DNA from: Octopus vulgaris
Taxonomy: Eukaryota
Assembly: GCA_951406725.2 (NCBI GenBank)
Contig: OX597818.1
Span: 21,080,001-21,144,000, forward strand
DNA: 64,000 nucleotides
Direction of reading: 5' to 3'
The notes beneath the pieces were generated by a model. That model was not told where the DNA came from and made no database searches. It saw nothing but the letters and a program-made list of their open reading frames with translations. Both the position numbers and the translations under genes were made by a program. Shown here piece by piece: positions 1-64,000 of the stretch; position 1 is the first letter of the stretch; the number at the start of each line of letters is the position of its first letter.

Positions 1-122
1 TCCGGGTTCAGTCCCACTGCGTGGCATCTTGGGCAAGTGTCTTCTGCTATAGCCCCGGGCCGACCAATGCCTTGTGAGTGGATTTGGTAGACAGAAACTG
101 AAAGAAGCCTGTCGTATATATG

Positions 123-173
<51 letters not shown>

Positions 174-365
174 TTGTGTTTGTCCCCCTAGCATTGCTTG
201 ACAACCGATGCTGGTGTGTTTAGGTCCCCGTCACTTAGCGGTTCGGCAAAAGAGACCGATAGAATAAGTACTGGGCTTACAAAGAATAAGTCCTGGGGTA
301 GATTTGCTCGACTAAAGGTGGTGCTCCAGCATGGCCGCAGTCAAATGACTGAAACAAGTAAAAAA
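1..365 (+). mobile_element. SINE family A (5' end outside window), internal (TA)/(TG) microsatellite
   Basis: B-box-like GGTTCAGTCCC at the window start, bipartite body, 3' end ...GACTGAAACAAGTAAAA; close reverse-complement copy at 58810-59215. Confidence 0.85.
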
Positions 366-390
366 GAGTAAAAAGAAAAGAGTATATACC

Positions 391-520
391 AGAGTAAATG
401 CATAAATGTGAAACAAGGTGGGGAAAATAGTACTCGAATACCGGAGGTAGAGTAATATGCCTTATTAATAAAACTGGAAAACATCGCAAAAACTGTTACT
501 CAGTTTCGCGTTCCCGTTCG
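391..520 (-). mobile_element. Penelope-like terminal (pLTR) fragment with truncated hammerhead
   Basis: Minus strand reads CGA-ACGGGAACGC-GAAAC-TGA-GTA-ACAG, i.e. the 3' part of a hammerhead core cut off by a (CA)n tract. Confidence 0.4.
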
Positions 521-534
521 AGTGTGTGTGTGTA

Positions 535-599
<65 letters not shown>

Positions 600-607
<8 letters not shown>

Positions 608-810
608 CTATGTGTGTGTTTTTGTGTCTGTCCCCCCATCCCTTGACAACCGGTGCTGGTATGTTACGTCCCCGTAGCATAGCAGTTCGGTAACAGAGAC
701 CGATAGATTAATTACTAGGCTTTAAAAAAGTCAGTACTGGGGTCGATACATGGACTAAATAAAAATTCTTCAATGCGGTACCGCAGTCTAATGACTCAAA
801 CATGCAAAAA
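600..810 (+). mobile_element. SINE family A, 3' half, diverged
   Basis: Similar to 180-365 (TTGACAACCG..GCTGGT..GTCCCCGT..AGACCGATAG). Confidence 0.7.
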
Positions 811-845
811 GAAAAAAAGATATATATGTATATGTATGTGTGTGC

Positions 846-934
<89 letters not shown>

Positions 935-1058
935 ATATATATATATGTGTGTGTGTGTATGTGTGTGTGCATATGTATATATATTGAGAAAAAAGTCAGA
1001 ATTTTGGAAAAAAAATCTTTTTATTTCTTCATTATTATTAGCGCTTTCATTCCTTTCC

Positions 1059-1111
<53 letters not shown>

Positions 1112-1119
<8 letters not shown>

Positions 1120-1309
1120 TATATGTTACATTACTCGATAGTCAAGATAAAACTCTGAGTTTCAGATGCCGAAGTGGGAATCCACGACATCTGAAACTCA
1201 GAGTTTTATCTTGACTATCGAGTAATGTAACATATAACTGTATAGATAAATTTCCTCTATTTACATAATATTGAGGTCTCTTTCTTTCTTTTGTTATCTT
1301 ACCGTTTTA

Positions 1310-1310
<1 letters not shown>
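1112..1310 (+). repeat. Fold-back palindrome (57-bp arms) with unique 3' tail; probable PLE pLTR derivative
   Basis: 1112-1168 is the reverse complement of 1188-1244 with one mismatch; 19-nt loop; flanked by (TA)n. Confidence 0.85.
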
Positions 1311-1324
<14 letters not shown>

Positions 1325-1345
<21 letters not shown>

Positions 1346-1882
1346 TGAATTGCGTTTTTACCGCTTGGTTCGCTTTCAATGCCACTACGTCCCGTCCGAT
1401 TCGCTCCAAAATTTACACGGACATGTAGAATGAGGTGACGATGCGCGTGGGCTACCTTAGAAATCCCTATCTTAAAAGGTGTGGTTGCTAGGGGCCATCT
1501 TCCTACCTCACCCTATTTCCTCCAGTACTCTGTCACTCCTCTTCATTTGACAATGCAACTACCGTTATTTAATGTAAAGTCTTCCTCAAATCACTCTCGC
1601 TGTTTACTCTCTTCCAAGAACATTTTCACTCACTCTATCTCTTACCTTCCTATACATTTTACTCATGTATCTATCAGCGTTCATGGACAGTAACAAATAT
1701 TACATCGCCAGCCCCATCGCATTCTATTGTCTACCTGTCAACACACACACACACACACACACACGTATATATATACATATATCTAATATTATATTTTTAT
1801 GTTTTTGTTTTTTTACTGTTTCATTTCCCTATTAGTGGTTTGATCTCTAATTTAATTTCTACAGTGTGCACACACACACACA

Positions 1883-1931
<49 letters not shown>

Positions 1932-4900
1932 CTATATGTGGCCCCAGTAGACCCGAATGAAATCGGGTTCTCTTCATCAAAATGTGAAAAGGGGTCTAGA
2001 ATTATCATCGCCACAACTTATGTTTTTCCTAATGATAATTATCATCGCCACCACCAACACACAATCATGACAATCTTTCTCTTAAAACAAATCATGTTTA
2101 CATTGCAAAATATTTCATTTTCCCGTCCTCTCTTTCATATATGTGACCCAGGTTTGGGTGGCCGCACAACTACAATTAGACAACGGCTAAAAACATTCGA
2201 TGTTGATAATGCCTGGATCGTTCCATTCAACCCTTTGCTTTCCAAAACATTTAATGCACACATTAATGTTGAGTACTGCAGTTCGGTGAGATGCATACAA
2301 TACCTCTGCAAGTACATTAATAAGGGCGATGATATGGCCGTGTTTGTGTTCAGTGATGAATACCTTAGACATGACGAAATTAAACAATTTGTTTTCGGTA
2401 GGTATGTATCCTCCAATTATGCAGCGTGGCGCATTTTTGGATACGAGATTCATCTCAGCTCACCATCAGTTTTCCACCTGAATGGTCATTTACAGAAGAG
2501 ACAGCTGCTTTACTTCACAGAGAAAAATGCACGTCAAGTCATTGAAAATCCAAAAGGGACTACGCTTACAGCATTTTTTAAATTGTGTTCAGTTGATGAG
2601 TTTGCTGCTACTCTCATTTACCCTGAAGTACCGGAATATTACACATACAACAATAATAATTGGAAGCGCAGGTCACATGGAACAGAACTTAACAATTGGC
2701 CAGGTCTTTCTAGGAAGAACGTCATTGGGTGTGTGTATAATATTCATCCTACCAAACAGGATATCTCTTTGAGAATGCTACTTCATGTAGTTACTGGACC
2801 GAAGTCTTTTGCTGATCTTCGCACGGATGATGGTATCATCTGCGCCACTTACAGGGAAGCATGTTTGAGGTGCGGACTTCTTCTCAATGACGACCACTTA
2901 CACAGGACATTAGCAGAGGCCTCAAATTGTAAACTGCCATGGCAAATGCGTCGATTGTTTTGTAGCATATTAATCCACTGTAATCCCAGCAACCCTTTTA
3001 ACCTTCGGGAATCGTTCAGACAGAGCCTATCAAAGGACATACAGGCTAATTTAGCGCTACGTGATGGCAACGACGATGTTTATAATGAGGCATTAATCGA
3101 CATGGACAGACACATCAGACGCTATGTTATACGCGGTTTAAGTGAATTCCATCTGCCAACACCTGTCCATCATGAAGCGCCTTTGGATGTTGAATACATG
3201 TCAGAAACAAACTACAACATTGCCGAATTGACGGAAACAAGTACGCGAGATGAACCAAGACTTTTGCCTGAACAAAGAGAGATTTATAATGAAATTATTG
3301 ACAGCGTTAGATTGAACCAAGGAAAGCTGTTCTTTTTGAATGCTCCAGGTGGTACTGGTAAAACTTTCGTTATCAATTTGATTCTCGCAAAGCTGCGCGC
3401 TGAACGTCGAATTGCCATTGCATGTGCTTCAAGTGGTATTGCAGCGACACTGCTTCAAGGCGGCCGCACGGCATATAGTGCATTCAAATTGCCCATGGAC
3501 ATTGGAAAGAAAGATAATCCTATATGTAATATAGATCGTAGTTCCTCAAGAGCAAGACTTCTTCGTGAATGCAGTCTTTTTATTTGGGATGAGGCTACAA
3601 TGAGTAATAAGGCCATGTTTGAGGCTCTTGACAGAACTCTCCAAGATTTGCGTCACAATACAAAAATAATGGGTGGAGCTACGTTTCTCATGGCAGGAGA
3701 TTTTCGACAAACTCTTCCTGTTGTCCGAGCAGGCACTAGAGCCGATGAGGTTAATGCATGTATAAAGCATTCTTATGTGTGGCACAGTGTTATCAGTCGC
3801 CATCTTCAAACAAACATGAGAGTCCACCTACATGGTGATGTGGAGTCTGAGGCTTTCGCAAAACACCTATTAGATCTTGGTGATGGAGTTTTGCCTTTCG
3901 TTGATGATGAGCATATTCGGTTGCCTTTTGGGAATTTCGTTCCAAATGTAGAAGAACTTATAAGAGCCGTTTTACCTGACGTCGAAACCAACTTCCAGGA
4001 TCTCGATTGGCTAAGAGCAAGAGCTATTCTATCGCCTCATAATACAACCGCTGAGGCTACAAATAAACAAGTACTTGATATGAATCCTGGTGAGATAGTT
4101 TCTTTCATGTCCATCGATACAAATAAAGATGAGAATGATGCAGTCAAATATCCACCCGAGCTACTCAACAAGCTAACACCTCCGGGACTTCCACCTCATC
4201 ATTTGTGTTTGAAAGTTGGTGCTCCAATCATAGTGCTCAGAAATATGGAAACGCCTGAAATATGCAATGAAACCCGAATGGTTATTAGGAGGATTCAAAG
4301 CCATGTTATAACTGCTGAAATTTTGAGTGGACCATTTGTAGGAACAATCTAAATGATACATAAAATGAGTATTTCACCCTCTGATGTTCCCATTCAGTTT
4401 AAACGCTTTCAATTTCCGATAAAACTATGCTTCGCGATGACAATCAACAGGTCACAGGGACAATCACTGGACATTGTAGGCATTAACCTATCACAACCGG
4501 TTTTCAGTCATGGTCAATTGTACGTAGCCTGTTCTCGAGTTGGAAATCCACATAAACTCTTCATTCTTGGCAATCATGAGCGCACAAGGAACGTGGTTTA
4601 TCAGGAGGCTCTGACAAAAGAAAACTGATTGTAAGTCATGAAATTTTGCTTGATTTTTTATTTTGCACCTCTTCATTATCTCTTCATTCTTGAAAATAAA
4701 GACATTAAAAAGTACATGGTTCATAAAGAACGTTGGGTTCAGATGTTTGCAAACATTTGATCCAACTCATTCTCTTTATTCCTCATTTTCCGATTCCTTC
4801 TACGTCTACATTAAACGGTTTTGTCAAGTTATTGTTTCTTCGCTAACATAAGACATTCATAAAGTGAATGAGTTGTTAATTACATTTTATACACGATTCC

Positions 4901-5586
4901 ATTGTTTAGGTGGTGTCGAAAGGACTGGCATGTGTCACCATATAAACTCCCTCAGTCAAACTCCCAACTCATGAGTTCACATCGTGATACTCTTTCTACA
5001 AAACTGAGCTGGGTGTGAATTCTAATTTCATTCACTATTACAGATGTTTTAATTTTTGAAACAAACACATTGCCTCTTTCGTTTTAAAACAATAAAACAA
5101 TACTACCTTAATACATTGGTCCAACAAACAAAACATCCAACACTCTCATTCTTTTATGTATCTGTCTTCCTCCATCACTCACTCACTTTTCTCCCTTCCT
5201 TTCACATTCTATCTATAACGTCGTTTCACAGCGTCTACCTACCTTACATTCACTTTCTCTTTATAACGTCGTTTCACAGCGTCCGCTATCCCCCCCTCCC
5301 TGTCTTCCACAGCGCTTTCACACACTCTCACTCTCTACGTCTGTCTGCATTCATAGAGAAAATTATCATCGCTACCACAACCACTCAATCATGACAACAA
5401 ATATTATGAATCAGATATTTATTGGGTTCATTTATGTGTGTGTGTATCTATAAATATGTATATATAATAATTTTTATATATACAAAGTGCATATATCTGT
5501 ATTTATATATATATATATAATTTGTATACATTTATATATATATACCACACTCTTACCCGCGCGTAGAGCGGGTCACCTTCAGCTAG
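1325..5586 (+). mobile_element. Helitron, internally deleted
   Basis: Rep/helicase frame inside; 3' hairpin ACCCGC-GCGTAGA-GCGGGT (5555-5573) followed by CTAG (5583-5586) then T; 5' end ..TATATATAAAACTG buried in (TA)n so its position is approximate. Confidence 0.9.
2145..4628 (+). pseudogene. Helitron Rep (C-terminal part)-PIF1-family helicase
   Basis: DNAWIVPFNP, HINVE, YLCKYINKG (Rep tyrosine motif), Walker A APGGTGKT (3342-3365), WDEATM, GDFRQTLPV, FAMTINRSQGQS, FSHGQLYVACSRV; single in-frame TAA at 4350-4352; HUH motif absent. Confidence 0.92.
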
Positions 5587-7124
5587 TATATATATATATA
5601 TATATATGTAGGTCCCGGGTTGAGTCGGGGTTAACCACAGTAAATAAGGTACTCAATACATAGCAGAGTAAAGTAATTTATTTATATATATATATATGCG
5701 TGTGTGTGTGTGTGTATGTGTATGCATACACACATATGCAGAAAGCGAGGTTTATAGACAGACAGACAGACAGGCGGATAGAAAGATAGATAGATATTGT
5801 TTATAAGTTTATTTATGATTTTGAGTTTAGTAATGTAAATATGCTTAAATTAAATGGTGAACTCAATCATTCGCTAATTAAAAATCCATAAAACGAATAC
5901 GGGACTAACTAGTTGGATTGATACGCTTCATAAAATCTTTGAAGATGGTGGCACAACATGGCCAAAGTCCAGTAATAGATTTGCGTTCGTGTGTGTGTGT
6001 GTGAGAGAGAGAGAGAGACAGTGCATTGTGTATACATACATATGCCTCAAAACAATCCATACATACATACAAACATGCATATTATACATACAAAACATAC
6101 AAACATATATACACATACATCCATACATTTATACATATGTATTTGGAGAGAGAGAGAGAGGGGGGGGAGAGAGAAAGAAAGGAGGTTGGGTGGGAGAGAG
6201 AATAAATGAATATTAGAATAAGAAGCAAAAGGGAAAATATATAAATCGGCCCGCGAGTTAAAAACAGGAAATGGATCATAGAAAAGAAAAGAAAAACAAA
6301 ATGGTGGACAGGATATATCCGGTGTTCTGGTCGTTGTATCTGACATATGATACGTCTGGATGAGAGTATATTTGTTTAGTGGAAATGTCAGAAAATTCTT
6401 GAAACGCATTGGTGGTGGCGGTGGTGGAGGTGGTAGCGGTGGCGACGCTGGAAGCCAAGATTTAAGTGAAGTTGGTGGTAGTGGTGATGGGAGAAGAAAT
6501 ATTAACGATAATGGTTTTTGTATCAGTTTTGTGTTGTATACAATATATAAGTCGAAAAGGATACACACATAAACCTCTTCATGGGGTTAATTTGAAACGG
6601 GACTAAACCGGTGGATGATGTTGGATGGCTGTGTTAACGTGAGTGTCGACGATGATGTTGAAAGTGGAGGTGGTGGTGCTGGTGGTGCTGGTCGTCGTCG
6701 TCGTCGTCATCGTAGTATGGAGGTGTATTACTATGATCAGAAGGAGTTGATTAAACACAGAAAGTGTAGGAGGTAGAATCTGTTGGATGCTTTAACAGCG
6801 GATGGAGAAAAAAAAAGGAAAGCAAGAGAGGAGATATTTATATATAAAGAACTTAGAGATCTACGTATGTAAAAACAATCAGCTATTCATACATACATAT
6901 ACATATGCATGCATCTTTACATATATATATATATACATATGAGCAAAAGATGAACAAAACAAGACAGCCTCCTTTTTTTATATTTTAATATCTTTCCTTT
7001 GCATCTTTCAACCGAGTAGGCGGCCAGACAAAATAAACACTAAAACTCCCACCAGGAAGAGAAAACGTGCGTGTGTGTAAGGGGAGTGTGTGTGTCTGTG
7101 TGTGTATGTATATACGTATAACTA

Positions 7125-7267
7125 TAGATATGTAAGTAGCTACATACCAACCTGGATGGATGGACAGACAGAAAGACAGGCAGGCAGGCAGAAAGGCTCA
7201 CAGACAGACAGACAGGCAGGTAGGCAGGCATGTTGGTACGTAGGTAGGTGGGTAGGTAGTGTGTTTA

Positions 7268-7322
<55 letters not shown>

Positions 7323-8248
7323 GAGAGAGAAGGGTGGGGCAATGGTGGATACAAATTAAGAGTACAAGAAACTTAGGAACATAGAGAATATGCTGTGAAC
7401 TATCAAATAAGAGAAACGTTCAGGTGAAGAATATTAAAGGTTGCAAAAAATATGAACGATGGCGCTTGTTTGATTATTGTCCCGGGCTGGAACGACCTAA
7501 CATAAGATTAAGTCAAGAAATGAAAGATATTCAACGACAGATTGTCTTATGAGTGAAACAACTGAACGAAATAAGGTTGGGTCTGGTTGGGAAAATCTTA
7601 AAAGAATGAAGGAATATATATGGTTAAGTGGGCTGTAAAATAAAGGAATTAGTGAATGCAGTTGAAAATTGCCGGTTGTATTTTCATTGAAAAGATTGAG
7701 TTGGATATGTAGGTAGCTACATGGATATGTTGGTAGCTACATGTAGATATGTAGGTAGGTACGCCGCATCCTTCGTGTCCGATGGCGTCCCTTTGTCTCC
7801 AACAGTTCGGTGCGACCATCCTAACGAGATGTCTGCGTTGGCTGGGTCATGCCCTCCGTCGTCAACCAGGAGAATTCATCTACGAAGCAATTGCCCCAGC
7901 TCCCCTTCAGGGTTGGCGAAAGCGATATGGTGGACAACGAAAAACCTGGCTGATGACAGTTAAGGCCGATCTGGAACCCAACCTAGGCCCCCATGTCTAC
8001 GGCGTTCGCCGCTGGAATAGGGAGTGGGTTGGAGATCACGCGGTCGTTAGCCTTAAATCGCCAGGCCTGGTCGGCGTTTGTGAGAGATGCAGCATTGAGG
8101 ATGAATGAAGCCAGCTCAACCCACCCCGGGTGAATGCTGTCTCAAGACAAGAAGAAAAGAAGTAGGTAGCTACATACCAACCTGGATGGATGGATGGACA
8201 GACAGAAAGGCAGGCAGACATGCAGAAAGGCTCACAGACAGACAGACA

Positions 8249-8290
<42 letters not shown>

Positions 8291-8330
8291 TAAGTAGGTA
8301 GGTAGGTAGGTAGGTAGGTAGTGTGTGTTT
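7125..8330 (+). repeat. Local direct duplication (7125-7270 vs 7740-7762 plus 8162-8330)
   Basis: GTAGCTACATACCAACCTGGATGGATGGACAGACAGAAAG..GAAAGGCTCACAGAC present twice; second copy split by the RTE insertion. Confidence 0.75.
7763..8161 (+). mobile_element. RTE-clade LINE, 5'-truncated 3' end
   Basis: LRWLGHALRR..GWRKRYGGQRKTWLMTVKADL C-terminal motif; (CAAGA/AAG) tail; TSD-like GTAGGTAG[G/C]TAC at 7751-7762 and 8162-8173. Confidence 0.85.
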
Positions 8331-9984
8331 GTGATAGAAGGAGAGAGAGAGAGTAGAATAAATGAATGCGAAAAGATCAGCTAAGCTGACTAAATACAGA
8401 AGAAAATTAAAAGATAAGGGATTATAAGAATGCGATATGTAGTTGACTGAATGAAATTGGAGACACACTGAATATGACAATTAACGGAACAGATTAATGG
8501 AATAACGTATTGCTGAGTTAAGATGTCATCACCAGTGGACTGAAATTAACGAATGGCCAGGGCAACTGATTAACAAGGAAGGAATGAAGGAAAAGAAGGG
8601 AGAGAATAGAATAGGATGCGAAAGAATATTGGTGGTAAAATTTGCAATGTTAGAGAAAAACTCTTTTGTTAAAGTTAATGAGTTTCATGCCGTTACTGAA
8701 ATGGTGACATTCAGTTTTTCTGGTAAACTGGCGCGAGAATATACGAATGATACATTTTAGCTTATTGTCTTAACATGTATCCATGCTAATAGTGATATAC
8801 GTCTTGACATATATGTACTTATGCGAGGATATGTCCTAATGCGGATCCTCAACTTTAATATATATTACATCTTTAGTCCGATACACACTGATATACGCCT
8901 ATTATACAGATTTTCTAACGATCATTGAGGATGGTAGAAACATCTTGTCCGAGTCCTAACATCTTACTCAACAAACCTTGTGTTGTTGTATGGGAGTTTT
9001 GTCGTCTATATCGGTGGGTAGGACCGGGAAGCTCTAGTGTCGCGGTTGAAGGGGTTAAAACATCTACAGAGCTGCTTCATCGCCTCATGAGACATCGGCT
9101 CCTGCATTAAGAAACGGAGTACAAAGGCACCCTCAGCGCACATATGTTTACCTTACCGAATGGCGATCGCCCTCTTCCTATTTTTAACGTCAATGATCGC
9201 GAAAGTACACGAGCCATAGCGACGCGCGCGGACACGGTCCTGTCCCAGTCTAGTGGCCAAAGCCGATACCGGTAAATTTTAATGTGGACGGTGCCACTCG
9301 TCCCACAAGTACATCAATCAGCCCAACAATAGATTCGTTTGGTCTTGTCGATGCGGGTTGATCATAACCTCCCAGACGCCATCTAATCAGGACTGACGCA
9401 TCCAGATCCTGCCTGACTCTAGCCGGGCGAACTGTAAGAGGTACACGAGTGAAATCATAGAGAATCAGCAGGCCAAATCGGGCATTACACTCTTCCGTCG
9501 ACGAGTTCAAAGTCAATCAAAACAGTGACCTTTGCGGGAAAAGGTAGTCGGCTCGATACACCGTGGTAGCTACGATCGTAGCCATCTCCCGCAGTGGACT
9601 TTTCTACAATTCCATGATGACCCACCCATATCTATGGACCCTGTATTTAACGATCCCCCGGGATGTCGTTTGTTATTAAAGCGGTTCCTATCTGGCTCGA
9701 ACCCAAAACTTTCGGCGTCGTTAGTTTACTCACTTGTGAAAGGACCAATTGCACAGGTTTTACGGGCAAAATCAACCGACAAGGGACCCTGGGTTAACCA
9801 CAAACAAGATGACTGAATAACATCCATTAACACGGTTGGTCTCGCTTGTGGATAAAGCCAGATCAATTGGAGTTGGTTGCTTTTGACATGACTCGATGAA
9901 AGGCATGCTTTAGAACTCTTATGAGTCCAGAAGCATGCCTGCCATCATAAGTGAGCGAAGATGAGAAGAGAGATTACACACACA

Positions 9985-10150
9985 CACACACACACAACGG
10001 GATTTCATAGTTTCCGCCAACCATATTCACTCGTAAGGTATCTGTCAGCCCTGCAATATAGATGGAGATACTTACCCAAAGTGCCGCGGCAGACGAACTG
10101 TACCCGAAATCACGTGATTGCAAAGTGTGTTTCTTAATCACAAAGCCATG
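9985..10150 (-). mobile_element. SINE family A, 5' half, diverged
   Basis: Minus strand GCATGGCTTTGTGATTAAGAA..GGGTACAGTTCG..TTGGCGGAAACT. Confidence 0.6.
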
Positions 10151-10223
10151 CCAGGATCTTTTCTTTTGTAATTTCCATGGCAATTTAACAAGTCTAAAAA
10201 GTGATACAAGCAGGGTAGGATGC

Positions 10224-10932
10224 GGATCTTTTCCGTTTGGCTGCCAGCATTTCAAAAATTCGAGTTTATCGAAAATTTTAAAATTTGGCACATTAATGTA
10301 GATTTCCAAGCTGAATTGCTGAAGTTATTTTAGTTTTTCATGAAAAAATGCTTTTAAAAAATTATAGAGGTTTAAAGTGTGAGCATTTTCACCCATTCAA
10401 GAAACAGGATTTGGAAGTTGTCATTTTGTGCGTGACAGCATATTTTGTCAACATCCTGAAAATAGCACGTGTTGTCAATATTTGTATTCTACACGCGGAA
10501 ATTGAGTAAACAATACGTCTTTTGTAGTTTTAAGCATTCAATATGCATTTAATGTGATAAACAACACATTACAAATTAAATATCTGAAAAAAAAAAGTTT
10601 TAAGCATTCGATATGCCTTTCGGTAGATAAAACAGTAGAACACAGCGTCAACAAGTGGTTTCAATATATTTGTCAAGACGTGCTTTCTCGCAGAAAAAAA
10701 AGTTCTCTTGTTCCGCTTGGTACTATGGAAACAGGCATGAATGTGTCTGCGGCTTACAATTAGCTAAAATTACCCTAAATTTTCAAACTTGAATAGCTAA
10801 TAACACTTTATTTATTGATTTATATTGAAAATGATTTTCATGGTATTCATAACCTATAAAAGTGTATCATTACACTGAATATGAAATCAATTCGAACAGA
10901 AATTGTCGCTGGCAGCCGAGTGGAAAAGATCT
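10224..10932. mobile_element. MITE with GG-starting TIRs and 8-bp TSD (Merlin-like)
   Basis: TIR GGATCTTTTCCGTTTGGCTGCCAGC vs 10908-10932 (21/25 match); perfect TSD TAGGATGC at 10216-10223 and 10933-10940. Confidence 0.85.
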
Positions 10933-12479
10933 TAGGATGCTATAAGAAACTCTGGATATAAATCTCCTGCACAAAAATAGTACATTCTCGTTTTTCTTTT
11001 TTTTTTTCAACATGAGGAGAGGCGATTATATAAAAAGGAGCTCTGAGCTACAAAAGGTTGATAACCACTTCTAGTGGGTACCACGACACTCCAATTGGAA
11101 ATCATTGCTCTAATGCAAGTATGAGCAACCTTTTCCGAGAAGTGAGCCGCTTGAGACATGTCTCATCATTAGGCAGGCCATACTAAGAAAATTGAAGGTA
11201 AATTTTCGTTACGCGTGCCATTTAGAATGTCCCACTGGTTGCAGTTTACCTATACCCATGATAACTCTAATGGATGATAAATTTGATGGCTGAATGAAAG
11301 AGAAAATGGAGAAATAAAAGAAAATAGATTGTGGACAGTGGACATCATTACATGCATGAAATATTTTAATGAAGTGGATGGTTGAATGAAAAAAAATTGA
11401 AAAATAAAAAGAGAGATGACGAGATGTAAGGCATACAGAAATCGTTCTAAGATGGTTGAACTAAATGGGACAAACGACTGAATGAAGTTGTACTATGCTA
11501 TATATAAGAATCGAAATAGGATTTAAGAGAGAATATATAGTGTTTCAATGAGACTGAAATTATTACAAAGTAAAAATAGCAGAATAAAGGGATGAAAAAA
11601 AAGAAGAAAAAGAATACGATAAAGGAATGTTAACGGGAATGTCACGTGGACGGAAAATGTCACATTCAGACAAATGTGAATGAAATAATTGAAGGGGAAG
11701 GGCGTTCCAATGAAGAAAACAGTGGAGGAGTGGAGAAATAAAGTGTGGAAAAGGTACGACTAAACTTACTGAACGGGAACTGTTCAGAGAATATTTTTGC
11801 GTGAAGAAATTTTAGAAATAAAAGTATGTAGACAGAAGACACCCAGTTGTGTGGTTAAGCCAAGTGAACGAGAGAGATACGGTCAGTTGATTTGAGAAAA
11901 ATAGAAAACAAAAGATACGCAGTCAGAAACCATCCAGTTACGGCTGAACTGACTGGACAAGAGAGAAAGAGAGAGAGGTGGGGAGAGTCAGCTGATAGGA
12001 GGGAAATACAAGAATAAAGGAATGTAAAGAATGAAGGAATGTAGGTAGAAGACATCAGTTACAAATCTACTAACAGAATGAGAATAACTGTCATCTGAAT
12101 AAAACAGCATAATAAAACAGAATGAAAGGTATACATGAGTGATAGAACAGAATTGCAAATACATAGCAGATAAACTATGTCAAAAACAGTTAAGAAAATA
12201 TAGATAAAAGTATAATATTGTTTTTAAAAAAATTGTATAAATTAATATGATGCAGTAATTGGGAAGTAGAATAAAAATAGCGGAAAGATTTGGAGGAAAT
12301 GGTTAAGGGGAAAAGAGGAGATAGAGAGGAGGGAAACGATGCCGATGATGATGATAGATAGGAGGATATTTAATAGATTCGAACGTAGACCAGACTTCTT
12401 TAAACAGCGAAAAAATATTTAGCAAAAAAGAGGCAGCTGTACTTTTGGCGGTAGTGTGTGTGTGTGTGTGTGTATTACA

Positions 12480-12735
<256 letters not shown>

Positions 12736-13084
12736 TGGAAATTCGGGTAATAGTGAGATATATGTTGTTGATGGTGGTGGTAAAAGTGGCAATGGTGATT
12801 GTACAGGTGATGACGACACAAGTTTTGTTATGATAGTGTGGGTGAAGGTGCAGCGATAGTGATGTGGTAACGACCGCGGTTAATATGTGATGATGTCTGA
12901 TCGTATTTACAGTTAATTCTGGTGGTAGAGGCAATGGTAGTGGTGGCGGCGACGACTATAGCAGTGATGGAGGTGACGGCAGCATTCGTTGTGGTGGTGG
13001 TAGCTGCACTCGTTCTGCTGGTGGTGGAGGTGATGGTGGCAGCGGCGGTGGCAGTGACGACGGGGTTACGAGACTGTTATTAAT

Positions 13085-13500
13085 GGGTGATGATAGAACT
13101 GATAACGGTGATGTCTTCATTGCTGTTTAGCCCAGGGCAACTCCGATCGAACGAACCCGTGATTAAAAGCGTTTCAACGGTAACCGTCCCATCTTTTTGT
13201 ACACCAGGGACTGCATTGCATAATGGTATCCATTTTCTTTTTTCACTTGAAACGGTAGGGTGTATTTTGGCTATCGTTTCTAGCAGGTCTAGCGGCCACT
13301 TACAAATTACCACGATGTGCCTGTTATTGCTGTTGAGCCCCTGGGCAGCTCTGATCAAGTAGATATAAAAACACTCCGGTCGTGACTATTTCTTTTCCTT
13401 TTTTTTTTAAACTATGTATCTAGGACTTTATTATCAAATATGTTCCCATTTTGAGGGAGATTTAGCTCTTATTTCTAGCAGGTCAAACAACCACATAGAG
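13085..13500. repeat. Unclassified interspersed repeat (GATTTAGCTGCTATTTCTAGCAGGTC motif family)
   Basis: Motif recurs at ~13260, 13460, 48640, 49100 and 55415, and in reverse orientation at ~55670-56280. Confidence 0.55.
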
Positions 13501-13562
13501 GCTCCCATATAGTTAGTTGTGGGAGGGATGTATGTACACAGCGATTGACATAATTGTTGATT

Positions 13563-13642
13563 ACAGCAGCAGCAGCAGTAGCAGTAGCAATATCAATAGC
13601 AGCAGCAGCAGCAGTAGCAGTAGCAGTAGCAGTAGCAGTAGC

Positions 13643-13713
<71 letters not shown>
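13563..13713. repeat. (AGC)n/(AGT)n trinucleotide repeat
   Basis: Direct reading. Confidence 0.95.
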
Positions 13714-14014
13714 AAGGAAAGAATTGAATGTCAAGTTACGTCTATTAGAAAGAAATGAAATGAAAGAGAGAGAGAGAGAGAGAGTGGACAAAAGAGAGAG
13801 AAAGTGAGAGGTAGAGAGAGAAAGAGAGAGAGGTGAACAGAAAACGAAAGAGAGAATTGGAGAGTTATTAATATTGAGCTGGATGTAGAAAAAAGAGGCA
13901 GTGAAAAAAAAGGAGAACGAGAATGTGAAGGATAAGCAGAGAGAGGGAGAGAGAAAGAGAGAGTTATGTTGCAGAAAATGAAAAAATTCCACTTAATATT
14001 TATTGAAGACAAGG

Positions 14015-14215
14015 AGACAAGCTGGCTGAAGCGTTTAGCACGCCGGGCAAAATGCTTAGCGGCACTTCGTCCATCTTTACGCTCTGAGTTCAAATTCTGC
14101 CGAGGTTAATTTTGCCTTTCATTCTTTCGGGGTCGATCAAATAAGTACCAATTGAGCACTGGAGACTTTCCCACCTCCATCCCAATTGCTGGCCTTGTGC
14201 TAATTTTTGAAATCA
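14015..14215 (+). mobile_element. SINE family C
   Basis: GCTGGC..TTAGCACGCCGGGCAAAATGCTTAGCGG..GAGTTCAAATTC (B-box-like)..TTTGCCTTTCAT; further copies at 25710-25900, 39140-39330(-) and 53000-53400. Confidence 0.75.
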
Positions 14216-14711
14216 ATATTTACTGAAGTCTGTTATTGCACAATCAAAACTTCGGGTTCAGTCCTACTGCGCGGCACCTTGGACAAGTAAGTGTCTTCTA
14301 ATGCATTCTCGGGCCGACCAAAGCCTTGTGAGTAGATTTGGTAGAAGGAAATTGAAAGAAGAAAAATTGTCCTATAAAAATGAAACTAAATCGCGATAGA
14401 CGGAAGCGACGACAGGAAATCCCATAATTTCATGTAAACAAGGTATGACAACCAATGTTTGGAACGTACGTATGTTTAATATAACATGAAAACCGTACAT
14501 TTTATATAAGATGCAAACAATTACTTTTACGCGAAAACATAACAGTCACTGATGCACGAAATGAGATTCATGAATTGTTTCATCATTTCTAAATTTGCTT
14601 CACCACACAAACTTATGGAGATACCATGTGAATAAATCATCACTAGTCTCATATTGTCATGTGATCTTCTTGGCGAGCGTCCATCGTCCTCTGTAGTTTG
14701 AGTATGGATGA

Positions 14712-15134
14712 GGATCTTTTCGGTTTGAACGGCAGTTTTTTTCTGGCGGTGTCATATGAAATTGTCACCCATAATTATGACCCTAGTATCGATCTATTGC
14801 ATTTCAATCTGTTTTAGGGTTAGGGTTAGGGTTGGGGTTAGGGGTGGGGGGAAGAGTATCTTTTTTTCTTCAGAAATGTAAATAAACCCAATCTGTTTTT
14901 TAAACGAGGGGCATATTCATACGGCACAGAATGTTTTCACCTCAACAGACGTCACTGATTGGTTGAAATTGCAGAAAAAAACAACAACAAATATCTTACA
15001 AACTATAGAATTTTCTCAATAAAGCCAAGAGAAAAGGATGTTTTATAAACACATTGTACCAGTATACGAAGTTTAAAAGTGTTTAGTTACGTGGAAATTA
15101 TTTTTTAAAACTGCTGTTCAAACCGAAAAGATCC
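14712..15134. mobile_element. MITE (Merlin-like) carrying internal TTAGGG repeats
   Basis: 28-bp TIR GGATCTTTTCGGTTTGAACGGCAGTTTT with one mismatch; TSD ATGGATGA/ATGAATGA; TTAGGG run at ~14814-14843. Confidence 0.85.
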
Positions 15135-15326
15135 ATGAATGATGTCATTTAGATAAACAAAATTGAGTGAAACGACTGACAATTTCATATAAAGTAATAA
15201 AGTAGCTAATGAATTAAATTTCATGAGTAACAATGTTGCAAAGATCCAAGCACGAAATCTACTCAGTGAATATGAATTTGTTTAATGAAATTTTGGTCTG
15301 ACACTGTCGTTAGTTCTTCATTCTAT

Positions 15327-15395
15327 CATAATTTACTTTCACTTATTTAGTATAATTTACTTTCACTTTTTTAGTATAATTTACTTTCACTTTTT
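15327..15395. repeat. Minisatellite, ~24-bp unit x3
   Basis: ATAATTTACTTTCACTT[A/T]TTTAGT repeated three times. Confidence 0.85.
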
Positions 15396-15993
15396 ACGAC
15401 AGTAAACTGCATGTTAACCAATATCTATTTTTGTGTGTCTTAATATTTGTGTTGTGTTTGTCCTGCCACCACCATTCGACAACCGGTGTTGGTTAATTTA
15501 CGTCCAAATAACTTAGCGGCAAAATGAAAAAGACTGACAGCAAAAAGTACCAAACTTTAAGAGAAAAATATTTAAAGTACTAAGATCGATTTGTTTGATT
15601 AAAATCATTCAAGACTGCAGTCCAATGATTGAAACAAGTATAAGATAAAAGACATGTACACTGGAATCTGAACTTCTATAATCATTAATTCATTAAAATG
15701 GTGGTTCCTTTTCACATTGGTTGTTTGTTAAAATGAAATACTGATTGTTGTGATTTCAAATGATAATGAAAATAGAAGCTTTTAGAATCACTTTATTCAT
15801 TTCAAATCAAATACATGATCAATTCATGCTACATTTCACTAATTTTATTTCCCAAAATCGACCTAAGAAATGTTATGCAATTAACCGAAATTAACGTCAT
15901 CTGCATATGCAGTTAAACGAACTGCATTATTTATGTACAATTGACAGGGTATGTTTGCATGTATGTATAATGAGTGTATGTGTGTGTGTATAC

Positions 15994-16185
<192 letters not shown>

Positions 16186-16589
16186 CTTTCTATTTTGGTT
16201 TTAAAGCTCGGGTTTACCCAATTAAGCTCAACCAATACTACTGGCTATTAGACAAGACAGTAATCTGGAGAGTGTCATTTCAAAGGCACTGGAAAAGTAA
16301 TCAATCGTTGGTATACTGGTTTGTTTACATCTCCGTAATTCAGCGGTTCGGCAAAAGTCGATCAAAGAAATAAGTACCAGACTTAAATTATAAGAACTCG
16401 GTCGAGTTATTCGACTAAACCTTTCAAGGCAGTGCCATTGCATGTCCACAGTCCAGTGACTGAAACAAATTCACGATAAAGAAAATGTACATACATACAT
16501 ACATACATACATACATACATACATACATACATACATACATACATACATACATACATACATACATACATACATAACGCGTGTGTGTGTAT

Positions 16590-17035
16590 TTACATATCAA
16601 GGATTGAACAGACAGAACACAACAAGGAGAAAAAGTTAGACGAAAGTAGAGCAAATGGGAAACTAGGTGAAAACTTAACGGACGGGGAATATAGACAAAG
16701 ACACAATACACGGAGTATTCGCAGCAAAATATCATCGTGGTTTCGCACCATTATCATTGAGACCACTCAATCTTAATGGTGCTAGTGCTGTTATTAAGTT
16801 ACTGGGAAAAAGCTAGCGAGTGTATACTGAGGCAGAAACCAACAAGACAGTATATAAACAATGGTGCGAAACTACGATGATACTTTGGTTCATTGACTGA
16901 CGAGGAAAACTCAGCTGCAAATATTCCGTGTATGAGTTTTCCATGTAAGTTTTCATCTAGTTTCACGTTTGCTCTACTTCCGTCTAACTTTTTCTCTTTG
17001 TTTTGTTCTGTCCGCTCAATCCTTGATACATCCAT
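16590..17035. mobile_element. Inverted pair of PLE-like pLTR fragments
   Basis: 16590-16752 is a diverged reverse complement of 16860-17030; hammerhead-like GAAAC and CTGACGA words in the right arm. Confidence 0.6.
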
Positions 17036-17078
17036 GTAGTGTAGCGCAACGCACACCCTGTTTGTTTTACTTTATATA

Positions 17079-17181
<103 letters not shown>

Positions 17182-17248
17182 CATACATACATACATACAT
17201 AGATACATACATACATATAGATATATATATATATATATAGATAGATAA

Positions 17249-17371
<123 letters not shown>

Positions 17372-17559
17372 TACCACGTGGTCACGTTACTGATCAGGCT
17401 ATCAGATGTTGATGCACATCGCTGGTTACAACGCGCTTTTGCATTGTTTAGCCTTCAAATGGCGCCAACTTTTGGTGAAAGAGAGAGTTCGACACTACTG
17501 TCCTCTTTTTAATTTCCTGTTTGATATAGGTTCATTTGAGACTTTGGATAGCTGGAGGT

Positions 17560-18560
17560 CAAGTTGTTTCTTGAAAACATCTACTCCTACCCTATGAAGA
17601 TCCCTTAGATGTTTTGGAAAGGCATCAAATAGCTATGGGTTCTTGAACCCCAAATTATTGCAGTACATGGTCCTCAGTCTAGACGGGATAGCTGGGTGAA
17701 CAGCGCAGTGACGTCCAGTTGGAGGGCTGGTATAGCTTTCGATACTAAAGTTTGGTGCCACGCCCTCTAGGATCTTCCATACGTACTTCACTGCATACCT
17801 TCCTCGTCTTGGAGTTGCTGAGCTACTGAGAGAGACTGAGCGAGTCGTAGCTCGCTCAGTCTCTCTCAGTAGCTCAGCTGTTCCATTGATGCAATCTTTC
17901 TGGTGTAGCACCGCTGAACTACATCAAGTTCTGTTATTAACTTGACACTCTAAGGTGACCACAGTTGAGAGCAATATTCCAGACAGCTAAGTACAAATAT
18001 CCTCCATAGAACCAGCATAGTTTCCTGGTCCCTTGTTCTGAATGTTCTCAGAATCCATCCGGCTATTCGCCAGCACAATGCCATCATCTTGGTGGTATAT
18101 ACATGAAACGAGGTATCGCTGCTCATATCAATCCCCAGATCACGCACCGTACGTTACTCTGGGACTGCCGCCCCTTTTGGCCCAAAGTATTGTTGTTGCG
18201 GCTTGTGAGTACCAAATAGTTGGTAGCGGAGGGCTCAGAATTTACCTGCATTAAATTGCGTGTTATTTTCTTCTACCCATTTACATATGGTAACTGATAG
18301 CATGTCTGAAAGAGACGCCATGAACAGTAGCGGCTCCAAATGCAGTTCCCCGAGGCACTCCACTCTCTATTACTGGATTCTGTCTTTTAAGAAGTCATGC
18401 AACCACTCTCCCAGTTATCCGACTATGCCGAGCATCCGTAGCTTGTGACATGTGATGCCGTGATCAACCTTATTAAAGAGCATTGCAAAATTGAGATATA
18501 TCACATACAGTTTGAGCGATTCATTAATTGTTTCAACACTCAATCATAGCGCTGCAACCA
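17560..18560 (-). mobile_element. CR1/L2-group LINE RT fragment, decayed
   Basis: IYLNFA..NKVDHG (equivalent to DFAKAFDKVDH), GVPRG, RDLGI, LEYCSQLWSP, YVWKIL. Confidence 0.8.
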
Positions 18561-18569
18561 TCTTGTGCG

Positions 18570-18850
18570 GGACCTGTCACTTGGCCACTTGGCCTCTTCC
18601 AGCCCGCAACTGTTGCGTCGAATGTGAGTAAAGCCCTGGTAGGATGATCTAGCGGGAGATGGAGGACATATCCGTACCAGTGCACGCGACGGATAGCGAC
18701 GAAGTGAGATGCTGCGAGCTGATGCGTGCGCGCACGCAGTTCTTTGTAGGAAACGTGATTATTTCATTGTAGATTGTAAATAGTCCTTCATATGTTTCAG
18801 CTTTGTAAATCTTTTCTCGTATGTAGCCATAGACTTACAGATCGTCAGAA
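18570..18850 (-). mobile_element. RTE-like LINE 3' fragment
   Basis: RRVHWYGYVLHLPLDHPTRALL..GWKRPSG. Confidence 0.6.
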
Positions 18851-18887
18851 ACAATGTGGAAGAGTGGAAGAGTGAGGAGAAATTTAG

Positions 18888-19060
18888 TGGAGGCGCAAGG
18901 CTTGATAGTTATGAGTGCTGGAATCATGGTTGTAAAACTTGTCGTTTCGACTCCTGAACAGAGTTATACGTTGTGTTCATGAACAAAACACTTCAGCTAA
19001 TGTTGCTCCAGTTCACTCAGCTGGCAAAAAAATGAGTAATCTTGTGACGGACCGGCGCTA
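18888..19060 (+). mobile_element. tRNA-derived SINE family B, diverged
   Basis: GGAGGCGC.. head and GTTGCTCCAGTTCACTCAGCTGGCAAAAA core shared with 40889-41120. Confidence 0.7.
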
Positions 19061-19974
19061 GGATTGGCTGGCGACGCAGTATTGAACCTACAAGCTGAGG
19101 CAACTTACGATTGTCGTTTATTGTTAGTTCACCATAATTTACCAGATGATGGCGGATTTTTGTTTTGATGTAATCTAAGTGTGGCATCAATAAAATGCTG
19201 CCAAAGAGTTATTGTGAATTTTAAACCCCACTTGTGTTCTGCATTATGTGGGTGTGTGTATGTATGTATGTATGTATGTATGTATGTATGTATGTATGTA
19301 TGTATGTATGTATGTATGTGCATATGTATGTGTGTGTACATGTATATATTATATTATGTATATGTATATCTAAACATATGCATACACACACACTTGTAAT
19401 GATACACGCTCTCATACATAATCAAGTAACAATAGTTTTGAGTGTATCAACATTGACGAACAAAAGGGAGATTGTCGCCATTATTTAAAACAAATGATTT
19501 ATCCATCACTCACCCAAAACGTAATTATGATACATTTCCAAATGAGCATATTTTAACTAAAAAAAGACATAAAACAAAATAAAATTTGAATTATTATAAA
19601 ATGGCGCCCGACAAAATTTGGCGCCTGCGACATATCTCGACCAGCTCCACTCTAGTTATGTCACTGGATTTACCTATTTGAGCAAAATATCCCTTTTTGG
19701 GATAACAATTCCAAATAGACTTGGGCACTGGACACTACTTTCTATGGTGGTAAACTTCGCACAAAAGAATGAGAAAGTACAAGCGTTTTTTATTTTTAAC
19801 CTTTTGTACGAAGTTGTTATTGAATTTGTATTGTCTTTGAATAATAAAACAGCATTCAATATTATTCTGTACTAGATTCACAGGAATACAGTTTTTATAT
19901 TAGTACATACATACATAATGCATACATACATACATACATACATACATACATACATACATACATACATACATACA

Positions 19975-20730
19975 ATGCGGAACTTACAGTCCTTGTACCC
20001 ATATTGTGAATTCTCATTTGTATCTCTCATCGGTTTCACTGAAAAAGAGCAAAAGAAACTGACGAAGATTCTGAATATCAAATTTATTTGGGGCACAGTG
20101 AATATTTGTAAGACATTCCAAAAATTCTTCAACTGAGATTTTTATGTGAATAAATACACACACTGGTGTATACATCGGCAATTCAACTCAACACACAAAC
20201 TCAACCACATATTTACAGACACCAGGAACTCTCTTGACTCAAAAAGTTTTGTCGCTTTGTTAGCGACAAGCGTGGACTCTCTCAAGAACTTAAATAAAAC
20301 TCAAATAAAAATCATACATTGAAAAATCTGCAATTACTCTATCCACACTACAAGTTCAAGTTTATACCTGTAATTATTGGAGTCCTGGGATATGTAACAC
20401 ACTGTCTAAATACCGATCTTGAGAAATTAGGCTTCTCAAAACCAGAAAGGAGAAAGTTGAGTCGAAGACTACAGATCCAATCTATCACTGGAACTGTAAA
20501 AATCTGTAAAACTTCCCCAAAGTTTATAATTTAAGTATATATGAGCATGTCTAGATATGCAAGTATATGCGTGAGAAGACATACATAAAAAAATTAAAAT
20601 CTGCACGTATATATACATACGTACAGAAATATCGTTGTTGATGTTGAAATTCCAATGAAGAAGCCTTAAATCTAGGTTAGAAACCGGCTTTTTCTCTATT
20701 GGCAAGAAATCTTGAAATAAAACTGATTAA
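19975..20730 (+). mobile_element. Two tandem 5'-truncated R4/Dong-like LINE 3' ends
   Basis: RNLQSLYP..GTVNICKTF and NLQLLYP..IIGVLG..TGTVKICKT, matching the C-terminus of the 35836-37462 copy; each preceded by CATA repeats. Confidence 0.8.
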
Positions 20731-21049
20731 TGACATATATATATAGTTTCTATTGAAACATTGCACAAAAATGTGTTGTCTGAGAAATACATTAAAGGTA
20801 CTAGGGTCTGTAAAATTGGCAGCCACTGAAACATATATAATGCAGCGATAGTCAATAAAATAAATATAAATTTTTTAAAGTTATCCTTCTGTGCGACATG
20901 GTATCAAATTATACACGTTTCAGTACTGGTCTGCAGCCCGAGAATTGACGGCCGTTGACATACAGGATTGCAAAATGATCGTAGAATTTGTAAGGCTCTT
21001 TCTTTTACTAGCTTAAAAAGATAAAAGACAAATGTTTGATTTAAGTCTT

Positions 21050-22215
21050 CAATTGTGGAAATCTTACAAAATTCGGCTGTCCTCCAACCGCTTCAACTAT
21101 CATTCGCAAATTCCATGACGGAATGCTAGCCAGTCTCTCTCGGTGGAACATCTTCAGAATAATTCAGTGTTAAATCGGGAGTCAAACAGGGCTTCGTTCT
21201 CGCTCCTGTTTTGCTCAACATCTACCTAGTAGCTATAACTCTCCCCTCCCGGGTCCATGTATCTCCCAACGATGGCATAAGCATTCATTGCCGCCTTTGA
21301 TGGCAGTATTTTCAACACCCGCCGGCTCAAATCGAAAGACCTATGCAAACATATTTTAATAAAAAGCATCCAGCAACATAATTATATATAAACGACACAC
21401 CTCTGTCAAACGTTGACACTTTTAATTACCTAGGCAGTGGCATATCACAAAATGAACATGTCAATGATGACATCCTACGACGGACCAACTACACCTCGTC
21501 CTCCTTTGGACGCTTCCGAGAACGAGTGTTTGTAAACAGAAATCTGAGGCTTGCCACTAAGATTGCTATCTATCGCGCCTTTGCCTTCTCAAAATTATTG
21601 TATGGCTGCGAATGGTGGACCTTATACTGCCATCATGTGACGAAGCTAGAGTCGTTTCACATCCATTGTCTCCAACGAATTTTACGCATTACTTGGAAAG
21701 ATAAGGTCCTCCACACAGAAATTCTCTAGCAAGCAGGAATCTCCAGCGCTGAAGCCATCATCAAACGCCGTCTTCTAAGATGGGTCAGCCACGTTATCAG
21801 GATGCCTGATAATCATCTCCGGAAAATGGTCTTCTTCGGAGAGGTATCGACCGGTCTTCGCCCGCACGGGAGACCCAAGAAGAGATTCAAGGACCATCTT
21901 AAGCTTGTCCTCAACTCCTGCAACATTCAGCCGGCACAACATTTTGCTCGGAACTGACAAACCTGGCAATCCCTCTACGACAAAGGAACCGCACACTTTG
22001 AACTAATCCGACGTGAGAAACTTGAGGAAAAGAGACGTCAACGCCATCTCAGACTCACCAACAACATAATGAGTAACTTTCCTTGTCATCTGTATTCAAG
22101 GACATGCCATTCCAGGATCGGACTGTTTTCACATGTCAACTCACAAGATGTAGGATAAGACTCCTAGAGGACAACGTCGTCGTCAACATTGACGGACAGC
22201 TATAAGCAAGTAAGC
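21050..22215 (+). mobile_element. RTE (BovB-like) LINE, decayed and internally deleted
   Basis: FHDGM, GVKQGFVLAP, FNYLGS, LLYGCE, LRWVSHVIRMPD, GRPKKRFKD, C-terminal CHxxSRTCHSRIGLFSH; TAAGCAAG tail. Confidence 0.85.
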
Positions 22216-22431
22216 AGAGCTGAAATATATTTATAAGTAGTTAAGTCTATATCCGATCATAGAGTGACCAATTGTTTCGCATCTAAACGTCTCTCGGCTT
22301 TAGAGTCTGATGAGACATTCATCAAATTCACTTACAAGGCATTGGTTAGGCGAGATGACGCGCAGTGATACTGAACCTGAAGCCACGTAGTTGCAAAGTG
22401 AGTTTCTTAACTATACGGCATGTGTGTGTGT

Positions 22432-22478
<47 letters not shown>

Positions 22479-23138
22479 TGTGTGTGTGTGTGCGCGCGCG
22501 CGCGCGATCTATATTTGCCTCTTCCCTGTGGATCTGCGGTGTTGAAGAACTCATCAAGCCTGCGTATTTGCATATCTCGCAGTGGGGAAGTAAAGAATAC
22601 TTTGGAATTGTTTATTTAATATTTCGCTTATCCTCAAGGGTCTGCAGTCTGTGAGCCGTTTTCTTCAAACAGTGACCTTATCTTATAACACACCGAAGAA
22701 AATTCTTAGATTTCCTTTCTCATTTTCAACTATCTTGACTTATTTTCTTCCCTTTTTTTTCTGCATGGGAGAGGCTTATTTTCTTCTCTTTCTTCTCCAT
22801 GGGAGAGTATATTTTCGGTGTCTTTTGAGGTGAGACTTCTTGTTGTCATTAAGTTGTTTATTTACGCGATTTGAAACCTTTATTCTTCATCTCATAAAGA
22901 CTCTCCTGTCCCCAAGCAAAATGTTTTTGTGCGTGATACTCTTCTGTCTGGGACACATTTATGGTAAAAGCTTGCATCATTGACATACATTCTTTGAGTT
23001 TCATTTCACTGTCATGCGGAGAAATGCTTTGGGGCCTTTTTTTTTTTCTATTTGAACCATCTTCCAGTTCAGGCTGTGCAGGGTTTGAGTGCTTCTTGTG
23101 TGGTATAAATAATTTTGGTCTATATATCGTTAGTTCTA

Positions 23139-24404
23139 TCAGGTCATCCCATAAGTTCTGTCCGAATTTTGAATAAAGAAAACAAGTAATCAAATGTTAT
23201 ATTTAATTGAAATTTAATCCTCAGTGTACTTTCCTTGATTATCTATGACTTCCTTCCATCTATTTACAAGCTTTTTAATCCCATCAATGTAAAACTCTTT
23301 TGGTTTCAAAGCGAAGAACTCTGAAATGTCAGTTTCGACCTCCTCCTGGCTTGCGAAAGTTATGTCCCCCAAATGATTCTGTAAACTACGAAACAAATGG
23401 TAGTCTGAAGGAGCAAGATCGGGAGAATAAGGTGGATGAGGAATTTTTTCCCAACCAAGCTCTTCGATCTTCTGTGATGTGATCTTTGCAGTGTGGAGTC
23501 GCACATTGTCCTGATGAAACATCACTCCTTTTCGATTCACTAAAGTGGGTCTTTTTTCTTCAAAGCTTGCTGGCTGACAGTAGACTTGAGCATTGATTGT
23601 TGCATTAGGTGGTAACAATTCAAAGTGAATTACTCCTTTGCAATCCCATCAGATAGAGAGAAGAACCTTTTTCCCATGAAGTTCCCTTCTTGGTTGTGGT
23701 TGAGCTTTTTTCCCTTTTACCAAGCCACGACGTTTAACATTTCGATAGAAGATTCATTTTTCGTCACCAGTCACAAGTCTATCCAAAAAGGGTGAAATGA
23801 GTTCGCGAGAATGGAGAGAAGAGCAGATGTCAACTCGGGTTTTCGGTTGCTTTCGGACAATTCACGAGGAAGCCATTTTCCAAGTTTAGGAACCTTTCCA
23901 AGTTGTTGAAGATGACGATGAACAGTTGTATGGTTTGAACTAAGCTTTATTGCCAATTCTTCAACTGATAATGCAAGATTTTCTTTAAGTAATGCCTCAA
24001 GGAGCTTATCATGAAACTCAACTGGTCGTCCTGTTCGATTTTCATCTTCAAGGTTGAAATCTCCACTTCTGAATTTTGCAAACCATCTTCTGCAAGTTCT
24101 TTTATTCAAGCATTCTTTCCCATAAACTGAGCGTATGTTTCGAGTCGCTTCGGCTGCAGTGCTTCCTTTTTTGTACTCATAAAGCAGTATGTCCCTCAAA
24201 TGCTCTTTGGATACTTCCATGTCATAGAGGGTTTTAATCAAAGAAATTTTAATTCTATTATTCTGTAAAATAATATTTAATTAGTTTAAATGTACACAAA
24301 TGCATAAAAATAGTATTTAATTCCATTAGACATTCTAAAATACTATTAAATTTCATTCAATTTTAAAAAAGGTAAAATCGGACAGAACTTATGAGGTGAT
24401 TTGA
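23139..24404 (-). mobile_element. Full-length mariner (DD34D) element, decayed
   Basis: TIRs TCAGGTCATCCCATAAGTTCTGTCCGA / TCGGACAGAACTTATGAGGTGATTTGA; TA TSD; 1266 bp. Confidence 0.93.
23214..24220 (-). pseudogene. mariner transposase with frameshifts and a stop
   Basis: HTH RRWFAKF, WLPRELS, VTGDEK*, FHQDN, PYSPDLAPSDYHLF. Confidence 0.92.
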
Positions 24405-24654
24405 TATTATGTTTTGGTCTGCAAAAACTGTTGGCGATACCTTTACATTGTGGGTAAGTTCCGCGTTATTAGTGAAGCAGAGATCTAAGATGTGGTTGTT
24501 AGCATTATTTGGACCATCTGATGTTTGTGAAATTGAAGTCGCCCGGTAGAAGTACATAAATTTACTGATCTAGTTTTGCTTGTACTTATTTTTAACATTC
24601 TAAAGCTTTCCTCAAATTTATCATCGTTTCTAGAGGTGTCGGGTGGACAATATA

Positions 24655-25138
24655 CGAAGGGTATTCCAGAAGTTTTGATACTTTTTTAAGAGTAGCACTT
24701 ACATCTAAGCTGATTTTCTAACCTTATTTTTTCTATTTCAGATTGGAGACTGCTGTAAAAGCATTTTGAACACACCTATTGAACACTGCTTGTCACAATT
24801 CCATCCTGGTAACCAACTGCTTGACGGAGATGGACATCAAAACTGTCCCTCACCTTCAATATAGTCCAGGTCTTGCTCCTTGTGACTTTTGGTTGTTTCC
24901 CAGGCTGAAGGAGAACTTTGGGGGCAATAGTTTTGAAAATGAAGGAGGCTGTGACAATGGCTCTGGATACCTACACTTTGGATCACTTCCATGGAGCCTT
25001 TGCCAAGAGGCTGGAGTACTACAACAAGAGTATTGAAGTCAGAGGATCCTACTTTGAGGAATATTAGACTTGTATACTTCTTTGAAATTAATAAATGTCT
25101 CTCCTGAAAAAGTCTCAAGACCTCTGGAATAAACTTCG
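24655..25138 (+). mobile_element. Internally deleted mariner (second family)
   Basis: TIRs CGAAGGGTATTCCAGAAG../..CTCTGGAATAAACTTCG; TA TSD; residual YSPGLAPCDFWLFPRLK. Confidence 0.85.
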
Positions 25139-25978
25139 TAATGTACATATTACATCAAGTTGCCTTATACGCATTATGGGTATGTCACAGACCGAGTTTA
25201 AAGATGACAACAGGGTTAAGGGTGTAAACATTCTATACACAAACACACATACACACACACATGTATTTATATGTAAATGTATATATTTGCATATATAGAC
25301 ACACACACACATATATATATACATATACAAATATAAGACAATATGTGTGCGCGCACGAGCGTTTATCAAAGGTAGTTTTGTTTCTTTTCTGAATATCTTT
25401 CTTAGCCTCTCCGTGACCACTTTAAAATCATTCTCTATTTTATAAGCCTGTTGCTACTTTTGGGAGGAACGAGATAATATTTTCAATTAAACTCAGCCTT
25501 GGAACTGTAAACTAAATACACCGAAACCATATTTTTTCCTGGGTTTTGCGATGTAAATTTCCAATTAATCTGGAATTCTAAAGCGTACACATGTTCAATA
25601 TATTCCTGGGGAGGGGCAGTCGATTAAATCTACCTCAATTTTCTGACTAGAGAACCATATCAAAGTCGATCCTGTTAGCAGTAACCTTTTAATATTAAAT
25701 AACTACAGTAAGACGGTGAGTCGGCAAAATGCTTAGTAGCATTTCGTTTGTCTTCATGTTCTGAGTTCAAATTTCACCGAGGTCAACTTTGCCTTTCATC
25801 ATTTCGAAGTCCATACAATAAGTACCTGTAGAACTCTAGGGTTAATGTAATCGGCGTACTCACTCACTCGAAATTGCTGGCCTTGTGGCAAATTTTGAAA
25901 CCTATGTTAAATAACCACGTTGAATATACATACATATGTGTGTGTCTGTATGTGTGTGTATGTTTGTATGTGTGCGTA

Positions 25979-26640
25979 TCTCTTATTATAAAAGGCAGAT
26001 TTTATCTGCCTCCCTTTGTATCTTATAGAAATCTACAATATAGGATTTCTTCAATTACAATTTACCTAGCATTTTTAAGAGTAGAATGCATCGGGTCGTG
26101 CCAGGTCCAGTTTTTAAAATTTCAACCCCAATTAAGCAAAATTTAGAGAAAACTCACATTGTGGTGTATAAGTCAAATGCTTTTCTTAGTGTGGGCTACA
26201 GCACTCGCACACACACACACAAAAAGGGAGCGATCTGATTCACTCACGCTATCACTCTCATTTCTACGACTTTCTCTTGCAAGTGTGCAACGATTAAACA
26301 GAAAGTATTTCTATAAAACGGATCACTCATGCTATAACAGAAACAAATAAATACATAACGATTTACTCCTAACACAATTTCTTCAATTAGAGTTTACCTG
26401 TGATTTTTCAAAGTAATTCCATTCGCTCATGCCATACTAAATTTCTTTCAATTTCACCCCCAATTAAGACAAAATTCGAGAAAACTCAATATTTTAACTT
26501 TTCACTCCCACTTCCTATTTACACACATAGACACGCTAATATATACGACAGTGTCAATTGTTGACAGACATTGTAAGCTAACGTGTGTGTGTGTGTGTGT
26601 GTCTGTGTGTCTGTGTGTGTGTGCTGTGTGTGCGTGTGTG

Positions 26641-26683
<43 letters not shown>

Positions 26684-26990
26684 CAGGGGTGAGCCATTCA
26701 GACTGGTCATCCATTTTGGCGAGAAGATCCCCTTATCGTCTTTTATGCTACACCACTGGTTTTCAGTTCAAGAAGGACTATTCATTATAATACATCAGTT
26801 CCACACATTTACCCTGGATTCCATTTCGGACAACTGCACAAACATTTGCCATTTCACACATGTATGTAAACAAACTCCTTTCTTAAAAATTTCAATTCAT
26901 TTTCAATTTACGTTTCTATACACTTTACGCAAATATTTGATTAAACAACTAAAACACTTCACATTTCGAACATGTACGTAAACTACTTCC
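25979..26990 (+). mobile_element. Probable non-autonomous Helitron-like element, 3' end not found
   Basis: A|TCTCTTATTATAAAAG start, AGGCAGAT-TTT-ATCTGCCT hairpin, internal direct repeats (26030-26160 vs 26375-26490). Confidence 0.4.
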
Positions 26991-27014
26991 TTTCTTGTGT
27001 ATATATATATATAC

Positions 27015-27056
<42 letters not shown>

Positions 27057-27342
27057 AAAGTGTATAAATATGTCTATTTACATATGCACACACAGAGACT
27101 TCGTTGCTATAATGTTAAACTGTCGTATGTCCAAATTTGGCCAAATGCATTGTTTGCAATATTTATTTTGCTGGGCTATAGTTTTGGTCAAACTATCGTA
27201 TCTCCAAATGCTTCAGATGCCAAGATTTCAAAAATTATCAAATTGTAGTACAACAGTTTCGCCATGGAATGGTGAAACTATTTTTTTTTTACTTTCTGAA
27301 AAAGCAACGTTTTGGACTTATGTCACTTTTGCATAATAGCTA

Positions 27343-27379
<37 letters not shown>

Positions 27380-27816
27380 TAAAAAATGGAGTTAACTCCA
27401 TTTTTATTCATATTATTCAAAATATTCAACGTAAACACGAAGTTTCAACCTTTATAAACAAGGAGTTACAACATCTTTACTTGTGAGATTTTTGCTGTCC
27501 TGGTAACTATTTATTTATTTTTCTGTGTTAATTGTTAACAAGGTAAAAATACACTCATCTATTTATATATATATATATACGAGAAATAATATTTGTCTCT
27601 TTTTATTGAAACAAAAGGGTTTATAGGACTGCAAAAGTGCTCAAATGTAAATGAGACGAAGATAAAGAAACATTGGTTATACAACAAGCATCAAATTTGA
27701 GTCAATGACTTTATATATAACGCCATACCTCAAACATTTAATCACTTATAAATATCACCATGGTTCTTATACTCATTATAAAATACATATACATAAAAAC
27801 ACAGAAGGTAAAAATA

Positions 27817-28207
27817 TCTCTCTCTATATATAAAGCTGAAGTTGTCTGTGTGCGGCAGGTTTGGTAGCCTTCAACTAACACTATCTCCTCCGAGACCCTG
27901 CGGCGCAAGTTGACCAAAATTGAGAGTATGATAGAAGAAGGTTTGCTCTTCATTCCGTAGATAAAATTCGAATCGGACCATTTTAACACCAAAAATTATT
28001 TTCATCAAAAAGGTGCTTTTTTACTATGAAAATCCCTATTTTTTACGATTTTTTGACAGCTGTGTCACCATTTTTCGGTGTATTTCAACCAGAAAAATGT
28101 TCCCTTAAAGAGAATAACAAGCTACATAATGCAAAATTTTTACTTTTCAAAAATTCCAATTCTAAAGGGTCGAAACAAATCCGAGCAACGCCGGGCGATA
28201 CTGCTAG
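27817..28207 (+). mobile_element. Non-autonomous Helitron
   Basis: A|TC..TATATATAAAG 5' end; CCGAGCAACGCCGGG hairpin then CTAG|T. Confidence 0.8.
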
Positions 28208-28587
28208 TATATATATAAACGGCAAAATGTCTCTGTGTGTATATGTGTGTGTGTGTGCGTGTCCTTTATACAAATCCACAATTTTTCAGTTAGAGGGCTC
28301 GCACTTTCTATGGTCATTCAAAACCGTCCAAGGGTGGTTGTGCACATCTTTACATTTCCCCAGTCACCCCGCAAAGCCATTAAAAAATCAATAGAAGTGA
28401 CCTTTTTGTGAATTTTCTATCCAAAACCCAATCAAAATGCCCGAAACTTGATACGCCAATTGAATGCCAGCTAGCTGTATGTGATTGGTCGGAGATTTGG
28501 ACAGTACTCGCGTGTATGTGCGCACACACGCAGCTGTATATGCATGCACTAGCACTATGACCCGGCGTTGCCGGGTCATAGTGCTAG
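28208..28587 (+). mobile_element. Second non-autonomous Helitron, abutting the first
   Basis: TATATATAAACGG 5' end; GACCCGGC-GTT-GCCGGGTC hairpin and CTAG|T. Confidence 0.75.
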
Positions 28588-28649
28588 TATATATATAAAA
28601 TTGTAAAAACTTGCTTTGACCAAGACTGCGGCACGTTCAATTATAGATA

Positions 28650-28905
28650 ATTAAAAATACACATTAAATACAGGACATCACCAGCGAGTGAAAAATATAC
28701 AAACACACGAGAGATAAGTACAGGACAAATACAAAAAAATACACATTAAGTACAGTATGTCACCAACGAGCGACAGATACGTAAACACACAGAGATAAGT
28801 ACAGGATAAAATGCCAAAGGAAGTCTAATTCCTCCTTAGTTGTCGACTGTTTATTACTACCTGTTTCGAGCTTTCAACAAGACAAGAAAACTTCATAAGA
28901 CAGCA
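28650..28905 (-). mobile_element. PLE-like terminal fragment with ~80-bp tandem duplication
   Basis: 28653-28732 resembles 28735-28812; minus strand has GAAAC-AGGTA-GTA and CTAAGGA. Confidence 0.4.
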
Positions 28906-29752
28906 TATATATATAAAACTACCACCATTATCAAACCCCAAACTGCTTAATGACCAACAATACCAAAAACAGGATATGTAAAACGATCAAAGATAAGAGA
29001 AATAAAGGTAAATAGTAAAAGATCAAAAATTCCACGAGATTATTTAGTTGTCCTGGAGTATATTGCGTGTTGAATGAAATAGCTTTGGGTGTTAGGTCAC
29101 TGAAAATTGATTTGAGACTAAATAGCGACAATACAATTAATAAGAACAGTATGACCTCCACCAACAACAGCAATAATACCTCTACCATTACCGACACCAA
29201 AATAATATAACCAACAGCACCATCTCTACCAACCCACCAAATTTCTAGCCTACTAGTAGCAATGACAGTATCGACGTTAGGAATACCTGTAGCTACATAT
29301 GTTGCATGTTAACAGCGCGGTGTTCCTCTATGCCTGTATGCGTGGGACGTGCGTGGATACGTTGGTTTATATTAGCTGAACAGGAAAAGTGTGCTTGATA
29401 CGTGTTGTAGGGAATATGATTTTTTTTTTACTGAAACGTGAACTGAGCGCTTGTCTCGCAATTTGAGTTTCGTGCCAATTTCGATTTTCAGGCGAGAACT
29501 GTTACAACTCGGTAGTAGTAGTGTATTTATATCCTCTGTGTGTGCGCGCACGCGTGAGTACGTGTCTGTGTGTGTGTGTTTGTATGTGTGTGAGGGAGGT
29601 CTAGTTCTTGTGCTTGTTCATCGTTTTTTCATTTGATTAGATGGTGCTTTTGGGGTCCCTTCGTTTGTATTTCTCACCAGGAAGTTGTGTTACTTAGCAG
29701 TTATAGGTGAGCTGATGATGGGACACTTTCTTCTTTCTCTCTTTCTGTTGTT

Positions 29753-29837
<85 letters not shown>

Positions 29838-29949
29838 GCTCGCTCGCGTGCGCGCATATGTTTGCGTGTGTGTAAGAGGCTATTTGAAAAAGTAATTAAG
29901 AGTATATCTATTAGGTACATTCCTAATGACTGATGCTTTTTCACGACTG

Positions 29950-30370
29950 AGTGATTTGGAGGATCGAATTGTGAGTAAAAAGTATTTGTTCTTTAAAACT
30001 ATTTTACTTTCCGTATATTAGAAAAGATATGTGTGTATGTGTGTATGTAATAATATGTATTTATTTTTTGACATCTATTAAAAGAAATATTTGTGTACGT
30101 ATGCGTGCGTATGGTCATCTGACTTTGGTATGCTAATGTTTAAATCTGAGATGGGCGTTTATTATTTTGCTAATGGTCATGGAACATAAATATAAATGTG
30201 GGGCGGGGTTGTGAGTTTCTTTGTGGATTTTCATGAGTGAGGTTAGCTGGGAGAACTAAGGATACATTAATTGTGAATAGATAAATTTTTAATGAACGGC
30301 ATTCTTATGACTGAATGACTTTGGTGTGTTGTCTTCTTGTAATGATTAACAGTTGTTATTTATGTTTGTG

Positions 30371-30417
<47 letters not shown>

Positions 30418-30835
30418 GTGTGACTGTAGGGAGGTTTTACTTTGGATGTGAAGGAATTCTGTTTTCTTGTTTTGCAGGTGGGGGAGGTCTTGTTTTGCGG
30501 GAATGTGTACGTTTGCGTGTGTGTGTTGAGAGGGATTGTGTAGTGGTTCGGATGCCTAGTGGATTTTTTGTGGCTTGTCTGTTCTTTGGATTTGTATAAA
30601 AATGTGCATATGTAATTATATCGTTAACAACAGTAGCAAGAGAATTTTGAAAATTTCGCCTGATAAAGAAATCTTCGACCATGCAACAGTACTCTATAAC
30701 GAAGTCCTAAAATCAAGTGAGTTTAACGAGAAGCTGCAATATGTAACAAAAACACTGCAAACAGTTACCAGACAAAAGAACCCCAGGAAAAGAAACATCA
30801 CCTGGCTTAACCTACTCTTCAGCCTGAATGTCGTG
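29950..30835. mobile_element. Penelope-like RT remnants (minus ~30100-30590; plus 30590-30835)
   Basis: Plus strand KRILKIS..IFDHA..YNEVLKSS..RKRNITWLNLLFSLNV resembles the PLE RKRNIxWFNPPF motif; minus strand has MKIHK. Confidence 0.7.
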
Positions 30836-33247
30836 CACCTTCTTAATATTAATCTTTCTTACTACACCCAGTCTATTCCTTCAGTGTATCAAAGTTACTC
30901 TTTGGCAAAGGCGATATTCCGAAATGTTAGCCATTTCCTCTTCGACACACCAAATTAATTTATTCCACTTTTCATCTCTTTATACTCATTGACTTCCGGT
31001 GGAGACCAATACTGGTTTCTTCGAATCTGTTTACTTTGTTTATATAAAACTTTTAAAATATCTTACGTTTTTATTTATGCTAATTTAATTTTCTTAAAAC
31101 TAATTTTGTTAATTTTACTCAGAATGTGGATTTGGCATATTTCTCTAATTCTATAATCATGAGATGAATTTGAATACTGGTTAAGTTCTACAGGTTATTG
31201 TTGCCTTACTGTTATCTCTTGCATACTATTTTAGTCCATTCCATGTTTTGATGGTCTACAAAGCGATTGTTCGTACACCAGCACGCTTCAACTACTAATT
31301 TACGCGCTATTTCCTCTATACCTACTACTAGTACAACAACTGCTTCCCCTCCTCTGACCTAGCAATGTGCATACTATTTAGATTCGTCGAACAACACCTT
31401 TTCTTCCTATTGTTACTTCAACTACGTTACCCCAACGCCTTATCGCTCAAATTTTGTACTAAGCACTTCCCAATACATCCAAAGGTTTGGAGCGAAAATA
31501 TATGGCGAAGTGCTTAGTACAAGATCTGAGCGTGGGATGGACTAACATTGTAGCAGTGACGAGAGGAAGAGAGAATTCAAATTTCTTCGGTGCCCACATG
31601 TTTTGTTCTTTTCTTTTTTTTTTTGCAGGTGTCAGCAAGCGAGCAACGCAAAAATGGATAAAAAACGTTCGCGAGACAAATAGCGTTTAAGATCCAGTTC
31701 ACTTCTTTTCGCAACCATCGGAATGCGAAGTACTTGTCATGAACGTACGTTCGTAAGATGGTTGTCATCTGTAAAGTTTTGAGTAGGAACCGGAAAGATA
31801 AGTATGAACACGCAATGTACATGTTCACACTGAATTCATAAAACAGAAGAGAAAAATGAAAACGCAATGCGCTTGTCAAAATAAAACGAAAGAGCAGTTA
31901 TATGGTGGTCAGCATGCCACTTCTGACATCACAACCACGTAGCTTTGCTGCAATTTTCTTGTTATGGAACAGTACATTAATGAAGTTCATAGTACTTCCT
32001 CCATTCGGTAGAAATAAGTTACAAATCGATAAATTTCGATGCGCGTCGGCAAGAAGTCAACGGTTCAGATTTTTCAAACAAATTCATTTTGAAAATGAAC
32101 CAAGGATTACTCGCTCAAACACAATAGGCATCCCATTGTAGGAAACGTATTTGTATAGGCTTACTTTGTGTGTTCTAATATAGGTAAAGTATATTAAACG
32201 GAACTGAGCAGTGTTGAAAATGAAAATAAAATATACTCATGGCAAAACCTTCTCTCCGGATGCTCAAAAGAATACTTAAGCACAAAGAATCTTATTTAAA
32301 TTTATTATTTTGAGCTCAGTGTGTGCCTTGTATATGAAGCTGTTGTCGTTCAACATTTTCGTGATGCATTGTATCCTTTAGGCTAAACAACTACAATAAT
32401 CAAGAGGCCAGTTACTGAGAGCCATAAAATTGCAGGTAAAAGGTTGAACATTATTATTGGAATCATAGAGCCTTTTGGTATCAAATTGATTAGCAGAAGA
32501 GGCAATTTTTTAAATAAGAATTACTTTCAATGCGTGTCAGTCTTTTCTGACAAAATATTCGCTGTTTTCTTCATGTAACGCTTCCAGTGGAGGGGGTGGG
32601 GGTTGTGAGAGAAATTTCTGCCCTTTAAATAGTTACGAACAGTTGAGGATTTTAATGGCAGGTTTAACGCAGGCGAATGTCTTAAAATCTCCTTCCAGAT
32701 GTTGTTTGCAGGCTAGACGGGAAGAATTTCATTCACTGCGTAAGTGAATGGCCGTTGAGTTTTCAGAAAGCGCTGAACTTCTCTAATTGGTTTATCTCTT
32801 TTTACTTTCTTTCATTTCAATTTTTTTTTTATTTAATTTAAATGAAAATTGAATTTATAAAATTTTATAAAATCTATGTAAAATCGTCTTTTTCTGTATT
32901 TTTCTTCATCTTCTTTTAAAAAGCAATTCTCTTTCGATGCCCCTGTGGCAACTGAATATATCATCATCGTCGTCGTCGTCGTCGTCGTCATCATCGTCAT
33001 CATCGTCATCATCATCATCATCATCACTGCCATTAGTATGGTTATCATTATGATGTTTTGATTTTGTATGCTAACATCATTTTTCGTTCTTCCTTTTTCT
33101 CGGTGTAAGACAGCTACATACATACATACATACATACATACATACATACATACATACATACATACATACATTCATACATACATACATACATACATACATA
33201 CATACATACATACATACATACATACATACATACATACATACATACAG

Positions 33248-33885
33248 CAAATGTGTGCTTTGCAAGATGAAAACTGAAGACATCAACCACATTATTGCCA
33301 ACTGCGAGAGAATGTCTTCCAGATATTATCTTCCCATGATGCATGATGCAGTGGTCAGAACAGCCTGGAACAGGATTACAAAAAAGAAAAGACCTACCCA
33401 TGAAGTTGACTATATTGTGACCGACGGGTCAAAAGAATATTGGTGAAACTTAAAAATTAAAACGGCCAGATATTGTTGAATGGGACCACAAGGAAAAGGT
33501 ATGTTCTGTTGTGGAAATCAGTTGCCCTATGGACGCCTATGTGGTTAGAAAAATACAAGAGAAAGTGAACGTCTATGGACCAATGATAAAGAGTTTTCAG
33601 ATCCAGTACCCAAAGTTATATACCCATTAGTATGGGAGCAACAGGTTACATACCAATCCGTCTGGAATAAAGTATGAACTTGACACCTTGGGGAGAGAAG
33701 GCAAATCCTTAATTCATTCACTATAAATGATTACGATGTGTGGGACTATAAAAACCTGAAAAACCTTCTTCAGATTTGAAAGATAATGATTAAAACAAGA
33801 TACTTCCCTTCACAATCTTGCAACCAAGTAAGTGGCCGGTCGAAACTTCTAAACTGAAAAGAGAAAGAAAACATGCAATGCAATA
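33248..33885 (+). mobile_element. R4/Dong-like LINE 3' fragment (divergent subfamily)
   Basis: LCKMKTEDINHIIANC..MHDAVV (CCHC finger), EYW, VVEISCP; (CATA)n on both sides. Confidence 0.75.
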
Positions 33886-33927
33886 CATACATACATACAT
33901 ACATACATACATACATACATACATACA

Positions 33928-33958
<31 letters not shown>

Positions 33959-34086
33959 GTACTTACATAATGTAATCCCGAGGCCAAAGAGATAAGAACC
34001 CTCAGTATGGTAGCGACTATAGAAATTCATAATATGAAAGAGTACTGGAAGAATGTCCCAGTTGAAACCTAAATAAAGTATAAATG

Positions 34087-34838
34087 CAGGGTGATGCACA
34101 AAAATGTAGCCCGGGTTCTGGAGCATAGTGTAAATATAGAAATAAATTTACAAATACTGGAATGGGTGTAGCTCAACATTAGCAATGCTATTCAGAAGCT
34201 ATGTGCAGTAATTTACTCGTTTGCTCCTGTCATCCACTTTTAATTGCTGTTCACATGAGAGATGATATAGTTTTAACTTCATACTTTTCTACAGTTTTCT
34301 GTTTATGTGAGACTGCTGCGCCAACTTACGTGTTGACTTCTTTAGACTTCGACTGATCTTTTGGCAAATGTCCTGAACAACTTCCAGCATTCGAACTGTA
34401 GGGTGTCTTCGTTTCGGGGAGTTATGCACTGGCCCTGTAACGTGCCACTTTTTAACCAACATTTCTATCGTTCTCTTTGCCAGTAAGCCTTTACTCGGAA
34501 ATTTGTTTTCAAAACTTTGTGTTTGCTTAACAGAACCCGTTCTCACATACGCTTCTACAATCTTTATTCTTTCCTCTATGGAGTATGTCACCTTACAGAA
34601 AAGGATAGAGATGTTCGCTCAATGCAATCTTACAATCAGCTAATGTGTTGAGGATGCGGTGAGGATAATGTTGCAAGCAGTAGATTAATGCGCCATCTTT
34701 GTTCAGCAGTTGCAAGTGATTGAAATAACATAATGACACTTGCAAACGAAAGGTTGGGTGCTTTTTCGTGTGTGTAAATTTATTTCTGTATTTGCACCAC
34801 GCTACGGAACCCGAGCTACTTTTTCGTAAGCCACCCTG
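34087..34838 (-). mobile_element. Tc1/mariner-superfamily deletion derivative retaining an N-terminal HTH (DUF4817-like)
   Basis: Long TIRs CAGGGTG..GTAAATATAGAAATAAATTTACA; ORF 34289-34591 MTYSIEERIKIVEAY..KSTRKLA; catalytic DDD domain absent. Confidence 0.8.
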
Positions 34839-34996
34839 TATAATAGACCAGGCATCGTGATTTGGGACAAAATGATAAACTAGGTACGCTAGTGGAAATC
34901 AGCCGTGGGCGGTGTCAACATAAAGCTAAAGATCAGGGAAAAAGAAAGACACATACGCTGAACCGTTGAGAAATTTACAGTTACTCTACTCGGATC

Positions 34997-35170
34997 CATG
35001 TCCGTCGCTAAGGAGGGGGGGACACTGGACAACACTTTATCCTCATTATTCAAGTGTGCACCCTTAGATTTAGAAAACAGTGTTTACAAAACTCTTCCTG
35101 CAATACAAATTAGTGCCCACTCAGAATATTCTGAAACACCCCCAAGTACCAAAGTATGGTGACGGGCCTG
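34997..35170. mobile_element. Small hAT-like MITE
   Basis: Ends CATGTCCGTC / GACGGGCCTG; degenerate duplication TCGGATC/CCGGGTT of the host LINE sequence. Confidence 0.55.
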
Positions 35171-35744
35171 CCGGGTTACAAGTTAGGTTTATACCTGTAA
35201 CTATTGGGTCAGTAGCATATGTAACAAACTGTCTAAGCATCAATCTTGAAGAATTAGGCTTCTTGAAAGCAGAAAACAGAAAATCAATTAGAAATTTTCA
35301 GATTCAAGCCATCAATGTAACTAAAAATTTGTAAAACTTTTGAGAAGTTAGTATTTAAGTATATATATGTGCATGTCTAGACATGGAATTATATGCATGA
35401 AAATACATACATAAAACAAAAAAAAATACAAATCTGCGCATGCACTGACTCCAAATACTGCAAACATGCAAATATTCACAAATATCCTGTTGATGTTGTA
35501 GAAATTCCAATGATGGCGCTTTAAGATCTACGTTAAAAACCGGTTCTTCTTGTAATAGCAAAAAATCTTGAAATAAAAATGAATGTTAACAAATATCCAT
35601 CTATCCATCCGTCCGTCCGTCCATCCATCCATCCATCCATCCATTCATCCATCCATCCATCCATACATACATACATACATACATACATACATACATACAA
35701 ACATACACACATACATACATACATACATACATACATACATACAT

Positions 35745-35775
<31 letters not shown>

Positions 35776-35835
35776 TACATACATACATACATACATACAT
35801 ACATACATACATACATACATACATACATACATACA

Positions 35836-37225
35836 TGAAAGCATATATTACAATGGCGCTTGTAACAAAACACGTGTCACTAAAGAATATTACAGCCGAA
35901 TAAAGAAAATTTGGACCTCAGAACTCACTGCATTCAATAAAACAGTGGCCCAAATTGTGTTTGCAGTGCCAGTATTCATACCAACATTTGGGCTGCTTGA
36001 TTGGACGCTTGATGAGATCCGAGCCACTGATGTGAAAACCCGAAAATACTAACAAGCACATATAATTTCCACATTAACAGTGACATAGACCGCCTCTACC
36101 TAAAACGAAAATAAGACGGAAGAGGCTTAACATCGATCCAAAATGCATTTGAATGTTGTATCATATCTCTTCGGCAACATCTTTTAAAACCCACCAAGTG
36201 TCGCATACATGAGGCTGATAACATCGTAAGACTTGGAAGGCAGCTACTTGAACAATATTCTTAATCTGATAATCTAGAATACATGCTCAAAGAAGTCGCA
36301 CGACTCTACCTCAACGTATCACCAGATGAAAGGATGAGCCTATATGAGCAGAAGACTATGCATAGATATGTTACTAGAAAGCTCCGCAATGATAGTAACA
36401 TTGATTATCATAGCAGTCTATCAAGGACCAATAGCTGGGTTACTACCTCCCACCTTAAAGGGTATGCGTTTGCAATCCAAGAACAGGAAATATCAGCCAG
36501 ATGCCTGATTCACAGAAGGGATAGAGATACAGGAAAAACAGTAACATGTGACAACCGATACAGACTTTGTGGATTTAATACTGAAGATATCACCCACATC
36601 ATAAGCAGTTGTCCGAAAATGTCATCACGGTTATTATCTACCGATGAGACATGATCTTGTAACTAGGGCACTCTATAATGAAATACGTCGGAAGGATAAC
36701 CCCGAGGACAAAGAAATAAGAACTCACAGTATAGTAGAAGCCATAACCACTCATAATAATAAGGAGTACTGGTGGAATGTCCCAATGAAGACCTCAATAA
36801 CATGTAAGCACAACAGACCACATAATGATTTGGGATGGAGAAGAGAAACTCTGTACAGCTGTGGAAATTAGCTGGCCAGCGGATGTTAATATAAAGCTAA
36901 AGATCAGTGAAAAAGAGAATACTTACGCTGAACTATTGAGAAATCTGCAGTTACTCTATCCAGATTACAAGTTCAGGTTTGTACCTGTAATTATTGGAGT
37001 CCTGGGATATGTAACACACTGCCTAAATACCAATCATGAGAAATTAGGCTTCTCAAAATCAGAAATGAGAAAGCTAATTCGAAGACTACATATCCAGTCC
37101 ATCACTGGAACTGTAAAAATCTGTAAAACTTTTCCTGAAGCTTATCATTTAAATATTCATATAGTAACATGTCTAGATATGCAATTATATGCATGAGAAT
37201 TCATACATAAAACATACAAATCTGT

Positions 37226-37284
<59 letters not shown>

Positions 37285-37462
37285 TACATACATACATACA
37301 TACATACATACATACATACATACATACATACATACATACATACATTTCATACATACAAAAATACCCTGTTGTTGATGTTGAAATTCTTATGAAGGAGCCT
37401 TGGATCTAAGTTAGAAACCGGTTCTTTATTGGCAAGAAATCTTGAAATAAACTGAATAATGA
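35836..37462 (+). mobile_element. R4/Dong-clade LINE (restriction-like endonuclease), 5'-truncated, longest copy
   Basis: EYYSRIKKIWTSEL, FAVPV..FG..DWT, RLYLKR..GRGL, AIQEQ, RLCG..EDITHIISSC..RHD, HNRP..IWD..VEISWP..EKENTY. Confidence 0.88.
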
Positions 37463-37621
37463 CGTACATACATACATACATGCATGTATACATACATACA
37501 TACATACATACATACATACACACACACACATACATACATACATACATACATACATACATACATACATACATACATACATACATACATACATACATACATA
37601 CATACATACATACATACATAC

Positions 37622-37720
37622 ATTGGTGTTGAAATTCCAGTGAAGGAGCATTGGATCTAGATTAGAAACCGGCTCTTTCTTTATTAGCCAGAAATCTTGA
37701 AATAAAACCGAACAATAACA
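37622..37720 (+). mobile_element. ~100-bp R4/Dong 3'-tail-only copy
   Basis: Matches 37372-37462; embedded in (CATA)n. Confidence 0.75.
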
Positions 37721-37753
37721 TACATACATACATAGATACATACATACATACAT

Positions 37754-37793
<40 letters not shown>

Positions 37794-38569
37794 ACATACA
37801 TACATACATACATACATACATACATACATACATACATACATACATGCATACATGCATACGTACATACATACATACATACATACATACATACATACATACA
37901 TACATACATACATACATACATACATACATACATACATACATACATACATAAGTACATACATACACGAAGGCAGTCAGGAAAATATAAGCATACGTGTTCA
38001 TGTGCACGTATTCAGACAAACAGGCTGGCAAATAGATAGATAGATAAGCAGATGGATAGATAGACAGAGAGAGAGGGAGAGACAGAGAGAGAGAGAGATA
38101 GCCCTCCTATTTGCTGAATGCCCATATACGATAAGTGAAGGTAACGTGCGTACCCTTCTGGTTCATTTTCTCCCCGCCCTATTACTCCATTATCTATTTT
38201 TATATCTATCACATACTTCCTTTGAGCTCTACACGCAAACCCCATAACACTCTCCCGTAAAACTTTTTAAAAGCAATAAAAAAATAAAACTCTTAGGGCT
38301 TACAAGAAGAAAGACTGCATTAAATAAGAATGAAATGAAAGCGAAGCCGTCTTTCACGTAAGTGAGTCTCAAGCTCATAAACAATGTGTGTCCCTCCCTC
38401 ACAATTTTGTATCGTTAAAAAGTTCTCCCTAATAATGGTTACCGTTGTAGTGGTAGTCGGTTTTTTTTTTGATAGCGGAAAATACGAAACAAAAACAGTG
38501 ATTAAATAATACAACTGAATCAGTATGCCTATGTTTATTGTATGTGTGTATGTGTGTGTGTAGCATATA

Positions 38570-38730
38570 TGTATGAAATTTTTGTATGTCTATGACTATT
38601 TAATTTTATTTCTAGATTTCTTGTTGATGGAGAAAGAGCTGACTTCTGACCAAGATCGAAAGCTCCCTCATTGCAATTACATCATGTTTGTGTACATGTA
38701 TGCATACATGTGCAGATTTGTATGGTTTGC
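38570..38730 (-). mobile_element. Diverged R4/Dong 3' tail
   Basis: Minus strand GCAATGAGGGAGC..CAAGAAATCTAGAAATAAAA followed by CATAGACATAC. Confidence 0.6.
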
Positions 38731-38739
38731 CTATGGTGC

Positions 38740-38808
<69 letters not shown>

Positions 38809-40404
38809 TTAAATAAAAGTAAATTTTTATCCTGCTCAAGTTTCATGTCACCACGATCTTTACGTGAGAACTGTTACATTTCAGCCTTGGCAGTAATATT
38901 CATATTCATTGATGCGAGCCTGGTTTCATATTTGTTCTTGTTCATTTGTTTACATTTTCCTTTTGTTAACTGACTGTTATTTTTCTGCCTATTCATAGTT
39001 ATTTTTAGGTGAGAGTGCATGTTTTTAATGATATTCTTATTCATTCATATTAAGTATGTAAATTCTCTCCACCTTATTTCTTATAATTACTTAATTTCAA
39101 ATTTCTAAGCCCACCAAATATTGATTTCAAATTTTCGCACAACAATTTCGAAGGAGAAGCTAAGTCGATTACATTGCCCTCAGTATTCAACTGATAATCA
39201 TTTTATCGATCCCCACAAACCGAAAGGCAAAGTCAACCTCCGTGGAATTTGAACTCAGAATGTGAAGATAGAGGAAATGCCGCTAGGCATTTCGCCCGGC
39301 GTGCTGACAATTCTGCCACTACACCGCCTTAATCCCGCTAAATATTACGAACATATATATATAACGATTTAAGTATAGCAAATAAATTGAAGAAAGAAAA
39401 TATTATTAATTGAAATGGCCCTTTATTTTCATCACTACAGTGTAGAAGACGACTTCTTTGAGTTGTTGTTATGCACTAATTATATGCCGTTCCATTATCC
39501 ATATTGTAGGTAGTTAAGTTTATCTTTTATTGACTGCTAGAAGACGGATGGAAGAGGCGGGAGAGAAAGAGTAAAAGAATTTAAACAAGTAGTGAGGGTA
39601 AAAGTTGTGTAGTCCCTTAAAGATAAACCAAACTTGAAAAATAAGGATATACTCTTCAAGCAAGGGGCCAAGTGAAAGAGGTAGAACTGATTTTGGGTTC
39701 CGTATTTATATTTTTTTCTAGCTAAATTAAGTCAGGCTAGACAAGGGATTTTCCGTCTTTTATCTGCCTGAACCCTATTTAATTCAAGAATGCTAACTTA
39801 AACAATAGAACTTAACTAAGTATGGCAGTTAACGCTCATAAATTTCTAAGTGCAAAAACCGACAACTATAGGAAGGCACTGGTAGTTATAATCTAAGCTA
39901 GGTTTTGAATCTTGGTTAAGAGTCTTGGAAGCTATTCGTTTTATATATATATATATTGGCACTATATGCAAAGCATACGGATTATGAAGAAATGATTATC
40001 TCCCTTATAATACCTGTGAATACTAGGGATACACACATGTTACTCATTCTAAATTCATTTGATAATTTAGTTAACATTGTTGTTTTAAGTTTGTATCGAT
40101 GTTCTTACCTTTTCCTTTTCTTTTCATCAGTATTACGGAACTTTCTACATATGATTTTTAAAGATGTTTTCAATGAATTTAACTGTGAAAGAAAAGACAT
40201 ATCCATGGTGTTATGTCTCATAGCTGAGTAATTTTAGCGTGACCCTTAGTGAACTTGCTTTCAAAGTTGTGATTCTTTAGGATGTGTTTGTGCGCATGCA
40301 CGCGAATATCTGGTTTTTATATGCTTATTGGATATCTGTTGCACGATGTCGCTCGATCGTGTGCATGTTTAACCTTAGCACCTTCAAATTTTATAATTGG
40401 AAAT

Positions 40405-40464
40405 GCTACACTGAAGAGAGAAGTAAGTAATTAAAACATTTTAATCTCGAAACGCGTATGTGGC
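40405..40464 (+). ncRNA. Minimal type I hammerhead ribozyme
   Basis: Stem I GCTACA/TGTGGC; core CTGAAGA (40411-40417); stem II GAGA/TCTC; GAAA; palindromic stem III ACGCGT; GUA cleavage triplet (40456-40458). Confidence 0.75.
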
Positions 40465-40888
40465 TAATCGGAGTCGTGTTGATTCATTGTTTTTCTCTTT
40501 GCCTACGTAAAAAAAGTGTGTTACTGTTGTGGAGATTCTTACAGTAGTAGAAAAGGAATTTTTAACTCCTATTTCTAAATTCGGTATGTGGTGAAGCAAT
40601 TAGCTGACCCCTAATTATAATTGTGTTTATAATTATAGAATATTTGTATAATTTTACCTAAAAAGGTTATTTTAAAGTACCGATCTACTTGGTAAAATTA
40701 TTAATTAATTGATTGATTAATTAGTTTAATTAATTAATTTTACCCTTTTATTATTAAATACATAATAACATATACCTGCATATGCATATAATACCCCGAT
40801 ACACACATTTTAGCTTACAAGTAAGAGGGTAAAAAAACCATTCAGTATAGAAGTAGATTGTAATTATTTATTGTAATGTTAAGATTGC

Positions 40889-41120
40889 GGAGGCGCGTGG
40901 CTTAGTGGTTAGGGTGTCAGCACCATGATTGTAAGTCCTGGACCGGGCGACACGTTGTGTTCTAGAGCAAAACACTTCATTTCACGTTGCTCCAGTCCAC
41001 TCAGCTGGCAAAAATGAGTAACGCTGCGATGGATTGGCGTCCCGTCCAGCTGGGGAATACATACGCCATAGAAACCGGGAAACCGGGCCCATAATCCTGG
41101 CTAGGCTTTAAAAAGGGCGC
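40889..41120 (+). mobile_element. tRNA-derived SINE family B
   Basis: A box TGGCTTAGTGG; flanking AATGTTAAGATTG duplicated on both sides; relatives at 53520-53800, 58380-58690 and 61142-61440 have B-box GGTTTCGATTCC or GGTTCAAATC. Confidence 0.85.
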
Positions 41121-41329
41121 ATTTTATTATTTTTATTTAATGTTAAGATTGCTCGCAGCTTCGCGAGTCTCGCAGCTCAAGTAAAATGTACATGTGTATT
41201 TATTTACTTTGATGCTTTGGTTTCAACCAGAATCAATGCTTTAGACTTCGACGCTTTGATGCTTTAGGTTTCGACCAGAATTGACCCAGGCCATGACTAT
41301 CTCAATAGCACCATCTGAAGAAGACATTT

Positions 41330-42150
41330 AACCTGGTTCATACTATAGTCATACTTTGGGTACCATAGCCCATTCGAGTAAAGATTTATTGTTTGCAGAG
41401 GTATATCTGAGTAAAAGTGGCTTATCTGGAATTTTTGGGAGGAATTCCTTCAAGAGCTTTTGAATGTTATGGGGTATTTTCCGCCGTTGTGTCTTGGCAT
41501 GATGTTAAGGTGAGCAGGGCCAATTGAGGTGAAATAGTTCTGTTCATAGTGTTGGGATGCGATTTTTATAGAAAGTGGATGGCATGAGGATCAAGCCTTG
41601 AGTGAATTTTGAAGTTGGTGCTAACATGATTTGGACAATATTAATGAAATATTTTCCACATTATACAAACGATATTGCGCTCACGGCGGCGTTGGTGGGA
41701 GAGTTTGAGATTTTTTTTATTGCTCTTTAGAGTGCTCCAATTTTTATAATACTGTGTTACGTGTAGAGAGACCATAGCAGACAACATTACTGAAGGTGAG
41801 GACGAGCGAAGGTAAGGAAGAGAAGGACAATAGTAAGAGCATCCCTTGACCGAAAAATTCCGAAGGACCTAGGAGCATTGCCTGCGGACCATGTCACCTT
41901 TGATATGGGCATTCCAGCTTAAATTGTTATCGACAATTACTCCGAAGTCTCAATTTGTGTTTAATGCCACGAGGGTTTCGCGCTGAGGGAAAAGTATAAA
42001 GTAGTTTAAGTGCAGCTTCTTTTCTGAAGTGGATTAGTTCAAATTTATCTTCTTTTACCGACATATTGTGCTTTTTTACCCAATTGGATAACAACGAATA
42101 GATCCGATTGGAGATATGTCCAGCTTCCTTTGTGTTGACGACCTTCAGAA
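41330..42150 (-). mobile_element. CR1/L2-like LINE 3' fragment, decayed
   Basis: LSNWVKKHNM..KFELIHF..DFGVIVDNNLSWNAHI. Confidence 0.65.
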
Positions 42151-42194
42151 ACTTACAATATCTGCGAAAATTTATATAGTGCCTGTATGTATAT

Positions 42195-42515
42195 CGACTG
42201 TGTGGTTAAGAAGGTCGCTTTGCAACCACGGAGTTTAAGATTCAGTCCTACTGCGTTGCAAGTGTATTCCACTATAGCACTGGACTGACGAATGGCTTGA
42301 GTGAATTTGGTAGACGGAAACTGTGGAAGCGCGTCGTAAATATGCGTGGGTATGTCGTTGTCTTTGTGCTTGCCTCCACCGCTTGACAACCAGTCTTGAT
42401 TTGCTTACGTCCTCATAACTTAACGGTTCGACCAAAGACAAGTACAGGGGTTGATTTGTTTGACTAAGCACTGCAAGCACAAGGCTGAAGTCCAATGAGT
42501 GAAACAAGTAAAAAA
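42195..42515 (+). mobile_element. SINE family A, diverged
   Basis: TGTGGTTAAGAAG..GAATTTGGTAGACGGAAACTG..TGAAACAAGTAAAA. Confidence 0.7.
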
Positions 42516-43074
42516 AGGTATGTGTGCGCGCCTGTGCATGTGTTTGTGTGCACGCGCGTGAAAGTATTTGCATATATTGTCTGTACGTATGTTCGAGTGA
42601 AAGTGTGTGACCCAGTGATAAGGTTGTTAGGCACAAGATCATGACATTGTGGGCTTTATCTTGTACTACGCTGGTTGTTATGTCCTTGAGCAAAACGTTT
42701 CATTTCGCGTTGCGCCAGTCTTTTCAGCTAAGAATGATTACCAGCATACTGCTGGTGCTACCTTCAGTCGCTCCAGCTTGCACATCGTCAAATCCTTGAA
42801 GAGTTGTAAAATTGTAAGATTGCACACACACACACACACACACACCAAAGATAGCAAATTTCTAAAATAATATTTCATATAGTTATATGATATTTACTGC
42901 ATTTCTATATTCTTTTAACCGTTACGTTCAGCGTACAGTATATATATATATATATATATTTCCAATATCGTATACCTATAAAATATTAACTCATATGATC
43001 GATTAACTCAATCAGTTAAAATAGACATTCTTCCTTCCTTTCGGTACGGTTTAACGAGGGTTTCACTGCATGTA

Positions 43075-43157
<83 letters not shown>

Positions 43158-43245
43158 CTGCGCCTGCGTATATGTCTGTGCATCAGTTTGTATGTAGGGT
43201 CATGTCTGCAGGTTTCTATGTGTGTAAGATATAAAAACAGACAAG

Positions 43246-43378
<133 letters not shown>

Positions 43379-43387
43379 GGATGGATG

Positions 43388-43441
<54 letters not shown>

Positions 43442-43508
43442 TAGATACATAGATAGAGAGATAGACAGATAGATATACATAGATAGATAGATAGATAGAT
43501 AGACAGAC

Positions 43509-43579
<71 letters not shown>

Positions 43580-43908
43580 GACAGACAGGTATCTCCTTAG
43601 CTGACTACCTTTATATTGCATATCTCTCTCAAAATTGACCAAGACACAAGATTGCCTTGTATGTCTGGGTGTCTGCTGATGTGAGATATCCGTGTCCGTG
43701 TCAAGAACCTTCTCCTACATGTAGAGGCGCGTATGAGGTAAAGCACTTGGGCTACTGGTACCTCTCTAGCTTTCTGTTGTGATTGCTTCTTCTCGGTAGC
43801 AGCAGTTCTATTTTGTTTTTAACGATCTGGGCACCAGTGTGAATTGAACAGCATCAATTGGGTCGTTTTTGAGCAAGCATCTGCTACATACATACATACA
43901 TATATACA

Positions 43909-43942
<34 letters not shown>

Positions 43943-43964
43943 CATACATACATACATACATACA

Positions 43965-43998
<34 letters not shown>

Positions 43999-44120
43999 CA
44001 TACATACATACACGCACATACGAACAAAACACAAACGTAAACATCACATTAAATACACTCGTTCATTTGCTCACACATTCACACAGACAGACAAACAGAT
44101 AGATAGATAGATAGATAGAC

Positions 44121-44227
<107 letters not shown>

Positions 44228-44264
44228 CAGATAGATAGACAGACAGATAGATAGACAGATAGAC

Positions 44265-44349
<85 letters not shown>

Positions 44350-44390
44350 CATAGATAGATAGATAGATAGATAGACAGACAGATAGATAG

Positions 44391-44450
<60 letters not shown>

Positions 44451-44478
44451 CAGATAGATAGACAGACAGATAGAAGAC

Positions 44479-44558
<80 letters not shown>

Positions 44559-46923
44559 CATATTCGGAAGGAAGACACTTCGCGTTGGCGCATTTCTGTG
44601 TGTATGTATATGGGTTATTGTGTGAGTATGTGCGTATGTACAGTTTTACATCAGTTTATGTTTATTTTTGACTGTATAGAGAATGAAAGAAATAAGCGAG
44701 AAAAACGAAATGAGAGAAATAACAGGATGCGTGTGTATGTGTGTGTGTGTGGGTGTGTGCCTGTGTGTCGATTGGATAATGCAAGTGTGTTGAAGAGATG
44801 CGCGAAGGAGGAAAAGAGAGAGAATGAGAACAAGAACAGAAGGAAGATAGAAAGATAAACATAAATAAAAAGAGAGGAATAAAAAGTAGGAAAGGGATAT
44901 AGCAAGACAAGAGAAGACGGATACAATAGAGAGATGGGAGGAAAAAAAGAATATACACAAACACACACATTATGTACATATATATATATATATATACACA
45001 ATGAGCGTGGAAAGAGTAACGGAGCGAGAGTTGTAAGTAGAGACATAGATAGACAGAGAGAGAGAGAGAGAGAGAAAGAAAGAGTGTGCATGCGCGCGTT
45101 CGTGTGTATGCGTATGTGTAATGGTAGGAAACTGAGAGAAAAGGTAATAACAAGGTAGAAAAGAGATGTAAGCTAGTGATATCAAGGTATAAAAAGAAAA
45201 CTGATAAACATGGTAGAAAAAAGGGGAAACATGTATTTGTGTGTGTGTGTGTGTGTCTGTCTGTCTGTCTATGTGAGTGTGTACGTGCGTATATGTGTGT
45301 AGTGTTTGTGGTAACAAGGTAGAAAAAGCTGTGTGCGAGTGTCTGTGTGTGAGAGAGATAGGTAGAATAGAAAGGAAAGACAGTGATAGCCAGGTACAAA
45401 AATGAAAGAGAACGTGTGTGTGTATATGTATTTCAGTGTTGTGAGTTATAGGTTTACGAACATGAAGAGAAAGAGAAAGAGAGAGAGAGAGAGAAGAAAC
45501 TAATGAATGAAAAAGAAAAATAAAGAGAGAAACAGAGTAAGCGTGTCTGTGTGTTATAATGTATATCTGTGTGAGATGGAAAAAAAAAACTGACAGAAAG
45601 TGCGAACGAACGAAAAGATATGGAATGGCAGAGAAAGATCAAGTGAAACAGAGAGGGGGAGCTTCGCGTATTTGTGCGAAAGTGTAAGTCAGTGTGTGTG
45701 TGTGCTTGTGTGTGTGTTCGTGTGTGTGTGTAAGTCATATGTTAATGTGTTTGTGTGTGCGTATTTGTGTGTAAAGTACCAGTCAAGTACTGAGGTCGAT
45801 GTAATCAACTAAACCTCTTCCCCCCTCTAATTACTGGCCTTGTACCAAAATTTGAAACAATAATTCGAGTGTTAATAGATGAAAGAGAAAAGGTATGGAA
45901 TGGAGTTAGTGAGAGAGGCTGCAAAATTAATAGAGGAGAAAGCGGATAAGAATCTGCTTGCAAAGCATGTGTTTGTACGTTTGAATACGAGTGTGTATGC
46001 ACGCGCGCATAAGGGCATGTGTATGTATGTCTATGCGATTTGATATGTGTGCTTGAGTTCCTCTGTGTTTGTGTGAGGGCGAGAGGGGAAGGAAGAGAAG
46101 AGAGTGCAGCGACAAAAGTATACGTATGCGTGTGTTCCCCTCCCTCCCCCGCATATTTATACACACTCTTGAATATGTTGGTCAGAAGAAGTGTAAGTGT
46201 TCGAGTGAGAACCGTTTGAAAGAAGAAACTAGCGGTGGAGCAAGGAATGATTTCTACTTTCTTTCGCACGCCAATTTTATCTGTCTGTCTATCTAGCAGT
46301 TTATCTATCGATTAATTGATCCACCTATCTATGTATCTATTTATCTCTTTCGTTCTTTACATCAAATAAGCAAAGCAATTATTGAAACTAATATATATAC
46401 ATACCAAAAAAAAAAAAAAGTATCACGAAAAAAAAGACAACTAAAAAAAAATTTAATATCTCTTTCATATATATATATACACGCACAGATGCGCGCACAT
46501 ACACAAACCCCACAGGTAGCTATATCTACGTACATAAATGATATACATGTATGCTGTGCCCGATTAAGGAATACGCATTGAAATTAAAGGATATATTTAC
46601 TACACAACATCGAAAATACCACTACCTCTATCACGACTATCATCAGCAATAACAACGGCAACATCATTATTATCACCAGGAACATATAAATACTACACAC
46701 TTTTGTGAATGTATGTGAGTAAAGAAGGAAAGAAAAGTGAGGAGAGAAATTGTGGGGGAGAGAAAAGCAAAGTTACAGAGCCAAAGAGCTGAGAAGCAGT
46801 CTTATATAGATTAAGCAATATTATACATACACACATATATATCAATATATACACAATATATAAGATTGACAATAACAAGACGAACACAACAAAAGAGCCT
46901 GGAATTTTAGCAGCTTGCGAAAA

Positions 46924-47090
46924 ATGGCAGCCACTTTTCGAATGACTGTTGGAATGCGTAAGAGGCATAAAGATGTGCCCGTGTTCTTCAAACAGGATGG
47001 TAAACGTTTTCCTCTCTCCAAGACTGTGAAACTCAACGTCAACACACCTTACAATGTGATTATTGCCCTGGAACCGCCAAGACTATTGGA
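46924..47090 (+). CDS. CNRIP1: First coding exon of a CB1 cannabinoid receptor-interacting protein 1 (CRIP1a) homologue
   Basis: MAATFRMTVGMRKRHKDVPVFFKQDGKRFPLSKTVKLNVNTPYNVIIALEPPRLL(E) aligns with the human N-terminus as recalled ([26 protein letters not shown]); AAAATGG start context; phase-2 donor GA|GTAAGT. Confidence 0.88.
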
Positions 47091-50000
47091 GTAAGTACCC
47101 CCCAAAATAATAACAATATAAACAGCACTAACACAAGTACCATAAATGTATGTATGCACACATGTATATATATAATACATACATATATATATGTATATAT
47201 ATACACACACACACACATAGGTACATGTTTTTAATATAAACAAATTCACAGACGTTCACATTACATGCTGGTAGATATTTGTTGAGTATATGCACATACA
47301 TACATATATTACATACAAACTCATACATACATGAATAATAAACATTTAGTTAATGTTAAATATCGTCACCCATTTCATTTGAAAATTAGTATTATAAACA
47401 AACAACTCGAGTATATTTTTCTAATTTACAACACTGTAAATGACAATATTTCTTCACTGATTTACATACTTTCTTTTCTCTATTTTTCCCTTTTTTTTTC
47501 TTTTAACTCTTACTGAAATTAGTTGCATGTATATATTTGTATATACACGCCTGCATGTTGTTCAATAAAAACAATTGCAGTACAAATTCATCCGTAAATC
47601 CAACGAGAAATTAAATTAGTTTTATTATTATTTTTTATTATTTTGCGAAAGCCATCGATGTTACCACTTCCTCCTAAAAAAAAAATTAAGTTATTTCGGT
47701 TGTTGTCATTGATAATTTAGGCGACAGAATTTAAAATTCACCTATCTAATATGATATTGTTATTGTTTGCCAGAGGGTGACGAGGTTAAGCTCACTCACT
47801 CCCTTCTTTGCTTGCTAATGTTCCTTCACTGGAAAAGCATTATCATCACAAAATCACCATTGCACCCCTCCCCAACCAACTTCTTTCTCTAACATGTTGG
47901 CGCCTTTGCGTATTCCAAGAATGAAACCTGTTTTCAGTTTGGTTTCGAAAACCCAGTAAGCGAACCATTTCAGTCCACGATGGCTTCAACTTGGTTAATA
48001 ATGGATTTGGAAAGGAAAAAGGCATAAACGTCAAACAATCCCATTATAGCTGCACCTGATACCTTAAGCGTTAGGTGCTTTCATTTAAATTCTTAATTAT
48101 AGTAGAGGTTTATTTCTCTATTCAAACTTCATTTTTTTCTCTCGCATTTCATTCATTCATTCGTCTCGCTTTTCCCTTTATTTTTACTATATTTCTCTTC
48201 GTTGTTTCAACCCCCCTTCATGTCTTTCGTTATTTCATCTTTTTGCTTACTCGCCTCCTTGCTTTTCTTTTGTTTTTTTCTTCTTTGATTCTCTCCTTTC
48301 TAAACTTTCTTGCAAGCTTGCTGTTTTTTTTTTTTTGTTTTTTTTTTTTAACTTTCATTTTGTACCAGTTCTTTCTGGTGATCTTTCGTTCTTTGGTTTC
48401 ATTTATTTCCCTGTTATTACTGATCTTTGATGCTGCTGTTATTTATATAGTTGCTGTTTAAGATCCAGCTAGAGATGTAATCAAAGGTATTCATTCCAGC
48501 CGTAACCAGCTCGTCTTTTTCCTCTCTCTCTCTTTCGCACACATACACACACACACTTTTTTAATTTTTATACCTAGTATTCTGTGACTTCATTACTCAG
48601 TGTATCTTGCCTTTTGAAGACTAGTGTGTAATTTCAGTGAGATTTAGTTGTTATTTCTACCAGGTCTAATGACCGCAAGTTGGTTCGGTGATGGTGTTGC
48701 TAATGTTTACCTTTCATCCTCCATTTCAGCTCTTACCATTTATCACTATCCAAATGTCTCTTGTTTTTAAAATATTAGAATGTGATTGCTATTTCTAGAA
48801 TTTCAGACAACTGCATAAACGAACTCTTGTTGGCTCGATCATGTTAATGATATTTTAAAGTGATTTACCGTTTATTTGTTGCTAAAGATGTTTTGTGCTT
48901 ATTGCTAATAGATTTTCATTCATTTATGCTAGATTTATTATTAGTATGATTGCTTTGTTATTGTTTACCCTCACTGTCTCTATCAGATTTAATTTGTTAA
49001 AAGCATTCCAGTTGTGACCATCTCGTCATTTTGAACACCTGGGATTATATTATCCAGTATATACCTTCTTTTTTTTAATGTGTTTGCTTGTGATGTGAGA
49101 GAGATTTAGCTGCTATTTCTAGCAAGGCGAGCTAACGCGTTGATGTTATTGATGTAGTTATGTGTATTTATTTAGTTATAAATATTTGGGGGAAAATTCT
49201 TCAGCTGTCCTTTCCATTCCTTTCGAGTTCCTGAAAAGGAACCTAGAGTTCTTGTGTGTGTGTGTGTAATACATACATTTAAACATTTACACACGTACGG
49301 AGGCTGACATACCAATATAAGTGTATACACGCAATAAGTCACACTTTCAGAATATAAAGTGCATTATAAGGACCACAACAGACGTACCTTGAGCAAAATA
49401 TTTAAACAGCAATAATGAATATTGTGTGAAATGTTGCATAAACTGTTCACACGCGCGCACGCGCATATAATGTTTGCAGTATACGCATACACGCTCGCAC
49501 ACGTATGTATGTATATATGCGTGTATATATATGAATGAAATATATACACGCACCTCAGTAAGCAATGGCCATACAGACTATGCATCCATCCAATAATATA
49601 CATCTCTGCAGCTTTTACTGATTTATTTATTCGTATAATATTTTATTATTTTTATTTGTTCGTCTACTCAAAGATGTGTATCGATGCGACCACCCTACCT
49701 TTCAGTCGTATGGCCTTTGCATTCATGGCCAGCTCTCTTTGTTTACCATTGTCATCGCCGTTGACATCATTATCATCGTTGTTTTTCAACATCATCTCCA
49801 ACACCAACGACGGCCACCAATATCGTTGCTGATAACACTGCTACTATTAAAGAAAGCATTATTATCATTATTATAACAAACCATTATTAACCTTTATTAA
49901 TATTATTTATCAACTTAATATATCAATTCATCCACATCATCTTTATCATTCATCCTCAACATCATCATCATCATGACACAAACACCAATCGTAATCATTG

Positions 50001-51560
50001 CCGCCACCAATAATAAACCACAACACCAGTACTGTAAACACCATCATCGTTTCTCAGTAACTCCATTGCCACCACAGCTACTGCCACCTTCATCACTACA
50101 AGCTATATCTCCTCCTCACATCACCACTACTATGCTATATAATTCTATCATTATTACTATCGTCGTATCAACTGTACATTGCACAAATGGTATTGATAAG
50201 GAAGAATTATTTATTTATTTTGTACTATTATCCAATAATTCAAACATAGACACATTCCCCCCCTCTTTCTCTTACTCTCTCATACAAATATATATGCTTG
50301 TACATGCGTTTCTCTGTGTGTGTTTATCTGAATTTGTGCCGTGTGTGTATATATCAACTACTCACGTTATAGTTCAGTGAGTAGCAGTTCAATTAATCGA
50401 ACAACTACAAAAATTATCCACAAAACTGATGGAGATCCAGACTATGGATGTGTGTGTGCGCACACACACACACACACATTGAGTGTATTTTTATACATAA
50501 ATTCTGTAAATAAGAAGTGACATAAATACATGATTAGTATATACACGACATCATTCATTCATTCACACATACACACACACATTATATATATAATGGCGGT
50601 GCCCCAGCATGGCCACGATCTCATGACTGGAACAAGTGAAAGATAAAAGGTGTATGTCTTTTGTGCTGAGTTTATTGTTGCTACTCGGAGTTATGCAATT
50701 ACTCATTGATCATAATTGGAATCTGGGCTACAAGGCGCAGTGTATATATGAAAGCAATCGCAATATTAAACTCTACTTATGGTATTGAGTACTTAACCTC
50801 ATGTTTGTAAGTTCAAACGTACACACACAAAGACTAATTAAGTTAATATGTGTATGTATAATAAGCATATATTTAGTTTGTTTATTAAATGCACACAAAC
50901 TTATTTATCTACAAACACTGTCTCACTACCTTAGGTAAGTGTGCATATGTGTGTGCAGGTATGTGCACACGCCTGAATACACACACACACACACACACAC
51001 AGAGAAAGACAGTCAGAGATGTAAGAGGGAGAAAATGCCCCTACAAGAAAGACAGACAGATATGTAAGAGGGAGAGAATGGTGTGTGTATGTGCGAATGA
51101 GGGTTTATGTATTTCCCTCCAAACAAAATCTAATCTAATATGGCCAATTGCATTAGGACAGATTGGATGTCAATGAAGAGCTGAAATGGAAAGAGGGAAT
51201 ATTGTTGTTACCATGATGGTGGTGTTTGTAAAGCTGATGATGTTGGTTGGGGTTGTTTTAGGAAATACAGCCATAATTTTGTTTGTATGAAAGGCTATAT
51301 ATATATATGAGTTGATCTGTGAGAGCGTGACTATATATACATATGTATGTCTGTGTGTGTACATATGCACATACATACATAGAGAGAGAAGGAGCTGAAT
51401 AAATTTTTTGTATGTATGATTGTACGCATGAATTTGTAAATGTGTTTGTTTAAATAAACAATCGGATCGTGGAAGTCCTTAAATAAGAATGTATGATGTA
51501 TATCATACATTCTTAGATAATTTACTACAATTTTGTAATCACACACATATATAAAATCAT

Positions 51561-51720
51561 TTAATGTACACTATATAAAGATAAGAGCTACTAATAGTTT
51601 GTCTTCATAGCGAGAAACTGTTAGTAGCTCTTATCTTTATAGTGTACATTAAGTATGATATTTATCTCTCACTGGATGGAATAATTTTTTTGTTGATCTT
51701 ACCTTAACGGAAGAGTAAAC
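51561..51720 (+). repeat. Fold-back palindrome (~38-bp arms) with unique tail; probable PLE pLTR derivative
   Basis: 51561-51600 vs 51615-51652 (one mismatch, one 2-nt indel); right arm begins GAAAC-TGTTA-GTA. Confidence 0.8.
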
Positions 51721-52999
51721 TGTGTGAGTATGTGTGTGTTTTATCTGCAAATTATAACCTAAAAATGTTGAAGTTGAACATAAACCGCATTATAACCGCA
51801 TTATTCCCGATCCAGCGAAGATCGTTGGCACTGCTTCTCTGAGCAAAAAAAATGTGCGTGTTTGTGGAGAGATGAGAAATAATCTCTAGGATCTAAAAAT
51901 CATTAATACAATTTGTATAATAAGATGAGCTTGCGTGTGGTGGGGAGAGTTGGGGTTCTTACGTTTTGAGCAGAGATCTTATGTATAATAACATGTTCAC
52001 TAAACTTGTGCCTCATCTTTTATCATTGAAAATCTATTAAAAACCTTCCTTCCAAGTTGCTCCAAAGTCATCACTGATCAGTCAATTGCTGAACCCTCTT
52101 CTAAGCTCAACTAAGACCTACTTCTGAGTAGTGCTCACGTTTATGGGACGGTAGCTGCTTTTGACATATATCCTAAACCACATCCAGAGGTTCACTCACC
52201 AGTACGCTATTTGCTCGCAACCTTCCCCCTCCCTCCCTCTCTAATATCTAGTGGCATAACTTCTCCACACAAAACTACCTGTCTCATCTTTCACACTCTG
52301 TTTCAATTACTTCCGTTCTTCTTCCACAAAACGTCAACAGCCTGGATTTTTGTTTCACCATCCATGCAGACATTAACCTAAAAATAACTATTCGAGCTGA
52401 TCATCAGCTGCATCAGTCTCAGTAGAACGGGAGGTTGGTTTGTAAAGGTTTTAGACACTGTTCCTTCTCTCTTACGGTACTGGGGTCAATTTGATTAACT
52501 TCTAAAACTTACACATGTATCTATGACTACGTAGTGTGTGTATATTGTATCCATTCAAATATACATTTTCTATATCATGCATATAACATATTTATGTTAA
52601 ATCCATTAGTCATACGACAGTTTTGTCCGTGTCCCTCACAGCATCATTAACAGTAATCACCTTGTTTCAAAGATTAAGGAACTAAGTATGTTTCTATAAC
52701 AACTGTCGCGCTCACAATATTGTGTATGTGAGTATGTTTGCAAGTGTACATGTTTTGATTGGGAATATATTGATTTGTGTGACATTAACAAAATGTCTCA
52801 AATTCGGGGGCTGTTTATAGTTGGTTATGTTGACTTCGGCACTTGATTAGCCTTATATTCTATTGGTCCCAGAAGGGATTAAGGACAATGTTGAACGCAG
52901 AAAGTAAAGAGACAACCCACCACTAAGATATATATTAACATGGTGTCCATTTGATGTATCCTAGACGTCTGAAACTTTCTCATATTTTTCTCAATAGAA

Positions 53000-53400
53000 A
53001 CATTAGCACGCTGGGCGAAATTCCTAGCGGTATTTCATCTGCCGTTACGTTGTGAGTTCAAATCCCGCCGAGGCCGACTTTGCCTTTCATCCTTTCGGGG
53101 TCGATAAATTAAGTATCAGTTACGCACTGGGGTCGATGTAATCGGCTTAATACCTATGTCTGTCCTTGTTTGTCCCGTCTATGTTTAGCCCCTTGTGGAT
53201 AATAAAGAAATAGGTATTTCATCTGCTGTTACGTTCTGAGTTCAAATTCCGCCTAGTTCGACTTTGCCTTTCATCCTTTCGGGGTTGATTAAATAAGTAC
53301 CAATTACGCACTGGGATCGATGTAATCGACTTAATCCCTTTGCCTTTGTTTGTCCCCTCTACGTTTAGGCCCCTGTGGGTAATAAAAAAAATAAACCTTT
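53000..53400 (+). mobile_element. SINE family C with tandem body duplication
   Basis: GGTATTTCATCTGC..GAGTTCAAAT..GCCCCT unit repeated at 53029 and 53212. Confidence 0.8.
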
Positions 53401-53829
53401 TAACGGCATGTATATACTATTTTGACAATATATCGCTAAATGTCCATTTTCAAGGTCTTTCACAATATCTTCATACTAATCATTGTGGTTGGCACGAATA
53501 TAAAAATCATGACAATTCGGAGGTGGGGCATGGTCTAGTGGTTAAGGTGTTGCTCTCACGATTGTAAGATCTTGGTTTCGATTCCCAGATCGGCTATATG
53601 TTGTGTTATTGAACAAAACACTTAATTTCATGCTGCTGCTACAGTTCACTCAACTGTAAATGGTTAATCCTTCGACGAACTGGCGTTCTGTTCAGAGGAG
53701 ATGTTGACTTGCTTGCTTAGCTAGGTGGGTGGCACCGTTCGAAAGCTAACAACAATATAAAGAAGTGCATTGTGACCTGCGATGTATAACAACATACGAT
53801 ACAGTTGGTGATACAGGGATATATATATA

Positions 53830-54012
53830 TATAATACAATAATACAAAATGGGACAAGAACGCAAAAACTTCCGGACAGTTAGGTGATACAAAAATGGGA
53901 CAACAAAACATCCAAATAGACGATACAAAGAAAACAAGCACGGGTCATTCGAAGTTTTCTTTCCTCAGTCGAGTACCAGATTATCTTCGCAATTTCGGCT
54001 GATTATACTCGA
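53830..54012 (-). mobile_element. PLE-like terminal fragment with hammerhead half-sites
   Basis: Minus strand CCGAAA-TTGCGAAGATA..TCGA-CTGAGGA-AAGAAAACTTC-GAA. Confidence 0.45.
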
Positions 54013-54185
54013 GGGTGTTTGCGGTGGGGTGGGGGGTTGTTTCCTACTTTTCGCTCATGGTGGAGTCTTATAGTGTCTAACACACCTTTCCCCCACCTTA
54101 GTGCATTCCCAATTCCCAAACCCATTTCTATGCGTGTGAAGAAAAGAAAAAAGAAACTTAATTTTTTTGTTGTCTAGTTAAATTG

Positions 54186-54227
<42 letters not shown>

Positions 54228-57069
54228 TTTTTGACAAAACGTCTCAAATTCAAGGGTTCTTTAAAGTCGGTTATGTTGACTCCAGTACTTGATTGCGTTT
54301 TATTTAACTGATCCCAGAAGGGATAAAGAGCAAATGAACATAAGGCACTTTCATAGGGACCATGAAATATCTATCTATCTATCAAAGTACTAACTTTGTC
54401 GCTTCTTCTCACACACGTGCTCGCTCTTTCACATGTTATCTCTAAATAGTTGATTTCATTGACCCACACACACCATATTCTCTCTGCCAGCACCATATCG
54501 TTCTATCAAACCAGTGGTTTTTGTGTGTGTGTGTGTTCATTAGAAAAATAATTAAGAAGGTTGGATAAAATTCCTTGGCTAAAAACTTGAAGTTGGGACG
54601 CTTGGTTATTTTTTGTTTTTGTTTTTTTTTCCTTCATCGTGGCTTCCAATTTCATGTTGATAATGAATATTATCAATCAGGATAATGTCAAGAGATTTAG
54701 ACAGATAGTGAACTTTTCTTTGTTCTGACCATAAAAAGTTTTGTCTTATTTATTTATTTACATCTTACATAACGTGTTTTTGCAAAATGCCATTAAAAAT
54801 ATGTACTATTAAGTTAGAAGGAAACAAATTCTGGGCAGTACCAACTAATTACACACACATAATGTGTGTGTTACCCAAAATATTTTCACTTTCTGGCAAA
54901 TAAAAAATTATTATTATCCAAGAAATCATTTACGTTAATTGTTCATTATTTAACCTATTAAATATTTACCATTGTTTTCATAAATATTTTGCTTCACAAC
55001 ACACACATTTCCCCCTTCTGATATTGTTATCATCACTGCTACTGTTGTTGTTGCTGCAACTGCAGCTGATATTCGATACTACTACTACTACTACAGTCGT
55101 AGTAGTTGTTACTGTTGTAGTAGTAGTAGTAGCAGCAGCATACTGGGTTATGTTATGATATCGTTGTCTCTAGCTTTCTGTACAACTGTTATTTTCATTG
55201 TCAACACGAACAGTATTGTTATCATTATCATCATCTTAATAAAGTCCAAGACTAGTTAGGATTGGTACCTGAAATAACAGCTACACAGGTGGTAGTCGTT
55301 ATCGTCGTTGCGGACCTATGATCAAAGGCATTATTTCCCACCATGACCCCTTTTTTGTTTATCTAAGACTACATAAACCCAGTATATAACCATTCTTCTT
55401 GTATTTTGAGGGAAACGTAGCTGCTATTTCTACTAGATCGAGTAACCTGGTAATAGATTAGTGTAAGCGTTTTGGTTGGTTTTCATGCAGTATAAGTATA
55501 TAGGGATGTTGGTGGTGAATTTTACGTATACCTATATAATCGCGTTTGATTGACAGTCTACAAAAACATCAACTGCCATCACAAACACCAATTTCCACCG
55601 CCAGCACCTCAAGCAGACAAGAACACCTTCACCTTGAGCTAACGTTGGAGCCTTGTATGTGGTTTGTTCGATCTGTTCAAAATAGTTATCAAATTTCCCA
55701 CATACGTTGATGATGATGTCTGGGTTTCGTTGTAAAAAGGAAGGTCACATTATGGTTATGGCTTGAATACATTTGATTATAGGCCTGTTCATTCAAGATT
55801 CCTAAAAATAGTAACCAAATCTCTGTTAAACTGCATCAGTCTTAAATAATGATTGACACATTGGATAATGTGGCGTTAGATACACTAGGTCGGATAAAAG
55901 GATAGAATTTTCATGACGGTGATGGCTTTGATCTTAAGTCAAATTAATCAGAGTTGATTGGAGGCTGAACGAAAACAACAAACCAAACCTCCGATTCTGA
56001 GCTAATGAACGACCCTCTATGTGATCGTTCAAACTGCGAGAAATAGCATCCAAATCTCCCTCAAATCGCTCTCTGCTGCCTTTAAAAGATGCATTTAAAA
56101 AAGGATGTACTTAGATGTCACTAAAAACACAAAAGGGTCCAAAGGCTGAACTGAGGTTTAACAACTAACAAAATCCTTTGCTTTACATTCCATCTACAAC
56201 ACCATTACTGAAATAATCCAACCTGCCAATGGGAACCTCAACATAGTCACTCAACCTGCTAGAAATAGCAGCTAGATTTTCCTTAAATTCCAGTCTATTG
56301 TTTTAAGTGATATATCTTAAATTATATTCCTGAGAGAGAGCAGACTAAACCATACAGCCATGTTTGTTAACTAATATGTAAATATATCATCATCATCACC
56401 ACTATCATTTAATGTCCTTCCTGTTGCCAACCCCCACCTGTTTCCAAGCAACGTAATAAGTTCCACAGCCAGGCATGGCATGTGCTTTTTTTTTTTACGA
56501 ACAACATCACTTGTATGATAGTAATAATGCATGTTTGCAACCATAATGTCAAGACAAAGGTACACACAAATATGCATACACACACACACACAACAGGTTT
56601 CTTTCAGTTTCCATCTACCAAACCCATTCACATAGCTGTGATTGACCCAAGGCTTATAGTAAAAGACACTTCACCAAGGTACTGCACGGCAGAACTGAGG
56701 GACTGAACCCAAGACCACAGGTTGGGAAGCAAGCTTCTTAACCACACAGGCCTGCCTGTGCCTATACATATATTTGTATGTTTGTGTGTGTGTGTGTGTG
56801 TGTTATCTATATTCTAATGATGAAGTTTTGTATCTTTGTTAGAAACCAGCCCCTTCCTTACAGGAAGATCTCAAATAATTCAAAATAGAACATGCCCCCC
56901 CCCACATATGTATGTGTGTATGTATGTATGTATATGTCTACACACACACACAGCCCTTTATCTTGTCATCTGCATTGCTTTAACATATCTGTTTATTCCT
57001 ATCTTTGTCATTCTTTCCCCTTGCCTTCTTTGTTTTCTTATTCTGTTATTCCTTTCATCTGATCCCTAC

Positions 57070-57132
<63 letters not shown>

Positions 57133-58265
57133 TCTCTCTCATACCACTGACTTTATTACCAGCAGGATATAAATGTAAATTCATACAGAATACCTACGTT
57201 CCAAAAAAGACACTCCTCCACACACCACCGAATTACCTTAGGGTGAGAAAGCTGTTCTAATAATACATGCATTCATGCACCCACCAATTCCTCCCTTAAA
57301 CCTTCTTCCTGCCATTTTACCTGTTTTGGTATGAATGTTACATGGAGTTGTGAATGCATTGTAGAATTGCATAGGTATGTCTTTGTGTTTATCATGTCTA
57401 TCTGTTTATCATGTCTATCTATCTGTCTATCTGATGCACACACACACACACATATGTATCACATATCTATATGTATAGTAATCCAGTAGTAATGTAGCAG
57501 TTGGGTTATGTGTAGAGGGTGCACTTATTTTTGAGGTTTTGTCGAAAAGCAGGGAGAGGCAACGCCCATAACAGTTTACAGGTTGTCTATGCCTGATGAT
57601 AGAAAGACATGTAGAAACCTGAACTCTTGCATAGTGGATGTCAAAAAGCAACATGTCAAAGTATTGTGTTATCTTGAGACTAATGACATGGTACAAGCAG
57701 CTGCAGCAAAGTGAACCCTACTAAAAGCACCTTCATGCCAGGGTGTAGAGGTAAATAGGGCAATGGATTAAGTCTACTACTACTACACAAAAACAAGCTA
57801 TAGATTATCTGAAGGCTTTCCATACAGTTGCCAGGTACACAATTTCACTCAAAGTTTCAATTGATTCACAGCTTATTGTAGAAGATACTTGACCAGGTAT
57901 CATGAGCGTGAAATAAACTTAACAACTTACCATGACTGCATGATATTTGTATTCGTGTTCATAAATGAAATGTGAATAGGTGCAGGCATGGCTGTATGGT
58001 AAGAAGTTTGCTTTACAGCCACATGGTTCCAAGTTCTGTCCCACTACGTGACACCTTGGGCAAGCGTCTTCTACTATAGCCTTAGGCTGAACAAAGCCTT
58101 GTGAGTGGATTTGATAGATGGAAACTGAAAGAAGCCCATTGTATATATATATATATATACATATTTAGTTAATCCAAACAAGAAAACACAAAAAAACACA
58201 ACAACGCGAGGACGTGGAACAAATATAGTATTATTGGACGCTCAGGAAAGAAGGGAAGAAGGAGG

Positions 58266-58300
58266 GTTTAACGTTTCGAGCAGAGCTCTTCGTCGGAAAC
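58266..58300 (-). ncRNA. Minimal type I hammerhead ribozyme (U4C variant) in a PLE-like fragment (58165-58350)
   Basis: GTTT-CCGACGA-A-GAGC-TCT-GCTC-GAAA-CG-TT-AAAC: stem I GTTT/AAAC, palindromic stem III ACGT, GUU triplet. Confidence 0.65.
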
Positions 58301-58809
58301 ATAGGAGAAGGGAAGACAGAGGAAAAAAAATCGCCAACAGTACACACAAGGGCACAGAGAGAGAGAGAGAGATGTGTGTGGAGGCGCAATGGCCCAGTGG
58401 TTAGGGCAGCGGACTCGTGGTCGTAGGATCATGGTTTCGATTCCCAAACCGAGTGTTGTGAGTGTTTATTGAGCGAAAACACCTAAAGCTCCACAAGGCT
58501 CCGGTAGGGGGTCATGGCGATCCATGCTGTACTCTTTCGCCACAACTTTCTCTCACTCTTCTGTTGACCTGCTCGCTTAGCCAGCGGGGTGGCGTCATTT
58601 GAAGGCTAAAACAATGCAAAGTGCATTGTGACCAGTGATGTGTAGCAACATTTGATAGCCTGGTTGGTCACGTGGGGATCACAGTGATATAGATGTTTGT
58701 GTGTGTGTGTGTGTGATTGGCCACCATCACTGCTTGATGATTGGTGTTGGTGTGTTTACGTCTCCATAACTTAGTGGTTTGGCAAAAAAGACTGATAGTG
58801 TATCAGGCT

Positions 58810-59026
58810 TACTCTTTACTCTTTTACTTGTTGCAGTCATTTGACTGTGGCCATGTTGGAGCACTGCCTTTAGTCGAGCAAATCGACCCCAGGACTTATT
58901 CTTTGTAAGCCTAGTACTTATTCTGTCGGTCCCTTTTGCCGAACCGCTAAGTTACGGGGACGTAAACACACCAGCATCGGTTGTCAAGCAATGTTGGTGC
59001 ACAAACACAGACACACAAACATATAT

Positions 59027-59057
<31 letters not shown>

Positions 59058-59215
59058 CAATGGGCTTCTTTCAGTTTCCGTCTACCAAATCCACTCACAA
59101 GGCTTTGGTCAGCCCGAGGCTATAGTAGAAGACACTTGCCCAAGGTGCCATACAGTGGGACTGAACCCAGAACCATGTGGTTGGTAAGCAAGCTACTTAC
59201 CACACAGCCACTCCT
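58810..59215 (-). mobile_element. SINE family A, full length, low divergence
   Basis: Reverse complement closely matches 1-365; head AGGAGTGGCTGTGTGGTAAG. Confidence 0.85.
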
Positions 59216-59554
59216 ATGCTTAAACAACAACAAAAAATAAGTATTGGGGTTAATTAATTCGACTAAATTTCTTCAAGGCAGTGCCCCTGCATGGCTGCAG
59301 TCTAATGACGGAAGCAAGTAAAAAGATAAGGATTTATACACATACACACAGTGGAAGCTGCTTATTATGATTACTTTGGGACAGAACTTTTTGATAACAA
59401 TAATCAATTGATAACATTATCTTTTTTATCTTCTTTCAGTCATTGGACTGGCCCTAGTATTTATTATTTGAAGTCTGGTATTAATTTTATTGCTTCTTTT
59501 GCTGAACTGCTAACCCAACACCAGTTAACAAGTGGTGGATGGTGAGGCAAACAC

Positions 59555-59591
<37 letters not shown>

Positions 59592-60527
59592 CATGTATAT
59601 ATCCTTACAGACTTACCAAATTTACTCACAAAGCATTTGTTGTCCTAAGGCTATAATCAAATTTTGTTTGTGATTAAAATAAGCCACTTCCATTGTATCT
59701 TTCATTTATTAGGCTGCAACTGTAGTGGGGTACTATCTTCACTGTCAGTTATATTGATCCCTAGTACCTGATCAGTTATTCATTTTATCAATTTCCATCA
59801 ATAGAATGACCGAGTTCACTTACTTTCCCCTGAGTAAGTAAAAACCACATTGAATTTACACTAATATGCACAAAGTAAGCCACACACAAACACACACATC
59901 ATTGTTTTGACATCTACTTTTCCAAGTGTGCACAGGTCAAAGTTCACAGGCAGATTTTCTGTGGCCTGATGCTCTTCCTGTTGCCAACCCTTGCCTGTTT
60001 CAAGCAAGATTATCTTTTCCTATGGCCAGACATTTTCTGGGAAGATTGGTACCAAACAACACCATTTGTTGATATTTAGCATGTGATGTCAAGACAAGGA
60101 GGCATGCACACACACATACATACATGACATATATACAAGTGTGTGTGTGTGTGTACACACTCAGGGCTTTTTTTGGAGTTTCCATCTATCAAATTCTGCC
60201 ACAATTCTTTGGTCAGCTTGGGGCTATAGTAGAAGGCACTTGCCTGAGGTGACATGCAGTAGCACTGAACCTGAAACCATGTGATTGTAAAGCGAACTTA
60301 ACCACCTAATCAGGTCTATTCCGCTATGTTGTGTGTGTATAAAATATTTACATATATATATGTACAATAGGTTTCTGCACGGTTTCCATCTACCAAATTT
60401 GACTCACATGTAAATGGTCAATGTGAGGCTTTGTGAAACTACTTGTTCAAAATGCTATGCAGTGAGAGCCAGTTCTGAACCATGTGACTGCAAAACAAGT
60501 CTCTTCACAACAGAGCCACGTTTTATT

Positions 60528-60571
<44 letters not shown>

Positions 60572-61141
60572 TCATATGTTATGAAGACAGCTGCGTAAAG
60601 AAGTGCCTATCTCTAATTGTGGAGGAAACCTGTGGAAGAGGTAGAACCAAGAAGACCTTGGGTGAGGTGGTGAAATATGATATTCATTTGTCGAGTCTCA
60701 CAGAGGCAATAACAAATGACTGAGACGTCTGGTGACTGAAGGTAGACAAAAATAAAGCAATTGGCCTAGACTAGAACACTGTGGGTAGGACTAGAAGCAG
60801 AAGGCTTAAGATGTGTGGCTTAGCATAGAATTTGGCTAAATAAACTGATTACTTGAAAAGACTTGGTAAGCCAATAAAACAGTCACAGACACAAGCATTA
60901 GTTTAAAGTACATCTATCTTTCCCTCATTTATTCTACCATTTTGTAATTACTGAATTTGGAAACAATTCTCAACACACACAACCTGTCTATTCACAAGTA
61001 CAAACAAACATTATCATTATAACATTTACTTTTCCATGCTTGCATGGGTAAGACAGTTTGTTGAGGCAGAATTTATACACTAGGTACCCTTCCTGTTGTC
61101 AACCATCATCTATTTCCAAGCAAGTAATATTACCCCATGCA

Positions 61142-61440
61142 GAGGCACATGGCCTAGTGGTTAGAGCAGCAGACTCGCGGTCGAGGGATCGTGGGTTCAA
61201 ATCTCAGACTGGGCGATGTGTGTGTTTATGAGTGAAACACTTGAGCTCCACATGGCTCTGGCAGAAGGTAATGGCGAACTTCTGCTGGCTCTTTCGCCAT
61301 AACTTTCTCTCACTCTTTCCTCCTGCATCTTGCAGCTCACCTGCAACAGACCGGCATCCCGTCCAGGTGGGGAACCTATACGCCAAAGAAACCAGGAAAC
61401 CGGCTCTTATGAGCCAGGCATGGCTCAAGAAGGAACAAAA
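61142..61440 (+). mobile_element. tRNA-derived SINE (family B relative)
   Basis: A box TGGCCTAGTGG, B box GGTTCAAATCT; TSD-like AATATTACCCCATG on both sides. Confidence 0.85.
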
Positions 61441-62791
61441 AAAAATATTACCCCATGACCAGATATGTTCTCACAGAATATTGAAAATGAATGATGTTGC
61501 TAGTATAACAGTGACAATCATTTACAACCATCAGGCAGTGACAATGCAAGAAGACAGAAACACATACACACACTCATGATGGGCTTCATTCAGTTTCCAT
61601 CTGCTTAATCCACTCTCAATGCTTTGGCCTAAGGATGCTAATTTGATCTACCCTTTCTGTAGAAGAGTGTAGGCTTTAAGCATTTAAGACTTCTGTCATT
61701 TTTTCTAAGTGTTAAACTAATACAGCTTGTTTATTGTTCTTTCACCTCATCTTTGTTTTATTTTTATATTTTTGAACCATGTATGTATGTGTACATAATC
61801 CTGTCAAGCCTATATCTGCTACCTGACTTTCTTCTTTTTCCTACCAATTGATCACCTCTCCTCCTTCACTCATCTCCTCAGTCAATCAATCATCTCTCTA
61901 TCACTTAGAATTTTCCTATCGTTTATCTTCCAACTTACCTGTAATGCTTGCAAACTGAGGAATGGCTGTCATCTCAACATCACCATCCCCATTGTTCTGC
62001 TTACCCCACCCTTCACTAGGTTTGTGTATGTGACACTGGATTGGTCCATCATTATTATTCTGCCTCTGTCCACCTTCCTCCTCCAAACACCTCCCTACTC
62101 CTATCATTTCCATGTCACTCAAACCACCCCCACTCCATTTCATCTCACCACCTTTAATGATTGCACCACCCACAGCCTCATCGTTCTGCTGCCACCACCC
62201 TCACTACATCTGTGTACAAAAGACTGCATTGAATCATTTGTATCTAATACACCTGACTTTATCGATGATGCCATCCATCTCTCTATCTACTATCTGTCTA
62301 TCTATCTATCTCTCCCCGTCACCCATCACCTACACTTGCTATGTCCACCTCTGCTTTGCCCGTTGTTCACTCCCCACCACTTGTCTCTACCTCAATAAGT
62401 CTGTCTCTACCATGCTAGTCTTGCTCCTTTTGCAGACCCATTTTGATCTTTCACTATTTCTCAACTGTATTTACCTGAGTGAATTTACACATCTCAGCTT
62501 GTTAAACACTTTCTGCACCTACAGTGTACAAGGCCTCCATCCCCCACTTTGTATGATGGGGCCCATGAAAGAAAGTCAACCACCAGCCCTTAGCCACCTT
62601 GTAAATTAGTTAAAGCAACAAGAGGTAAAATAGGGTAAAAAAAATCTTAATTCTGTCTCACTGAGGACTTGACAACCTCCTTAGTACTGATGTTATGGAA
62701 AACCGATCACATTTGTAACGTGGAGTGCAAATGAATAGAGAAAGCACAAGGTTATGAGACGCCTTCAACAACTTTTTTTAATGTATTATAA

Positions 62792-62958
62792 CAGTGCTCC
62801 ACAACCTTTTTTCACTTGTGGTACACTTATATTCTTTTCAGAATACAGCAGCACACCTGAACTAAAAATATAACTAAAAGTGTAGGGAAAAAATTATATT
62901 CAGGTTATACTTTGGCACACCTAGCATCACCTCGTGGCACACCGGTTTCAGAGCGTTG
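62792..62958. mobile_element. Possible hAT/Charlie-like MITE
   Basis: CAGTGCTCCACAACCTTTTT start, GGCACAC subterminal repeats, TTATAA flanks. Confidence 0.4.
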
Positions 62959-64000
62959 TTATAATGCTGTTATAATATGAAACAATGTAAAAAGTTTTAA
63001 AGTAAAATTACAGACCCTGCATCTTTCCTAATCATTAATAGACTACATCAGAACAAATACTGATGAGTTTACTGGGAACTCTTTTTGTTGGCTTTTCCAG
63101 CATGATGTCATGGACCATGTCAAAAACTCCTGTTTTTCAATGAAGCAATGGAAGATCAACAAGTTCTAGGTGGCTAAAACTGTTTTCAAATCCTCTTATA
63201 AAAATGCTTAATTAGGCTTTATCACATATGTTGGCAGGTTCACCCAAAGCTAAAGAAAATAAAGTCCAAATACAGAAAAGACCTATAATTCAGATTCACC
63301 ACAAGAGTTCTTCAGTGCATCTCTTAAAAGTTTGTTTTGAGAGACAATTTCATCTACATATTTTCAACATTTTTATTGCCAATACTTGCAAATAAATATA
63401 TATTGAAACAAGGTCTAACAATTCCTCCTCCATCAGAGAAAGGTGTTTATAACTTTTTTTTGGCAGTGGGGGTTGTTTGTTTTGGCCAACACAAAAGATG
63501 CTTCTTTCATCACCAAATTTTCACAACTTCTTTCAACATGTGTTTTCATTTCTTACTTTTTCTTAATTATGTATTCTTCCCACAACTTCTATTTTAGCTT
63601 GAGGTAGTGTTTTCTAGTATTTATTAAGATGATGACTTCTATTATGTGAGAAACTATTTTCATGAATAATGTACTAGTTTTCTTAAAAGGACCCGCTATA
63701 GATAGGTGTCCATATCATCACCATTTATTGAATTCACACTTTGTATCCCTTTCTGATTTTTTTCCCTGATTTTCTTTTGCATTGTGATGGGTGTGAAATG
63801 AAAACACAACTTAGTTTTTGTATTTTGAAAACACACTTGCAAATGTCCACAAAGGAATAACAAAGTACAATGGAACAGTGTCAAACAAGCACTGGTTCTT
63901 GTCTAAGTCATCATCAGAGGTGGGCACCATTAATCGAAAAGTTAACTTCATTAATCCATTAACCTAAAAGCTAATGTCGATAATTGTTAATCCATTAATT

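Follow-up and report, generated by a model that had tools for sequence, protein, structure and literature searches.

A 5'-truncated head-to-head Penelope-like insertion in Octopus vulgaris and the probable origin of its palindrome

Near the start of a 64,000-nt stretch of the Octopus vulgaris genome, analysed here as the window, a DNA palindrome lies embedded in (TA)n with half of a hammerhead ribozyme motif at its centre. The locus raises the question of whether the ribozyme fold turned a cDNA back on itself, as an earlier note on this DNA had proposed, or whether the two arms were made separately and then joined. A census of sister copies bears on how Penelope elements form such head-to-head inversions, and also on whether their hammerheads cut in vivo.

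Structure of the palindrome in the window

The palindrome consists of two arms of 57 nt each (1112-1168 and 1188-1244) with one mismatch, an apparent loop of 19 nt (1169-1187) and a 68-nt tail on one side only (1245-1312, plus strand). It is flanked on either side by the (TA)n target microsatellite, at 1061-1115, overlapping the TATA end of the left arm, and at 1313-1341 (no strand assigned to either). The predicted fold has a z-score of -16, and none of 200 shuffled sequences is as stable, which bears out the fold-back palindrome described in the earlier note. Its reading of the right arm as the 3' half of a hammerhead also holds. Positions 1188-1211 on the plus strand comprise a stem II strand (1188-1191), an extra U (1192), GAAA (1193-1196), a quasi-palindromic stem III (1196-1204), H17 (1205) and a stem I strand (1206-1211), placing the predicted cut at 1205/1206, and this layout matches the published Hydra hammerheads set out in File S2 of PMC8557442. 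An Rfam scan of the palindrome gave no hammerhead match, only sub-threshold, microsatellite-driven miRNA matches.

When placed on the parent element, whose coordinates count backward from the tail end of one natural unit, the palindrome resolves into two overlapping copies. The tail-less arm, the longer of the two, occupies 1112-1192 on the minus strand, where it copies the parent in antisense between about -69 and -149 and covers hammerhead stem II in full. The tail-bearing arm (1188-1312, plus strand) is a sense copy from -122 to the tail end; in the parent, the 5' leader and the ORF come after the tail. The two arms share a 5-nt junction microhomology at 1188-1192 (no strand assigned), corresponding at the DNA level to the base of stem II and core A9. 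An inverted copy had been thought to stand in place of a missing 5' half; the 5' half is indeed absent, but the ‘loop’ is not foreign sequence, as the left arm continues as antisense parent through stem II to 1192 and overlaps the right arm by 5 nt. In this copy (L001), the tail arm ends at -122 (T) and the tail-less arm at -149 (N); neither extends to the core, and a complete hammerhead core is absent. A Hydra-clade Penelope-like element (PLE), inserted head to head and truncated at the 5' end, accounts for the palindrome, and the insert itself is ordinary transposon debris.

Elsewhere in the window, positions 1-120, 180-360 and 620-800 hold what we take to be SINE-like repeats of octopus genomes. 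A PIF1-like helicase frame (Pfam PF05970, E 6.5e-65) at 1851-4628 on the plus strand continues past one stop and is likely a Helitron remnant.

The parent element and its hammerhead

A genome search with the window element returned 1251 first-look candidates, 40 of which were scored; in 30 loci retrieved from it, the outer ends are common and the centre differs. A 17-nt pattern drawn from sequence 5' of stem II matches the genome exactly at 4858 places and led to a tandem array of units of 2579-2590 bp (about 2.58 kb), an earlier upstream pattern having matched one copy only. The parent unit is thus shorter than 3 kb, within the size of the Hydra clade, and contains one open frame of 717 codons. 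Its protein (P0001) carries RWK, DKT, a CxCX5C linker, CxxC and CxH, all read directly, and RT and GIY-YIG-like motifs are visible by eye (YKDD; IIYEA...YVG). A Pfam search with this protein gave no match and a PDB sequence search nothing informative, while part of its Atlas neighbours carry GIY-YIG, RVT_1 and HTH_animal. The same five motifs, RWK, DKT, CxCX5C, CxxC and CxH, define the Hydra clade in the available text of Craig et al. 2021 (PMC8557442). In the sister copies, (TA)3 lies within 30 nt of the tail-less end in 96 of 98 palindromes, identifying (TA)n as the target, and the insertion architecture of EN+ PLEs is present, with tandem units, an inverted 5'-truncated copy and the tail on one side. 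Judged by size, motifs and (TA)n target, the parent is a new family of a known kind, a member of the Hydra clade. The attribution of the window fragment to a PLE pLTR is confirmed by the recovery of this RT-encoding, Penelope-like parent. A young array at L062/L063 (C1:57208800-57222600) contains four tandem units, head to head with one partial and one full unit; its units are 99-100% identical, and one has an intact frame.

The hammerhead of the parent was parsed on the model of the homologous Hydra motifs in File S2 of PMC8557442. The parse places the 5' strand of stem I at -161 to -156, the core at -155 to -149, stem II at -148 to -119, an extra U at -118, GAAA from -117 and H17 at -105, with the predicted cut product starting at -104. 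GAAA and GUU, an NUH cleavage triplet, are present. Stems I and II contain five pairs with two-sided changes among nine sequences, a small and related set; none of 500 shuffles scored as high, and slid controls gave none or one. The core reads CCGAAGA, with C4 in 93 of the first 100 matches listed for a pattern allowing both bases, and U4 is retained in sister and distant families. A hammerhead is therefore predicted in the parent despite this U4C change, as the earlier note had expected, but without the canonical CUGANGA that it had named. U4C is a known weakened natural variant, with lower activity in vitro and sufficient activity in vivo in a viroid, according to the accessible part of PMC3088659. 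A fold in which the CCGAAG core pairs instead with the 3' strand of stem II reaches only 2% probability and was rejected as the reason for U4C.

A second very abundant repeat contains a minimal hammerhead (window 58273-58296, minus strand; L062, L067, L124, L128 and L210), with C4 in most copies seen and U variants in a few, so this genome has U4C in no fewer than two abundant families. Many copies of the second family have a common internal deletion removing the whole hammerhead (L329, L338, L343, L353, L354 and others) and seem to have multiplied as a subfamily lacking the ribozyme. The plus strand of the window holds a further hammerhead-like motif at about 40435-40480, in which the core is canonical and stem II long.

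Inversion centres, junctions and the route of insertion

Sister copies were collected with a variable-centre palindromic pattern, using exact anchors and centre gaps of up to 240 nt. This short-palindrome pattern has 863 genome matches in all, namely 104, 161, 429 and 169 for gaps of 0-60, 61-120, 121-180 and 181-240 nt, against 6, 6, 5 and 2 control matches in the same classes. The census comprises 100 insertions among the family matches listed on C1 and C2, three non-family matches having been dropped; in the 121-180 class, C2 was covered to 206 of 216 Mb. Of these palindromes, 97 have the tail on a single arm and two on both, with one unclear case. The longer arm ends between -195 and -156 in 72 of 98 (1.8 per nt), a zone just upstream of the ribozyme core that is likely the transcription start, and in stem II in only eight (0.25 per nt). 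Three longer arms end at -104, two of them with a common junction and flank, probably one event copied.

The exact stem II-base junction of the window occurs in none of the 98 census palindromes. A dedicated genome-wide pattern finds it in two of 23 matches, the window and L377, together with seven further junctions at or beside the apical hairpin of stem II. Junctions at the quasi-palindrome of stem III occur in nine of the 40 shortest palindromes (L226, L269, L275, L284, L285, L289, L217, L223 and L273), making it the strongest structure-linked junction hot spot among the shortest copies. An independent tail-anchored sample comprises 87 loci from the first 100 matches listed of 2418, with a head-to-head junction in 59. 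Among its 86 measured tail arms, 24 end at -195 to -156, 14 at -155 to -100 and 37 beyond -260. The census and this sample agree that stem II is not an inversion hot spot. Most inserts carry a complete hammerhead on both arms, so the description of such inserts as catalytically dead fits the window copy, which has no core, but not the family.

In the mechanism first proposed for this locus, a cDNA stalls in hammerhead stem II, folds back and primes itself, the ribozyme fold serving as the second-strand primer. The junctions at the stem II base in the window and L377, at or beside the apical hairpin and at the stem III palindrome are what such priming would leave, and self-priming is in print for head-to-head PLE palindromes (PMC3846280, in the part available). 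Against it stands the census distribution, in which the expected clustering of centres on stem II does not appear; moreover, the DNA hairpin is predicted to have little stability (-6.1 kcal/mol across 52 nt), and junction microhomology is supplied by any short inverted repeat of the parent. The tail is absent from the longer arm in the window, and a single fold-back cDNA cannot yield the tail-bearing arm. Self-priming at stem II is refuted as a general rule by the 98-palindrome census, and for the window copy, whose junction does coincide with the stem II base, it needs an added second, tail-primed cDNA; overall it is highly improbable. The idea of stem II as a dedicated second-strand primer is thereby removed. 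Even harder to credit is a MITE with fixed terminal inverted repeats, or a hairpin RNA gene under selection. The strong hairpin and the many copies of similar size would suit either, but the centres vary by copy, the arms range across the family from about 20 nt to more than 2 kb, only one side has a tail, the sequence comes from the pLTR of an element that encodes RT, and the Rfam miRNA matches are all sub-threshold. The MITE reading, set out in the earlier note as a possibility that would refute its proposal, was rejected on the same variation, fixed termini and length being absent; a TSD is unreadable inside (TA)n.

The arms themselves provide further evidence. Their lengths are coupled, lying within 6 nt of each other in 48 of 98 palindromes, compared with a mean of 17.3 and a maximum of 30 in 10,000 permutations. 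A difference of more than 6 nt favours the tail-less arm in 36 and the tail arm in 14, and in the youngest subfamily the corresponding counts are 17 and 4. Palindromes with a longer tail-less arm cannot derive from one tail-primed cDNA folding back, and a tail-less cDNA cannot supply the tail. Thirteen of the 98 junctions are zero-loop perfect palindromes and two more are near-perfect, mostly positioned on self-complementary GC, TA, CG, AT, TGGCCA or AACGTT. Of 53 clean junctions, 36 have microhomology of at least 2 nt, where chance would give 17%, and filler is present at 45 of 98, with most of the longer fillers matching nearby element sequence. Microhomology combined with locally templated filler is the signature of microhomology-mediated end joining. 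The 58-nt filler of L204 resembles the antisense ORF start of a related subfamily, which suggests a template jump to another RNA part. For the most part, the arms agree at subfamily sites (84 of 90 and 102 of 111), and long arms share private alleles, with two differences over 1435 nt in L070 and none over 1188 nt in L132; both arms thus usually come from one template. In L267, the arms of one insertion come from two subfamilies, and single-arm copies without a tail exist (L306 and L375).

With a probability of about 0.7, the insertion was made by two cDNAs primed from both ends of a (TA)n break and joined by microhomology, rather than by fold-back at stem II. The endonuclease of the element would open both strands of (TA)n, with reverse transcription primed by one target strand at the end of the tail and by the other at the TATA site that precedes the tail, about 65 nt earlier, usually on one and the same RNA molecule. 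Both reverse transcriptases would proceed toward the RNA 5' end, most cDNAs ending just upstream of the hammerhead, at the likely transcription start, and rare ones at the ribozyme cut, after which the two cDNA 3' ends would anneal or be end-joined and filled in. For the window copy, the meeting of the ends at the stem II base would be a coincidence, arising when the element inserted or when a subsequent deletion removed the sequence between the 5-nt direct repeats. Zero-loop junctions favour double priming, since two separate ends can anneal there and a hairpin primer cannot. The available portion of PMC11167929 describes a Poseidon PLE that, in vitro, cuts both strands of its target and extends them, starting at two sites that flank the tail, and this two-strand extension together with the census data makes double priming with end joining the best reading.

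A more general fold-back remains to be weighed, in which a tail-primed cDNA reaches the RNA 5' end, snaps back and copies itself, the second strand being captured by the other (TA)n end at TATA, with asymmetric centres arising through later deletions. Arm identity and shared private alleles are predicted by fold-back as much as by double priming, the coupling of arm lengths also agrees with it, and the TATA at the tail-less end could be the microhomology capture point of its second strand. Symmetric junctions become fewer with subfamily age (31 of 52, 9 of 20 and 4 of 21 from youngest to oldest; p=0.002 for youngest against oldest), which weakens the argument from longer tail-less arms; part of the asymmetry may be later erosion or central deletion, and the window junction may be one such case. 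However, within subfamilies the asymmetric copies are not more diverged, and the excess of longer tail-less arms is already present in the youngest subfamily. The zero-loop and blunt junctions, the mixed arms of L267 and the tail-less single-arm copies also count against a general fold-back, which is on balance unlikely. Our literature search, with subscription papers outside its coverage, found no paper proposing double priming for Penelope.

The ribozyme cut site and comparison with known systems

If the hammerhead cuts the RNA before reverse transcription, some arms should start at -104. A pattern for arms starting from -122 to -97 has 141 matches, 100 of them listed; 13 were dropped for internal deletions or degeneracy, and the 87 kept arms were tallied by hand, a script check on 30 loci agreeing at -104 and -103. 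Among the matches listed, 13 arms (11 insertions) start at -104 and nine at -103, compared with a mean of 3.3 and, behind these two, a highest count of 7. The excess at -104 has p 3e-5 by arms and 4e-4 by insertions, under a flat null that takes no account of microhomology; the sequence at -103 agrees with (TA)n, and overlaps of 3 nt occur at some of the -104 junctions. Both arms end near the cut at 17 places genome-wide. At five of these, each arm ends blunt at -104; blunt double ends at -105, -106, -107 or -108 occur at none of the 17. These five independent insertions differ in their flanks and represent three subfamilies. About one copy in a hundred carries the signal. In the second abundant U4C family, no cut-site excess was found (6 of 50 kept ends at -1/+1, p=0.24), 50 rows of the 100 matches listed (68 further matches) having been dropped as repeat-length variants, internal deletions, substitutions or degenerate rows.

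The excess at -104 is a modest hint of ribozyme cleavage in vivo, and from these genomic ends the odds that the hammerhead cleaves in vivo are put at about even. A fuller reading, whose chances fall a little short of even, would see here a fossil record in which the hammerhead cuts its own RNA in germ cells despite U4C, two reverse transcriptases run off the one cut end, and the inversions result from double priming. If true, double target priming at the RNA 3' end would replace the published self-priming idea. No paper reporting such a genomic cut-site footprint was found in the literature search.

The one-sided-tail, head-to-head architecture of PLEs is already in print. As described in the available parts of PMC8557442, the Hydra clade, including Hydra-1_Obim, shares with the parent a size below 3 kb, a single ORF, RWK, DKT, CxCX5C, CxxC/CxH and the (TA)n target, a pLTR hammerhead with a short palindromic stem III, and tandem plus inverted 5'-truncated copies with a one-sided tail; its supplement lists an octopus member with a hammerhead. 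The parent is a family distinct from Hydra-1_Obim, with a different hammerhead sequence (the proteins were compared by eye only). Its core has C4, whereas every Hydra hammerhead row of File S2 has U, and its tail measures 65-68 nt, compared with 30-40 in the clade. The Penelope of Adineta vaga (Arkhipova et al. 2013, PMC3846280, in part) likewise has head-to-head inverted repeats, junction palindromes, an optional tail on one side and 5' junction microhomology. There, the inversions are read as self-priming on an antisense template, whereas the present census favours two target-primed cDNAs.

Minimal PLE hammerheads, in the accessible text of Cervera and De la Pena 2014 (PMC4209133), have in common with the parent the type I motif, the G10.1-C11.1 pair, a weak palindromic helix III suiting dimers, and opposite-strand pairs 100-700 bp apart. 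The parent differs from that motif by U4C and by an extra nucleotide 3' of stem II, between C11.1 and G12. PAc Poseidon in vitro (PMC11167929) has an AT-rich target, extension of both strands, two RT start sites flanking the tail and a pLTR hammerhead, all observed or proposed here too. In the portion available, which does not treat the formation of inversions, Frangieh et al. 2024 (PMC11167929) report no RNA-seq reads ending at the hammerhead cut of their element, whereas a few genomic copies of the present family begin at that base.

The census of sister copies yields predictions, namely arms of mixed origin when two marked RNAs are supplied, blunt joining at the 5' end of the transcript and cutting at one named base, which could be tested in the existing in vitro system. 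In the twin priming of LINE-1, a single RNA is likewise primed by two target 3' ends and microhomology joins the cDNAs, the second primer being internal, so that an inversion without duplication results. In the octopus element, by contrast, both primers would lie at the RNA's 3' end, and the product is an inverted duplication.

What the first reader, a model, noticed from the sequence alone, without database searches (positions are those of the whole stretch)
33115..37950. R4/Dong-like retrotransposons stacked strand-specifically in (CATA)n
Seen: copies at 33248, 33968, 35836 and 37622 (also 19975, 20318 and 38570 on the minus strand) have different 5' truncation points and at least three different 3' UTRs. 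The plus-strand copies start right after CATA repeats or a degenerate version, and the sense strand is always the CATA strand. Known: Dong-type R4 elements use a restriction-like endonuclease to target microsatellites, for example (TAA)n. Inference: a (CATA)n-specific lineage whose own tails and internal CATA tract regenerate the target, building self-feeding arrays and contributing to the microsatellite load.
Basis: partly seen in the sequence, partly recalled or inferred. Interest (0 to 1): 0.7.

Follow-up and report, generated by a model that had tools for sequence, protein, structure and literature searches.

The report
CATA-microsatellite-targeting Dong retrotransposon lineage
These are broken copies of old jumping genes that sit inside runs of the four-letter repeat CATA, nearly always facing the same way, and likely got there by cutting that repeat on purpose; related elements were known to aim at TAA repeats, so this looks like a new target for a known kind of element.

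Summary
The stack holds decayed copies of R4/Dong-type non-LTR retrotransposons. In 89 copies of the main family, CATA repeat lies within 25 nt of the 5' junction on the sense strand in 57 and on the antisense strand in 1; background is about 1.3%. Full-length 5' ends give 25 of 30 versus 0. Truncation points show excess microhomology to CATA (26 of 55; 7.6% expected), so the repeats are not just tails. These families form a clade apart from this genome's young, intact (TAA)n Dong families. The clade includes an intact metagenomic element bounded by (CATA)n and others bounded by (CTTA)n. 'Self-feeding' is a minority route: 3 of 86 truncated and 7 of 30 full-length copies follow an earlier copy. 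A net contribution to microsatellite load is unproven. Eight literature searches found no CATA-targeting R4/Dong; ACAY targeting is known for unrelated Waldo elements; Repbase was not searchable. The scan earlier noted an AAT-targeted train in another genome, but no CATA case.

The parts
33115..33246 (+). (CATA)n tract at the 5' junction of the family B copy
33247..33872 (+). Family B copy, 5'-truncated at the CCHC zinc knuckle; degraded endonuclease region; short family-B 3' UTR with the 26-nt hairpin at 33815-33840
33883..33969 (+). (CATA)n tract between the B copy and copy A1, degenerate at its 3' end
33973..35591 (+). Family A copy A1 in three pieces (33973-34083, 34842-34988, 35176-35591), with degenerate internal tract and terminal UTR; 81% identical to other family A copies versus 90% typical, so older or a diverged subfamily
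34087..34838 (.). Later insertion with imperfect terminal inverted repeats and TA-like flanks (Tc1/mariner-like; label recalled) interrupting A1
34989..35175 (.). Second later insertion interrupting A1 (short imperfect inverted ends; not classified)
35595..35835 (+). (CATC)n/(CATA)n/(CA)n tract between A1 and A2
35836..37463 (+). Family A copy A2: 3' part of the ORF (RT thumb region, CCHC, restriction-like endonuclease; stops and frameshifts), UTR part 1, internal repeat tract 37216-37357, terminal UTR 37358-37463 with hairpin 37397-37422
37465..37621 (+). (CATA)n tract after A2
37622..37716 (+). Solo terminal UTR of family A (about 95 nt; 82-88% identical to A2's, so not a recent duplicate)
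37717..37964 (+). (CATA)n tract closing the array
38596..38725 (-). Degraded family A 3' UTR piece on the minus strand, in a degenerate CATA-like tract on its own sense strand (ends approximate)
19904..19974 (+). (CATA)n tract before the family F copy
19976..20310 (+). Short copy of a fourth family (F): ORF end and its own 3' UTR with a related hairpin at 20245-20272
20318..20735 (+). Family A 3' fragment starting 7 repeat-phase bases after the end of the F copy

Best explanation
These are dead, mostly 5'-truncated copies of several R4/Dong-type retrotransposon families that sit in (CATA)n tracts in one orientation, likely because their protein cuts pre-existing (CATA)n and primes reverse transcription there. 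Shown: RT, CCHC and C-terminal endonuclease architecture; CATA at both junctions on the sense strand; a 3' end fixed in one repeat phase; excess microhomology with CATA at 5' truncations; a clade distinct from the TAA Dong families. Inferred, by analogy with R2 target-primed reverse transcription: (1) the protein binds a conserved hairpin about 44 nt before the RNA 3' end; (2) the Myb-like N-terminal domain and endonuclease nick the TATG strand; (3) the RNA's CAUA-phase 3' end anneals to that strand, fixing orientation; (4) the cDNA is joined upstream through 2-7 nt of CATA microhomology. This array likely grew mainly in the 3' direction (B oldest, then A1, A2, solo UTR) before activity ended, roughly 15-30 million years ago by a borrowed rate.
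For: 5' junctions 57 of 89 sense versus 1 antisense, background 1.35%/1.29%, signal falling with distance. Full-length 5' ends 25 of 30 versus 0 (two of these loci are also in the 89). Families B 9 of 20 versus 1 and C 5 of 9 versus 0 with rougher junction calls. 3' ends 79 of 98 CATA versus 4, commonest phase identical. Microhomology of 2 nt or more in 26 of 55, expected 7.6%, p 3e-15. Internal control: young Dong families D/E have TAA at 19 of 19 3' ends and CATA at 0. Tree: the CATA/CTTA clade has SH-aLRT 100 and is apart from the TAA group; forcing this genome's families together is rejected, p-AU 6e-31. Intact relative L220 is bounded by (CATA)n at both ends. Best fold matches of its model are R2 proteins. 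Hairpin: 84% of cells paired, 7 of 9 pairs with two-sided changes.
Against: No empty (pre-insertion) site was seen, and target-site duplications cannot be resolved inside a repeat. 27 of 89 junctions lack a CATA 8-mer within 40 nt; several are interrupted, inverted or degenerate, but not all were explained. Only 1 of 4 testable nested cases shows the displaced end of a split host copy. Full-length copies follow another copy more often than truncated ones (7 of 30 versus 3 of 86, p 0.003), which random use of tracts does not explain. No intact family A, B or C ORF was seen among scored matches, so cleavage specificity is untested. Copies were best-scoring hits, not a random draw. The hairpin alignment is 10 hand-picked rows with the structure read from them; 3 of 6 metagenomic clade members had no match to the motif pattern.
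Confidence: 0.8

Rival explanations
1. The 5' CATA is made during insertion: the reverse transcriptase jumps from the end of one RNA onto the CAUA-rich end or internal tract of another element RNA, copies some repeat (sometimes a piece of the next copy) and stops, so stacks are partly single-event dimers and the genomic target need not be a long tract.
For: Full-length copies are more often preceded by another copy's 3' part (7 of 30 versus 3 of 86). In 3 of 4 testable cases no displaced host end follows. Tandem terminal UTRs with short spacers are common (5 of 29 directly downstream). Template jumping by the R2 enzyme is recalled, not read here.
Against: Upstream neighbours include other and older families (B, C). 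Adjacent terminal UTRs are no more alike than random pairs (85.6%, n=15, versus 88.8%). Microhomology to CATA at truncation points fits joining to a target. L112 shows a host copy split around a full-length copy. Most 5' tracts have no element upstream.
Confidence: 0.1
2. The endonuclease is only loosely specific. Orientation and site choice come from annealing of the RNA's CAUA end to any nicked TATG-containing strand, and short duplicated seeds later grew into long tracts by slippage.
For: Some copies have only 7-12 repeat-phase bases at the 5' junction (window 20318, L011, L021, L047). Upstream tract lengths range from 0 to about 600 nt.
Against: 3' ends are in one fixed phase. Sister clades show clean, different targets (TAA, CTTA, 28S rDNA) that follow the protein tree. 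Other repeats, including the more abundant (TA)n, are not enriched at junctions.
Confidence: 0.08
3. Passive accumulation: elements insert anywhere and survive preferentially in repeat-rich DNA, with CATA only a 3' tail.
For: The genome is microsatellite-rich; passive accumulation has been proposed for Drosophila Waldo-A/B (PMC3812793).
Against: 57 versus 1 strand bias, base-level adjacency (mostly 0-3 nt from the junction) and no enrichment of CA, TA, GATA or TAA.
Confidence: 0.02

Closest known systems
Dong (R4 clade): Bombyx Dong, DongAg, DongBg, ostracod Dong (PMC3812793, PMC7998251; passages read), and the young TAA families D/E of this genome
   Same: Single ORF with N-terminal helical domain alignable to Dong-like proteins, RT, CCHC and restriction-like endonuclease; no N-terminal zinc finger; microsatellite target on both flanks in one orientation.
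   Different: Target is (CATA)n, or (CTTA)n in relatives, not (TAA)n; only about 30-37% RT identity and a separate, well-supported clade; own conserved 3' hairpin; family A has an internal target-like tract; families here are dead.
Waldo (WaldoAg1, WaldoAg2, WaldoFs1; R1 clade), ACAY-microsatellite specific (PMC3812793 passage citing Kojima and Fujiwara 2003; original not read)
   Same: Target class ACAY includes (ACAT)n.
   Different: Waldo is described as an apurinic-endonuclease element of insects; these have a C-terminal restriction-like endonuclease and fold like R2, so the shared target is likely convergent.
R2 retrotransposons (PDB 9nl3, 9dou, 9nl2, 8gh6)
   Same: Best sequence and fold matches among solved structures; model for target-primed reverse transcription.
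   Different: R2 targets 28S rDNA and has N-terminal zinc fingers (PMC7998251); identity 15-19%.
Octopus 'Dong-R4' LINEs as annotated (PMC13282606 parts 1-2 of 3; PMC8967140, PMC9115989, PMC10294476 passages)
   Same: Dong-R4 is a known abundant LINE group in octopods, with recent and old families.
   Different: None of the passages read describes insertion targets or separates CATA from TAA lineages; supplements and repeat libraries were not seen.

Membership tests
R4/Dong clade | Single ORF with non-LTR reverse transcriptase | tested here: met
   PF00078, E 7.6e-15 on a family A segment; near-full-length copy L159 aligns to an intact relative over residues 12-834 and 1080-1157; intact L220 ORF of 1133 aa.
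R4/Dong clade | C-terminal CCHC knuckle and restriction-like endonuclease, no N-terminal apurinic endonuclease | tested here: met
   CCHC and PD..E..K-type motifs in P0002, window A2 (frameshifted) and intact relatives (motif naming recalled); fold hits R2 first, E 3e-34, ahead of LINE-1.
R4/Dong clade | N-terminal SANT/Myb-like domain without zinc fingers (PMC7998251) | tested here: met
   No CCHH pattern in the first 450 residues of five proteins; N-termini of the CATA-clade and Dong-like profiles align from residue 19; three helices at residues 22-77 of the model. Myb identity rests on the paper, not on a direct Myb match.
R4/Dong clade | RT phylogeny grouping with reference R4, Dong and Rex6 against R2, NeSL and HERO | tested here: inconclusive
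   Sister to a group holding TAA-flanked elements and lepidopteran proteins (SH-aLRT 93), rooted on two unclassified 28S-rDNA elements; no named reference elements were available; quick tree, 45 of 60 rows used.
R4/Dong clade | Site-specific insertion into rDNA or a microsatellite | tested here: met
Dong proper (TAA-specific) | (TAA)n target | tested here: not met
   0 of 89 family A junctions have TAA repeat; TAA families D/E are a separate clade.
R4/Dong clade | HDV-like self-cleaving ribozyme at the 5' end (PMC3774820) | tested here: inconclusive
   No ribozyme family matched in Rfam at E up to 1 in 11 loci, including the TAA Dong controls; the 5' end is conserved and carries hairpins but was not classified.
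R4/Dong clade | Target-site duplication | tested here: inconclusive
   Shared flank strings are repeat-like and cannot be told from the tract.
Waldo (R1 clade) | N-terminal apurinic endonuclease | tested here: not met
   N-terminus aligns with Dong-like proteins and the endonuclease is C-terminal.
R4/Dong clade | Sequence-specific cleavage by the protein | not testable with these tools
   Needs a biochemical assay.

The most novel reading that the evidence does not exclude
An undescribed, widespread R4/Dong subclade has switched from TAA to tetranucleotide microsatellites, (CATA)n in octopods and one metagenomic element and (CTTA)n in others. It shares a covarying 26-nt 3' hairpin and has intact members, so a one-base target switch (ACAT versus ACTT) can be mapped to the protein or the RNA end. 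Its internal target-like tract spawns solo 100-nt ends and strand-uniform stacks.
Probability: 0.6. Interest if true: 0.55.

Novelty: new variant of a known kind. Interest (0 to 1): 0.45.

Why it matters
How endonuclease-guided retrotransposons change their target is an open question and bears on R2-type gene-insertion tools. Here one genome holds a young TAA lineage and an old CATA lineage, and public metagenomes hold intact CATA- and CTTA-flanked relatives, giving a natural series for testing whether the Myb-like domain, the endonuclease or the RNA 3' end sets specificity. It also shows convergence with Waldo on the same repeat by a different endonuclease, and warns that some CATA microsatellites in octopod genomes have repetitive flanks. 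The phenomenon itself, microsatellite-targeting LINEs, is known.

Tried and rejected
All-against-all junction calling hopped onto shared short repeats in about a dozen loci and was replaced for family A by element-only references; B and C counts still use it. The idea that the terminal 105-nt UTR is a captured foreign piece was rejected: family C ends in a homologous hairpin at the same distance from its end. The idea that tandem terminal UTRs are recent duplications was rejected. Subtype linkage between UTR parts, meant to confirm split hosts, was uninformative. The split-host test succeeded in 1 of 4 cases; L046 could not be tested. The target-site duplication search was inconclusive. Rfam gave only repeat-driven microRNA-type matches below gathering score. 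The PDB sequence search with the endonuclease segment alone gave only chance hits. No RNA holder was listed for the stretch. Laying other species' contigs on the element body showed abundance but no listed CATA loose ends and no empty site. PMC309301 and PMC4400214 were not held. Literature searches without a CATA-targeting R4/Dong report.
Full report
Setting. The window lies in a 2.8-Gb, 227-contig animal genome that is rich in microsatellites. An octopod host is inferred from the repeat landscape and from the best-scoring relative with a species name, an Argonauta protein. The element family is also abundant in contigs of four other coded organisms, with 14,914-23,422 records laid per run.

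What is in the array. From 33115 to 37964 the plus strand reads: CATA tract; a family B copy (33247-33872); tract; family A copy A1 (33973-35591, broken by two later insertions); tract; family A copy A2 (35836-37463, with an internal tract at 37216-37357); tract; a solo terminal UTR (37622-37716); tract. A smaller stack at 19904-20735 holds a fourth family (F) followed by family A, and a degraded UTR lies on the minus strand near 38.6 kb. All coding parts carry stops or frameshifts. A1 is 81% identical to other family A copies, against 90% for A2 and for typical pairs, and family B is about twice as diverged as A. The order of the stack therefore fits growth mainly in the 3' direction; this is inference.

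What the elements are. A family A segment matches the RT family PF00078. The C-terminus has a CCHC knuckle and a PD..E..K-type endonuclease motif (motif name recalled). Thirty best matches to the 5' end share one start, giving a full length near 4.3 kb. Intact relatives of 1,130-1,160 aa exist in public data. The model built for one of them (L220; mean pLDDT 83) matches R2 proteins best. Their N-termini align with Dong-like proteins and lack zinc fingers, as PMC7998251 describes for R4/Dong. First-look candidates number 5,841 for the endonuclease DNA and 46,684 for the protein, the latter including other families. Three family A copies were found in 200 kb of evenly chosen genome, so copies number in the thousands to tens of thousands. 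No intact A, B or C frame appeared among scored matches. Pairwise distances are 0.10-0.12 for A, 0.11 for C and 0.22 for B (biased young by best-hit choice), or about 15 and 30 million years at the rate quoted in PMC13282606.

Junction test. For 89 of 89 family A loci fetched, 57 have a CATA-phase 8-mer within 25 nt of the 5' junction on the sense strand and 1 on the antisense strand, against 1.35% and 1.29% of random windows. The signal falls to 24 at 100 nt and 4 at 500 nt, and CA, TA, GATA and TAA are not comparably enriched. Twenty-seven have none within 40 nt; several of these junctions are interruptions or inversions rather than true ends. Full-length 5' ends give 25 of 30 versus 0. Families B and C give 9 of 20 and 5 of 9 with rougher junction calls. 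At 3' ends 79 of 98 have CATA, mostly in one phase. Among 55 CATA-positive truncations, 26 share 2 or more bases and 11 share 3 or more with the repeat, against 7.6% and 2.4% expected. The 5' repeats therefore behave as the joining substrate, not as tails.

A separate lineage. The same genome has young, mostly intact Dong families (98-99% identical in family D) flanked by (TAA)n, 19 of 19 at the 3' end and none with CATA there. In an RT tree (45 of 60 rows; 15 near-redundant or short rows dropped; quick search) families A, B and C fall in a clade with SH-aLRT 100, apart from the TAA group. Holding this genome's families together is rejected (p-AU 6e-31; the group was named after the tree was seen). 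The clade includes metagenomic contigs: L220 has (CATA)n at both ends, L222 has (CTTA)n at both ends, L221 and L225 at one end, L223 has a CTTA/CATA mix, and L224 shows no tract. Each is a single contig. No named reference elements were available, so placement within R4 is by architecture.

3' hairpin. About 44 nt before the end, families A and C carry a 26-nt motif (97 and 27 matches, with some overlap). B, F, L220, L222 and L225 carry the same geometry with different letters. On 10 hand-picked rows, 84% of cells pair and 7 of 9 pairs change on both sides; no shuffle of 500 reached the covariation score, and slid controls were far lower. The structure was read from these rows, and L221, L223 and L224 did not match the pattern. 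A role in RNA recognition is inferred. The hairpin marks the 105-nt piece as family A's true terminus and the CATA tract before it as internal.

How self-feeding is it? Direct same-strand neighbours upstream: 3 of 86 truncated copies (6 were called; L044, L050 and L119 were dropped as parts or inversions of the same copy) and 7 of 30 full-length copies, plus 1 on the opposite strand. Downstream of 29 terminal UTRs, 7 have another piece directly, and 9 of 29 UTRs are solo; L199 holds six in a row. Twenty-eight of 79 copies lack the terminal UTR within 450 nt. Adjacent UTRs are no more alike than random pairs. L112 looks like an older copy split at its internal tract, but three other candidates show no displaced end. 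Solo, missing and tandem UTRs could come from truncation or priming at the internal tract, or from recombination between tracts; these were not told apart. In random DNA 4 of 18 CATA tracts touch an element, all on the same strand, in 2 of 20 stretches. Stacking is real but secondary, and a causal share of the microsatellite load is not shown.

Prior knowledge. PMC3812793 (passages) lists TAA for Dong and ACAY for Waldo. PMC7998251 (passages and figure legends) says Dong targets TAA in most insects, molluscs and cnidarians. PMC3774820 (passages) reports 5' ribozymes in R4 and Dong; none matched in Rfam here, not even in the TAA controls. PMC13282606 (parts 1-2 of 3), PMC8967140, PMC9115989, PMC10294476 and PMC4640811 (passages) note Dong-R4 in cephalopods or target specificity in general, without a CATA target. 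Searches found no such report. Repbase, Dfam, subscription papers by Kojima and Fujiwara, and supplements were not seen and may already name these families.

Verdict. A real, well-supported new target variant of a known kind of element; interest 0.45.

Noticed in passing
window 1851-4352 +: 833-aa open frame with a PIF1 helicase domain (E 6.5e-65), likely part of a Helitron.
   Followed up: partly
window 34087-34838 and 34989-35175: Two inverted-repeat insertions inside copy A1; the larger looks Tc1/mariner-like.
   Followed up: partly
window 56804-56890 +: Degraded 3' end of family C.
   Followed up: partly
window about 21060-21500: Stretch that looks by eye like a decayed RT-coding fragment of another LINE, perhaps RTE.
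   Followed up: no
window 14814-14843: Five copies of the telomere-type hexamer inside the chromosome.
   Followed up: no
L140-L158: Two young Dong families in (TAA)n, most with intact ORFs; several family E copies carry tandem ~170-nt units upstream, and family D copies often follow the 3' ends of other TAA-tailed elements.
   Followed up: partly
L221, L222, L223, L225: Metagenomic relatives flanked by (CTTA)n, one with mixed CTTA/CATA, suggesting a target switch inside the clade.
   Followed up: partly
L260, L266: Two distant relatives inserted in 28S rDNA a short way downstream of the R2 site (site recognised from memory).
   Followed up: no
L311, L303, L305: Family A copies with an intact 5' end and large internal deletions; L311 is only the 5' end plus the terminal UTR, a possible non-autonomous derivative.
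   Followed up: no
L160-L189, first 110 nt of full-length family A: Conserved 5' end with hairpins and a possible loop-downstream pairing; no Rfam match.
   Followed up: partly
L199: Six terminal UTRs in a row separated by repeat tracts, 76-89% alike.
   Followed up: partly
L004, L016, L047, L101, L176: The 3' end of a common short repeat sits directly upstream of the CATA junction in several copies; order of insertion not worked out.
   Followed up: no
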